From the NCBI GenBank assembly GCA_013816265.1, contig JACDES010000001.1:25636-89635 (forward strand): a DNA stretch of 64,000 nt, in the 5' to 3' direction. Under the pieces are notes generated by a model that was not told where the DNA came from, made no database searches, and worked only from the letters and a program-made list of their open reading frames with translations. Below are positions 1-64,000 of the stretch, piece by piece. The DNA comes from Parachlamydiaceae bacterium (lineage in GTDB: Bacteria > Chlamydiota > Chlamydiia > Chlamydiales > Parachlamydiaceae). The translations under genes and the position numbers were made by a program. Position 1 is the first letter of the stretch. Every line of letters starts with the position of its first letter.

Positions 1-560
1 ATAAGAACATGTTCGTTTTCAGATAACTCTCCTTTTTCAAAGGCATAATAGACAGTACCAAATGCAACAGGTAAACTACATCCTTGCTCGAATGTAATAT
101 TTTTGGGTTTTGAAATTACATTATTATGTGGGACATTAACGAAGTTGGCGTGACCGCCCATTTTCTCCCCGGCTAAAGCGATAACCTCGTCACCTTCACG
201 AAAACCAGTTACATTTTTTCCTATTTTTGATATCACACCCGCCACTTCAAATCCTGGAACAAAAGGATATAGTGGCATTGTTGGATATAATCCATTCACA
301 CTCATGATATCAGGAAAATTGATTGCACTTGCTTTCACATTAATCTGAATTTCATTTTGATCGGGTTCAGAAATTTGCCACGAAAGTAGTTCAAGTTCAT
401 CCATAACATGTACGGATGATAAAACTAACCCATAATTTTTTTCTAAATTCTTATCCAATATTGATTTTGACTGATTAGAAATTGCATTGATCAATTTCAA
501 TGCTTCATCAGGCGAGATCTTCTTTGCATGAAGATCGCTTAAAATGTCTTGTATACCCAT
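1..560 (-). CDS. MDR-superfamily enoyl reductase (ER) domain protein, N-terminal part only (gene runs off the left edge); probably the next PKS subunit
   Basis: Not in the ORF track because it is truncated by the window. Manual minus-strand translation from ATG at 560-558 gives MGIQDILSDLHAKKISPDEALKLINAI...EIQINVKASAINFPDIMSVNGLYPTMPLYPFVPGFEVAGVISKIGKNVTGFREGDEVIALAGEKMGGHANFVNVPHNNVISKPKNITFEQGCSLPVAFGTVYYAF. This is the classic N-terminal MDR/PKS-ER pattern (INFxD, P..PG.E.AG.V..G..V..F..GD.V). The first ~25 aa resemble the N-terminal docking helices of the PKS ORFs at 27524 and 14383. Confidence 0.6.
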   Translation of the reverse strand, partial: MGIQDILSDLHAKKISPDEALKLINAISNQSKSILDKNLEKNYGLVLSSVHVMDELELLSWQISEPDQNEIQINVKASAINFPDIMSVNGLYPTMPLYPFVPGFEVAGVISKIGKNVTGFREGDEVIALAGEKMGGHANFVNVPHNNVISKPKNITFEQGCSLPVAFGTVYYAFEKGELSENEHVL

Positions 561-575
561 ATTATGGTCCACAAC

Positions 576-1325
576 TTATTTTCCAAAAAGGGATAAAATC
601 TTTTCTTTTACTTCAGGTTGATGAAATGTTTTTTCATGCATCAAGAGTTCTTGCTTAATGATAGACTGCAAGTCTCTTCTCAAAGGGGCAACTAAATGAT
701 CTTTAAGAGTGATCAAAGATGTCCTAGGTTTTTCACTTAAAGAACGAGCTATTTTCATCGCATGTTCAACGACTTCATTTCTTGGCAATACAGGGAAAGG
801 GATACCTCTTTGTTGTAATTCTTCGCCCAAAAAATTTTCTGCGGTCATTAAAAGTTCTTGTGTAAGGCTTAAGCCTAATTTTACAGGCAATATCAATGTT
901 GCACCCATGCCAGGTGTAAAGCCATATTTCATAAAATTTGTTGTATATATACTTTTTCTACTGAGAATGACGAAATCCGCAAAAAGCCCCATCACGAAAC
1001 CTCCACCAATTCCATGGCCTTGCATAGCAGAAATAACAGGTATCGGGCAATCTAATGCTAAACTATATAAATTCCCGTCTGTAAAAGTTGCTTCCTTTTG
1101 ATGGATCTCTAACAAAGCTTCTTGGGTACCTCCAGAAGCAAAATAAGTATCAAACCCAGTTAAAATGACGACTTTTAAATTTTGATTATTTCGAATTTTC
1201 TCAAAGGATGAAATTAATCCTTTCACCAGTTCTTTTGAAAAAGTATTTTTGTGCACTCGGTCTTGCATCGTTAACAAAGCAATGCCTGGCTCAATTTCTT
1301 TTAGTTCTACTACAGAATTTTCCAT
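576..1325 (-). CDS. Enoyl-CoA hydratase family protein, ECH2-type (beta-branch decarboxylase, PksI/CurF-ECH2-like)
   Basis: 249-aa ORF with crotonase motifs 'YFASGGTQEAL', 'MQGHGIGGGFVMGLFADF' and 'NFMKYGFTPGMGAT'. It lies directly after ECH1 and HMGS in the same orientation. It is a paralog of the ORF at 38539-39279. Confidence 0.8.
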   Translation of the reverse strand: MENSVVELKEIEPGIALLTMQDRVHKNTFSKELVKGLISSFEKIRNNQNLKVVILTGFDTYFASGGTQEALLEIHQKEATFTDGNLYSLALDCPIPVISAMQGHGIGGGFVMGLFADFVILSRKSIYTTNFMKYGFTPGMGATLILPVKLGLSLTQELLMTAENFLGEELQQRGIPFPVLPRNEVVEHAMKIARSLSEKPRTSLITLKDHLVAPLRRDLQSIIKQELLMHEKTFHQPEVKEKILSLFGK

Positions 1326-1348
1326 ATATCAACAATCTTTTTTCTAAT

Positions 1349-2119
1349 TTAGTTTTCCCAAGGAAACTGGCCTGTTTTTACAAATCTTGATATTCCTGCT
1401 ATATTCTGAGGATCACTAAAAATTTCTTTATTTGTTTCTATAGCGATGTTTTTATCATTGTCTAAACTAGGCATTAATGTACGAATATAATTTTTATATT
1501 TTGCTATTCCACTCTTTGGTAGCCTTCTAAGGCGCAATAATTGTTTCCTCAATAAAGATTCACTATTAGAATCATAGGCATCTACAAGCCCCCACTGATA
1601 GGCCTGCTGCAACCCAATGGGTTGTGTTGATAATGTTAAATAATGTGCTTTCTGAAAGCCGATTTTTCTTATCAAAAAAGGCATTACACATGCCGGCATT
1701 AAACCAAAAATAAGTTCTGACAAACTAAATTGAGCAGTTTCATCAGCCAATACGATATCAGAGGCAGCTACAAACCCCATCCCGCCAGCATTCACCTTCC
1801 CCCTAACATGGGAAATTGTAATAAAAGGACCTGTTGCCATTTTCAACCATATATTATATAAGGGTTCTGGCCCACCGGATGAATGACTGCTATCTTTTTC
1901 CTTACTTACTTCATTAAAATCCGCCCCATAACAAAAATAGTCCGGAAGCCCTTCAAAGACTACCACCGAGACATCATCAATACAATTGTCAAGGACTTCC
2001 ATTATTTCTTGTATGAGAAGATCATTGATAGTATTTTTAGCCTCAGGTCTATTAAACTGTATCTGGCAAATAGGATTGTTCTTTTGTACTTTTATTGTTT
2101 CGTAATTTCTCATACCCAT
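1349..2119 (-). CDS. Enoyl-CoA hydratase family protein, ECH1-type (beta-branch dehydratase, PksH/CurE-like)
   Basis: 256-aa ORF with 'YFCYGADFNEV', 'GKVNAGGMGFVAASDIVLADETAQFSLSELIFGLMPA'. An alternative ATG at 2113 forms an ATGA overlap with the HMGS stop (2110-2112), which suggests translational coupling. Confidence 0.75.
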   Translation of the reverse strand: MGMRNYETIKVQKNNPICQIQFNRPEAKNTINDLLIQEIMEVLDNCIDDVSVVVFEGLPDYFCYGADFNEVSKEKDSSHSSGGPEPLYNIWLKMATGPFITISHVRGKVNAGGMGFVAASDIVLADETAQFSLSELIFGLMPACVMPFLIRKIGFQKAHYLTLSTQPIGLQQAYQWGLVDAYDSNSESLLRKQLLRLRRLPKSGIAKYKNYIRTLMPSLDNDKNIAIETNKEIFSDPQNIAGISRFVKTGQFPWEN

Positions 2120-3363
2120 TCATATTCTCTATGGAATTCGGAAATTCTTTTTAAGAATAAGTGATTTTTTCCTTTTGATAACTCAATGGCTTCAGGAATA
2201 AATTTATGGTCGATCTCAACGTTTCGAGTCCCAAATTTTACTGTATGACTATTTCTTAGAACCTTTTCATATTCAGGTATTGAAAGCTTATACCGAGAAT
2301 CCAAGCCCTTTGCATATTTAAAACTTTCGATTATTTTTTTGCTTTCAGGTGTAACTATTCCACTATAAAATTCAGAGCAGCATCCAGAACCATAAGAAAA
2401 GCAACCTATTCTTTTTGCGTCATTTACCTCACCATTTTCTATAGTACTTGCTAGAGAAAGAAATATTGTTCCACCCATAATATTACCAACTCGCTGACAC
2501 AAAGTAAGCCCTGGCATAACCCTTTGCTGAAAATCTTCTTCAATCTCATTAGGTTTTGCTTTATTCATTTTGCGCATCATTGTTCGATGAGCCCCTTTAA
2601 CCATACCACCGAATGGTGTGTGAAATGTGAGATATTGAAATGTATCCCTATAATCAACACCACTTACTCTTTTTTGATATTCTAAAAATGCATTTTCACA
2701 ACAATCTAAATAAGACATCAAGGACAGATCTGAATCCCCTGCATCTTCATCAGGAACAGGGCGACAAGTATCCATAACTTCATAGCCATAATATCCATTT
2801 GCTCCAACGTCAACTTGAAAAACATTTGGTTTTTCACTAACAAGTAATGCAACAGCTCCTGCCCCTGAACTGGGTTCTGCATAGGACCAATCAGGTGTTA
2901 CTCCTCCTTCAACAACCATAAAACGGGAAATATCAGTAGTAATAACTAGCGCTTTTGCCCCAGGAGATGTTTGTGAGAGGATGAAATTTAAAGCCATCTG
3001 GAATCCAGCAGTACCGGCATAGCAAGCTTGCTTTATTTCAAATAAACGACAATTGCGAGGAAGCTGAAGATAGTGGTGGATATAGGTACTTAATGATTTT
3101 CCAAAGTCAATTCCCGATTCTGTACATGTGATCAGTAATTCGATCCTTTCAATATCATCTTTAGAAAGTTTCTTTAAAATTGGCAGTGCGGCGTTAACAC
3201 CAAATGTAACAGGGTCTTCGTAAGGGAGTGCAACGGCTTTTTCTTTCATCAGTAAATTTTCAAATCTTCCTGAATCTAAATTTCTATGCACTGCTAGTTT
3301 TTGAACATCCAGAGAAGCAACTCCTCCAAATATGTTCATTGATTCAATACCAGCTGAAACCAT
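2110..3363 (-). CDS. HMG-CoA synthase-like beta-branching enzyme (HCS/HMGS, PksG/CurD-like)
   Basis: 417-aa ORF with the HMGS catalytic triad contexts 'ITCTESGIDFGKS' (Glu), 'KQACYAGTAG' (Cys) and 'LTFHTPFGGM' (His). It is flanked by an ACP and ECH1/ECH2. Confidence 0.9.
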   Translation of the reverse strand: MVSAGIESMNIFGGVASLDVQKLAVHRNLDSGRFENLLMKEKAVALPYEDPVTFGVNAALPILKKLSKDDIERIELLITCTESGIDFGKSLSTYIHHYLQLPRNCRLFEIKQACYAGTAGFQMALNFILSQTSPGAKALVITTDISRFMVVEGGVTPDWSYAEPSSGAGAVALLVSEKPNVFQVDVGANGYYGYEVMDTCRPVPDEDAGDSDLSLMSYLDCCENAFLEYQKRVSGVDYRDTFQYLTFHTPFGGMVKGAHRTMMRKMNKAKPNEIEEDFQQRVMPGLTLCQRVGNIMGGTIFLSLASTIENGEVNDAKRIGCFSYGSGCCSEFYSGIVTPESKKIIESFKYAKGLDSRYKLSIPEYEKVLRNSHTVKFGTRNVEIDHKFIPEAIELSKGKNHLFLKRISEFHREYEWV

Positions 3364-3443
3364 ATTTTTTACCTTTCATTTATATTTTTTGATTTTTGAT
3401 CCGATCAGTATATTCAAATTTTTATTAGTAGTAAAATTGAATT

Positions 3444-4097
3444 TTATGACCCATATTGTGTACCAAAATATGGAAGGATAAAAACAAAACGTAAAGATCC
3501 CAACACTTGTGAAGTCTTATATTCTACTTTAGGCTTCGTTGTAACAATTTTCTCTTTCTCTTTTATAGGTTTTGTGTCGACGTAAATATTCCCTTTAAAT
3601 AAAACTAGCATATTTTTCACATTTTCATTTTTTCTATTTAATGCTGATTGTTGGAATTCACTTTCATAATCAAATGGAGAAGTTCTCAATAAATGTTCTA
3701 CTCCCTTACTAAAATGCTCTGATTCCATAGGAAGCTTAACGACCATACTTTTAAATACACCAAAAACTTTAGATAGCTTATTATTAGATTTTAATTGAGT
3801 AAGGACGAAATGAAGAGACCTTTCTTTTCTTCCTTCAAGTAAAACAATAAATTCAGCAGCCGTTATTTCAGGACTGGCGCCTAATTGCAAAGCTTTTATT
3901 CCTTCTTCCATATTTTCATTCAGTAAGGAATCTTTAAAAACCTTATCGATATTTTTTGTTTTACTTTTTTGTGTCGATTTTACAAAACTCCAACCGATCC
4001 AATCAGAACCAACAAATGAACTTATTAAAGTGTTTACGTTGGCAGATTGGTTATTAACAAGCGTTAATTCAGTAAGCAGAGGATTAAAAAGATTCAT
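3444..4097 (-). CDS. Hypothetical protein inside the beta-branching cassette (no recognisable motif)
   Basis: 217-aa ORF, same strand. It has a 14-nt gap to the ACP stop and an 80-nt gap to the HMGS start. It occupies the slot normally taken by the decarboxylating KS. I recognise no catalytic motif. Confidence 0.5.
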   Translation of the reverse strand: MNLFNPLLTELTLVNNQSANVNTLISSFVGSDWIGWSFVKSTQKSKTKNIDKVFKDSLLNENMEEGIKALQLGASPEITAAEFIVLLEGRKERSLHFVLTQLKSNNKLSKVFGVFKSMVVKLPMESEHFSKGVEHLLRTSPFDYESEFQQSALNRKNENVKNMLVLFKGNIYVDTKPIKEKEKIVTTKPKVEYKTSQVLGSLRFVFILPYFGTQYGS

Positions 4098-4111
4098 ACC
4101 ATTCTCTCGTT

Positions 4112-4363
4112 TTATTTTTGATGTTCCATTTTTATATGCAGGATATCTACTAATTCTCCCAAATTTGTAGCCCCAAATAACCCTACTCTTGGTATCTTTA
4201 ATGCCAGTGACTCTAAAGTCATTGTCACAATTTCTGCTCGATCAATGGAATTTGCACCTAATTCCTTTAATTGGTCATTCCTCTGAAAGGGATGATTTTC
4301 TAACTCAGGAAGAACCTCACGGCAGTGACCCGTTAAATATTCAAATATTTTTTCTTTATTCAT
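4112..4363 (-). CDS. Free-standing acyl carrier protein (donor ACP of the beta-branching cassette, AcpK/CurB-like)
   Basis: 83-aa ORF with 'LKELGANSIDRAEIV' (the GxNS(I/V)DRAE phosphopantetheine site typical of HCS-cassette ACPs). Confidence 0.85.
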   Translation of the reverse strand: MNKEKIFEYLTGHCREVLPELENHPFQRNDQLKELGANSIDRAEIVTMTLESLALKIPRVGLFGATNLGELVDILHIKMEHQK

Positions 4364-4414
4364 TGTAATTCTCAGCTTTGTTTATTCTAATTGATTATCC
4401 AATACATCCAAAAC

Positions 4415-7400
4415 TCAGGTTATTAATAAATTTAACTCCTGATTGGCTTTATCTACGTTTAATTTTCCGCTATATACATCTTCGAGCATTTCTAACAAGG
4501 TTTTTTTGTTGTTACTCAATTCCGTTACTAAAAATTTAGAAAAATCTAATAGTGTTGGATAATCATAAATTTTTGTTACGGGAATCGAAACAGAGTATTT
4601 CTTATTAATTGACCTAATCCATTCGACGCCGATAATAGAATCGAGACCAAGATTGAGGAAATTTTCATTGATATCTACATCATTGCTATTCATATCTAAA
4701 GCGTTTGATAAGGACAACACCAACTCATTTAAAATCTCATCACTTTGTTTTCCATTAACTTGCGGTTCGATAATCCTAGAAACAGCAATTGGAGAAGATA
4801 AGTTGGCACGATCTTTCAAGCTAGAAACATGTATCACTTTATCATCCCGAACTAACGTTTCCAGGATAACTGTTTCGCCACCTTTCTTTTTCGTAATTTC
4901 TACTTTCAAAAAATTCTGAAATTCATCAAGTGTGGGATAATCGTAAACCTTTGTTGCAGATATATTTGTACCATACCTTTTATTTATCGCTCTTATCCAT
5001 TCCACCCCGATAATTGAATCCAAGCCCAAATCTACAAATTTCTCATTGGTATGTAATTCTTCCATTTCAATATCAAGTACGCGGGATAGACTTTCTGCTA
5101 ACTCCAAAAGCATGTCTTTTGATTCTACTAATGATTTCTCTTTAGCTATTAGTGAAGGCTCCGGCTCCGATTTCGTAATACTTTTCAATTTTTCATTTTC
5201 GTTGCCAAAATTCTTTAAAGTAATACCAGTGGGCTTTGCTAATGAATGTGTTGTTCCATTAAGTTTGTGTTGAAGAGGTTGATGCTTATTAATTATTAAA
5301 CAGTCTGTTCGTTTTACATCGTTTTTGCTTGCATCAGTTATCCAAAACTCATTCCTTTCAAATGGATATGTCGGTACATGACATTTTTGATGATTCACCT
5401 TCCAACGTGGGGTATATCCTTCAACATATAGCTCAGCAATTTTTTTCAGTTCTTCCTCAGTTGTAGTTTGAATTGAAATTTCTTTATCGCTTTTGTTCGC
5501 TTTCTTTCCTTTTACTGCGAGCTTTTCTATTGCTTCTTTTTTATTTGATGCTACCACAGCTTTTCGATACTCAAAGTGTTGACGCCCCTCTATTAATGTG
5601 TAACTAATTGAAGTGAGATCGTCTTCATTTTCGAGATAGTCGATTAGCTCTTTTGTTTTTGCTTCTAGGCTTTTTTCAGTTTTAGCAGATAAAAAGAAAA
5701 GATAGGACGACTGTTTTTCGAAAGTAACTTCTTGATCATAATTTTCGAGAATCATATGGACATTCGTTCCACTCATTCCAAAGGCGCTTACTGCACCTAG
5801 GCGTTTTGGTTTATTCCATCCTTGTGTCTTTTCGTTAACATAAAATGGACTATCCTTCCAATTGATATATTCGTTCCCGTTTTCGAAATTTAGGCTTTTA
5901 GGTATTTTTTTGTTATAAAGAGAAAGCGTGAGGGTAATTAAATTAATCACCCCAGAGGCCGCAAACGTATGTCCAAAATTTGTTTTTGTGGAGGTCAAAG
6001 CGCAATGTCCTTTGTGATTAAAGGCATCGATGAGTGCATTGACTTCAACTGGATCACCCAATTTTGTTGCTGTACCATGCGTAACGATATATTCAATCTG
6101 CTCCGGTTCGATGTGATTTTTTTCGTAGATTGATTTTATGAGTTTTGCTTGGGCCTCACCATTGGGGGCTGTAATACCATTAGTTTTACCATCATAATTC
6201 AATCCGCTTGCTTTTATTACAGCATAGATGGAGTCCTTGTCTTCTATTGCTTGTGAAAGTCTTTTTAATACTACTGTTGCCACAGCTTCACCAGGAACCA
6301 TTCCGTTTGCCCTTTGATCAAAGGTGTAACATTTACCATCCTCAGATAGCATTCCGGCTTGTGCCATGGCTACAAAAACTTCGGGACTGAGGGTTAAACT
6401 AACCCCTCCTGCTAAGGCAGTATCACACTCTCCATTTCGGAGACTATTGCAGGCTTGATGGATCGCAACTAGACCGGATGAACACGATGTATTAATTGCC
6501 ATGACGGGTCCATCTAGATTTAGAAAGTAGGATAATCTGGATGCCAGGATGGCTTCGTGATTAGAGGTAACGTTTGAATCTTTTTCTTTATTAAGATTTT
6601 GATAATCTCCTTGTTCTACACCTATATATACACCAATTTTCAGTCTTTCAAAGTCATTTTTACCGTAGCCAGCGTCTTCTAGTGCTTTCCATCCCTCTTG
6701 GAGAAGAAGTCTTTGGCGTGGATCTAACATTTTAGCTTCTTTTGGAGATATTCCAAAAAAAGTGTGATCAAATTCTTTTACACCTGGTATCGCACCAATC
6801 CATTTACAATTAGATTTCTGAGGATCGTTTGCTGAATCCCCATAATAATCTCGCCAATCAAAACGATCGGATGGAATCTCAGTGATCGTTTCTTTTCCTT
6901 CAATGAGGATTTGCCATAGTTCTTCAATATTTCGGGCTCCAGGAAATCGTCCGCTCATTCCTATTATTGCAATTGGTTCGTTTAATGATTGTGTAGGCTG
7001 TATTTCTTTTGGAGGTTTTATTTTTATAAATGCAGTTTTAAGTTGGTAAAAGTTTTCTATTGTTTCTTTATGTGTTGTAAATAGGTAACTTGTTAATTTT
7101 TTCACAGTTGCATGTGCAAAAAAGATGGATGGAGTTAAAGATATTTGATAAAAATTACTCAATTGATGTGCTAGGGTTGTTAAACTGATCGAATCAAATC
7201 CTAAATCGGCAAGATTGGCTTCTTCATCAATTTTTTCTGTCGTAATGGAAAGGATTGTGCTTATTTGATTTTTGAGATCTTTATTAAGAATTACCTCAAC
7301 ATCCTGAGGATTATCTAAATGAATTTGATCTTCATTTCCAGCGAGAACTAAAAACTGACTTTCTTGTTGAGATAAGAGAGCGTCAAAAAGAGGCGCGCCC

Positions 7401-10400
7401 TCTTTTCCTTCTAAAAGACGTTTTCCACTTGTTTTTAAGTATAGCTGAGTACCATGATCATCGGCAAAACCCATTCCACCTTCTTTCCAAAGGGGCCAAT
7501 TAATAACAACAGTTTTACATGCTTTTTTGGTTGTTTTTCTAAATTCGCTGTAAGCCATTTGGAAACGATTACCAACTGCATAATCGCATGAACCAAAATC
7601 CCCTAATATTGCTGCAGCTGATGAAAAATAACAAACAAATTCAAGTGAATCCCCATTTAACAATTCATCAAGTATTTGTGTTCCTTGTATCTTAGGAGCA
7701 ATAATTTCTTCAAATTCAGAAAATTCTTTTTCTAAAAGATTATTTCGTCCCTGCAATCCAGCAAGGTGCAATACTCCATTGATTTCTCCAAATTGACTTT
7801 TGGCTTTATGTATCCCGTCTTTCATTTGTTGAGCATCAGATACATCGGCTTGCAAATATAGTACACTGGCGCCTAAAGCTTCTAATTCTTTTATACTTTT
7901 GTTCTTTTTCCCATCTAGAGGTGATCTGCCGCACAAGATTAAATTTACTTTAAAAACTTTTTTGGTAATATATTCAGCAAAAAGCAATCCGAGACCTCCA
8001 CATCCACCTGTAATAATGTATGTAGCATTTTTTCTTAGCAGGGATGGCATAGTTTTAACATTATATGGTTTCAAAGATAAACGATGAGCTTGTCCTTTTT
8101 TATATTTTAAGCTCTCGATTTTTTCCAATCGAACAACAATCCAAAGACGAGATATCCATTCTGATAAATCTATTTTTCCCCAATCATATATCATAGAGAT
8201 TTTTAGATTTTGAAACACAAGCCCAATCGATTTTTCGAATCCTATCCAAGATAGTCCATAGCACATTTCCAATGGATCTCCCTCAAATGGAATCAATAAA
8301 GTACCTGAAATCCCTAAACGATGAATACTTTTTAATAACTCTACGAGATGTCCATATTCCTTTCTCAAATCACTATTTTCCAATGCTCCAAAATACCATA
8401 TTGAATCAATTTTAACTTTTCTGCTTATTAGCTTAAGTTCATTTTCATCGGATGCGAAATTAAAAATGCATTCTGGAGCCAAGACTTTAAGTTGTCTTAA
8501 AACAAGCTCTTTTCTGTTTTCATTTAATCCAAGACAAACGATGTTATTAATCTTCTTGGCTGGAACTAGCTGGATAGGCTCCCAATATTCCTCAAAGGTT
8601 CTCAAAGTAGTTTCTGCACTACCAATATTATCTTTGGGTTTATCTAGAATATCTTTTATCCAATATCGCTCTTTTGTAAAGGGATATGTCGGCAAACTCA
8701 TTCTTTTAGGGAGGTCATTTCCATAAAACTCCTCCCAATCTATATTCACTCCATTTACCCATAACTCTAATAATTTCGAATAGTTTTTATTATTTAACCA
8801 TTTGTGGATAACCTGCAGAAGCTCAGAATCATTTTCAAAAATTGTAACAATTTGGGTTTTGTTTCTCACACTGCCTACATAAAACTCACTTGCTACATTT
8901 TCGAAATCGCTTAATATAAGTTGTAAGGAATTTGTAAGTTCAGAAATATTCTTAACAACAAAACCGATCCTTTCTTCCATTGCCTCTCTACCAACTTGTA
9001 GAGTATAGGAAATGCTAAGTAATTTTGAATCGTCATAATTTTCGGATTTGATTTTCAATAATAAATTCTTAGCCTGATCCTTAAGAGCTTCTTTGTTTTT
9101 TGCCGAAAGAAGAATAACATGATTTGAACTATTAAATTCTTTATTAGATTCACTTGATATGTGTTCCCCGAGAATAACGTGTGCATTTGATCCACCCGCA
9201 CCAAAAGAAGAAATTGCAGCTAAGCGAGCTTCATTTACAGACCCACCATTCTTTTCAACTAGTGGTGTTCTCCATACCGATAACTGTTGTTGAAGATAAA
9301 AGGGTGTTCTAGAAAAATCAATATTCGGATTTATATCTTTTGCATGTAATGTCGGAACAATCTGTTTGTTTTGCAATTGGAGAACGATTTTTATGATCCC
9401 AGCAATCCCTGCAGCCGATTCTAGATGGCCTATATTTGATTTGACGGATCCTAGAGAACAATAATTTCTTTCATTAGTATCTTGTCTATATGCTTCGGTC
9501 AAACCACTCAATTCAATTGGATCACCTAATTCTGTGCCAGTACCATGTGCTTCGACATAACTGATGGATTTTGCACTTATATTACCCTTATCAAGAACCT
9601 TACGTATTAAATCGCCCTGAGCAATAGGATTGGGGACAGTATATCCATTTGTTTTTCCACCATGATTAATACCTGTAGAATGAATGACAGCAAGAATGTT
9701 ATCATTATCCTTTAAAGCCTCTGATAATGGCTTTAAAACAATGACTCCTACACCCTCACCTAATACAATGCCATCTGAATCTTTTCCAAAACTACGGCAA
9801 TGACCATATTTCGATAACATTTGCAGCGCACAAAGTGCAACATAGTTAGCAGGATGTAAATATAAATTGACCCCTCCGACTAAAGCCATTCGACATTCCT
9901 TACGAATCAGATACTCGCAAGCTTCATGCACAGCAGTAAGAGAAGAGGAACACATTGTATCAACAGGAAGACTTGGGCCATTCAGATTTAACAAATACGA
10001 CACTCTATTTGGAAGAGAGCTAAACGATGTATGAGGAAACTGCAATCCTCCTTTTTTCCAAATTTCTGGGCCATAGAGTTCATAACCCATTCTAGTGATG
10101 CCAGCAAAAACCCCTACATTGTTATTGCATTTCTTGGCGAGTAGTTTTTTCGTGTAACCTGCATCTTCTAAGGCACTCCAAGCACATTCGATAAATATTC
10201 GCTCCTGCGGATTCATATTCATCGCTTCTTTAGGAGAAATATTAAAGAATAGTGAATCGAAATTAGCAAAATCCTCAACGAATCCGCCCCATTTGCTATA
10301 ACTTTTTCCTGATAAAATAGCTGATTGTTTATCAGAATCGTAAAAATTGTCTAAGGACCATCTTTCAGAAGGTATTTCTGTAATGCAATCATTTCCATTT

Positions 10401-13400
10401 TTTAAATTTTCCCAGTATTCATCTAGATTTTTCGATTGAGGAAATTTGCCACTCATGCCGATAATCGCGATTAGATTGTCTTGCTCATTGTCTTTCGAAT
10501 GTGTTTCTGGTATTTTTTTATCATTAATCACATCTTGTTTCTTTTCAATTTCAATCGTTTTCTCATTTTCTGAAATTGAGAGACCAACCAATTTATACAT
10601 CCCTTCAGCTTGAGTAGCGATCAAATGATCAACGATTTTGTCAATTGTCTGATATTCAAAAAACAATGTGTTGCTGACATTTTCTAATTTATCTTTAATA
10701 GCACTTGTCAATTGAACAATCAAAATTGAGTCGATACCATAAGATTCTAGTGGTTCTGAAGAATTTATTTTTGCTAATGGGATTCGAATTGTATTACTTA
10801 ACAGTTTTTTAAAATAGTTAACGCTTCTTTCCCTTAGCTCATTAGATATTTCTCGCGGTTGCGGGGAAAATTTAATAGAAATATCTTCTTGTGGATTCTT
10901 TGATATTTTTTTATTTTTATAATAAAGCATTTCTCTTACCAAGCCGTTACTTTGCCCTACAACTATTTGTTGACCTAATGTCTGGGCATCATTTAATGGG
11001 AATATTATTTGATGAAATCCTTCTTCCTGAAGAACTATATTCCAAGAGTCCGAAGAAAGTCCGGGACAGCAAGGTATCCGAATGGATGGATCTTCGTATA
11101 ACCACCACCCATCAAGTAGACCAAAAGTAAGATGGGTAAAAATGCTGTTTTTATTTATCTCATTTAAAATGATCAACCCATCTTTCTTTAGAACATTTTT
11201 CACATTCCTTATACTTTGACGAATATTTTTAGTAGCATGCAATACATTGGTTGCTATGACGATATCAAAGGTCCCTGGAGACATCTCTTGAGACGCAGGA
11301 GATTGACTTACATCAAACAATTTATATGTTAAGAAGTTATATTGTTGACCATATGTATTTTCAGCATTGATTAAAAATGCTTTTGAGATATCACTAAAAC
11401 AATATTCTAGTATCTTGTCTTTATATTTTGCAAGTTCCGGTAATACTAAAGATGTCGTCCCCCCAGTTCCTGCACCAATTTCTAGAATTCGTATTTTTTC
11501 TTTCAAATCTCGTATATGTTCCGTTACGAGCGTTGCGATTCCTTTATTAAAATAATCGGCAATTAGATTGTTTTTATAAACGCCTTCTACCATCTCCATG
11601 GAACCATTGGGGAACATGACATTCGTAGCCATTTCTTTGCCCAAAAGTATGTTGGGAAGAGAACGAAGTGTTATATCGACAAGTCTAAAATGTGATTTAA
11701 TTTCAACATCGTTAATCCACTCTTTTCCCTTTGCTTCCCACCTACTCCAAACTTCATTTGTATCAATTAATTTTGTTTTTGATAGTAATCGTTCTTTTTC
11801 TAGGAAACGAATGCTTTCATTAACCCATCGACGGTGAATTTCTTTTTTTATTTTTTTGTCTAAATCTGAATTTTTAACAAATGCCCTTAAATCCTTTAAT
11901 TGGACATACAATAGTTGCTTTAAAAGTTTCTCCATTTCCTTAATTTTTGCATCACACGCATAGATTTTGATATCTATAGGTTGCTTAAGAAGTTTTGGAA
12001 ATTGGTTAGTCAATGTTGATTTATTTATTACTGAATGAAGGGATTCTTTAACGATAATATCATTGATAGAGAACGGTTGTGTTGTTTTGAAATATATCAA
12101 CTGTTCAAAATCGCTTTTGATAAAAAACTGAAGGGTTTGCATGGCGTGCTCAACGTCAATTGCGACAATCCCCGATTTTGACAGACGATTTTTAAAAGAT
12201 TGTGGAATGATTGCTCCAATTCCTACATCTCCCCAGTAACCCCAATTAATCACTTTGACAGGATATGTTTTTTTCTGTGCTAATTCATAGGCTAATGAAT
12301 CTTGAAATAGGCAACCAGAACAATAGCTACTCTTTCCATGATCCTTCGTAAATGATGCCATTGATGAAAAAAATAAAAGAAAATCTAAGGGTTCATTACC
12401 AAATACCTCAGTTACAGTCAGACTACCCTCTAATTTGCTTTTCAGACCATTTCTAAAATAACTTTCTTCCATGTTGGCCAAACTTAAATCCATTTGTCCA
12501 ACAGCTGAATGAATCACTCCATTAATCTGTTTATAGCTATTTTTAATTTCATGATATGCCTTCTGAATCAATTGTTCATCGGCAGCATCAGCTATTAAAT
12601 ATAGCGGTTTAGGACCTAGTTTAGAAAGTCGATCAATTTTACTTTGAATCTCATGATTTATATCCCTACGACCTATCCAAATTACTTGTGCATTATAATT
12701 GACAATCATGAACTCCGTCCACAACTCTCCTAAACCTCCTGCACCTCCAATAATAACATAGACACCACCGTTTCTATAGGGTGTTGAAGTATTGGCATTG
12801 ATCTTATATTGAATAAAATTTTGTTGGTACCACACACCCTTTCGAAAGATTTTGGCATTTCCTAATGGATCCGAATTAAGTTTAAAAATATCCACCCAAG
12901 GGATTTCAACATCTCTTTCGCTATCTATTAATTTAATTTTCCAGTTGGGATACTCTTTAGATAAAGTACCAACAAATCCATGAATCGTAGAATCAACAGT
13001 ATGGAGGGAATCATTTGACTGAACTGCCTGAGCCTGCTTTGTGATAATGATCCACTCAAGATTTCTAGTTCCGTACCCCTTCTTTAATAACGTTTTTATG
13101 TCACGAAAAAGTTGAAATAGATTTTCATCCTCTAAAGTATCGATATTTATTTTTTGAGTATTCTTTTGTTTGCAAATCCAAACTATCTGATCCCAATTTT
13201 TTTTAGGGGGAAGTCTATCCACCGCAGTTTCAAGATCATCACTATCGTCAATCAAACAATCTTGGCATGAAGGATTTTTAATCAATGAAAATCGATCGAA
13301 ATGTGATCCACCGACGACTAAAAGATGACTTTTTTTACTCTGTTCGTTAGGTATTTCAGGAACCTCAATAGCATCCCACAATGGTAAGAGGACAATATTT

Positions 13401-14437
13401 CCAGTCAAAGATGTGGAATCTTGGTTTTGATCTCGAATGGGTATTAAGTTATTAATTTTCTTAGAAGAAAATCCTTTGACTCTAATAGCGACATCCCCTT
13501 TTTCATCCATTATTTCTACATCGAATTTAACTATCGTATTATCTTGCTTAACATCTTGGATTTTACGAATTAAAGACCAGAGGTTATCTGTGATATTGTT
13601 ATTAATTACCATTTCATCCATGGCAAATGCAATTGTTCCAGATGAATGCTCATGATCAGTAAGAAATCCAATAGAAGCATGAAAGGATGCGTCTAAAAGT
13701 GCAGGATGTAAATCATATTCACTATTACCTTTAATAGATGATGGCCGTGTTATTTTGGCAATAACACTTTCATTCCCTTGATAGATTTCTTCCACGTATT
13801 GAAAAGAAGGGCCGTAAAGAATACCCATCTTTTTTAAAGAGGAGTAACATTGCATGGATGTGATTTTGTTAAGGGAATGATCAATTAAAGTTGATACATT
13901 GTATGTAGGTAGTTGCTGTCTTGGTTCTAGAGCAATTTTACCTATACAATAAATGGATTTTGATGAATCAACCTCGCTGAATATTTCAAAAGAAGCTCTT
14001 TTTTCATCTGAAAAATCCAATTCTAATTTTAGTTCTTTTGAATTGTCAATAAATTCAAAGGATTTGAGCCAATAAACATCTTTTAATGTAATACTATATT
14101 GATTTAAATTTTTATAGTCTTTGAGTTGATCGACAAAAGCACTATAAGCCATTTCTAAATACACAACTCCTGGTAGAATTGCTCTTCCTGAAATGATATG
14201 ATCAGTTAAAAAAAATTCCTTACCATCAAAGGGAATTGTATATTTGTGGATATTTGGGGGGGGGATTTCTTCTTTTAGAGACGATGTCTTTTTATTATAT
14301 TCCTTGATTAATGTAAGAGCTTCAACTTTAGAAAGTTTTTTGTTTTTAACTTTTTCGAATATTTCTTTATGAAATCGACTCATAAATATACCGGGAAGCT
14401 CTATTTTAGTATTTTTCTTGAAAAATAAAATTTTCAA
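4415..14437 (-). CDS. Trans-AT polyketide synthase subunit 4: DH-KR-MT-ACP | KS-KR-ACP | KS-ACP-ACP
   Basis: 3340-aa ORF. The track start is TTG 14437; ATG at 14383 ('MSRFHKEIFEKVKNKKLSKVEALTLIKEY', docking-like) is the more likely start. Motifs found:
- DH 'LTDHIISGRAILPG' (His80) and 'LHPALLD'.
- KR 'IIGGAGGLGELW' (~12750).
- C-MT 'ILEIGAGTGG' (~11480) and 'ATNVLHAT'.
- ACP Ser1237 'YGIDSIL' (10727-10729).
- KS Cys1496 'DTMCSSS' (9950-9952), 'EAHGTGTELGD', 'NIGHLE'.
- KR 'ITGGCGGLG' (~8010).
- ACP Ser2416 'LGFDSISL' (7190-7192).
- KS Cys2652 'NTSCSSG' (6482-6484), 'THGTATKLGD', 'NFGHT'.
- Tandem ACPs Ser3141 (5015-5017) and Ser3267 (4637-4639), both 'LGLDSIIGVEW'.
No AT or TE motif. Confidence 0.95.
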   Translation of the reverse strand: MKILFFKKNTKIELPGIFMSRFHKEIFEKVKNKKLSKVEALTLIKEYNKKTSSLKEEIPPPNIHKYTIPFDGKEFFLTDHIISGRAILPGVVYLEMAYSAFVDQLKDYKNLNQYSITLKDVYWLKSFEFIDNSKELKLELDFSDEKRASFEIFSEVDSSKSIYCIGKIALEPRQQLPTYNVSTLIDHSLNKITSMQCYSSLKKMGILYGPSFQYVEEIYQGNESVIAKITRPSSIKGNSEYDLHPALLDASFHASIGFLTDHEHSSGTIAFAMDEMVINNNITDNLWSLIRKIQDVKQDNTIVKFDVEIMDEKGDVAIRVKGFSSKKINNLIPIRDQNQDSTSLTGNIVLLPLWDAIEVPEIPNEQSKKSHLLVVGGSHFDRFSLIKNPSCQDCLIDDSDDLETAVDRLPPKKNWDQIVWICKQKNTQKINIDTLEDENLFQLFRDIKTLLKKGYGTRNLEWIIITKQAQAVQSNDSLHTVDSTIHGFVGTLSKEYPNWKIKLIDSERDVEIPWVDIFKLNSDPLGNAKIFRKGVWYQQNFIQYKINANTSTPYRNGGVYVIIGGAGGLGELWTEFMIVNYNAQVIWIGRRDINHEIQSKIDRLSKLGPKPLYLIADAADEQLIQKAYHEIKNSYKQINGVIHSAVGQMDLSLANMEESYFRNGLKSKLEGSLTVTEVFGNEPLDFLLFFSSMASFTKDHGKSSYCSGCLFQDSLAYELAQKKTYPVKVINWGYWGDVGIGAIIPQSFKNRLSKSGIVAIDVEHAMQTLQFFIKSDFEQLIYFKTTQPFSINDIIVKESLHSVINKSTLTNQFPKLLKQPIDIKIYACDAKIKEMEKLLKQLLYVQLKDLRAFVKNSDLDKKIKKEIHRRWVNESIRFLEKERLLSKTKLIDTNEVWSRWEAKGKEWINDVEIKSHFRLVDITLRSLPNILLGKEMATNVMFPNGSMEMVEGVYKNNLIADYFNKGIATLVTEHIRDLKEKIRILEIGAGTGGTTSLVLPELAKYKDKILEYCFSDISKAFLINAENTYGQQYNFLTYKLFDVSQSPASQEMSPGTFDIVIATNVLHATKNIRQSIRNVKNVLKKDGLIILNEINKNSIFTHLTFGLLDGWWLYEDPSIRIPCCPGLSSDSWNIVLQEEGFHQIIFPLNDAQTLGQQIVVGQSNGLVREMLYYKNKKISKNPQEDISIKFSPQPREISNELRERSVNYFKKLLSNTIRIPLAKINSSEPLESYGIDSILIVQLTSAIKDKLENVSNTLFFEYQTIDKIVDHLIATQAEGMYKLVGLSISENEKTIEIEKKQDVINDKKIPETHSKDNEQDNLIAIIGMSGKFPQSKNLDEYWENLKNGNDCITEIPSERWSLDNFYDSDKQSAILSGKSYSKWGGFVEDFANFDSLFFNISPKEAMNMNPQERIFIECAWSALEDAGYTKKLLAKKCNNNVGVFAGITRMGYELYGPEIWKKGGLQFPHTSFSSLPNRVSYLLNLNGPSLPVDTMCSSSLTAVHEACEYLIRKECRMALVGGVNLYLHPANYVALCALQMLSKYGHCRSFGKDSDGIVLGEGVGVIVLKPLSEALKDNDNILAVIHSTGINHGGKTNGYTVPNPIAQGDLIRKVLDKGNISAKSISYVEAHGTGTELGDPIELSGLTEAYRQDTNERNYCSLGSVKSNIGHLESAAGIAGIIKIVLQLQNKQIVPTLHAKDINPNIDFSRTPFYLQQQLSVWRTPLVEKNGGSVNEARLAAISSFGAGGSNAHVILGEHISSESNKEFNSSNHVILLSAKNKEALKDQAKNLLLKIKSENYDDSKLLSISYTLQVGREAMEERIGFVVKNISELTNSLQLILSDFENVASEFYVGSVRNKTQIVTIFENDSELLQVIHKWLNNKNYSKLLELWVNGVNIDWEEFYGNDLPKRMSLPTYPFTKERYWIKDILDKPKDNIGSAETTLRTFEEYWEPIQLVPAKKINNIVCLGLNENRKELVLRQLKVLAPECIFNFASDENELKLISRKVKIDSIWYFGALENSDLRKEYGHLVELLKSIHRLGISGTLLIPFEGDPLEMCYGLSWIGFEKSIGLVFQNLKISMIYDWGKIDLSEWISRLWIVVRLEKIESLKYKKGQAHRLSLKPYNVKTMPSLLRKNATYIITGGCGGLGLLFAEYITKKVFKVNLILCGRSPLDGKKNKSIKELEALGASVLYLQADVSDAQQMKDGIHKAKSQFGEINGVLHLAGLQGRNNLLEKEFSEFEEIIAPKIQGTQILDELLNGDSLEFVCYFSSAAAILGDFGSCDYAVGNRFQMAYSEFRKTTKKACKTVVINWPLWKEGGMGFADDHGTQLYLKTSGKRLLEGKEGAPLFDALLSQQESQFLVLAGNEDQIHLDNPQDVEVILNKDLKNQISTILSITTEKIDEEANLADLGFDSISLTTLAHQLSNFYQISLTPSIFFAHATVKKLTSYLFTTHKETIENFYQLKTAFIKIKPPKEIQPTQSLNEPIAIIGMSGRFPGARNIEELWQILIEGKETITEIPSDRFDWRDYYGDSANDPQKSNCKWIGAIPGVKEFDHTFFGISPKEAKMLDPRQRLLLQEGWKALEDAGYGKNDFERLKIGVYIGVEQGDYQNLNKEKDSNVTSNHEAILASRLSYFLNLDGPVMAINTSCSSGLVAIHQACNSLRNGECDTALAGGVSLTLSPEVFVAMAQAGMLSEDGKCYTFDQRANGMVPGEAVATVVLKRLSQAIEDKDSIYAVIKASGLNYDGKTNGITAPNGEAQAKLIKSIYEKNHIEPEQIEYIVTHGTATKLGDPVEVNALIDAFNHKGHCALTSTKTNFGHTFAASGVINLITLTLSLYNKKIPKSLNFENGNEYINWKDSPFYVNEKTQGWNKPKRLGAVSAFGMSGTNVHMILENYDQEVTFEKQSSYLFFLSAKTEKSLEAKTKELIDYLENEDDLTSISYTLIEGRQHFEYRKAVVASNKKEAIEKLAVKGKKANKSDKEISIQTTTEEELKKIAELYVEGYTPRWKVNHQKCHVPTYPFERNEFWITDASKNDVKRTDCLIINKHQPLQHKLNGTTHSLAKPTGITLKNFGNENEKLKSITKSEPEPSLIAKEKSLVESKDMLLELAESLSRVLDIEMEELHTNEKFVDLGLDSIIGVEWIRAINKRYGTNISATKVYDYPTLDEFQNFLKVEITKKKGGETVILETLVRDDKVIHVSSLKDRANLSSPIAVSRIIEPQVNGKQSDEILNELVLSLSNALDMNSNDVDINENFLNLGLDSIIGVEWIRSINKKYSVSIPVTKIYDYPTLLDFSKFLVTELSNNKKTLLEMLEDVYSGKLNVDKANQELNLLIT
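4520..5125 (-). other. Tandem ACP didomain with beta-branching Trp flag (end of PKS subunit 4)
   Basis: 'FVDLGLDSIIGVEWIRAINKRY' and 'FLNLGLDSIIGVEWIRSINKKY' both carry Trp at Ser+6. The other ACPs in the cluster lack it. Confidence 0.7.
11018..11740 (-). other. C-methyltransferase domain of PKS subunit 4
   Basis: SAM-binding motif I 'RILEIGAGTGGTT', 'FDIVIATNVLHAT' and 'LKKDGLIILNE', located between the KR and the ACP. Confidence 0.8.
13448..14251 (-). other. Dehydratase (hot-dog) domain at the N-terminus of PKS subunit 4 (split module: the KS is on the preceding protein)
   Basis: HxxxGxxxxP motif 'HIISGRAILPG' and 'DLHPALLDASFH'. Confidence 0.75.
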
Positions 14438-14564
14438 AGTATACTTGTATCACACAAGGAGCAATGACTGCAAAGTCATTCTCAAGATAAATTTTGATAG
14501 CGATTTTTTCATTTGATATGTAAATTAATTTTACAAACACTATAAAAAGTTGTAAGGATCTGAC

Positions 14565-15812
14565 GTGCTGAATGATAAGTCTTTATATTTTGGAAACATA
14601 AATAGATTTAATCTCAAAAAGAGTTTTCTTTTAAAATTTTGGAAATTAGCAACTTTCCCCATTTGGTTTATCTATCATGGAATATCATGCCTTGTAAAAT
14701 ATGGAATTCAAAAGAAAATAGTGGAGTTAAAGCCTCCAGGTCCTAGAGGCCATATTTTGTTAGGAGTTCTTCCTGAACTTAACTCCAACTCACTTAATTT
14801 TATCAATAGCCTTTGGCAAACATATGGGTGTCAAGAAGGTATTTGCAGATATTCAATTTTCAATGAGACGGCCTATTTAGTAACCAAACCAGAATACTGT
14901 CAATCGATTGCCCAAGATTCTGAAACATTTATTAGAGGAAGATCAATTGAGAAGAAACGAAGGATCTTAAGTGATTCTTTTTTTACACCCGACGGGGCAA
15001 TCAGCAAACAAAAACGTAAAGAATGTATGCCGCATCCAAATAATAATAGAATTGATGAACATCATTATACAGTGATTAAAGAAGCATGCGAAAAAACAAT
15101 CATCCGTTGGAATAAATTAATTGAAGAAGAGGAAGAAAGAGAAATTGATGTGTTGGAAGAAATGTCTAAATGCACAAGCGATGTTCTCACTACATTCTAC
15201 GCGGGTCACGACGCAACAGGCCTATTGCTTATGTGGTCTATCTACGAATTGTCGAGACGATCAGAAATTTATGTAAAATTGAATAATGAGCTCAATCAAA
15301 ATGTTAAAGATGATGTACCTACTTTCGAAGAAATTTCTAATTTAACCTATTTATCTAAAGTTATCCAAGAAGTTCTACGAATCTATCCATCTCTTCCAAT
15401 TATTGTAAGAGACGTGATAAAAGATACTTTTTTGGGTAAATATCCAATTCGTAAAGGTAGCACAGTTTTAATAGGAGTAGCGCAAATAGGTCAGGATGAT
15501 AAAAGATGGGATAACCCATCTGAATTTAATCCTGAAAGGTTTAATGACGAATTAATCTATAAAGTCGATCCATATGATTTAAATCCTATTGGAGGTGGTC
15601 TCTATCTTGGTGCAGAGCAATCACATGGCCACATAGAAGCAAAAGTAATTTTGGCTTCTCTCATCAAAAAGTTCAATTTCTCATTAAAAGAAGTAGTCCG
15701 CCCTATAATGAGAGGAACGTTACACCCCGAAAAAAACGTACAGGTAACTCTTAGAGATAATAGGAAACATCCAGTAGGTAGAATACCACCTAAAAGAATT
15801 TCTAACTACTGA
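14565..15812 (+). CDS. Cytochrome P450-like protein, eukaryote-type N-terminus, internally shortened and lacking the heme-thiolate Cys (possible relic or pseudo-enzyme)
   Basis: 415-aa ORF, GTG start with AAGGA 8 nt upstream. It has:
- an N-terminal hydrophobic anchor, then 'KPPGPRG';
- I-helix 'FYAGHDATG';
- ExxR 'EVLRIYP';
- 'FNPERF'.
Where FxxGxRxCxG is expected the sequence reads 'PIGGGLYLGAEQ'. There is no Cys in the last 200 aa. The spacing from PPGP to the I-helix is ~155 aa, against ~260 aa in typical P450s. Confidence 0.6.
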   Translation: MLNDKSLYFGNINRFNLKKSFLLKFWKLATFPIWFIYHGISCLVKYGIQKKIVELKPPGPRGHILLGVLPELNSNSLNFINSLWQTYGCQEGICRYSIFNETAYLVTKPEYCQSIAQDSETFIRGRSIEKKRRILSDSFFTPDGAISKQKRKECMPHPNNNRIDEHHYTVIKEACEKTIIRWNKLIEEEEEREIDVLEEMSKCTSDVLTTFYAGHDATGLLLMWSIYELSRRSEIYVKLNNELNQNVKDDVPTFEEISNLTYLSKVIQEVLRIYPSLPIIVRDVIKDTFLGKYPIRKGSTVLIGVAQIGQDDKRWDNPSEFNPERFNDELIYKVDPYDLNPIGGGLYLGAEQSHGHIEAKVILASLIKKFNFSLKEVVRPIMRGTLHPEKNVQVTLRDNRKHPVGRIPPKRISNY

Positions 15813-16079
15813 GATTGATAGTGATCGTTTGTTGTTTTGGTAAATATGTTGTCCATAATTTTTTCTAAAGAAAGCTCCCTCTGTTAGGCCTGAAAGGCTG
15901 GTATGAAATAGCCCAGGTCGCAGTAAAGCGAAGGCTTGGGTCAATGCAAACAATTTACTGAGTCCTTAGGATGGCATAGGATACGTACCCAATAATTGAC
16001 GTAAGGAAATCCGCGTAAATATAATAAAGATTGGGCTCGTAATGCTACTCAAATATGCAACGAAGTGCTTTCTTATAAA

Positions 16080-19000
16080 TTATCTCAACCCATAAATATC
16101 AACTAATTCTAATGCTTCATCAACTGAAACACTCCCCTCGATTAAGCCATCCAGTAAATCTTCATATTTTTCCAATTCAATTTGTTCCTTCGTCTCAGGA
16201 GTTGGTAAATTATATCGCTCCTTATTAAATGGATAAGTTGGCAAACTGATCCTTAGTGGTTTTTCTTCTATATATAAGAGATTCCAATCGATCGAAGTCC
16301 CATTCACCCATAATTTTGCCAACGAACTAATTTTTCTCTTCTCCAACCAAGTTTTAATTAAACTAGGAAAATCCTCATCATTTGAGAAATTAGACATACC
16401 TTCTTTATTATTCTTTACATTTCCAAAATAGATATGAGATGCATTATTTGTATTTTTATTACTTAAAAACATATGCAATTTATCTATCAATTCTTCTCTA
16501 GTTTCAACAATAAATCCCAATCGAAATTCCATCGCTTTTCTACCAACTTGAAGTGTGTATGCGATGCTTTCTAAACTGTCATCACGTGTCAATTCTTCCT
16601 GCAAATAACTTAACAACTGATCAACTTTTTTACACAACACGTCTTCTTCTTTAGCTGACAGCAGAATTAGATAGGGTCCGGAATTTGATCTCATTATTTT
16701 TGTAGTGATATACTCTTCAATAATAACATGAGCATTAGAACCACCGGCACCAAACGACGAAATACCACCAATACGAGGAAGTTCTATTTTTTGCCCCGTC
16801 GAATTAGTCTCGAGACGTTGATTCCAAGTTTCTAATTCATTTTGTATTTTAAAAGGGGTTTTTGCAAAATTAATATTTGAGTTTGGAGTCTCTGCATATA
16901 AAGTCGGAAACAATTTTTTATGATATAATTGCAACACCAACTTTGTAACTCCAGCAATCCCTGCTGCTGCTTCTAGGTGTCCTATATTAGTCTTTACTGA
17001 TCCTAAAGAACAAAATCCTTTTTCCTGCGTGTCTCGTTCAAAGGCTTTTGTCAAGCCCGCTACCTCAATTGGATCCCCTAACTCAGTTCCAGTGCCATGC
17101 GCCTCAATGCACGATAAATGATTTGCCATCAATCCAGCCTTATCTAAAGCTTTTTTAACCAAATCTGCTTGTGCATTAGGACTTGGAACTGTATAACCAT
17201 TGGTTTTTCCTCCATGGTTTATACTTGTCCCCTTTATAACCCCATAAATATGATCATTATCTTCGAGGGCATCAGATAATCGTTTTAATAGAATCGCTCC
17301 AACCCCTTCACCAGGTACAAATCCATTTCCTCCTTCTCCAAAACTTTTGCACTTTCCATCTGTCGACAACATTTGAAGAGAACTTAACTCAACGAAATTA
17401 GAAGGATGCATATATAAATTCACCCCTCCTGCAAAAGCCATTTTGCACTCATCTCGTAGTAAATGTTCACAGGCTTCATGAATTGCTGTCAAGGAAGATG
17501 AGCACATTGTATCTATAGGCATACACGGACCACCTAAATTTAAAACATAGGACACCCTATTTGCAACAGAACCAAAAGATGTTCTGGGATGAAGTGTTTC
17601 ACCGCTGCGCCATAGATCTGGCCCATATAATTCATAACCAGTTTTTGTAATTCCTACAAAGACCCCTACATCACGATCAAATTTATTTACCAATTCCTCT
17701 GGACTGTATCCAGCGTCTTCAAGTGTCTCCCAGCATACCTCAAGAAATTGTCTTTCCTGCGGATCCATATTGATGGCTTCTAATGGAGATATATTAAAAA
17801 ATAGAGGATCAAAACAATCATGATTGTCTAAAAAACCACCCCACTTTCCATAACTGTTTCTTTTCTTTAAGGCTTTGTCCTTATTTGCTTCGTAAAAGTT
17901 TTCCAAGGACCATCGATTTGCCGGAATCTCTGTAATACAGTTACGACCATTCTCCAAATTCTTATAATATTCTTTTAGATTCTTTGCTTTAGGATAGCGC
18001 CCACTGATTCCAATAATTGCAATTGGCTCATTTTCTTTTTTCTTATCCGACTTTTGTTTTATCATTCTTTCATTATCATTTTTCAGAGTACGTTCTTCCA
18101 ACTCAGCTTTTGTGTTTGTCCACTTCATGCATTGTTTTTCAAATTTCGTTAAAAAATAATCTGCCAATTGATCCAATGTTTGAAATTCAAACAATAACGT
18201 TTTAGGTAGATCTCCAAAAATATGAGAGAATCTTTCATTCATGTTTGTAATCAGTATAGAGTCAATCCCATATTGATCTAATGATTGCAGTGGATCGATG
18301 TGCGAATAATCTAAATTCGTACAATCACAATAAATCTGAATTAACCGATTTATCACGTTCTTCTTTAAAGAGGAGGTGTTATTTATTTTATTAACGCTGG
18401 AATTAGCCTGTTGAATGCTTTTGTAGCCACTTAAAACGTGCAGAGCCTTTTCAAATGCGTAAGAAGGTAAAGGAATTTTGGCTGGTTTTTCATTGGGGTA
18501 AAATGATAACCAGTCTACATCCTTTCCCTGCACCCATTTTTCTGCTAACAATTCTATTTCATTCAAGGAAGTGAATTGCCCCTCAGATATGTTTAAATTA
18601 CTTTTAAATATCGATTTCGATTGTTTATTTATAAGTAATAATTCCAGTTTCGAGATAAATTCATTAAGATTATTTGCAACAATTGCGATACGATATTTTA
18701 ATGGTTCTTTACCAGTCTGGAGTGTATATAATAAAGAGGGTAGTCGTATCTCATTTATATCATACAACTTATATTCCTGTATTTTTATGTAATTCAGTAA
18801 TTTATTTACATATTCGTGAAGCTGTTTTTCTGTTCTTGCAGAAATGGGTAATATATTAATTCCAATTTTTTCAGATTGCATATTTGGAATAGCATATTCA
18901 TCAAGAACAATATGACCATTTACTCCACCATAACCAAAGTTATGAATCCCTATCCTGCGCTTCTTTTTAACACCATTAATACTCCTAGGAATCCACGATT

Positions 19001-19628
19001 TTGTTTCATTACATATCTCGCAAGAAAGAGGGCCATCTTCATCATTATTCCAATTAATCTGTTCAAAATTTAATACCTTTGGAATGCAATTATTTTTCAA
19101 AGTCAGAATCGCTTTAATAAGAGCTGTGATTCCTGAAGCAGATCCTAAATGTCCCATATTCCCCTTAATTGTACCTATGGTTACAGGATTTCCAGACCGA
19201 TTTTCGAAAATGCTATTATAAACAGCTAATTCCATTTTATCTGTCATAGGGTCAGCAGTTCCTTGTGCTTCGATATAGTCAATGTCGTTTGGCGTTATTC
19301 CTGCTTCTTCATATGCTGAATGAATTACTTCGCGATGAGAGTTGGGGTTTGGTGCAGTCAAATACATGCTTTTGCCACCATGCTGGACACTTATGCCACT
19401 CATTACTCCATAAATATGATCATTGTCTTTAATAGCGTCTGAAAGTCTTTTTAATAGAACTAATCCTGCTCCTTCTCCGTTCAAATGCCCAGTCGCATTA
19501 ACATCGAATGGTTTCATCATATTTTCCGGAGTTAGCATCTTCAATTTTCTATTAATGATAAATGTCCATGGAGATAGTAGCACATTGACACCACCTGCTA
19601 AAGCTACATTAATTTTTTTATTTCTCAA
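16080..19628 (-). CDS. Trans-AT PKS subunit 3 (continuation of the interrupted KS): KS0(C-terminal part)-ACP | KS
   Basis: 1182-aa ORF (the track start is TTG).
- The reading frame is actually open up to 19700 and encodes 'KGPSIAVDTACSSSFAALD' (Cys at 19668-19670), directly in frame after the TAG at 19701-19703.
- The KS lacks the HGTGT His ('IEAQGTADPMTD', Gln at 19263-19265) but keeps 'NMGHLG', so it looks like a non-elongating KS0.
- ACP Ser457 'YGIDSIL' (18258-18260).
- KS Cys709 'DTMCSSS' (17502-17504), 'EAHGTGTELGD', 'NIGHLE'.
- C-terminal docking-like tail. Confidence 0.85.
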   Translation of the reverse strand: MRNKKINVALAGGVNVLLSPWTFIINRKLKMLTPENMMKPFDVNATGHLNGEGAGLVLLKRLSDAIKDNDHIYGVMSGISVQHGGKSMYLTAPNPNSHREVIHSAYEEAGITPNDIDYIEAQGTADPMTDKMELAVYNSIFENRSGNPVTIGTIKGNMGHLGSASGITALIKAILTLKNNCIPKVLNFEQINWNNDEDGPLSCEICNETKSWIPRSINGVKKKRRIGIHNFGYGGVNGHIVLDEYAIPNMQSEKIGINILPISARTEKQLHEYVNKLLNYIKIQEYKLYDINEIRLPSLLYTLQTGKEPLKYRIAIVANNLNEFISKLELLLINKQSKSIFKSNLNISEGQFTSLNEIELLAEKWVQGKDVDWLSFYPNEKPAKIPLPSYAFEKALHVLSGYKSIQQANSSVNKINNTSSLKKNVINRLIQIYCDCTNLDYSHIDPLQSLDQYGIDSILITNMNERFSHIFGDLPKTLLFEFQTLDQLADYFLTKFEKQCMKWTNTKAELEERTLKNDNERMIKQKSDKKKENEPIAIIGISGRYPKAKNLKEYYKNLENGRNCITEIPANRWSLENFYEANKDKALKKRNSYGKWGGFLDNHDCFDPLFFNISPLEAINMDPQERQFLEVCWETLEDAGYSPEELVNKFDRDVGVFVGITKTGYELYGPDLWRSGETLHPRTSFGSVANRVSYVLNLGGPCMPIDTMCSSSLTAIHEACEHLLRDECKMAFAGGVNLYMHPSNFVELSSLQMLSTDGKCKSFGEGGNGFVPGEGVGAILLKRLSDALEDNDHIYGVIKGTSINHGGKTNGYTVPSPNAQADLVKKALDKAGLMANHLSCIEAHGTGTELGDPIEVAGLTKAFERDTQEKGFCSLGSVKTNIGHLEAAAGIAGVTKLVLQLYHKKLFPTLYAETPNSNINFAKTPFKIQNELETWNQRLETNSTGQKIELPRIGGISSFGAGGSNAHVIIEEYITTKIMRSNSGPYLILLSAKEEDVLCKKVDQLLSYLQEELTRDDSLESIAYTLQVGRKAMEFRLGFIVETREELIDKLHMFLSNKNTNNASHIYFGNVKNNKEGMSNFSNDEDFPSLIKTWLEKRKISSLAKLWVNGTSIDWNLLYIEEKPLRISLPTYPFNKERYNLPTPETKEQIELEKYEDLLDGLIEGSVSVDEALELVDIYGLR

Positions 19629-20216
19629 GGCTTGTACAGCTAAATCTAATGCAGCAAATGAACTTGAACAGGCAGTGTCGACAGCTATACTTGGTCCTTT
19701 CTAACCAAAATAATTTGATATCCTATTCACAAGCATAGAATGTGTATTTCCAGTATTCACATACCCATCAAGCTCGTTATTAGAATTTATTATTTTTTCC
19801 AAATATTCATTTTTTTCTACGCCAACAAAAAGTCCTATTTTGTTATTAAATAGAGATTTTTTTGTATATCCGCCATTTTCAATTGTTTCCCAAGCCAATT
19901 CAAGTAATATACGATGTTGAGGATCCATCAGAATGGCTTCTTTTGGGGTAATACCAAAATGGAGTGCATCAAATGCGTAAATATCATCCAAAAAAGATCC
20001 ATGATAGCAATCAGTTTTGTCATTTTCTTTAGGATCTCCAAAGTGTTTTTTCCAATCCCACCGTGACTCTGGAACCTCTTTTAATACAGATTTTTCTTGT
20101 ACCAAATAATTCCAAAAATCGTTCAAATTATTGCTTGAGGGAAATCTTCCTCCAATACCTATTATGGCAATGTCATCTTCAGATTTTTTTTGGGGTCTTT
20201 CTTCCTTCAATACTGC
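18893..20216 (-). other. KS domain (KS6, KS0-type) interrupted by an in-frame TAG at 19701-19703
   Basis: The minus-strand reading is ...NRISNYFG-TAG-KGPSIAVDTACSSS... Other KSs here read NRISYFFNFKGPS and ARIAYHFNLKGPA, so the stop sits at a conserved Leu/Phe position. Confidence 0.85.
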
Positions 20217-23200
20217 ATCTTTAATGGGTTGTTGATTAAAGTTATTTTGGTATTTATCAACAAGAAACTTAGATAATGATTCAATCGTGGAAAACTCTAG
20301 AAAAGTTGAAGCACTAAGATGCATGAACGGATAATCAGTGGTGATTTCTTTTGCAAATTCTGTTAATGTCATCGAATCGAAACCAAATTCACTTAAATTT
20401 GTACAAGAATCTAAATCTGATTCGTTGATTTTTAGAACTTTAGAAATCCGTTGTTTTAAAGAAGCCTCAATTTGATTATTTGAATTCATATTAAACTGCC
20501 TTTCCTTAGGCTGATTTTTTTTGATGTATTGTATTTCCCAATCGAATTGGATCGCATTACCAAAGAATTGACAAGCACCAAGATATTCATCTTTGGTAAT
20601 TTCATTATGCTGTAATAAATTGTCTAGTGATTGCTGGCCAAGTCCTGCAAGTATCCTCAGTTTGAGTTGTTTTAGCTTTGGTTCATGTTCTTCTGTCTTA
20701 CTATATGAACTCTTACGATACATTTCTAAATATTCATTTGCTTTATCAAATGAATGCTCGCCCATCAGCCGATTAATCATTGGAAATGCAGGCAAATTAA
20801 TTAATGACCAAAATTTCTTAAAAGATACTTTTGGATCCGGAATCAAACCTAATTTTAATCCTAAAACAATATTTGAGATAGATCCCACAAGTCCTTGATG
20901 CGCATCTGAAATACGGTAATTTAATTCCTGAATTGTCAATTTATATTTTCCAGAAAGAACTCTTGCATACCAACGTGCAACCATTTCAGAATAGAAAAAT
21001 TGTCCGGAATAACCTATAGCGACTTGACTCGCAGTATTGACCAATGAAGGGTCTTTTGAATAAAAAATTCCTAAAGAAAAATCTTTTAATAAAGAAATAT
21101 TTTTTAAGTATTTGGCATCCTCCTGAACCTTATATCCCGTGCAAAAGACGATTAAATCAATTTTTTCATGTCTAGCATCATTCAAGAGACATCCATCTGA
21201 GGTGATTCTAGATATTTCGCCGACGGTATGGATTTTCTTTTGTGCAACCAAATGAACAATATTATCGTTTATTAAAATGGTAGAGTGATCATTTAAATCC
21301 TTCTGGCTTGGTAACAATCCACTTTGGACATATGATTCATAATATTCGGGCATTGATCTTTTTAAACGTTCAACTTGATTACTACGATTTTCCGGATTCA
21401 ATAAATTTGCAACCGATACACAATCATTTGGAATAAATCCTACCATGCGAGGTAATATCAATTTTAAGGATCTAAAGCTCCATAGGACCTTTTTTGCTAC
21501 ATGGGAAGCTTCCTCAGCTATATCCATGCCACTTACACCATTTCCAATAACTAAAACATTTTTGTCTTTGAAATTTGAATTATCAAAATATTGCCCTGAA
21601 TGGATAATTTCGCCCTGAAACTTTTCCAATCCTTCAATTTGTGGAATATGCGGATGCCAATACATCCCTTGACACATTGCTACCCCATCAAAAAATTCCT
21701 TTTTTACATTTCCTTCACGATTGATTTCAACTTCCCACCCATTTTCAGATTTCTCTACTTTAGTAACCTCGGAATGAAAATTTAGATAATTATTTAAATT
21801 AAATTTTTTCGCATATTCATTAAGATATAAATTCACATCTTCAACAGAGTAAAAGATGCTTTTTAAATCATCGAGATAAAAATCTGAAAATGTACTTGTA
21901 AATTTTGATGTTTGAAATCGTGTTTTCTTATACGCACCAGCAGTTTTGTTCTTTTTCAAATTCCAAACGCCCCCAATGGTATTCAGTCTTTCAAAGATGA
22001 CCGGTTCATGCCCTTCTTCTAATAAAGATTTAGCCATGACTAAACCCGAGGGACCTGCTCCGATGACACAAATTCTTTTTTTAGTTTTTATATCATTATT
22101 TAATTCATGAATAGGAGAACTAATAAAAGGATAAGAGGGCAAAGATATTTTTGTTTTGATATCTGGATGCAAAAATTTCCAATCTATATCAATATGCTTC
22201 ACCCATAATTCTGCAAGTGCTTTGATATCATTTTCATTCAGAAACTGTGCTTTTGCTTTTTCGATCAATTTATCATCAATGTCTGTTTGTCCGCTTTTGC
22301 TACCAATAAAATAATCTGAATTTGGGTTTGTGCCTTTCAAAAAATTCGAAATTTTATAAAGTAATTCATCACGATTTTTTGCAGAAAAAATTATTCGTTC
22401 TTTCATCGACGATCGAGCAATTTGTAGGGTATATGCAATATTTTCCAATTCAATGTTGGGATTATTTAATATAAACGCACTTAAATTTTTTACCATTTCT
22501 TTCAATGTGTGCAAACGCTTTGCCGATAAAGGAAATAAGAATAAATGATTGACATCACGCTTAAGTATTGTTGTAGGTTTAGGTAGATATTCTTTTATAA
22601 ATGCAAATGCATTAGTACCACTCATACCTGTTGCACCTATCAAACCTTGGCGAGGATTAACTTCTGGGTTCCTCCAATTTATTCCCTCATTGCATATTCC
22701 AAAATCAGCATCTTCAAATTCTTTTAAGGGATCTTTTACATCAGTTGCAGGAATGAATTGATTTTTTAACATTAAGATAATTGCGATCAAATTAACAATT
22801 CCAGAAGCAGCAAAACTATGGCCAACAATTTGTTTGATAGATCCAATGCCAAATGAAATGCCACCTGACTTATCAAATACTTTTTTATATGCTTTTAATT
22901 CAGATACATCTCCCAAAGTTGATCCAACACTATGAGCCAGTATAAAATTAATATCTTCTAGAGCAATATCATTTCGTTTTATTATTTTGCGTAATAGTTC
23001 AGTCTGAGCCTCTGAATTTGGTGCGGTAATTCCCAGCGTTTTGCCATCATAATTAATTCCTGTTCCATTGATGATGCAATATATATTATCTCCATCTCTT
23101 TCAGCTTCGCTTAAAGGCTTTAAAACAACAGCCACGACTGCTTCGCCAGGTACTAGTCCAGTTGCATTAGGATCAAAAGGTTGGCATTTTCCATCTTTCG

Positions 23201-26200
23201 ACAAAAAGCCCATCTTATTCAACATCGAATATGTGGTTGGAGAATAATTTAAGCTAACACCTGCCGCTAGAGCTATCTCACATTCACCATTTAATAACGC
23301 ATTGCAAGCTTGATGTAAAGCAACCATGCTAGAAGAACAAGCGGTATTGATGGATAGATTTGGTCCTGTAATATCTAAATAATGGGAAATACGAGCAGCC
23401 AATATTGCGTTATGACAACTTGTCGCATTCTCTCTTGTTTCTTGATTATCACCAGAGTCTGAATCTTCAACTCCAACATAAACTCCAAAGGGCTTTCCTG
23501 CTATTGACTTCCCAGTATAGCCAGCATTCTCAAATGCTTTCCACGACTCTTCTAATAACATCCTTTGTCGTGGATCCATCAATTCAGCATCCCTTGGAGA
23601 TATCTCAAAAAAAAGTGGATCGAAAGAATCTATATCATTTATAAATGCCCCTTTTAAACACTCTTTATCTAAGGAATCATCGTTCTGATTTTGATAGTTT
23701 TTCCAGCTCTTGCGCTCAGTCGGTATTTCCCCTATTTTAGTCTTATTTTTAATGAGTACATCCCAGAATTCCTCAATGTTATTTGCTCCGGGAAACCTTC
23801 CTGATATCCCTATGACAGCAATTTTTTCTTGATTTTTTTCACTAAAGGATTTTTTGTTAACTGAAGTGGAAACAAATTCTTTATCTTCACCTCTGGCCTT
23901 TGTTTGCAATAATGGCGTTGGATTTTTGCTTAGCAGATTTGATAGTTTTTGGAGAGTGTTATGAGTAAAAAGGTCAGAAAGCTGCAATTCAGAGCTAAAA
24001 TGTTTATTAATTTGTTTGGCGAATTTGGTCAAACTAATGGAATCAAATCCAAATTCAGCTAACAATGCATCATCATCAAGATATTCTTCTTTGATTTTAA
24101 GTAGCGAGGATATCATCGCTCTGATTTCTTTTTTTACATCATCTAGATCAGAAATAACTTTTACAGTTAATTTTTCATTAGACTCTTCGACGTGGTATTT
24201 TCTTTGTAATATTTCTTTAATTCGTGCCGGATCACCAGGAATAGCTAGTAAGGCATCTAAAGGGCTAGATAAAGAAGATTCGAAAATAGAAATTCCTTCA
24301 CTTTTTTCTAAAAACCTTTGACCACTGGTTTTCAGATACATAGAAGCTCTATCAAGGTCATCAAGGCCCATTCCACCTTCTTTCCAGAAAGGCCAATTGA
24401 TTGCAATCGTTTTTCCCTTCCTTTTGCCAGCCTTTACAAGTTTGTTGCGATAATGTGAATAAGACATTTGAAATCTATTAGAAACAGCATAATCACATGC
24501 TCCAAAGTCCCCTAAAACTGCTGCTGAAGACGAAAAATAACAAATAAAATCTAAATCTAGATCCTTGGTAAATTCATCTAATAATATAGTTCCTTCAATT
24601 TTAACATTCAAATGATCTGAAAATGCAGAAAGGTTTTTATCATATAATCCCACTCTTGAGTCAATTCCGGCACAGTGCAGAAGGCCATTAATATGAAGAT
24701 ATTTACTATTTATCGCTTCAAAAAGGATTTGCATTTCAGATCGGTTTGCGATGTCTACATTATAGTATTCGACAATTTTTGTTCCTGAATGATTTAATTC
24801 CTTAAGAAAGTTTAGAATGTCATTATTTAGTGGCCTTTTACCAAATAAAATTAAATTTGCAGAATATTCTTTTGCTAAATGTTTAGCAAAGATTTGCCCT
24901 AATCCCCCAAAACCACCTGTGATAAGATATGTTCCATTCTTATTTATTGGAATAGAGATGTTTTGTTTCAATTCTTCATGTGCAAATGTAAGTCGATACC
25001 TTTTATTGTAATTATATTTAATGTTTCCTAATTGCCACAATTCAACCCATAATTTATTCAGATCAACTTCGGTATTTTCGAACGTGAGTGTGGATATATT
25101 AATATTGGGGGAAAGAAGAGCGATTGTCCTTTCAAAACCAATCCAAGATTCACTATAGCAATCCTTAATCGTATTTGAATTTTTAGAGATTAGTAAGATT
25201 TTGTTAACAGTTGAAAATTTTTGACCAATTCCTTTTAATAACAGGAAAATAGATTCGATACTCTTTACCTCTTCATTTTCTCCCCACCTAAACACAATTT
25301 TTACCGGGATAGAGTCATATATAATACCCTCAAACAATTTTAAATAATCCTCGAGAATATCTGGAGCAATCTCATAGATAGAATTCGTCACCTTTTTATA
25401 ACTTATTCCTTTGGTCACCAAAATGAGGCTATGTTTTTCGGACTCTTTCTCTAATATTTCTCTAAATGATATATAGTCTGCATCGTCATTACTAAAATAG
25501 ATAATTTTTGAAGCAATTTTTGGAAATTGAACGGATTCTTTTTCTTCCCATATTTCCTTATATAATGTTAATGGTGAAGAAGGATTTTCCAATTCATGAG
25601 CAATTACAGATTGACTAATTTTCTTTTCTATAAGCTCAGGAACAATATACACATTTTTTTTAAATGGATAAGTAGGCAAGGAAACGCGGTTAGGTTTAAA
25701 TTTTGGATACAGAAGATTCCAGTCTATCGTTGTTCCTTGCATCCAAATATCTGAAATCTTTAAGAAGTCCCTTGCTTCGATCCACTTATGAATCAAATCG
25801 TTATCCGCTTTCTCATAAACAATTTCTTTTTTGGGATTCACTCTATTTGTCTCAATAAAAGAAGTGATTTTTGCCAGTAAATCACTTTGATTTTGTACTA
25901 CGAAAGCAATTCTTTTTTCCATTGCATCTCGCCCTAATTGTAAGGTAAATGCTAAATCAGAAAGAGAAACATCCTTATTATGTTTTAAATAGACTAGAAG
26001 ACTTTCCGCGTATTCTTTCAATTGCTTGATATCTTTGGCTGAAATAACAACGATATAGTCTGTGTCAATTTCGTTAGTATTTCTTTTCATATTTGTTTTA
26101 ATATACTCTTCAATTACAAGGTGAGCATTTGTTCCACTAAATCCAAACGAACTTACACCAGCCCTTAGTCTACTATTTAGATTATTCGTCCAAGATTTAC

Positions 26201-27524
26201 ATTCTGTATTGACATACATGGGTGAATTAGAAAAATCGAAATGTTCATTAGGTGTTGAGAAATTCAATGAAGGGACAAGCATTTTATTCCTAAGACATAA
26301 TAATACTTTATGAATACTGGCTACTCCAGCAGCCGCAGATGTATGCCCGATATTTGTTTTTAATGAACCGATTGCTAGATGATGTTTAGGGACACCTTTA
26401 TTTTGATAAACGGTGGATAACGCATCTAATTCAATTGGATCTCCAAGTTTTGTGCCCGTACCATGCATTTCAACATATGAAATTGTTTTCGGATCGATAC
26501 AATTTCTTTCATAAACATCGTTAATTAATGTCGTTTGACTATTAGCACTTGGAGCCGTGATTCCATTAGTTTTTCCATCTTGATTTATTCCAGAAGCAAT
26601 AATGACACCATATATAATATCACCAGCCTTTTCAGCATCATCCAAACGCTTAAGAACTATTGCACCAACACCCTCTCCAGGAATAAAACCTGCTGCTTGA
26701 TTATCAAAAGCTCTGCATAATCCATCAGAGGATAGCATACCTGCTTTTGACATGCTAATATATGACTCTACATTAAGATAAAGAGTGACTCCTCCTACTA
26801 AAGCTAAATCAATTTCACCATTATTTAAACTTTGACATGCCAGATGTGTTGCAACGAGAGAAGATGAACAAGCGGTGTCAATAGATATCGCTGGTCCTTT
26901 CAGATTAAAATGATAGGCAATCCTCGCAGAAGCTATTGCCAAGCTATTTCCTGTGATATTTACTTCTTCTGATTGAGTCTTATATAACATTTTGGCATAT
27001 TCAGATCCCATAATACCTAAATAAACACCGCAACGATGATTATTTAATTGTTTTTTTGTATAACCTGCATCTTCAAAGGCTTTATAGGCTTCTTGTAGAA
27101 AAATTCGTTGTTGGGGATCTATTCCTTCAGCATCTGCAGGAGCAATATTAAAAAACTGAGGATCAAATTCATAAGCACCTTCTATGAATCCTCCCCATTT
27201 ACAATTGGTCTTACCCTCTTTATTTTTATCATGATCATAGTAGATAGATGAATCCCAACGTTCCTTGGAAACTTCTGTAATACAATTTTTACTAGTTACA
27301 AGATTATTCCAGAAATCGGATAAATTTTCAGCTCCGGGATATCGTCCAGCTATTCCAACAATCGCTATTTTATTCGAGTAATCATGTTTTTGAATATTAT
27401 TTTGATCTTGTGCAACTTGTAAGGGTTCTTTAGGAGGTGTTTTTTTCTTAGTTATCAGCGCTTCAGCCTCACTCAAACTAAGTTCACCTTTACGAAGAGC
27501 TAATAATATATCCTTAGAATCCAT
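19701..27524 (-). CDS. Trans-AT PKS subunit 2: KS-KR-ACP | KS-FMO-ACP | KS(N-terminal part, truncated by TAG)
   Basis: 2607-aa ORF.
- Docking-like N-terminus 'MDSKDILLALRKGELSLSEAEALI'.
- KS Cys219 'DTACSSS' (26868-26870), 'EMHGTGTKLGD', 'NIGHTS'.
- KR 'ITGGFGGLG' (~24920).
- ACP Ser1162 'FGFDSISL' (24039-24041).
- KS Cys1396 'NTACSSS' (23337-23339) with atypical 'LAHSVGSTLGD' and 'KQIVGHS'.
- Flavin monooxygenase domain ~aa 1815-2340.
- ACP Ser2384 'FGFDSMTL' (20373-20375).
- The first ~170 aa of another KS ('DDIAIIGIGGRFPS...'). Confidence 0.95.
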   Translation of the reverse strand: MDSKDILLALRKGELSLSEAEALITKKKTPPKEPLQVAQDQNNIQKHDYSNKIAIVGIAGRYPGAENLSDFWNNLVTSKNCITEVSKERWDSSIYYDHDKNKEGKTNCKWGGFIEGAYEFDPQFFNIAPADAEGIDPQQRIFLQEAYKAFEDAGYTKKQLNNHRCGVYLGIMGSEYAKMLYKTQSEEVNITGNSLAIASARIAYHFNLKGPAISIDTACSSSLVATHLACQSLNNGEIDLALVGGVTLYLNVESYISMSKAGMLSSDGLCRAFDNQAAGFIPGEGVGAIVLKRLDDAEKAGDIIYGVIIASGINQDGKTNGITAPSANSQTTLINDVYERNCIDPKTISYVEMHGTGTKLGDPIELDALSTVYQNKGVPKHHLAIGSLKTNIGHTSAAAGVASIHKVLLCLRNKMLVPSLNFSTPNEHFDFSNSPMYVNTECKSWTNNLNSRLRAGVSSFGFSGTNAHLVIEEYIKTNMKRNTNEIDTDYIVVISAKDIKQLKEYAESLLVYLKHNKDVSLSDLAFTLQLGRDAMEKRIAFVVQNQSDLLAKITSFIETNRVNPKKEIVYEKADNDLIHKWIEARDFLKISDIWMQGTTIDWNLLYPKFKPNRVSLPTYPFKKNVYIVPELIEKKISQSVIAHELENPSSPLTLYKEIWEEKESVQFPKIASKIIYFSNDDADYISFREILEKESEKHSLILVTKGISYKKVTNSIYEIAPDILEDYLKLFEGIIYDSIPVKIVFRWGENEEVKSIESIFLLLKGIGQKFSTVNKILLISKNSNTIKDCYSESWIGFERTIALLSPNINISTLTFENTEVDLNKLWVELWQLGNIKYNYNKRYRLTFAHEELKQNISIPINKNGTYLITGGFGGLGQIFAKHLAKEYSANLILFGKRPLNNDILNFLKELNHSGTKIVEYYNVDIANRSEMQILFEAINSKYLHINGLLHCAGIDSRVGLYDKNLSAFSDHLNVKIEGTILLDEFTKDLDLDFICYFSSSAAVLGDFGACDYAVSNRFQMSYSHYRNKLVKAGKRKGKTIAINWPFWKEGGMGLDDLDRASMYLKTSGQRFLEKSEGISIFESSLSSPLDALLAIPGDPARIKEILQRKYHVEESNEKLTVKVISDLDDVKKEIRAMISSLLKIKEEYLDDDALLAEFGFDSISLTKFAKQINKHFSSELQLSDLFTHNTLQKLSNLLSKNPTPLLQTKARGEDKEFVSTSVNKKSFSEKNQEKIAVIGISGRFPGANNIEEFWDVLIKNKTKIGEIPTERKSWKNYQNQNDDSLDKECLKGAFINDIDSFDPLFFEISPRDAELMDPRQRMLLEESWKAFENAGYTGKSIAGKPFGVYVGVEDSDSGDNQETRENATSCHNAILAARISHYLDITGPNLSINTACSSSMVALHQACNALLNGECEIALAAGVSLNYSPTTYSMLNKMGFLSKDGKCQPFDPNATGLVPGEAVVAVVLKPLSEAERDGDNIYCIINGTGINYDGKTLGITAPNSEAQTELLRKIIKRNDIALEDINFILAHSVGSTLGDVSELKAYKKVFDKSGGISFGIGSIKQIVGHSFAASGIVNLIAIILMLKNQFIPATDVKDPLKEFEDADFGICNEGINWRNPEVNPRQGLIGATGMSGTNAFAFIKEYLPKPTTILKRDVNHLFLFPLSAKRLHTLKEMVKNLSAFILNNPNIELENIAYTLQIARSSMKERIIFSAKNRDELLYKISNFLKGTNPNSDYFIGSKSGQTDIDDKLIEKAKAQFLNENDIKALAELWVKHIDIDWKFLHPDIKTKISLPSYPFISSPIHELNNDIKTKKRICVIGAGPSGLVMAKSLLEEGHEPVIFERLNTIGGVWNLKKNKTAGAYKKTRFQTSKFTSTFSDFYLDDLKSIFYSVEDVNLYLNEYAKKFNLNNYLNFHSEVTKVEKSENGWEVEINREGNVKKEFFDGVAMCQGMYWHPHIPQIEGLEKFQGEIIHSGQYFDNSNFKDKNVLVIGNGVSGMDIAEEASHVAKKVLWSFRSLKLILPRMVGFIPNDCVSVANLLNPENRSNQVERLKRSMPEYYESYVQSGLLPSQKDLNDHSTILINDNIVHLVAQKKIHTVGEISRITSDGCLLNDARHEKIDLIVFCTGYKVQEDAKYLKNISLLKDFSLGIFYSKDPSLVNTASQVAIGYSGQFFYSEMVARWYARVLSGKYKLTIQELNYRISDAHQGLVGSISNIVLGLKLGLIPDPKVSFKKFWSLINLPAFPMINRLMGEHSFDKANEYLEMYRKSSYSKTEEHEPKLKQLKLRILAGLGQQSLDNLLQHNEITKDEYLGACQFFGNAIQFDWEIQYIKKNQPKERQFNMNSNNQIEASLKQRISKVLKINESDLDSCTNLSEFGFDSMTLTEFAKEITTDYPFMHLSASTFLEFSTIESLSKFLVDKYQNNFNQQPIKDAVLKEERPQKKSEDDIAIIGIGGRFPSSNNLNDFWNYLVQEKSVLKEVPESRWDWKKHFGDPKENDKTDCYHGSFLDDIYAFDALHFGITPKEAILMDPQHRILLELAWETIENGGYTKKSLFNNKIGLFVGVEKNEYLEKIINSNNELDGYVNTGNTHSMLVNRISNYFG
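20505..22082 (-). other. In-line class B flavin-dependent monooxygenase (FMO/BVMO-like) domain within PKS subunit 2
   Basis: Motifs:
- 'RICVIGAGPSGLV' (FAD GxGxxG).
- 'FQGEIIHSGQYF' (FxGxxxHxxxY, the FMO fingerprint, ~21585-21620).
- 'VLVIGNGVSGMDIA' (NADPH GxGxxG).
- 'VFCTGY'.
The domain lies between a KS and an ACP. Confidence 0.8.
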
Positions 27525-27537
27525 AGTTGGCCATTAC

Positions 27538-30500
27538 TTATTTTATTAATTGATCCGCTACTTCTATATCCAAAATTCCCAGCTGTACTTTTTGTAAAAT
27601 CTCTTTTAAAGACCCTTGAGCACTCTTCTCTAACATCTCTGAAAGATATTGTGCGAAAGACTTAATATTAGGATAATCGTAAACTTTTGTTGCTTGTATT
27701 CCAACGTTATATTTCCTATTGATTACACGCACCCATTCTACCCCAATAATGGAATCCAAACCGATATCAATAAAGGAATTTTCTGCGTGGATATGTTCTT
27801 TTCGTAAATCTAATAAAATAGCTAAACTTTCCATCAAGAAAGTCTCTACTTCCGTATTTTCACTATCGAATCTTAGATCTTGTGGGGGTGATGATATGGT
27901 ATTTTTTCCTAACTCTTTTTGTATGAAAACACTCAATTCATTAATCGTTGGATAGTCGTATACTTTCGTAGCCTGCAAGTTTAAATTGTATTGTTTATTG
28001 ATACTTCTTAACCATTCAACACCTATGATTGAATCCAATCCCAAATCAATAAATCTGGCATCTAAATCTAATCTATCTATTGGCATATCTAAAAAAGTCG
28101 CTAAACTTAGTGTAATAGTTTCTTTTATTTGATCATTTTCTTTGTCATCTATCTTAAAAGATTTAACAATATTTATTTCGTTTGATGTAGGTTTCAAACT
28201 AATTGGCAAGCGCTCTTTAGTTATTTTTGATTCTACTTGATCATTTCTTACATTTTCTAATGTGATTTTTAAAGGGGCAACATTGCTAAACTCATTAAGA
28301 ATGTGCTTAGGTATTGATTTATTTCCAGAAACTATCCAAAATTCGTTTCTTTCAAAAGGATATGTTGGAACATGAATTTTTTGATGCTTTTCCTTGCATC
28401 TTGGTGTATAGCCTTGACAATATAATTCTGCGATTCTTTTGAATTCCTTTTCAGTCTCCTGTTGAATAAAAATCTCTTCTTCTTTTTTATCTGTTTTTAT
28501 TCCTTTTTTATTAAGTTTTTCAATCAGCTCTTTTTTGTTTGTTGCAACAACGGCTTTACGATACTCAAAATGCTGACGTCCTTCTATTAAGGTATAACTG
28601 ATTGATGAGAGGTCCTCTTCATCTTCTAGATAATCAATAAGTTCGTTTGTTTTATCTTCAAGACTTTTCTCCGATTTGGCAGAAAGAAGAATCAAGTAGT
28701 ACGCATGTTTTTCAATTGGTAGCTCTTGATCGTAATTTTCGAGAACCATGTGAACGTTTGTTCCGCTCATACCAAAAGCACTCACAGCTCCGAGCCGTTG
28801 TGGTTTGTCCCATTCTTGGATCGATTCGTTTACATAGAATGGGCTATCTTTCCAATTGATGTATTCATTCCCTTTATCGTAATTTAAGCTTTTTGGGATC
28901 TTTTTATGATAAAGCGAGAGAGCAAGGCAAATTAAGTTAACAACCCCAGAAGCAGCAAACGTGTGTCCAAAATTCGTTTTTGTCGAAGTCATGGCACAAC
29001 GACCTTTATTATTGAAAGCATCGATAAGGGCATTGACTTCCACAGGATCGCCTAATTTTGTACCAGTTCCATGCGTAACAATATATTCGATTTGTTCCGG
29101 TTTTATGTGATTTTTTTCATAAGTTGATTTGATCAATTTTGTTTGAGCTTCGCCACTAGGAGCAGTGATTCCATTTGTTTTTCCATCATAGTTCATACCA
29201 CTAGCTTTTATTATAGCATAGATTGGATCTTTGTCTACTATCGCCCGTGAAAGCTTTTTTAACACAACAGTTGCAACAGCTTCTCCAGGTACTAATCCAT
29301 TAGCCTTTTGGTCGAAGGTATAGCATTTACCATCGTCTGATAGCATTCCAGCTTGTGCCATAGCTACAAAAATTTCAGGGCTAAGGGATAAGCTAACTCC
29401 ACCTGCAATTGCTGCATCACACTCTCCAGTTAATAGGCTGCTGCAAGCTTGATGAACAGCAACAAGTCCAGAAGAACATGAGGTATTGATTGCAAGAACG
29501 GGTCCATCCAAGTTTAGGAAGTAGGATAATCTTGAAGCTAGGATACCTTCGTGATTAGATGTAATATTAGATTCATTTTCCTTATTTAGACTTTGGTAAT
29601 CACCTTGTTCTACTCCTATGTAAACGCCTATTTTCTGTCCTACGAAATCTTTTTTTCCATAACCCGCATCTTCAAGTGCTTTCCAACCTTCTTGGAGGAG
29701 AAGTCTTTGACGTGGATCCAACATTTTGGATTCTTTTGGAGATATTCCAAAAAACGTGTTGTCAAACTCTCTTACGCCAGGAATGGATCCGATCCATTTA
29801 GAATTTGTCTTAAAAGGGTCGTTTGCGGCATCTCCATAATACTGTGTCCAATCGAAGCGATCAGAGGGGATTTCCGTTATTGTTTCCTTTCCCTCGATGA
29901 GTATTTGCCAAAATTCCTCAATATTTCGAGCTCCTGGAAATCGGCCACTCATTCCAATGATTGCAATAGATTCGTTTGGTGTTTGTATGGGCTGTATTTC
30001 TTTTTGAGATTCTATTTTAGGAGTCGCTACTTTGACACGGTAATAGTTTTCTAGTGTTTTTGTATGGTTTGTGAGAAGGTATTTTTTTACTTTTTTTATC
30101 GTCGCGTATGTAAAAAAGATCGAAGGGGTTAAAGAAATGTTATAAAATCTTCCTAGTTGATGTGCAAGAGCTGTTAAACTGATGGAATCGAATCCTAAAT
30201 CAGCAAGATTCGCTTCTTCATTAATTTTTTCTGTTTGAATAGAGATGATTTGACTAATATGATTTTTTAGATCCTTGGAAAGTTTTTGTTCAACGTCATG
30301 CGTTTGCTCTAAGAAATGGATTTGATCCTCTGCTCCTGCAACGACTAAAAATTGTGTATTTTTTTGAGACAAGAGGGTGTCAAAATGGGAAGTTCCTTCG
30401 TCAACTTCTAAAAGTCGTTGTCCACTTGTTTTAAGGTATAAATGGGTGCTTTGATCATCTTCTAAACCCATACCACCTTCTTTCCAAAGGGGCCAGTTTA

Positions 30501-33500
30501 TAACAACAGTTTTCCCTGTTCTTTTTGTTGCGTTTCTATAATCGGTGTAAGCCATTTGAAAACGATTGCCAACAGCATAATCACAAGAGCCAAAATCTCC
30601 CAATATTGCCGCAGTTGATGAGAAGTAGCAAACAAATTCAGGAGACTCATCTTTTAACAATTCATCAAGAACTTGTGTTCCTTGTACTTTGGAGGAAATA
30701 ATCTCTTCAAACTCAGATAAATCTTTATCTAAAAGATTCCTTCTACCTTGCAAGCCTGCAACGTGAAGTACGCCATTGATTTCTCCAAATCGATTTTTCG
30801 CTTTCTTTATTTCTTCCTTCATCCGATCTAATTGAGATACATCAGCTTGCAAATATTGAACATTTGCACCTAATGCCTCTAAATGTTGTATTTTTTTATT
30901 TTTCTTCTGATCTATTTGTGATCTTCCGCTCAAGATTAAATTTACATTACCAACTTTTTTAGTAATATATTCCGCAAATAGTAATCCTAAGCCACCACAA
31001 CCACCTGTAATTAAATATGTCCCATTTTTTCGAAGTAATGATGGCGCTGGTTTTAATTCATAAGGTCTCAATGCTAAATGGTTAGCTTGTTCTTCTTTGA
31101 ACACTAAGCTCTCTATCTTTTCTAATCGACAAGCGGCCCATAGCCGCGATACCCATTCTGATAGATCTATCTTGTTCAAATCATAGACCATCGCAATTTT
31201 TAAATTTGACAATACGAGCCCAAGCGACTTTTCAAATCCTATCCAAGAATATCCATAACACATCTCCAGAGGATCTCCCTCAAATGGGATCAATAAAGAG
31301 CCGGAAATGTTTAAACGATTAATACATTGGAGTAAATGAACAAGATGTCCATATTCCTTCCTAAGATTCTTTTTTTCCAATGGACCAAAATACCAAATCG
31401 TATCAACTTTTATTTTTTGACTGATTTTTTTAAGTTTGTTTTCATCAGATGCAAAGTGAACATTGCAATCAGGGGCTAATTTATTTAGTTGATTTAAGAC
31501 AGTCTCTTTTTTATTTTCACTTAATCCTAGGCAGACAATATTGCCTATTCTTTTTGATGAAACAAGTTGAACCGGTTCCCAATATTCTTCAAAAGTTTTC
31601 AAAGAATTGCCTGGAACATCAACCTTAACATCATTATTTTCTATAATATCCCTTATCCAATATCTCTCTTTAGCAAAAGGGTAAGTTGGAAGACTCATTT
31701 TTCTAGGAAGATCATTTTCATATAATTGCTCCCAATCGACACCTACTCCGTTTACCCACATTTCACATAGTTTATGAAACTTCTTTTTTATTATCCAAGA
31801 CTGTAATAAGTATGCCCCATCAGCATCTGAAGTCAAATTTTTAAATATTTCCTTACTCCCGTGAAGATCCCCATAATAAATCCCTTCCGCATTGGCACCA
31901 GCTTGAAATACAATTTCATTTAATTTATTTTTTAATTCCTCAATGCTGCCCACAATCATTGCGACTCGACATTCCATTGCCTCTCTACCGGTTTGTAAAG
32001 TATAAGCAATATCTAACAGTTGATTATCATTAAAATGTGATTTTTCTATCGATTGCGCTAATAATTTTGCGCTTTCAATTAGTCTTTCCTTACTCTTAGC
32101 TGAAATAACAATAATTACAGGTGAAGAAGGAAGCCTTGCGCTTTCTTCAGTAGTAATAAATTCTTCTACAACTACACAAGCATTGGAGCCTCCAGCACCA
32201 AAAGAAAGCACACAAGCAGCCCGAGGAGATATACAAAGCCTTCCATCTTTAGTTTCTATGGGCCGTGGCCAACTTGTAAGGTCTTGCTGCACATATAATG
32301 GGCTAGATCGAAAATCGATATTGGAGTTAAGAGCTTTTGCATTGAGAGATGGCACTAACTGATTATTTTTCATTTGTAAAAGAACTTTAGTCAATCCAGC
32401 TATTCCTGCTGCAGACTCCAAATGCCCAATATTTGGCTTAATTGAACCAAGTGCACAGGATTTAATTTCCTTAGAGCTATTCTTCAGAGCTTGGGTTATA
32501 GAAGAAAATTCAATAGGATCTCCTAAAGCAGTTCCTGTTCCATGGGCTTCAATATAGCTAAGTTGATTTGAATCAATTTTTGCCTCTTCCAAAGCTTTTT
32601 GTAATAAATTAGATTGTGCTTGAGGACTTGGAACTGTATATCCATTTGTTTTTCCGCCGTGATTGATATTTGTGGATTTTATCACTCCATAAATATGATC
32701 TTTATCCAAAATAGCCCTTGAAAGCGGTTTCAATAATACAACTCCCACTCCCTCTCCAGGCACAAACCCATCGCCATTTTGTCCGAAGCTCTTACATTTG
32801 CCATCTTCAGATAACATATGGAGAAAACAAAGTTCGACATAAGTAAATGGGTGAAGATAGAGGTTTACACCCCCAGCGAAAGCCATTTGGCAACGTCCAT
32901 GGCGGATTGATTCACATGCCTCATGAATCGCAGCTAAGGATGAAGAGCACATTGTATCTATTGGTAATGAGGGTCCAGATAAATTTAAAAAATAGGAGAC
33001 GCGATTAGCTAAAGAACTAAAGGAGGTGCGTGGATAAACTTTCTTCCCACTCTTCCATAATTCTGGTCCATACAAATTGTAACCAAGTTTAGTGATCCCG
33101 GCAAAAACTCCTACTTCTCGGTTATAATTTTTTTCCAATTTTTCCCTTGTATAACCCGCATCCTCAAGCGCTTCCCAACAAGACTGCAAAAATATTCTTT
33201 CCTGTGGATCCATCGCCATTGCATCTTTTGGCGAGATATTAAAAAATAGAGGGTCAAAATCAGCAAAATCATCAATAAAAGCCCCCCATTTGCTATAACT
33301 TTTTCCTTCTTCTATTGCTTTGGATTTATTGGATTCATAAAATCCTTCTAAAGACCATCGGTCATTGGGGATTTCATTAGCACATTCTTTACCTGCTTTT
33401 AAATTTTCCCAAAATTCAGCAAGATTTTTTGCTTTAGGATATCTACCAGCAAGGCCAATTATTGCAATAGGTTCATTTTCTTTTCTGTGGCATGTTGACG

Positions 33501-36500
33501 ATATTATTTTCTGCGGTTCTCGCATTATATCGATGGTATTTTTTGTTTCATTTTTATTTTCTGTTTCACCGAATAATTTTGATAGGACATGCCCTTGATG
33601 TTTAATCATATGCTGTACTAATTCATTCAATGTTTTACATTCAAAGAAAATAGTTGTTGTTATATTCTCGAAGTTCTTTTTAATGAGCTTGGTCATTTGT
33701 GATATAAGAATAGAGTCAATTCCGTACGACTCAAGATTTTCATTCACATCAATTTTTTGAGTTGAAATTTTTAATACTTGGCTCAATATATTTTTTAGAT
33801 ATTGAGTCAATTGTTCTGCATATCTTACTTGATTTATATTTTCTGAATTATTTTGAACGACATCCATTTGATCCATTATTTGTATTTTTTTATTCGTTGA
33901 ATCGAACAACGGTAAACCTAAAGCAAGAGGATTGTCCATTTTTGCATACACCATTTGGTTGAATTCAGATCTTAAAAATAAATCAAGAGTTTCAAAAGCT
34001 TCTTGTGGTTCAATAGCACCTATTCCTGCAACTGAAAGTCGATTTTTGAATGAGATTGGAATATTTGCACCAACACCTATATCGCCCCAAAAGCCCCAAT
34101 TTACAACAGCAACTTTACAATTAAGTTCCGAGGATAATTGATAAGCGAAAGCATCTTCAAAAACACTTCCTGCAGCATAACTGCATTTTCCATGATCCTT
34201 GGTAAGAGCAACAATCGAAGAAAAATACAGAAGAAAATCTAAAGGCTCTTGACTAAAGACTTGAGCCATCCGAACACTTAGATCAATTTTTGCAGAAAGG
34301 CCTTCTTTAAATCTTTGTACATCTGTATTTATAATGCTGTTATCTAGAATTCCTATTGCAGAATGTACCACACCGTCAATGTGGGGATATACTTCTTTTA
34401 TTTTTATATAGATTTGATTCAAAACAGATGGATCATTCGCATTTCCTGAAAAGTAGAGGGGCTCACAACCTAGCAAGGATAAATGTTTAATCTTATTTTC
34501 GATTTCTGTGTTCTTCTCTCGACGACCTATCCAAACGATTTTAGCGTTATAATGCCTGATCATGTACTCAGACCACTTTTCTCCTATTCCGCCTGCACCA
34601 CCAATAACAACATATACTCCCTCTTTCTTGTAGAGAGGGGCATTTGTTTTTGAAAAAGATAAAGGTTGCAAAGCCAGCTGATACCACGATCCATTTCTAA
34701 AGCATCGAGTGTTTCCATCTGTGCTGAATGGAATATTATATAAATGATGCCAAGCAAATTTTTCTAAATCGTCAACATCGATAAGTCTTACTGAAAAATT
34801 GGGAAACTCTTTCGCCATTGAACCAAAAAACCCATGTACAGAGGAATGAGTCGGGTTTATTCTTTCTTGCTTCAGTACCTGTTGAGCCCTTTCAGTCACA
34901 ATTGTAAATCCAATATTGCGATTCAATTGTCCTAGTGAAGATAATGTTTTAATTAGATTAAAGAGCTGAATAACCCCTTTGTCTTGCTCTTCAATTATCC
35001 GATCATCAAGTACACCAAAATTTGTTGGAGGAGCAATCCAAATAATCTGATCTATGTTTATTAAACTTAGATCATTTATTCCATCCAATGAGATACGTTT
35101 AGCTTTAGGAAAGGTGCTACAAATCTGATTCCATATTTTATTTGAATCACATATCACAGCAATATGATCTTTCTGATTTAGATCAGATGCTATTTTTTGT
35201 ATTTCTATTGTATCCCACTTTGGAAGAAAGGCATTGTATTTCATGACTTCTGATTGTTTGTGCTCTATTATCCAATATTGTTCCTTATTAAACACATATC
35301 CTGGTAAATTTATTCTACTTGGGGTAATTTCTTTGTATAATCGTCTCCAATCTACCTGCGAACCTCCTAACCAACTATTTAAAATGGCTTCGAAATTCTT
35401 GTCATTTACTAATCGATCAAAATCAGCTACATCAAGATCTTTTTTTACATCAGAAATTTTACATATTCTTTCGTTAATTTTATCATGTCGTGACAACTGA
35501 GATAAAAGATCCTCAAAATTTGAAATAATGAGTCCAAACCTAAATGAAAATGGCTCTCTACCAATTTGAAGTGTATAACAAATATCTGACAATAAATTTT
35601 CTTCATCCCCTGATTTGTCTTTTAATTTTAAAAGATTTTCATAGAGATTAATTATTGACCTCTTCAAAGATTCCTGATTTTTTGCAGAAACGATGAATAT
35701 ATTTGCAGGAAGACTAACTTTATCTTTTTGTTCTCTTTTATACTCTTCTAAGATTGTATGTGCATTCGCACCTCCGCACCCAAAGCTGCTCAAACCTGCT
35801 CTTAACGGTACCCCTTCTTGAATCGAAGTCCATTTCTGATGAGTTGCAGTAATATAAAAAGGCGAATTCTCCAACTGAATATTTGGATTAAGTTTATGAT
35901 AATTGATCGTCGCGGGTATTTCTTTTGTTTGTAGACACTTAATGACTTTGAATAAACCTGCTAACCCTGCAACAGCTTCTAAATGTCCCATATTTGATTT
36001 CACAGAACCTAATCCACACCAATTTGTATCCCCAATTCTTCCAAACTTAGCGAATGCTTCCTTAAGCCCCTGAACTTCAATTGGATCGCCTAATTTCGTT
36101 CCCGTTCCATGTGCTTCAATATATCCTATACTCGAGGGGGAAACGTTCGCATTTTGAAATGCTTTAATTACCAAATTTGATTGACTTTCGGGATTCGGTA
36201 CGGTTAGACCCGAAGCGACGCCGCCATGATTAATCGCACTTCCTTTTATGATAGCATAAATAGAATCTTTAGCTCTTATTGCATCTTCAAGCGGTTTCAA
36301 TAGAAGCATCGCAGCTCCTTCACTCCTTACATATCCATTCGCATCAGCATCAAAAGTTTTGCATTTTCCATCTTTTGCAAGCATTCCAGATTTATAATAA
36401 AGAATACTATACAAGGGATGGCACATGATGTTAATTCCACCAACAAGAGCCTGCTTACAATCCCCAGATTCAATTGATTTTATCGCTTCATGAATAGCAA

Positions 36501-43877: not shown

Positions 43878-45752
43878 CTACTCTATACCACGTGCAGGTA
43901 GGCATGTGGTTTCATCAATTTTTGAAGTCTCAAAAAGTCCTGACGAAATGCCGTATTCTCTGACAGTGGATAGGCATGTGGTAGGAACACCAACTGTAGT
44001 ATTTAATGTTTTATTATCACCGGATTTATCAAAACAAATGACGCTCATTCCTAGCGCCGCAACTAACGCAGCAGCGGAAGGAGTAGTAAGCTTAACGGCA
44101 TTCTGAGAATCGAATAAGATCTCCTGATATTGAAATGACGACCAGTTGGTACTTACCCAATGATGGGATTTAATAAAATTAGTCGGAATATAGTCTTTTG
44201 GAATCTGCGAAAATTGAGGAAAACTTCCATACCACGTCACATACCTTTTAAAGGCCTCAGGTGTTAACTCGTTCAGAGCTTTTCGATTGAATTGAGCTAA
44301 TTCGAGAAGGCTTGAATTCCTAATAAATTCCGTTTTTAGATCCATCTTACATGAATAGACGACATTCCCCATTATATTTTCATCTAATCCACATCTTTTT
44401 CGCATATTACACGCAAAGGAAAAATGTTGTTCCTCTTCCGGCAAAAACTTGGGATCCATCATGTAAACCTTTAACAAAAGCGCGTTAATAAGGTCATTTT
44501 CAGTGACAAATGTTGCCGATTCAGCTTTGAGTTTTGATATTGCAGATAGTTTAAAATGTATATTTAAAACAGTGCCAGGAAACGGTGTTGTTACTTTTTT
44601 TATCAATTCACTTTTATCTACAAGATATTGAAAGCCCTCTGACTCTCCGAATATACGAAATTCATTCAAATCTCGAAATGAAGGTGGTTTTCGCGGTAGG
44701 AGCGAATCCAAGTTTATAATCTCGGGTTTCTTGAGCGTTTCAGCCTGATTTCTATTTGAATAACAGTTGGCAAGATATTTGAAAAAATAGAATACACTTG
44801 ATTGATCTAATAATGCATGATTGAAATGATATCCTAAACTAAAGCCATCTTTCAATTTTTGCAATTTCAACGCGCACATCGGCAAGCCTTCTAAATCATC
44901 AGTAATACCTGTAAGTATTCTTGAATCCACTTTTTCGGGAAGGATCGATGTTGAGCTGTCTTCTCCAATTTCTAGTTGGACAAAATCATCATTGTTATCC
45001 GAATAGCTGACATTAATATGCTCACCATCTTTATGAAGTCGACAAAATAAGAAATCAAAATTTTTAAGAGTAGTCTGTAGAGCTTCTATAAACCTATTTA
45101 AGTCTATTGTTTCTTTAAAATGCAATACACCTCGGGTATAAACAGTACAACAAAAATATTCCAGCGGGTGAAGTCTCTTAGACCAATTCTGTTCAAAAGG
45201 AAAAAACTTAATGACATCGTGCTCTGCATTCCACTCATATCTGGAAATTTTGGCAACTGATTTCGTTTGACTCTGCTGATCTATAAAAAGTGATTTTGTA
45301 ACTGCAAAGCTAATTGGTGACGACATTGTAAGGTCTTCCACAGAATTGTGAGGAGTGCCGAGTTTTTGAATACTTACTTTATTGATGAGGGAGGTGTTTT
45401 GGAGCTTGTCATTATTGAACGTCTCCGGGTTCGAGTCATTCAGGATGGCACTAGAATGACAAATGTAGATTTTGTGTTTTTTAGTTAATAATGATTTTAC
45501 CTTTTCAGAATAAAAATATGCTATCCCCAAAGTAAAAATAATAGCTATAACACCTTTTACTAATCTTGTAAGATGGACGAGTTTGGTATGTTGAGCTTCA
45601 CAAATGACTGTATAACGAGATCCCGCATAGACTGCGTTAATAGGCTTACCATTTGAATCAACAATACTCCCCTTTTGTAAAGAAGTCACTTCCTCCCATT
45701 TTGATGAAAGCTTGAACGACTGGGGATTTTGAATGATTGTGCATGGCATCAT
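43878..45752 (-). CDS. HXXXD-motif acyltransferase paralog with ~170-aa N-terminal extension and one predicted TM segment
   Basis: 624-aa ORF with 'YHFNHALLDQSS' (~44803-44820), 'HWVSTNWSSFQYQEILFDSQNAV' and a TM-like 'GVIAIIFTLGIAYFY'. It is collinear with the 40966-42438 protein across the whole acyltransferase region. It is convergent with the P450, with only 7 nt between the stops. Confidence 0.6.
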   Translation of the reverse strand: MMPCTIIQNPQSFKLSSKWEEVTSLQKGSIVDSNGKPINAVYAGSRYTVICEAQHTKLVHLTRLVKGVIAIIFTLGIAYFYSEKVKSLLTKKHKIYICHSSAILNDSNPETFNNDKLQNTSLINKVSIQKLGTPHNSVEDLTMSSPISFAVTKSLFIDQQSQTKSVAKISRYEWNAEHDVIKFFPFEQNWSKRLHPLEYFCCTVYTRGVLHFKETIDLNRFIEALQTTLKNFDFLFCRLHKDGEHINVSYSDNNDDFVQLEIGEDSSTSILPEKVDSRILTGITDDLEGLPMCALKLQKLKDGFSLGYHFNHALLDQSSVFYFFKYLANCYSNRNQAETLKKPEIINLDSLLPRKPPSFRDLNEFRIFGESEGFQYLVDKSELIKKVTTPFPGTVLNIHFKLSAISKLKAESATFVTENDLINALLLKVYMMDPKFLPEEEQHFSFACNMRKRCGLDENIMGNVVYSCKMDLKTEFIRNSSLLELAQFNRKALNELTPEAFKRYVTWYGSFPQFSQIPKDYIPTNFIKSHHWVSTNWSSFQYQEILFDSQNAVKLTTPSAAALVAALGMSVICFDKSGDNKTLNTTVGVPTTCLSTVREYGISSGLFETSKIDETTCLPARGIE

Positions 45753-46280
45753 ATATAGAGCTCGTTTAAAGTTTTATTTGAACCTATACCACGGGAGGTA
45801 TAGAAACGGCGGTTTGAAATGATAAAGTGATATTGGCTTATAAGATAGCATCAATTTATATACTTCCAACTCGCCCCTCTAGGATGAAAGTAATAATCAA
45901 TAGAATAATTAATATCAATCAAAGTTTGATTGCTTCAAAGATTCCTGGCTTGTCGATCAACGTAATGATGATATATCCAAACTCTTGAATTTACTATACA
46001 AAAACAAATTGATGAAAAATACAATAAATATTGCTAAGATGACGTTTGCTACTTTTATCCAAAAAGTTCTTTGTGTTTTGCTTCTAAGGCCATTAAAAAC
46101 AGATAAGATTTCGGAGAGTAATCTAAAATTTTGAATTCACTTGTTCTCTCTCTTAACCAACATAATAGTAGAGGAAAATGTTATATGATCTGTTACTCTT
46201 GGAGTAAGCTCAAAAGGAGCTGTAAAAGAAGCAGAGTGACTGCCTAAATATTCACCATTTAAAAGATTATACACAACTTT

Positions 46281-47297
46281 TTACCCACTTAAAATATGAC
46301 TTCTCGCCATCCTCAAAAAAAGTTTTCTTATGACCAATAATATGTGAATCTGTAAATAATACCCCCATTCATTTAGTCGAAATAATGGAAATGCAAAAGA
46401 TCCATCCACGACCTCCACTTTATTACTGATCAAATCTAAATCATGAAAGCGAATATAGGTTTCAAAAAAAATTTTGTTTGGATATCTTTCGGAGTAATTA
46501 AATGTAATAACATTATTACATGTAAATGTAGGATCCCTTCCATAAACAATAATATTTTTACATGTAAATGTAGGATCCCTTCCATAAACAATAATATTTT
46601 TATAAGCGTAGATGGAAGTAACGAGACTACTATCTAATATAAGATGATTCTCAAGAAACTTTAAATAATCGTGATAATTATCACTAAATGAAAATTCATT
46701 TAAGTTGGTGATTGTAAAATCTTTGATTAATTTTTTATTTATATCCAAAAAAATAATATGAAATCCAAATTTGCCAGGGACATTTATACTAATACGATTA
46801 ATCAATATTGCTCTTTTCCCATCAAAAGAAAAAAAATCGAACTCTTTATAGGCCTCAGGTATGGAGTACTTGAATATTTCTTTTGGATTTGCTTTATTCC
46901 TAATTTCGGCATCATCTTTACCACAAAAGTGAATAATACCTTCTTCATTTACGAACCAATTGTTAATATCGTTTCTATTAACCTCTAAGATTGTTGATTC
47001 AAAGACTCCCTTTATCCGATTATTCATTATGATATCACATTCTCTCCAGGAATAGTTGTCAACGGTCTTCAATATTTTTAATTCACTGTTCGCAATGCGT
47101 TCCCAAATTCTTTCTTCATAAACTAATCTTAATCTTAAATCTGAACAAGTTTGAGCAACGCTTGCGATCTCCTTTGAGCTTAAAAAACCGGTGTAAGAAA
47201 TAAATGCTTTCTGGGACCAATATAGGACTGATTTGTGTTGGTCTTGATTTAAAATGTTCTGATTAATGTTGATTAGAGAATGCAATACATTAGACAT
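46281..47297 (-). CDS. Hypothetical protein with F-box-like N-terminal motif and an in-frame 14-aa tandem duplication
   Basis: 338-aa ORF. 'FLSSKEIASVAQTCSDLRLRLVYEERIWERI' resembles the C-terminal half of an F-box. 'KNIIVYGRDPTFTC' is repeated twice, from a perfect 42-bp DNA duplication. Confidence 0.55.
   Translation of the reverse strand: MSNVLHSLININQNILNQDQHKSVLYWSQKAFISYTGFLSSKEIASVAQTCSDLRLRLVYEERIWERIANSELKILKTVDNYSWRECDIIMNNRIKGVFESTILEVNRNDINNWFVNEEGIIHFCGKDDAEIRNKANPKEIFKYSIPEAYKEFDFFSFDGKRAILINRISINVPGKFGFHIIFLDINKKLIKDFTITNLNEFSFSDNYHDYLKFLENHLILDSSLVTSIYAYKNIIVYGRDPTFTCKNIIVYGRDPTFTCNNVITFNYSERYPNKIFFETYIRFHDLDLISNKVEVVDGSFAFPLFRLNEWGYYLQIHILLVIRKLFLRMARSHILSG
46519..46602. repeat. 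Perfect 42-bp tandem duplication (2 copies) inside a CDS
   Basis: catgtaaatgtaggatcccttccataaacaataatattttta occupies 46519-46560 and again 46561-46602. The length is a multiple of three. Confidence 0.95.
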
Positions 47298-47476
47298 GAA
47301 ATTTTCAATAACCCTTCAATTTTTGGGGATCACGGTGTAAAATTAATAAAATAATAGGGTTCTTAATATGCTATGGAAGCTGAATGAGCGTCTTTATAAT
47401 GAAAGCGAAAGAGGGCTTTCCTGTTGGAGAAGTTATCGGCAGGCGCATCTCTCATTTTTAAGACCAATTCCTTATA

Positions 47477-48916
47477 TCATGTCACCAAACATTTTTGAAG
47501 TTTCGAATAGAAAGGATCATCCTTCTTAATATGTATTGAAGCGAATTTTAAGACTTTTTGTAAGTTATTGACATGCTTGAGGACTTCGGTATCCTTGTTT
47601 TTTAGCCATCCACAATGTTTCATCATTTCATAACTTTGACATAGACGAAAGTGAAAAAGTTGTCTTGCACTTCCATCTGTGCAATCAGGAATTGCTAGAT
47701 AATAATTAGGTTTTGTATCCAGTACAGTTTTCTGAATGTCCGCTTTCATAACACCTTTATCATTAATATGTTTTGCAATTCGTTCAATAATTACACCACG
47801 GTCTTCATACGCGTTCATCATAAAGGGCTGTTGATGATGTAAAATGACTTTTATTAGATGATTCAGCTTGGCGACTTGTCCAATATCTTGATTGAGGTAG
47901 CTTCCTGAATCGCAATTATATAGTGTAATCTTGTTGTCAAAACCCTTACTTATAATAATCGTGTACCAATGACCTAAATTTTCATTTCCACAAATCATTG
48001 TCATCAATGAAGGTCCAGGATTTCTGGCAAAATCATAGATTTTTTGAGCATCATTAAGCCCTTTTTCGTCAACCAAACCGATCGTTGGAGACCCACTAGC
48101 ATTAACTTGAACATTAAAAAATGATAAACATGTATCAGAAGCTAATTTAAACGCTTTTTGAAGTTCTATTAAGTTTGCCGGTGGATTGTTATCGTTTCGA
48201 AATAATTCAACAACACTTCTTAGCATTGGTGTAGAAGCATCTCTTTCATTAATTGGCTTATCACAAAGTAGCGGCATACAATATTTATTAAAAAAACTGA
48301 CAAAAAGCTCAGTATCATTAAAAAGGGGGCCAAAACTATCCGGGTGATCAACGGAGTACATCGCAATGAAAGCATTTTTCAATGCATGATATCCACAATT
48401 TTGTTTGTGCGATTCTGTTGTATCTTTTTCCTGTTTTAAAGTAGGAATAATCTTAACGCCATTAACTTTTGTCTCAATTAATTTTTCAAGACAAGTATTA
48501 AAATACAATTCATCGGCTGAATTAGATGGTTCTTCAATAGGAATACTTAATTTTGATAAATCAATTGCTTGGGATATGTGTTGATTTTTTTCCTCTAGAG
48601 GAAGGGTTTTGTTAGGAATTTTATCTAGATCGGCTAGAATCAAAATGGCGATTGTATTGATTATAGGAATTAATAAAATAAATCCAACAATCCCATGTTT
48701 AACCCTTCCACTTAACGAAATAAAATTTGGATTCGGTATCAAATTCCCATCGCGAGAGAATATTTGAGAGGGCTTTGCACCAATTTTATCTAGATTTTTA
48801 ATACCCTCTTTATAGGGTTCTATAAAAAGAAAAGAAAACTGCGATCCGTTAAAACTCTCATTCGATATATATGTTGAATTCATTTTGTCCCTATTAAACT
48901 TAAGCTTTATTATCAT
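47477..48916 (-). CDS. Papain-fold cysteine protease-like protein (Josephin/USP-like Cys and His boxes; candidate deubiquitinase) with N-proximal TM segment
   Basis: 479-aa ORF (alternative ATG at 48883 with AGGGA upstream).
- Cys box 'ESHKQNCGYHALKNAF'.
- His box 'NLGHWYTIIISKGFDNKITLYNCDS'. Compare ataxin-3 'EHWFTVRKLGKQWFNLNS' and the USP pattern 'GHY...(15-18 aa)...DDS'.
- TM-like 'GIVGFILLIPIINTIAILILA'. Confidence 0.5.
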   Translation of the reverse strand: MIIKLKFNRDKMNSTYISNESFNGSQFSFLFIEPYKEGIKNLDKIGAKPSQIFSRDGNLIPNPNFISLSGRVKHGIVGFILLIPIINTIAILILADLDKIPNKTLPLEEKNQHISQAIDLSKLSIPIEEPSNSADELYFNTCLEKLIETKVNGVKIIPTLKQEKDTTESHKQNCGYHALKNAFIAMYSVDHPDSFGPLFNDTELFVSFFNKYCMPLLCDKPINERDASTPMLRSVVELFRNDNNPPANLIELQKAFKLASDTCLSFFNVQVNASGSPTIGLVDEKGLNDAQKIYDFARNPGPSLMTMICGNENLGHWYTIIISKGFDNKITLYNCDSGSYLNQDIGQVAKLNHLIKVILHHQQPFMMNAYEDRGVIIERIAKHINDKGVMKADIQKTVLDTKPNYYLAIPDCTDGSARQLFHFRLCQSYEMMKHCGWLKNKDTEVLKHVNNLQKVLKFASIHIKKDDPFYSKLQKCLVT

Positions 48917-49067
48917 TTTAGGAATTAATAATTATTAAAATATTACATTATAATTTACAGTAACCCAACAAAAAAAACAATAAAAATTTTAGTTAAATAA
49001 ATTGAATTAAAGATATATTCTCTTTTACCAAACTAAAAAAGTTGAGTATTTTTTAGTGCAAATAAAG

Positions 49068-50099
49068 CTAATATTGAGAGCTAACCACCAAAGAAGTAGC
49101 AAAACCACCGAACATCAGATCTGTAGCAAAGTCATTAAGTTGAAATTGAGACTCCATTTCCCCTGCTTGAAGATCCTCAATAGTTGAAATTTGACTGTCT
49201 TTCCGAAAACCTATAATTTGATTACTTAGCAATCCTAATGCAGTTCCCATTAATGCAATAAGAATCTCATGTTCATAGACTTCTTCACCTGCTAAAGCTT
49301 TGAATGTATGTAGGGTTGCTAAACTGCCAGCAGTAGAGGAGATGATATTCATTGAATTATTAAATAATATTTTTGAGGTTTCTTTCATTACTTTGCTTGA
49401 TTTGTCTTTAATTCCACCTACAATTTCCTTAAAGTCATGTCCAAATGTTTTAAAAGCCACTCCTAAAAGAGTTGCTATCCCAACTTCTTTACACACAATC
49501 GATCTCGGATCTTCCGTGTTAATGACGTTATGAATAGCAAAACCTCTTGCCAATCCATGAATGAATGAACCTATTACATTCATTCCTGAACGAAGATTAC
49601 TAACTATCTCCTTTTTACCTTGTTGAAAGGACTTTTCTTTAGAATCTTCAAGGAGATATTCCCTAAATTCTGTTTCAAGGAATTTTTGATCTCCTTTTGA
49701 TAATTTTGAAAATTTTTGCTTAAACACAAGAGCCTTATCTTCTGTTGGTTGAATTTTCTTAAAGACAATCATCACTTTAAATAAATCGACTTTTGTTCCA
49801 GTCTCCAGCCAATGCTCCGTATTTTCATCAATCCAAGAATGCTGCTTTTTATATAATAAGAAATCAATTGCATTACCCCAAATAGTTTCATATTTAGTCG
49901 GATCAAATTCTTCTATAATGACTTTTGTGAATTTTGGGTTTTTTTTATATCTATCCGGAATAATTTTACTCCAATATGTTTCCGCTAAAACAGGATCTTT
50001 TTTAAGTATCTCAATAACGGATTCTAAACTTCCTTTTTGTAGTGTATTTCTAAGTTGATTAAAATCCGTTCCAGAATGTGCGATAGAGCTTGTAGTCAT
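49068..50099 (-). CDS. Hypothetical membrane-associated protein (hydrophobic C-terminal half)
   Basis: The track ORF starts at TTG 50159. ATG at 50099 has GGAGAA 7 nt upstream ('MTTSSIAHSG...'). The C-terminal half holds several hydrophobic stretches ('VIGSFIHGLARGFAI', 'VGIATLLGVAF', 'IISSTAGSLATL', 'ILIALMGTALGLL', 'LMFGGFATSLVV'). Confidence 0.55.
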   Translation of the reverse strand: MTTSSIAHSGTDFNQLRNTLQKGSLESVIEILKKDPVLAETYWSKIIPDRYKKNPKFTKVIIEEFDPTKYETIWGNAIDFLLYKKQHSWIDENTEHWLETGTKVDLFKVMIVFKKIQPTEDKALVFKQKFSKLSKGDQKFLETEFREYLLEDSKEKSFQQGKKEIVSNLRSGMNVIGSFIHGLARGFAIHNVINTEDPRSIVCKEVGIATLLGVAFKTFGHDFKEIVGGIKDKSSKVMKETSKILFNNSMNIISSTAGSLATLHTFKALAGEEVYEHEILIALMGTALGLLSNQIIGFRKDSQISTIEDLQAGEMESQFQLNDFATDLMFGGFATSLVVSSQY

Positions 50100-50525
50100 A
50101 TATTTTCTCCAATGTATGCAAAAAGCATAGACTGTACATTTTTTTATTTTTTTTAACAATATCCTAAAAAATTTTAAACATTACCTTTGGAATTTGAGCA
50201 AGAAAGAGTTAAATAAAATTCAACACAAAGACACTAAGAGGGGCGCTTTAACAAACTTTTTGCGGCAATAGGGGTTTATTGAACACAAGTAATAAATGAC
50301 ATTTCTTTCTTTGTGTCTTCGTGTCTTTGTGTTTTATCTCTTTGAAACATTATATTCAATATACTTTCAAAAACCCACAACGATTGAATAACAAAACACA
50401 ATAAAAAAACACAATCTATTATTTACAAACAAACCACATTTAAACTATAATATAAATAAATTGAATATTATTAATAAATAAAATAATTAATTTTATTATT
50501 TAAATTCTATTAGTGGGGTATTCTT

Positions 50526-53051
50526 ATGACAATCCCAATTTCAGAATCATCTTCTTCTCCTACAAAAATTTCAGCACAGGGAAAAGATTCAAAGTCTACT
50601 CAAGATAAAGTAGTCGAATCAGTTGCGATTCCTAAAGTCTCTGATCTATCCACCGATGCATCAAACAAAACCATATTAGCAAAAAAAGTCGATAGAGAAA
50701 TAGAGCTCCAAAAGAAAGAAAAAGATGTTTTGCCTAATGTAGAATACTTAAAATATATAGCAAATAAGTACAAATCAGATACAGATACTCAATACTATAA
50801 AAACAACTCAATTGAACTAGAGAAGGCAGAAGCGGAATTAGCACTAATACAGAAAGAGTTGGAGACAAATTTAGACCTCTCTTCTCCTTCAGATCAATTT
50901 ATCAAGAAATCAGTTGCAATGATTGTTTCAAACAAAAAAAGCGAGGATGCAGGAAAGGATAAACTTTTAAGACAAGCAATCAATATCGGACTCAAGGGGT
51001 ATCAAAGCAAAGAAAGTGAGGCTGCTCAAACAGAAATTAGCGGCTTAAAAACAAGGTTTCACGGACATGAGCGATTAAAGTATGCAACAGCCCTTCTAAT
51101 AGAATGTATGAAATCTGATTCTTCTGATTTAGGTTTAGAAACCGATAAAGATAAACAAGATTTATTTAGAATATTCAAACATAGACAGAATTTTTCTAAA
51201 TATCTCGAACTTTATGAGCCATTGTTCGGAAATTCCTCAGTTGATTTCAAATCATCATATTATTCATCCGAAGTTGATAAGATCAGAAAAGTAATAATTG
51301 AGAACATCGAAGATTTAGATAATCCAAATTCTCCAAATGTCGTCCTACTAGACGACGGTACGACAACATTCGTGATGCCAGGTGGTTGGGATCAACATTA
51401 TATTAGCTATGAGATTAGGAAAAATCCTGATGGTACCTATGAATTCATCATTCACAATCGAGGGTCGGGGTCTAGTGACGAAAATTTTCATGGGGATTTA
51501 AATATTGAAAATAATGGAAAAACATACGCCAGAACAAGAGTTCCTGTAAGAATCACAAAAAAAGACCTCACTAACACGTTATTTCTAAACTTCCTAATTA
51601 AATCCACCACTTCTACTTGTACTACAACCAATGAATTAAATACCCGCCAAGAAGTTTACAGCCGGCTCAAGACTTACCTGGATCCTAGAAAGAATGTTAT
51701 TATTTCCGAAGAAGAAAAATTAGCACAAAAATTAGAATATATCATTAAGGATGAATCCAACAATTTCACGCCTGATCAAATTGCAGATTTAAAAAAACTT
51801 CAATTTCAACTGATTAAATTAGATCCCAATTTTCATAGCAAACAATTATTTGGTACTTGTACAGAATCAAATCAAACAACACCAGAAAAAGAGATGGCCC
51901 CAAAATGGGTTCATCGCTCCTTAAAACTTCACACTATTACCGGACTAACAAATGAAATATTTACTGAATATTTGAGTGATTACACAAAAGATTTAAAAAC
52001 AAAAGATTTAAGAGCGGCTCTAAATGAACTTTTAACGAAAATGAATTCTGATGGTAAGCTTTATCAAGTAACTAAAGGATTGATCGATTCATATGATGAC
52101 GTCCAATCAAAACAATTAAATAAAAAAGAAATTCTCGTTAAAATACAATCCCTACCTGAGTTTATAGCATTCTCTGTCTTCGGGGGTGGCAAAGATCACA
52201 CCCTAGATAAAACTAAAGAATTTGATGAAGTAATGAAGCATTTGGAACATGAATTCAGAATGCTCGATCTCGATAAAGCAAAAATTGTCCATATTCATTC
52301 GATAAAACGGGCTGCAATTCTCAAAGAAAAAGTCGCAAAACCACCAAAACATATGTCAAAAGAAGCAATAATGGCCGGAATTCGCGATAAATTTAAAGAA
52401 ATAATGGATTTCAATGATGATAAAACCATTTTATCTGCAAGTTCTAAGGATCAAGCTGAAGCAGCTAAGTCACCTAACTTTAAAGCTGAGCTTTCTTTTA
52501 TAGAAAAATTCTCAGAAAATATTAAAAATTATGATTCTCAATTCTGTGATGGAATGATGAAAATGAGTGGAATGGAATCATTAAAAAAACGATGCCTTAA
52601 AAACATAGAAATAATAGGTAAAGAGAAGCCCTCTGAATATGAAGAACACATACGTTTATTTAATGAACAAATAAAAGTTCTTGATCGTGAAATGAGTTAT
52701 ATTAAAGGAACATTTCAAAGTGCTTATATCGAAATGATCAATAATAATGAAGAGACAATGTTGTCTGAAACACCCAAACATGCAACAGAATTATCAAATT
52801 CATATTACCTTCCTATAGAACTTTCGTTCGTAGGAAACTACTTTGATGAGCTTAAAAATACAGATAAACATTTTTTTGATACCCAATTGAAAATGTATGG
52901 GATGGAACACTTAAAAAATCGTTGTCTAAAAAATATAGAAATATTAAGTAAAGAGAAATCTACCGAAAATGAAGACTATATAGTTTTATTCCAAGAGCAA
53001 ATTGAAGCAATTGATAAAGTAATGTCTCAATTGGAAACATCATCTGAATAG
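50526..53051 (+). CDS. Large hypothetical protein, paralog A of an unassigned family (conserved His and Cys blocks; C-terminal 110-aa internal repeat)
   Basis: 841-aa ORF. It shares collinear blocks with the 54006-56291 protein:
- 'LFRIFKHRQNFSKY' vs 'LLRICKHRFNTFQY'.
- 'DNPNSPN...MPGGWDQHYISYEIRK...FIIHNRG...HGD..IENNGKTYARTRVPVRITKKDL' vs 'DNLDSPN...IPGRW..GGHSVSYSIKK...FVMDNRG...HGNREFKVNGKIYLQTRVEIKISKEAL'.
- 'FHSKQLFGTCTESNQTTPEKEMAP' vs 'IHSGQLRGTCVASNRTTSEKLLAP'. Confidence 0.8.
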   Translation: MTIPISESSSSPTKISAQGKDSKSTQDKVVESVAIPKVSDLSTDASNKTILAKKVDREIELQKKEKDVLPNVEYLKYIANKYKSDTDTQYYKNNSIELEKAEAELALIQKELETNLDLSSPSDQFIKKSVAMIVSNKKSEDAGKDKLLRQAINIGLKGYQSKESEAAQTEISGLKTRFHGHERLKYATALLIECMKSDSSDLGLETDKDKQDLFRIFKHRQNFSKYLELYEPLFGNSSVDFKSSYYSSEVDKIRKVIIENIEDLDNPNSPNVVLLDDGTTTFVMPGGWDQHYISYEIRKNPDGTYEFIIHNRGSGSSDENFHGDLNIENNGKTYARTRVPVRITKKDLTNTLFLNFLIKSTTSTCTTTNELNTRQEVYSRLKTYLDPRKNVIISEEEKLAQKLEYIIKDESNNFTPDQIADLKKLQFQLIKLDPNFHSKQLFGTCTESNQTTPEKEMAPKWVHRSLKLHTITGLTNEIFTEYLSDYTKDLKTKDLRAALNELLTKMNSDGKLYQVTKGLIDSYDDVQSKQLNKKEILVKIQSLPEFIAFSVFGGGKDHTLDKTKEFDEVMKHLEHEFRMLDLDKAKIVHIHSIKRAAILKEKVAKPPKHMSKEAIMAGIRDKFKEIMDFNDDKTILSASSKDQAEAAKSPNFKAELSFIEKFSENIKNYDSQFCDGMMKMSGMESLKKRCLKNIEIIGKEKPSEYEEHIRLFNEQIKVLDREMSYIKGTFQSAYIEMINNNEETMLSETPKHATELSNSYYLPIELSFVGNYFDELKNTDKHFFDTQLKMYGMEHLKNRCLKNIEILSKEKSTENEDYIVLFQEQIEAIDKVMSQLETSSE

Positions 53052-53152
53052 GCTACTTGCGATCTAAAATGTGAATTTTGAACATGTTCGTTTTATAAAG
53101 AATAATAAAGCCGCCTCTAATTAAATACCAGCATAAACTGTTTGGTAATTGA

Positions 53153-64000: not shown

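Follow-up and report, generated by a model that had tools for sequence, protein, structure and literature searches.

Oxygenases integrated into modules are among the few ways in which a polyketide synthase (PKS) can alter the polyketide backbone or add reactive groups to it during growth, and each characterised type of oxygenase module has become a prediction rule as well as an engineering part. Ueoka et al. (2020) catalogued 69 trans-AT PKS with such oxygenases, named epoxide formation as the assigned function of the spliceostatin oxygenase (Ox), suggested that LbmA-Ox takes part in oxime formation, and placed LbmC-Ox in a different clade from LbmA-Ox. A structure is available under the PDB title "LbmA Ox-ACP didomain ... 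lobatamide PKS" (8ODW). For the biosynthesis of FR901464, the title of Tang et al. (2013) refers to a monooxygenase domain and its thioester-to-thiocarbonate Baeyer–Villiger (BV) oxidation in vitro; that domain is presumably the FR901464 Ox which is 46% identical to the one described here.

The oxygenase module analysed here is part of a window (the whole stretch of DNA that was analysed, 64,000 nucleotides) from a Parachlamydiaceae bacterium, and a chlamydia-type genome is an unusual host for a trans-AT PKS of this size. PKS "subunit 2" is encoded on the minus strand at 16080–27524, as are all features given below, in a continuous frame whose sole break in the ORF list and translations is a TAG at 19701–19703, and the ORF 19701–27524 encodes a trans-AT PKS protein of 2607 aa. 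Reading positions 20505–22082 on the plus strand was ruled out, as this translation is rich in stops. Pfam and probe-based domain maps gave the domain order KS4-KR-ACP / KS*-Ox-ACP / KS0-ACP / KS7-docking tail, and further upstream there is a β-branching module, KS3-ACP-ACP, together with an HMGS/ECH cassette. The module in front of the Ox module (23925–27374) consists of KS4 (26085–27374), a KR (24375–24944) and an ACP (23925–24140) and delivers a β-hydroxy intermediate; a KS-KR-ACP module is found at the same place in the metagenomic orthologue P0004 and in all relatives of group (ii) (see below) that were checked. The Ox module itself starts with KS* (residues 1233–1652), followed by a linker, Ox and an ACP fused directly behind Ox (20229–20489, residues 2346–2432, Pfam PP-binding / ACP_SdgA_C). 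Neither a KR in this module nor a DH-like domain or MT between KS* and the ACP was detected in the Pfam and probe-based maps, which agrees with the preliminary description of a module lacking a KR. It had also named a KS0-ACP module as the next one, and indeed a KS with a Cys-Gln-His active site is followed there by an ACP (18228–18419, Pfam PP-binding, residues 428–491 of the downstream piece) and by no further domain. The product of the Ox bimodule is received by KS7 (16821–18110), a canonical elongating KS with the motifs DTMCSSS and EAHGTGT. Adenylation, condensation and aminotransferase domains are absent from the PKS proteins of the window.

The Ox domain covers 20505–22112, corresponding to residues 1805–2340 of the 2607-aa protein, and the limits proposed earlier (residues 1815–2340) had to be extended to include the full conserved domain. 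The match to PF00743 (Pfam FMO-like, residues 1815–2199, E=1.5e-57, above the cut-off) and the domain maps confirmed that a class B flavoprotein monooxygenase is integrated into the PKS between a KS and an ACP. Behind this match follows a C-terminal helical extension of about 140 residues that is also present in 8ODW. All four fingerprints named previously were found in the expected order: the FAD-binding GxGxxG (GAGPSG, 22044–22061), which is invariant in the alignments A1 and A2, the FMO-type fingerprint FxGxxxHxxxY (FQGEIIHSGQYF, 21585–21620) with F165, G167, H171 and Y175 conserved in A2, the NADPH-binding GxGxSG (GNGVSGMD, 21522–21545) and FCTGY (21132–21146), the "TGY" motif of class B monooxygenases, the latter two also being conserved in A2. 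FMOs carry the fingerprint FxGxxxHxxx[Y/F] and type I BVMOs carry FxGxxxHxxxW[P/D]; as FQGEIIHSGQYF ends in Tyr it represents the FMO version. In HMMER alignments to AncFMO5 and AncFMO1, Gln67 of Ox (21912–21914, in RFQTSK) takes the position at which animal-type FMOs carry a catalytic Asn (in NTSKE) that stabilises the hydroperoxyflavin. Since this Gln is invariant in all aligned PKS Ox domains (A1, A2 and A3), it characterises the PKS Ox family as a whole and does not indicate decay. Across the PKS Ox superclade 121 positions are conserved to at least 95%, and Ox retains 119 of them, with one of the two deviations being common to P0004. Decay of the domain was rejected on this basis, and with its FAD and NADPH motifs and the fold of 8ODW the domain looks intact.

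The match to 8ODW spans all 530 residues of the domain, C-terminal extension included (E=8e-171, 49% identity), and together with the 119 retained positions this E-value shows that it is not due to chance. An AF2 model of Ox superimposes on this structure with a TM of 0.90. This structure was reportedly described by Minas et al. (2023, "Modular oxime formation by a trans-AT PKS"). The ancestral FMO5, FMO1 and FMO2 follow at E=1e-49 to 1e-41, and in a Foldseek comparison the Ox model matches ancestral FMOs with a probability of 1.00 and a TM of 0.68–0.69. Type I BVMOs (PAMO, CHMO) align with the N-terminal 200 residues only (E about 1e-16 to 1e-12). The integrated form had been regarded as comparatively rare, an impression that has to be revised, as the nearest relatives of Ox, with 45–62% identity, all belong to PKS: each of the 20 top-ranking representatives of the 50%-identity clusters lies within a multidomain PKS protein, and 69 cases were already in the catalogue of Ueoka et al. 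(2020). A free-standing PKS-associated FMO was found neither among the 150 best representatives nor among the named homologues, and cluster look-ups of the free-standing matches led to no named PKS oxygenase. A contig scan with GAGPxG, an over-general pattern, returned unrelated FMOs only and no reference of the OocK/PedG type, and NCBIfam holds no specific model for Ox.

In the phylogenetic tree Ox is located inside a clade of PKS-integrated Ox domains (tier 1) with a support of 100/100 and a long stem, whose members share 44–62% identity with it. The preliminary description had regarded clustering with non-PKS FMOs and missing cofactor-binding residues as arguments against a PKS oxygenase; in this tree, which left out the sequences of OocK, PedG and LbmC-Ox, Ox groups with PKS-embedded domains and its motifs are intact. 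The tier-1 clade is composed of five groups, LbmA-type, spliceostatin-type, KS0-Ox-TE, group (ii) and group (i), each of them monophyletic. Group (i) contains Ox of the window and the one metagenomic orthologue P0004 (7059 aa) as a clade of its own. Its sister with moderate support is group (ii), in which the same block KS-KR-ACP / KS*-Ox-ACP / KS0-ACP is found. Both the LbmA-type clade (19 rows, 100/100) and the spliceostatin clade (Fr9/X. cannabis; 97/99) exclude Ox of the window. As the backbone among the five groups is weakly resolved (52–85% bootstrap), group (i) shows no particular affinity to the epoxidising group. Judged by its sequence, Ox is thus a module-integrated class B Ox of the trans-AT PKS superclade that holds LbmA-Ox and the spliceostatin/FR901464 Ox, which are the superclade members with an assigned function (oxime and epoxide, respectively). 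The pocket positions N68, D71 and R150, all polar in the LbmA-type, are T, F/Y and M here and T, H/Y and L/A in the spliceostatin group.

Among 400 further genomes from the phylum no close homologue was found, and a metagenome scan with the single protein as query also gave nothing. When the alignment A2 was used instead nine loci were obtained, from which three of group (ii) and three others were used.

The KS in front of Ox, KS* (22569–23828), was compared to other KS in a motif alignment of 116 KS domains and in a KS tree. It keeps the residues Cys, His and His (NTACSSS, 23328–23348; AHSVGS, 22920–22937; IVGHS, 22815–22829) but is strongly derived: HGTGT is changed to HSVGS, KSNIGH lacks its Asn, NAH has become NAF and the gatekeeper Phe of SFG is replaced by Thr (GATGMSGTNAF, 22605–22637). 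All four changes are found in each of the 11 sequences compared, and KS* also differs here from the KS0s, which keep Phe or Tyr at the gatekeeper position. A β-keto thioester had been proposed as the substrate of Ox. The absence of a KR fits this proposal, and the retained Cys-His-His would still allow an elongation to such a thioester, but the derived character of KS* and the loss of its gatekeeper Phe make a β-keto substrate for BV chemistry doubtful.

Downstream of Ox, KS0 (18876–20177) shows the motifs DTACSSS (19659–19679), EAQGTAD (19251–19271) and GNMGH (19149–19163), with the exchange of His for Gln in EAQGTAD giving the Cys-Gln-His active site. In the KS tree it belongs to a single clade (99) of Q-type KS0s that follow Ox-ACP across different contexts including Fr9, and the order Ox-ACP and then a Q-type KS0 is also present in Fr9 and the group (ii) loci. 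KS7 groups with KS that follow KR modules and its counterpart in group (ii) is a different KS type; an attempt to predict what Ox makes from the kind of KS that comes next therefore led to no clear answer. The TAG at 19701–19703 is in frame and interrupts KS0, and the truncated product of 2607 aa is recorded on two contigs. This codon does not appear in the preliminary description of the module.

Taken together, we favour an on-line electrophilic oxygenation by Ox within an Ox-ACP-KS0 bimodule, most likely an olefin epoxidation as in spliceostatin biosynthesis, and from these comparisons we give this reading a probability of roughly 0.4. KS* would take over the β-hydroxy chain from the preceding KR module and load it onto the ACP of the Ox module, probably without elongation. 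With NADPH and O2, Ox would then generate a C4a-hydroperoxyflavin and transfer one oxygen atom, as an electrophile, to the ACP-bound chain, the most likely step being the epoxidation (or hydroxylation) of a putative olefin, exo-methylene or endo-methyl, that the β-branching module two modules earlier would have introduced. Via KS0 the chain, now oxygenated, would reach the following ACP and then KS7, even if the assembly line in this genome appears to be currently broken by the TAG in KS0. Epoxidation is favoured because the substrate of the spliceostatin Ox is likewise a β-branched, 3-oxygenated chain, and the order in Fr9, a β-branching module, then KS-Ox|KR-ACP-ACP and then KS0, is parallel to that of the window. 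In group (ii) a DH with an intact HxxxGxxxxP occupies the same n-2 position. Among the arguments against epoxidation are that the olefin in group (ii) would require a putative DH activity in a KR-less module, and that an Ox module without a KR is what would be expected for BV or α-hydroxylation modules. Oxime formation was rejected, as there is no amine source and Ox lies outside the LbmA clade.

The preliminary description had leaned towards an OocK-type BV insertion. For such a reaction KS* would have to elongate the chain to a 3-oxo-5-hydroxy thioester, and the peroxyflavin of Ox would act as a nucleophile to give a malonyl ester (orientation as in OocK) or a glycolyl ester (as in LbmC), which would leave via KS0-ACP as an in-chain ester or, once hydrolysed, as a cleaved chain. 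OocK and LbmC-Ox prove that on-line BV chemistry exists in trans-AT PKS, class B FMOs are capable of it with AncFMO5 being the next-best solved relative of Ox, and the title on the monooxygenase domain of the FR901464 PKS reports a BV oxidation as well. The missing KR and the Cys, His and His of KS* would also suit this chemistry. Nevertheless we consider it less likely than an electrophilic oxygenation, though a serious rival to it, since Ox shares no clade in the tree described above with an enzyme shown to insert oxygen into β-keto thioesters and its assigned relatives form an oxime or an epoxide, its fingerprint is of the FMO type (HxxxY) and not of the BVMO type (HxxxW), and the loss of the gatekeeper Phe and of the KSNIGH Asn in KS* calls the formation of the β-keto substrate into question. 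The module architecture points in the same direction: the OocK module type with pseudo-DH, free-standing FMO and split module, which is also the layout of PedG, is absent, the MT carried by LbmC-Ox modules is missing, and the layout of an oxygenase and KS0 bimodule has reportedly not been seen in BV modules (OocK, LbmC-Ox). An α-hydroxylation by a class B FMO, in which KS* elongates, the enolate of the β-keto thioester attacks the hydroperoxyflavin with its C2 and KS0-ACP takes over the labile product, would be the analogue of the MupA/OocM/CalD bimodules. An oxygenase module followed by KS0-ACP is the layout described for these bimodules, KS0 was required in assays of OocM, and MupA needs a β-keto substrate as a module without a KR could present it. 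Moreover, LbmA-Ox oxidises the atom on C2 of a glycyl thioester, 8ODW having been solved with ethyl glycinate, and a site next to the thioester is therefore reachable in this fold. We regard this reaction as a serious but rather unlikely alternative, as it also depends on elongation by the derived KS*, the known α-hydroxylases belong to a different enzyme class and the trans-AT PKS oxygenase literature that was searched contains no class B Ox acting in this way.

A different kind of explanation is that the intact Ox is a relic without present function, no longer operating in a line broken by the nonsense codon in KS0 and by other lesions of the cluster. The in-frame TAG and its recurrence in the truncated product on both contigs are in line with this, and the lack of a close counterpart in the 400 genomes is consistent with a foreign, possibly decaying cluster. 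However, the conservation of Ox (119/121, with one of the two changes common to P0004) means that any inactivation must be very recent, and a split KS or read-through might keep the line working. This explanation, which appears quite improbable to us, furthermore concerns the present activity and not the chemistry of Ox.

Groups (i) and (ii), in which Ox follows a Phe-less KS* and a KS-KR-ACP module, could tentatively be seen as a separate module type of trans-AT PKS that performs a reaction new for class B Ox, with KS* as a non-condensing partner for delivery or scaffolding. Examples would be the epoxidation of an allylic alcohol on the assembly line in preparation for ether-ring formation, or a class-B α-hydroxylation. 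The Ox-ACP-KS0 cassette of lobatamide and spliceostatin biosynthesis also occurs in a third context, KS-KR-ACP / KS*-Ox-ACP / KS0-ACP, which is found again in ten or more metagenomic clusters, and assigning its reaction would improve the structure prediction for all of them. As the line in this genome has apparently been broken only recently, its own biological weight is limited. The comparison also corrects the tempting equation of an FMO in a KR-less PKS module with a BV oxygenase.

How far the module resembles the known systems differs from case to case. LbmA-Ox from the lobatamide trans-AT PKS of Gynuella sunshinyii, identified as the protein in 8ODW by the PDB title, shares the fused Ox-ACP arrangement, 49% identity and the TM of 0.90, and its relatives are likewise followed by a Gln-type KS0 and have the invariant Gln where FMOs have Asn. 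In contrast to the window, where only PKS modules lie upstream and none supplies an amine, the LbmA-type modules are preceded by a loading module of the adenylation-PCP type and use a glycyl amine as substrate; in addition Ox of the window is outside their clade, has T, F and M instead of N68, D71 and R150 and is preceded by a KS of unrelated ancestry in the KS tree. The spliceostatin/FR901464 Ox (Burkholderia sp. FERM BP-3421; Xanthomonas cannabis), with 45–46% identity and in the same superclade, is closer in context, as it has a carbon-only substrate, a β-branching module shortly upstream, a Gln-type KS0 next and the same or nearly the same residues at the pocket positions 68, 71 and 150. 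In Fr9, Ox is accompanied within its module by a KR and by a KS of the canonical elongating type (KS-Ox|KR-ACP-ACP), and KS0 has a DH-like domain, whereas in the window the KR is located in the preceding module, KS* is derived and the KS0 module is ACP-only, and the two Ox groups form separate clades (97/99 and 100/100).

OocK, PedG, TobD and SbnP are also flavin- and NADPH-dependent oxygenases that act on ACP-bound intermediates in modules without a KR. By their descriptions they are set apart as free-standing enzymes encoded between two PKS genes in a split module (KS, pseudo-DH | FMO | ACP-KS), whereas the oxygenase of the window is fused in-line. LbmC-Ox and the mandelalide Ox, which form glycolyl esters by BV oxidation, share the integration of Ox into a trans-AT PKS module lacking a KR, but the LbmC-Ox module is described with a C-methyltransferase and an α-methyl-β-keto thioester as substrate and is said to lack the bimodule layout with KS0, while the window shows this layout and no MT. 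Finally, in MupA/MmpA, OocM, CalD and the in-cis domain of the patellazole PKS the oxygenase works on an ACP that immediately precedes a non-elongating KS0-ACP, as in the window; these MupA/OocM/CalD-type enzymes are FMNH2-dependent and luciferase-like (class C), whereas Ox is a single-component class B oxygenase using FAD and NADPH.

The flavin monooxygenase that the preliminary description had placed inside a PKS module is real, but the plus strand at these coordinates is full of stops and the domain (Ox) is encoded on the minus strand. It belongs to an ORF (19701–27524, minus strand) for a 2607-aa PKS protein, subunit 2, in which Pfam gave the order KS, KR (residues 864–1049), ACP (1133–1198), KS, FMO-like PF00743 (1815–2199, E=1.5e-57), ACP (2346–2432) and the N-terminal portion of a further KS. 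The four flavoprotein fingerprints were found in the expected order at 22044–22061, 21585–21620, 21522–21545 and 21132–21146, and the conserved region exceeds the Pfam match, with residues 1805–2340 (20505–22112) aligning over their full length with the relatives. The domain map also bore out that the Ox module is devoid of a KR and is followed by a non-elongating KS0 (18876–20177, minus strand), which has the Cys and the second His but Gln instead of the first His (EAQGTAD).

Using HMMER against 1.84 billion representatives we obtained 382 matches below 1e-30. The best 20 of these 382 show 45–62% identity over approximately 525 residues and all lie within proteins of 893–7059 aa, which probe-based mapping identified as PKS proteins with the Ox located after a KS. 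Thus, an integrated FMO is of a known kind and not comparatively rare, as had been assumed. Named carriers are Archangium violaceum, Spartinivicinus poritis, Agrobacterium vitis, Xanthomonas cannabis, Mycoavidus, Mycetohabitans, Pseudomonas, Chromobacterium and Burkholderia alba, and a tblastn search against plasmids added the PKS Ox of Burkholderia sp. FERM BP-3421, the producer of FR901464/spliceostatin (46% identity). The X. cannabis protein is part of the PKS for spliceostatin that Helfrich et al. 2021 described. The closest solved structure is that of LbmA-Ox from lobatamide biosynthesis (PDB 8ODW; E=8e-171, 49% identity), and the AlphaFold model of the Ox (pLDDT 72.7, pTM 0.73) superposes on it with a TM score of 0.90, the next structural matches being ancestral animal FMOs at about 0.68. 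No free-standing PKS-linked FMO close to the Ox was found among the matches examined. Many plasmids from Escherichia, Salmonella and Klebsiella (H6–H40) encode a free-standing FAD-dependent oxidoreductase with 31% identity over 95% of the Ox including its C-terminal extension, and this gene adjoins a SemiSWEET transporter gene.

Ueoka et al. 2020 describe PKS oxygenases with Baeyer–Villiger (BV) chemistry (the trans-acting OocK/PedG/TobD clade, and LbmC-Ox with an MT), a clade of spliceostatin Ox domains that form epoxides, LbmA-Ox, for which a part in making oximes is proposed, and further integrated clades that are unassigned. We reconstructed a maximum-likelihood tree of 55 Ox domains (74 rows in a quick version), in which OocK, PedG and LbmC-Ox were not included. 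The superclade of integrated domains is supported by 100/100 and contains five well-supported groups: the LbmA type (19 rows including 8ODW, 100/100), the spliceostatin type (Fr9, X. cannabis and one MAG, 97/99), terminal modules of the type KS0-Ox-ACP-(KS0)-TE (12 rows including Archangium, 99/93), nine metagenomic representatives forming group (ii) (100/100), and group (i) with our Ox and the metagenomic orthologue P0004 (100/100). Groups (i) and (ii) unite at 85/66, and the deeper branching order among the superclade groups is weak (52–65% bootstrap). From this placement the Ox is a member of the integrated superclade and falls into neither of the functionally assigned groups. The metagenomic locus L095 (BFBZ01000261.1, approximately 8123–19584) carries two successive Ox domains, KS0-Ox followed by ACP-ACP-Ox-KS0-ACP-KS-KR-ACP, both of which belong to the more distant tier-2 group; a double oxygenase module of this kind was not found in the literature searched.

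As 119 of the 121 superclade positions conserved at a level of at least 95% are retained in the Ox, the domain shows no sign of decay; functional members of the superclade deviate at 0–8 of the same positions. Gln67, the counterpart in the alignment of the catalytic Asn in animal FMOs, is invariant across PKS Ox domains. At the adjoining position 68 the LbmA type has N and groups (i)/(ii) have T, and they also differ at positions 71 (D versus F/Y), 150 (R versus M) and 278 (F versus T), the spliceostatin group being similar to our Ox at 68, 71 and 150. If these positions do line the pocket, it would be less polar than that of the amine-oxidising LbmA type, in keeping with a carbon chain as the substrate.

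To look into the surroundings of the Ox we aligned 116 KS domains from Ox proteins and built a KS tree. In every context covered (LbmA type, terminal modules, tier 2 and groups (i)/(ii)) the Ox-ACP is followed by a KS0 of the Gln type (EAQG..), and all of these KS0 fall into a single clade (99). The layout is Ox | ACP-KS0(EAQGTAD)-ACP-KS in the group (ii) loci and KS-Ox | KR-ACP-ACP-KS0(EAQGSGD)-DH... in Fr9. Since the Gln-type KS0 follows the Ox-ACP in all contexts and in Fr9, Ox-ACP-KS0 is a conserved unit, and our analysis shows that within this unit the Ox is a class B FAD/NADPH oxygenase, intact and joined to its own ACP. The preceding KS differs from group to group: the spliceostatin type has a canonical KS, the terminal modules have a KS0 with His changed to Gln, the LbmA type has a KS of the E[AT]TCSSS type located behind A-PCP, and groups (i)/(ii) have a KS of their own, KS*. 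KS* (22569–23828, minus strand; also P0004, P0006, P0007 and P0188–P0200) descends from elongating KS, its sister being the KS3 type that feeds beta-branching ACPs (99). It retains Cys, His and His, and in 11 of 11 sequences HGTGT is changed to HS[VA]GS, the Asn of KSNIGH is lost, SFG has become ATG and NAH has become NAF. The change of SFG to ATG puts Thr in place of the aromatic gatekeeper Phe, whereas every other KS in the set, KS0 included, keeps an aromatic residue there. In condensing enzymes of the FabF/FabB type this Phe takes part in malonyl entry and decarboxylation, and its loss makes it unlikely that KS* condenses in the usual way, even though Cys, His and His remain. All group (i)/(ii) proteins that extend far enough have a KS-KR-ACP module directly before KS*, and ahead of this module lies a beta-branching module in group (i) or, in group (ii), a module containing a DH with intact HxxxGxxxxP.

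The window carries a PKS cluster of the trans-AT type, whose three giant PKS genes lie on the minus strand. Besides these it contains two P450s, two BAHD-like transferases and an HMG-CoA-synthase cassette that includes three ECH genes and a decarboxylating KS. Subunit 1 comprises a loading region (partial AprA MT2-like match), ACP, KS1-KR-ACP, KS2-KR-ACP and KS3-ACP-ACP with tandem beta-branching ACPs, subunit 2 KS4-KR-ACP, KS*-Ox-ACP, KS0-ACP and KS7, and subunit 3 DH-KR-MT-ACP, KS8-KR-ACP and KS9-ACP-ACP. KS0 is interrupted by a single in-frame TAG (19701–19703, minus strand) just upstream of its active-site Cys motif DTACSSS (19659–19679), the frame being open onward to 16080. P0004 (7059 aa) shows the domain order of subunits 2 and 3 fused in one protein with an intact KS0. 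A P450-like gene (14565–15812, plus strand) lies between these two subunits on the opposite strand, and as P0004 is uninterrupted across the corresponding parts, both the split and the inserted gene look derived. The same cluster is present in GCA_020064125.1 (JAITZQ011376509.1, 87 kb), where two further PKS proteins, ER-KS (2438 aa) and DH-ACP-KS, extend the line to the left of the window; contig numbers above 1.3 million suggest a bacterial contig within an assembly of very large size, probably from a eukaryotic host or a metagenome. The remainder of the window codes for DUF4116 repeat proteins, two of which (503 and 678 aa; 56591–60947, plus strand) have eight repeats each, and for proteins that match nothing in Pfam, among them the products of several large neighbouring ORFs at 46281–56291. 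Among 400 genomes of the same phylum no close homologue of the PKS-type Ox was found, the best others being free-standing FMOs of about 500 aa with 30–37% identity, so the cluster is probably foreign to the lineage. The G+C content is 52–56% in the relatives' loci versus about 33% in the window, which suggests that the cluster was acquired and then ameliorated.

For the reaction itself, the Ox would oxygenate the chain held on its own ACP and KS0 would hand the product on. A Baeyer–Villiger insertion would require elongation by KS*, and the missing KR as well as the title of a paper reporting such activity for a monooxygenase domain of the FR901464 PKS speak for it; with the clade of the Ox, its fingerprint type, the module layout and the state of KS* all counting against it, we regard it as rather doubtful. 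The layout also matches the bimodule of oxygenase and KS0 described for MupA and OocM, with KS0 having proved necessary in the case of OocM, which would point to alpha-hydroxylation of a beta-keto thioester, but MupA and OocM represent another enzyme class and this reaction seems improbable. Whatever the chemistry, the line might currently be dead through the TAG within KS0, the identical 2607-aa truncated product being recorded on two contigs, and we give this only a slim chance of being the main explanation. Oxime formation was rejected, there being no amine.

Published work already covers integrated Ox domains, the structure of the LbmA Ox-ACP and the Ox of spliceostatin biosynthesis. The context of groups (i)/(ii), in which KS* is derived, a KR module comes before it and the KS0-ACP carries no further domain, appears to be unassigned in the literature examined. 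If KS* only transfers the chain, the Ox would meet a 3-hydroxy chain whose olefin at C4/C5 stems from the branch, a substrate of the spliceostatin kind. This predicted substrate and the parallel to Fr9 lead us to rank epoxidation or a related electrophilic oxygenation first, tentatively and at a probability of about 0.4, as judged from the context. The parallel is a close one: both lines have a beta-branch module first, after which a single module in Fr9 combines elongation and ketoreduction with the Ox before KS0 comes, and here KS4-KR-ACP, KS*-Ox-ACP and then KS0 come next.
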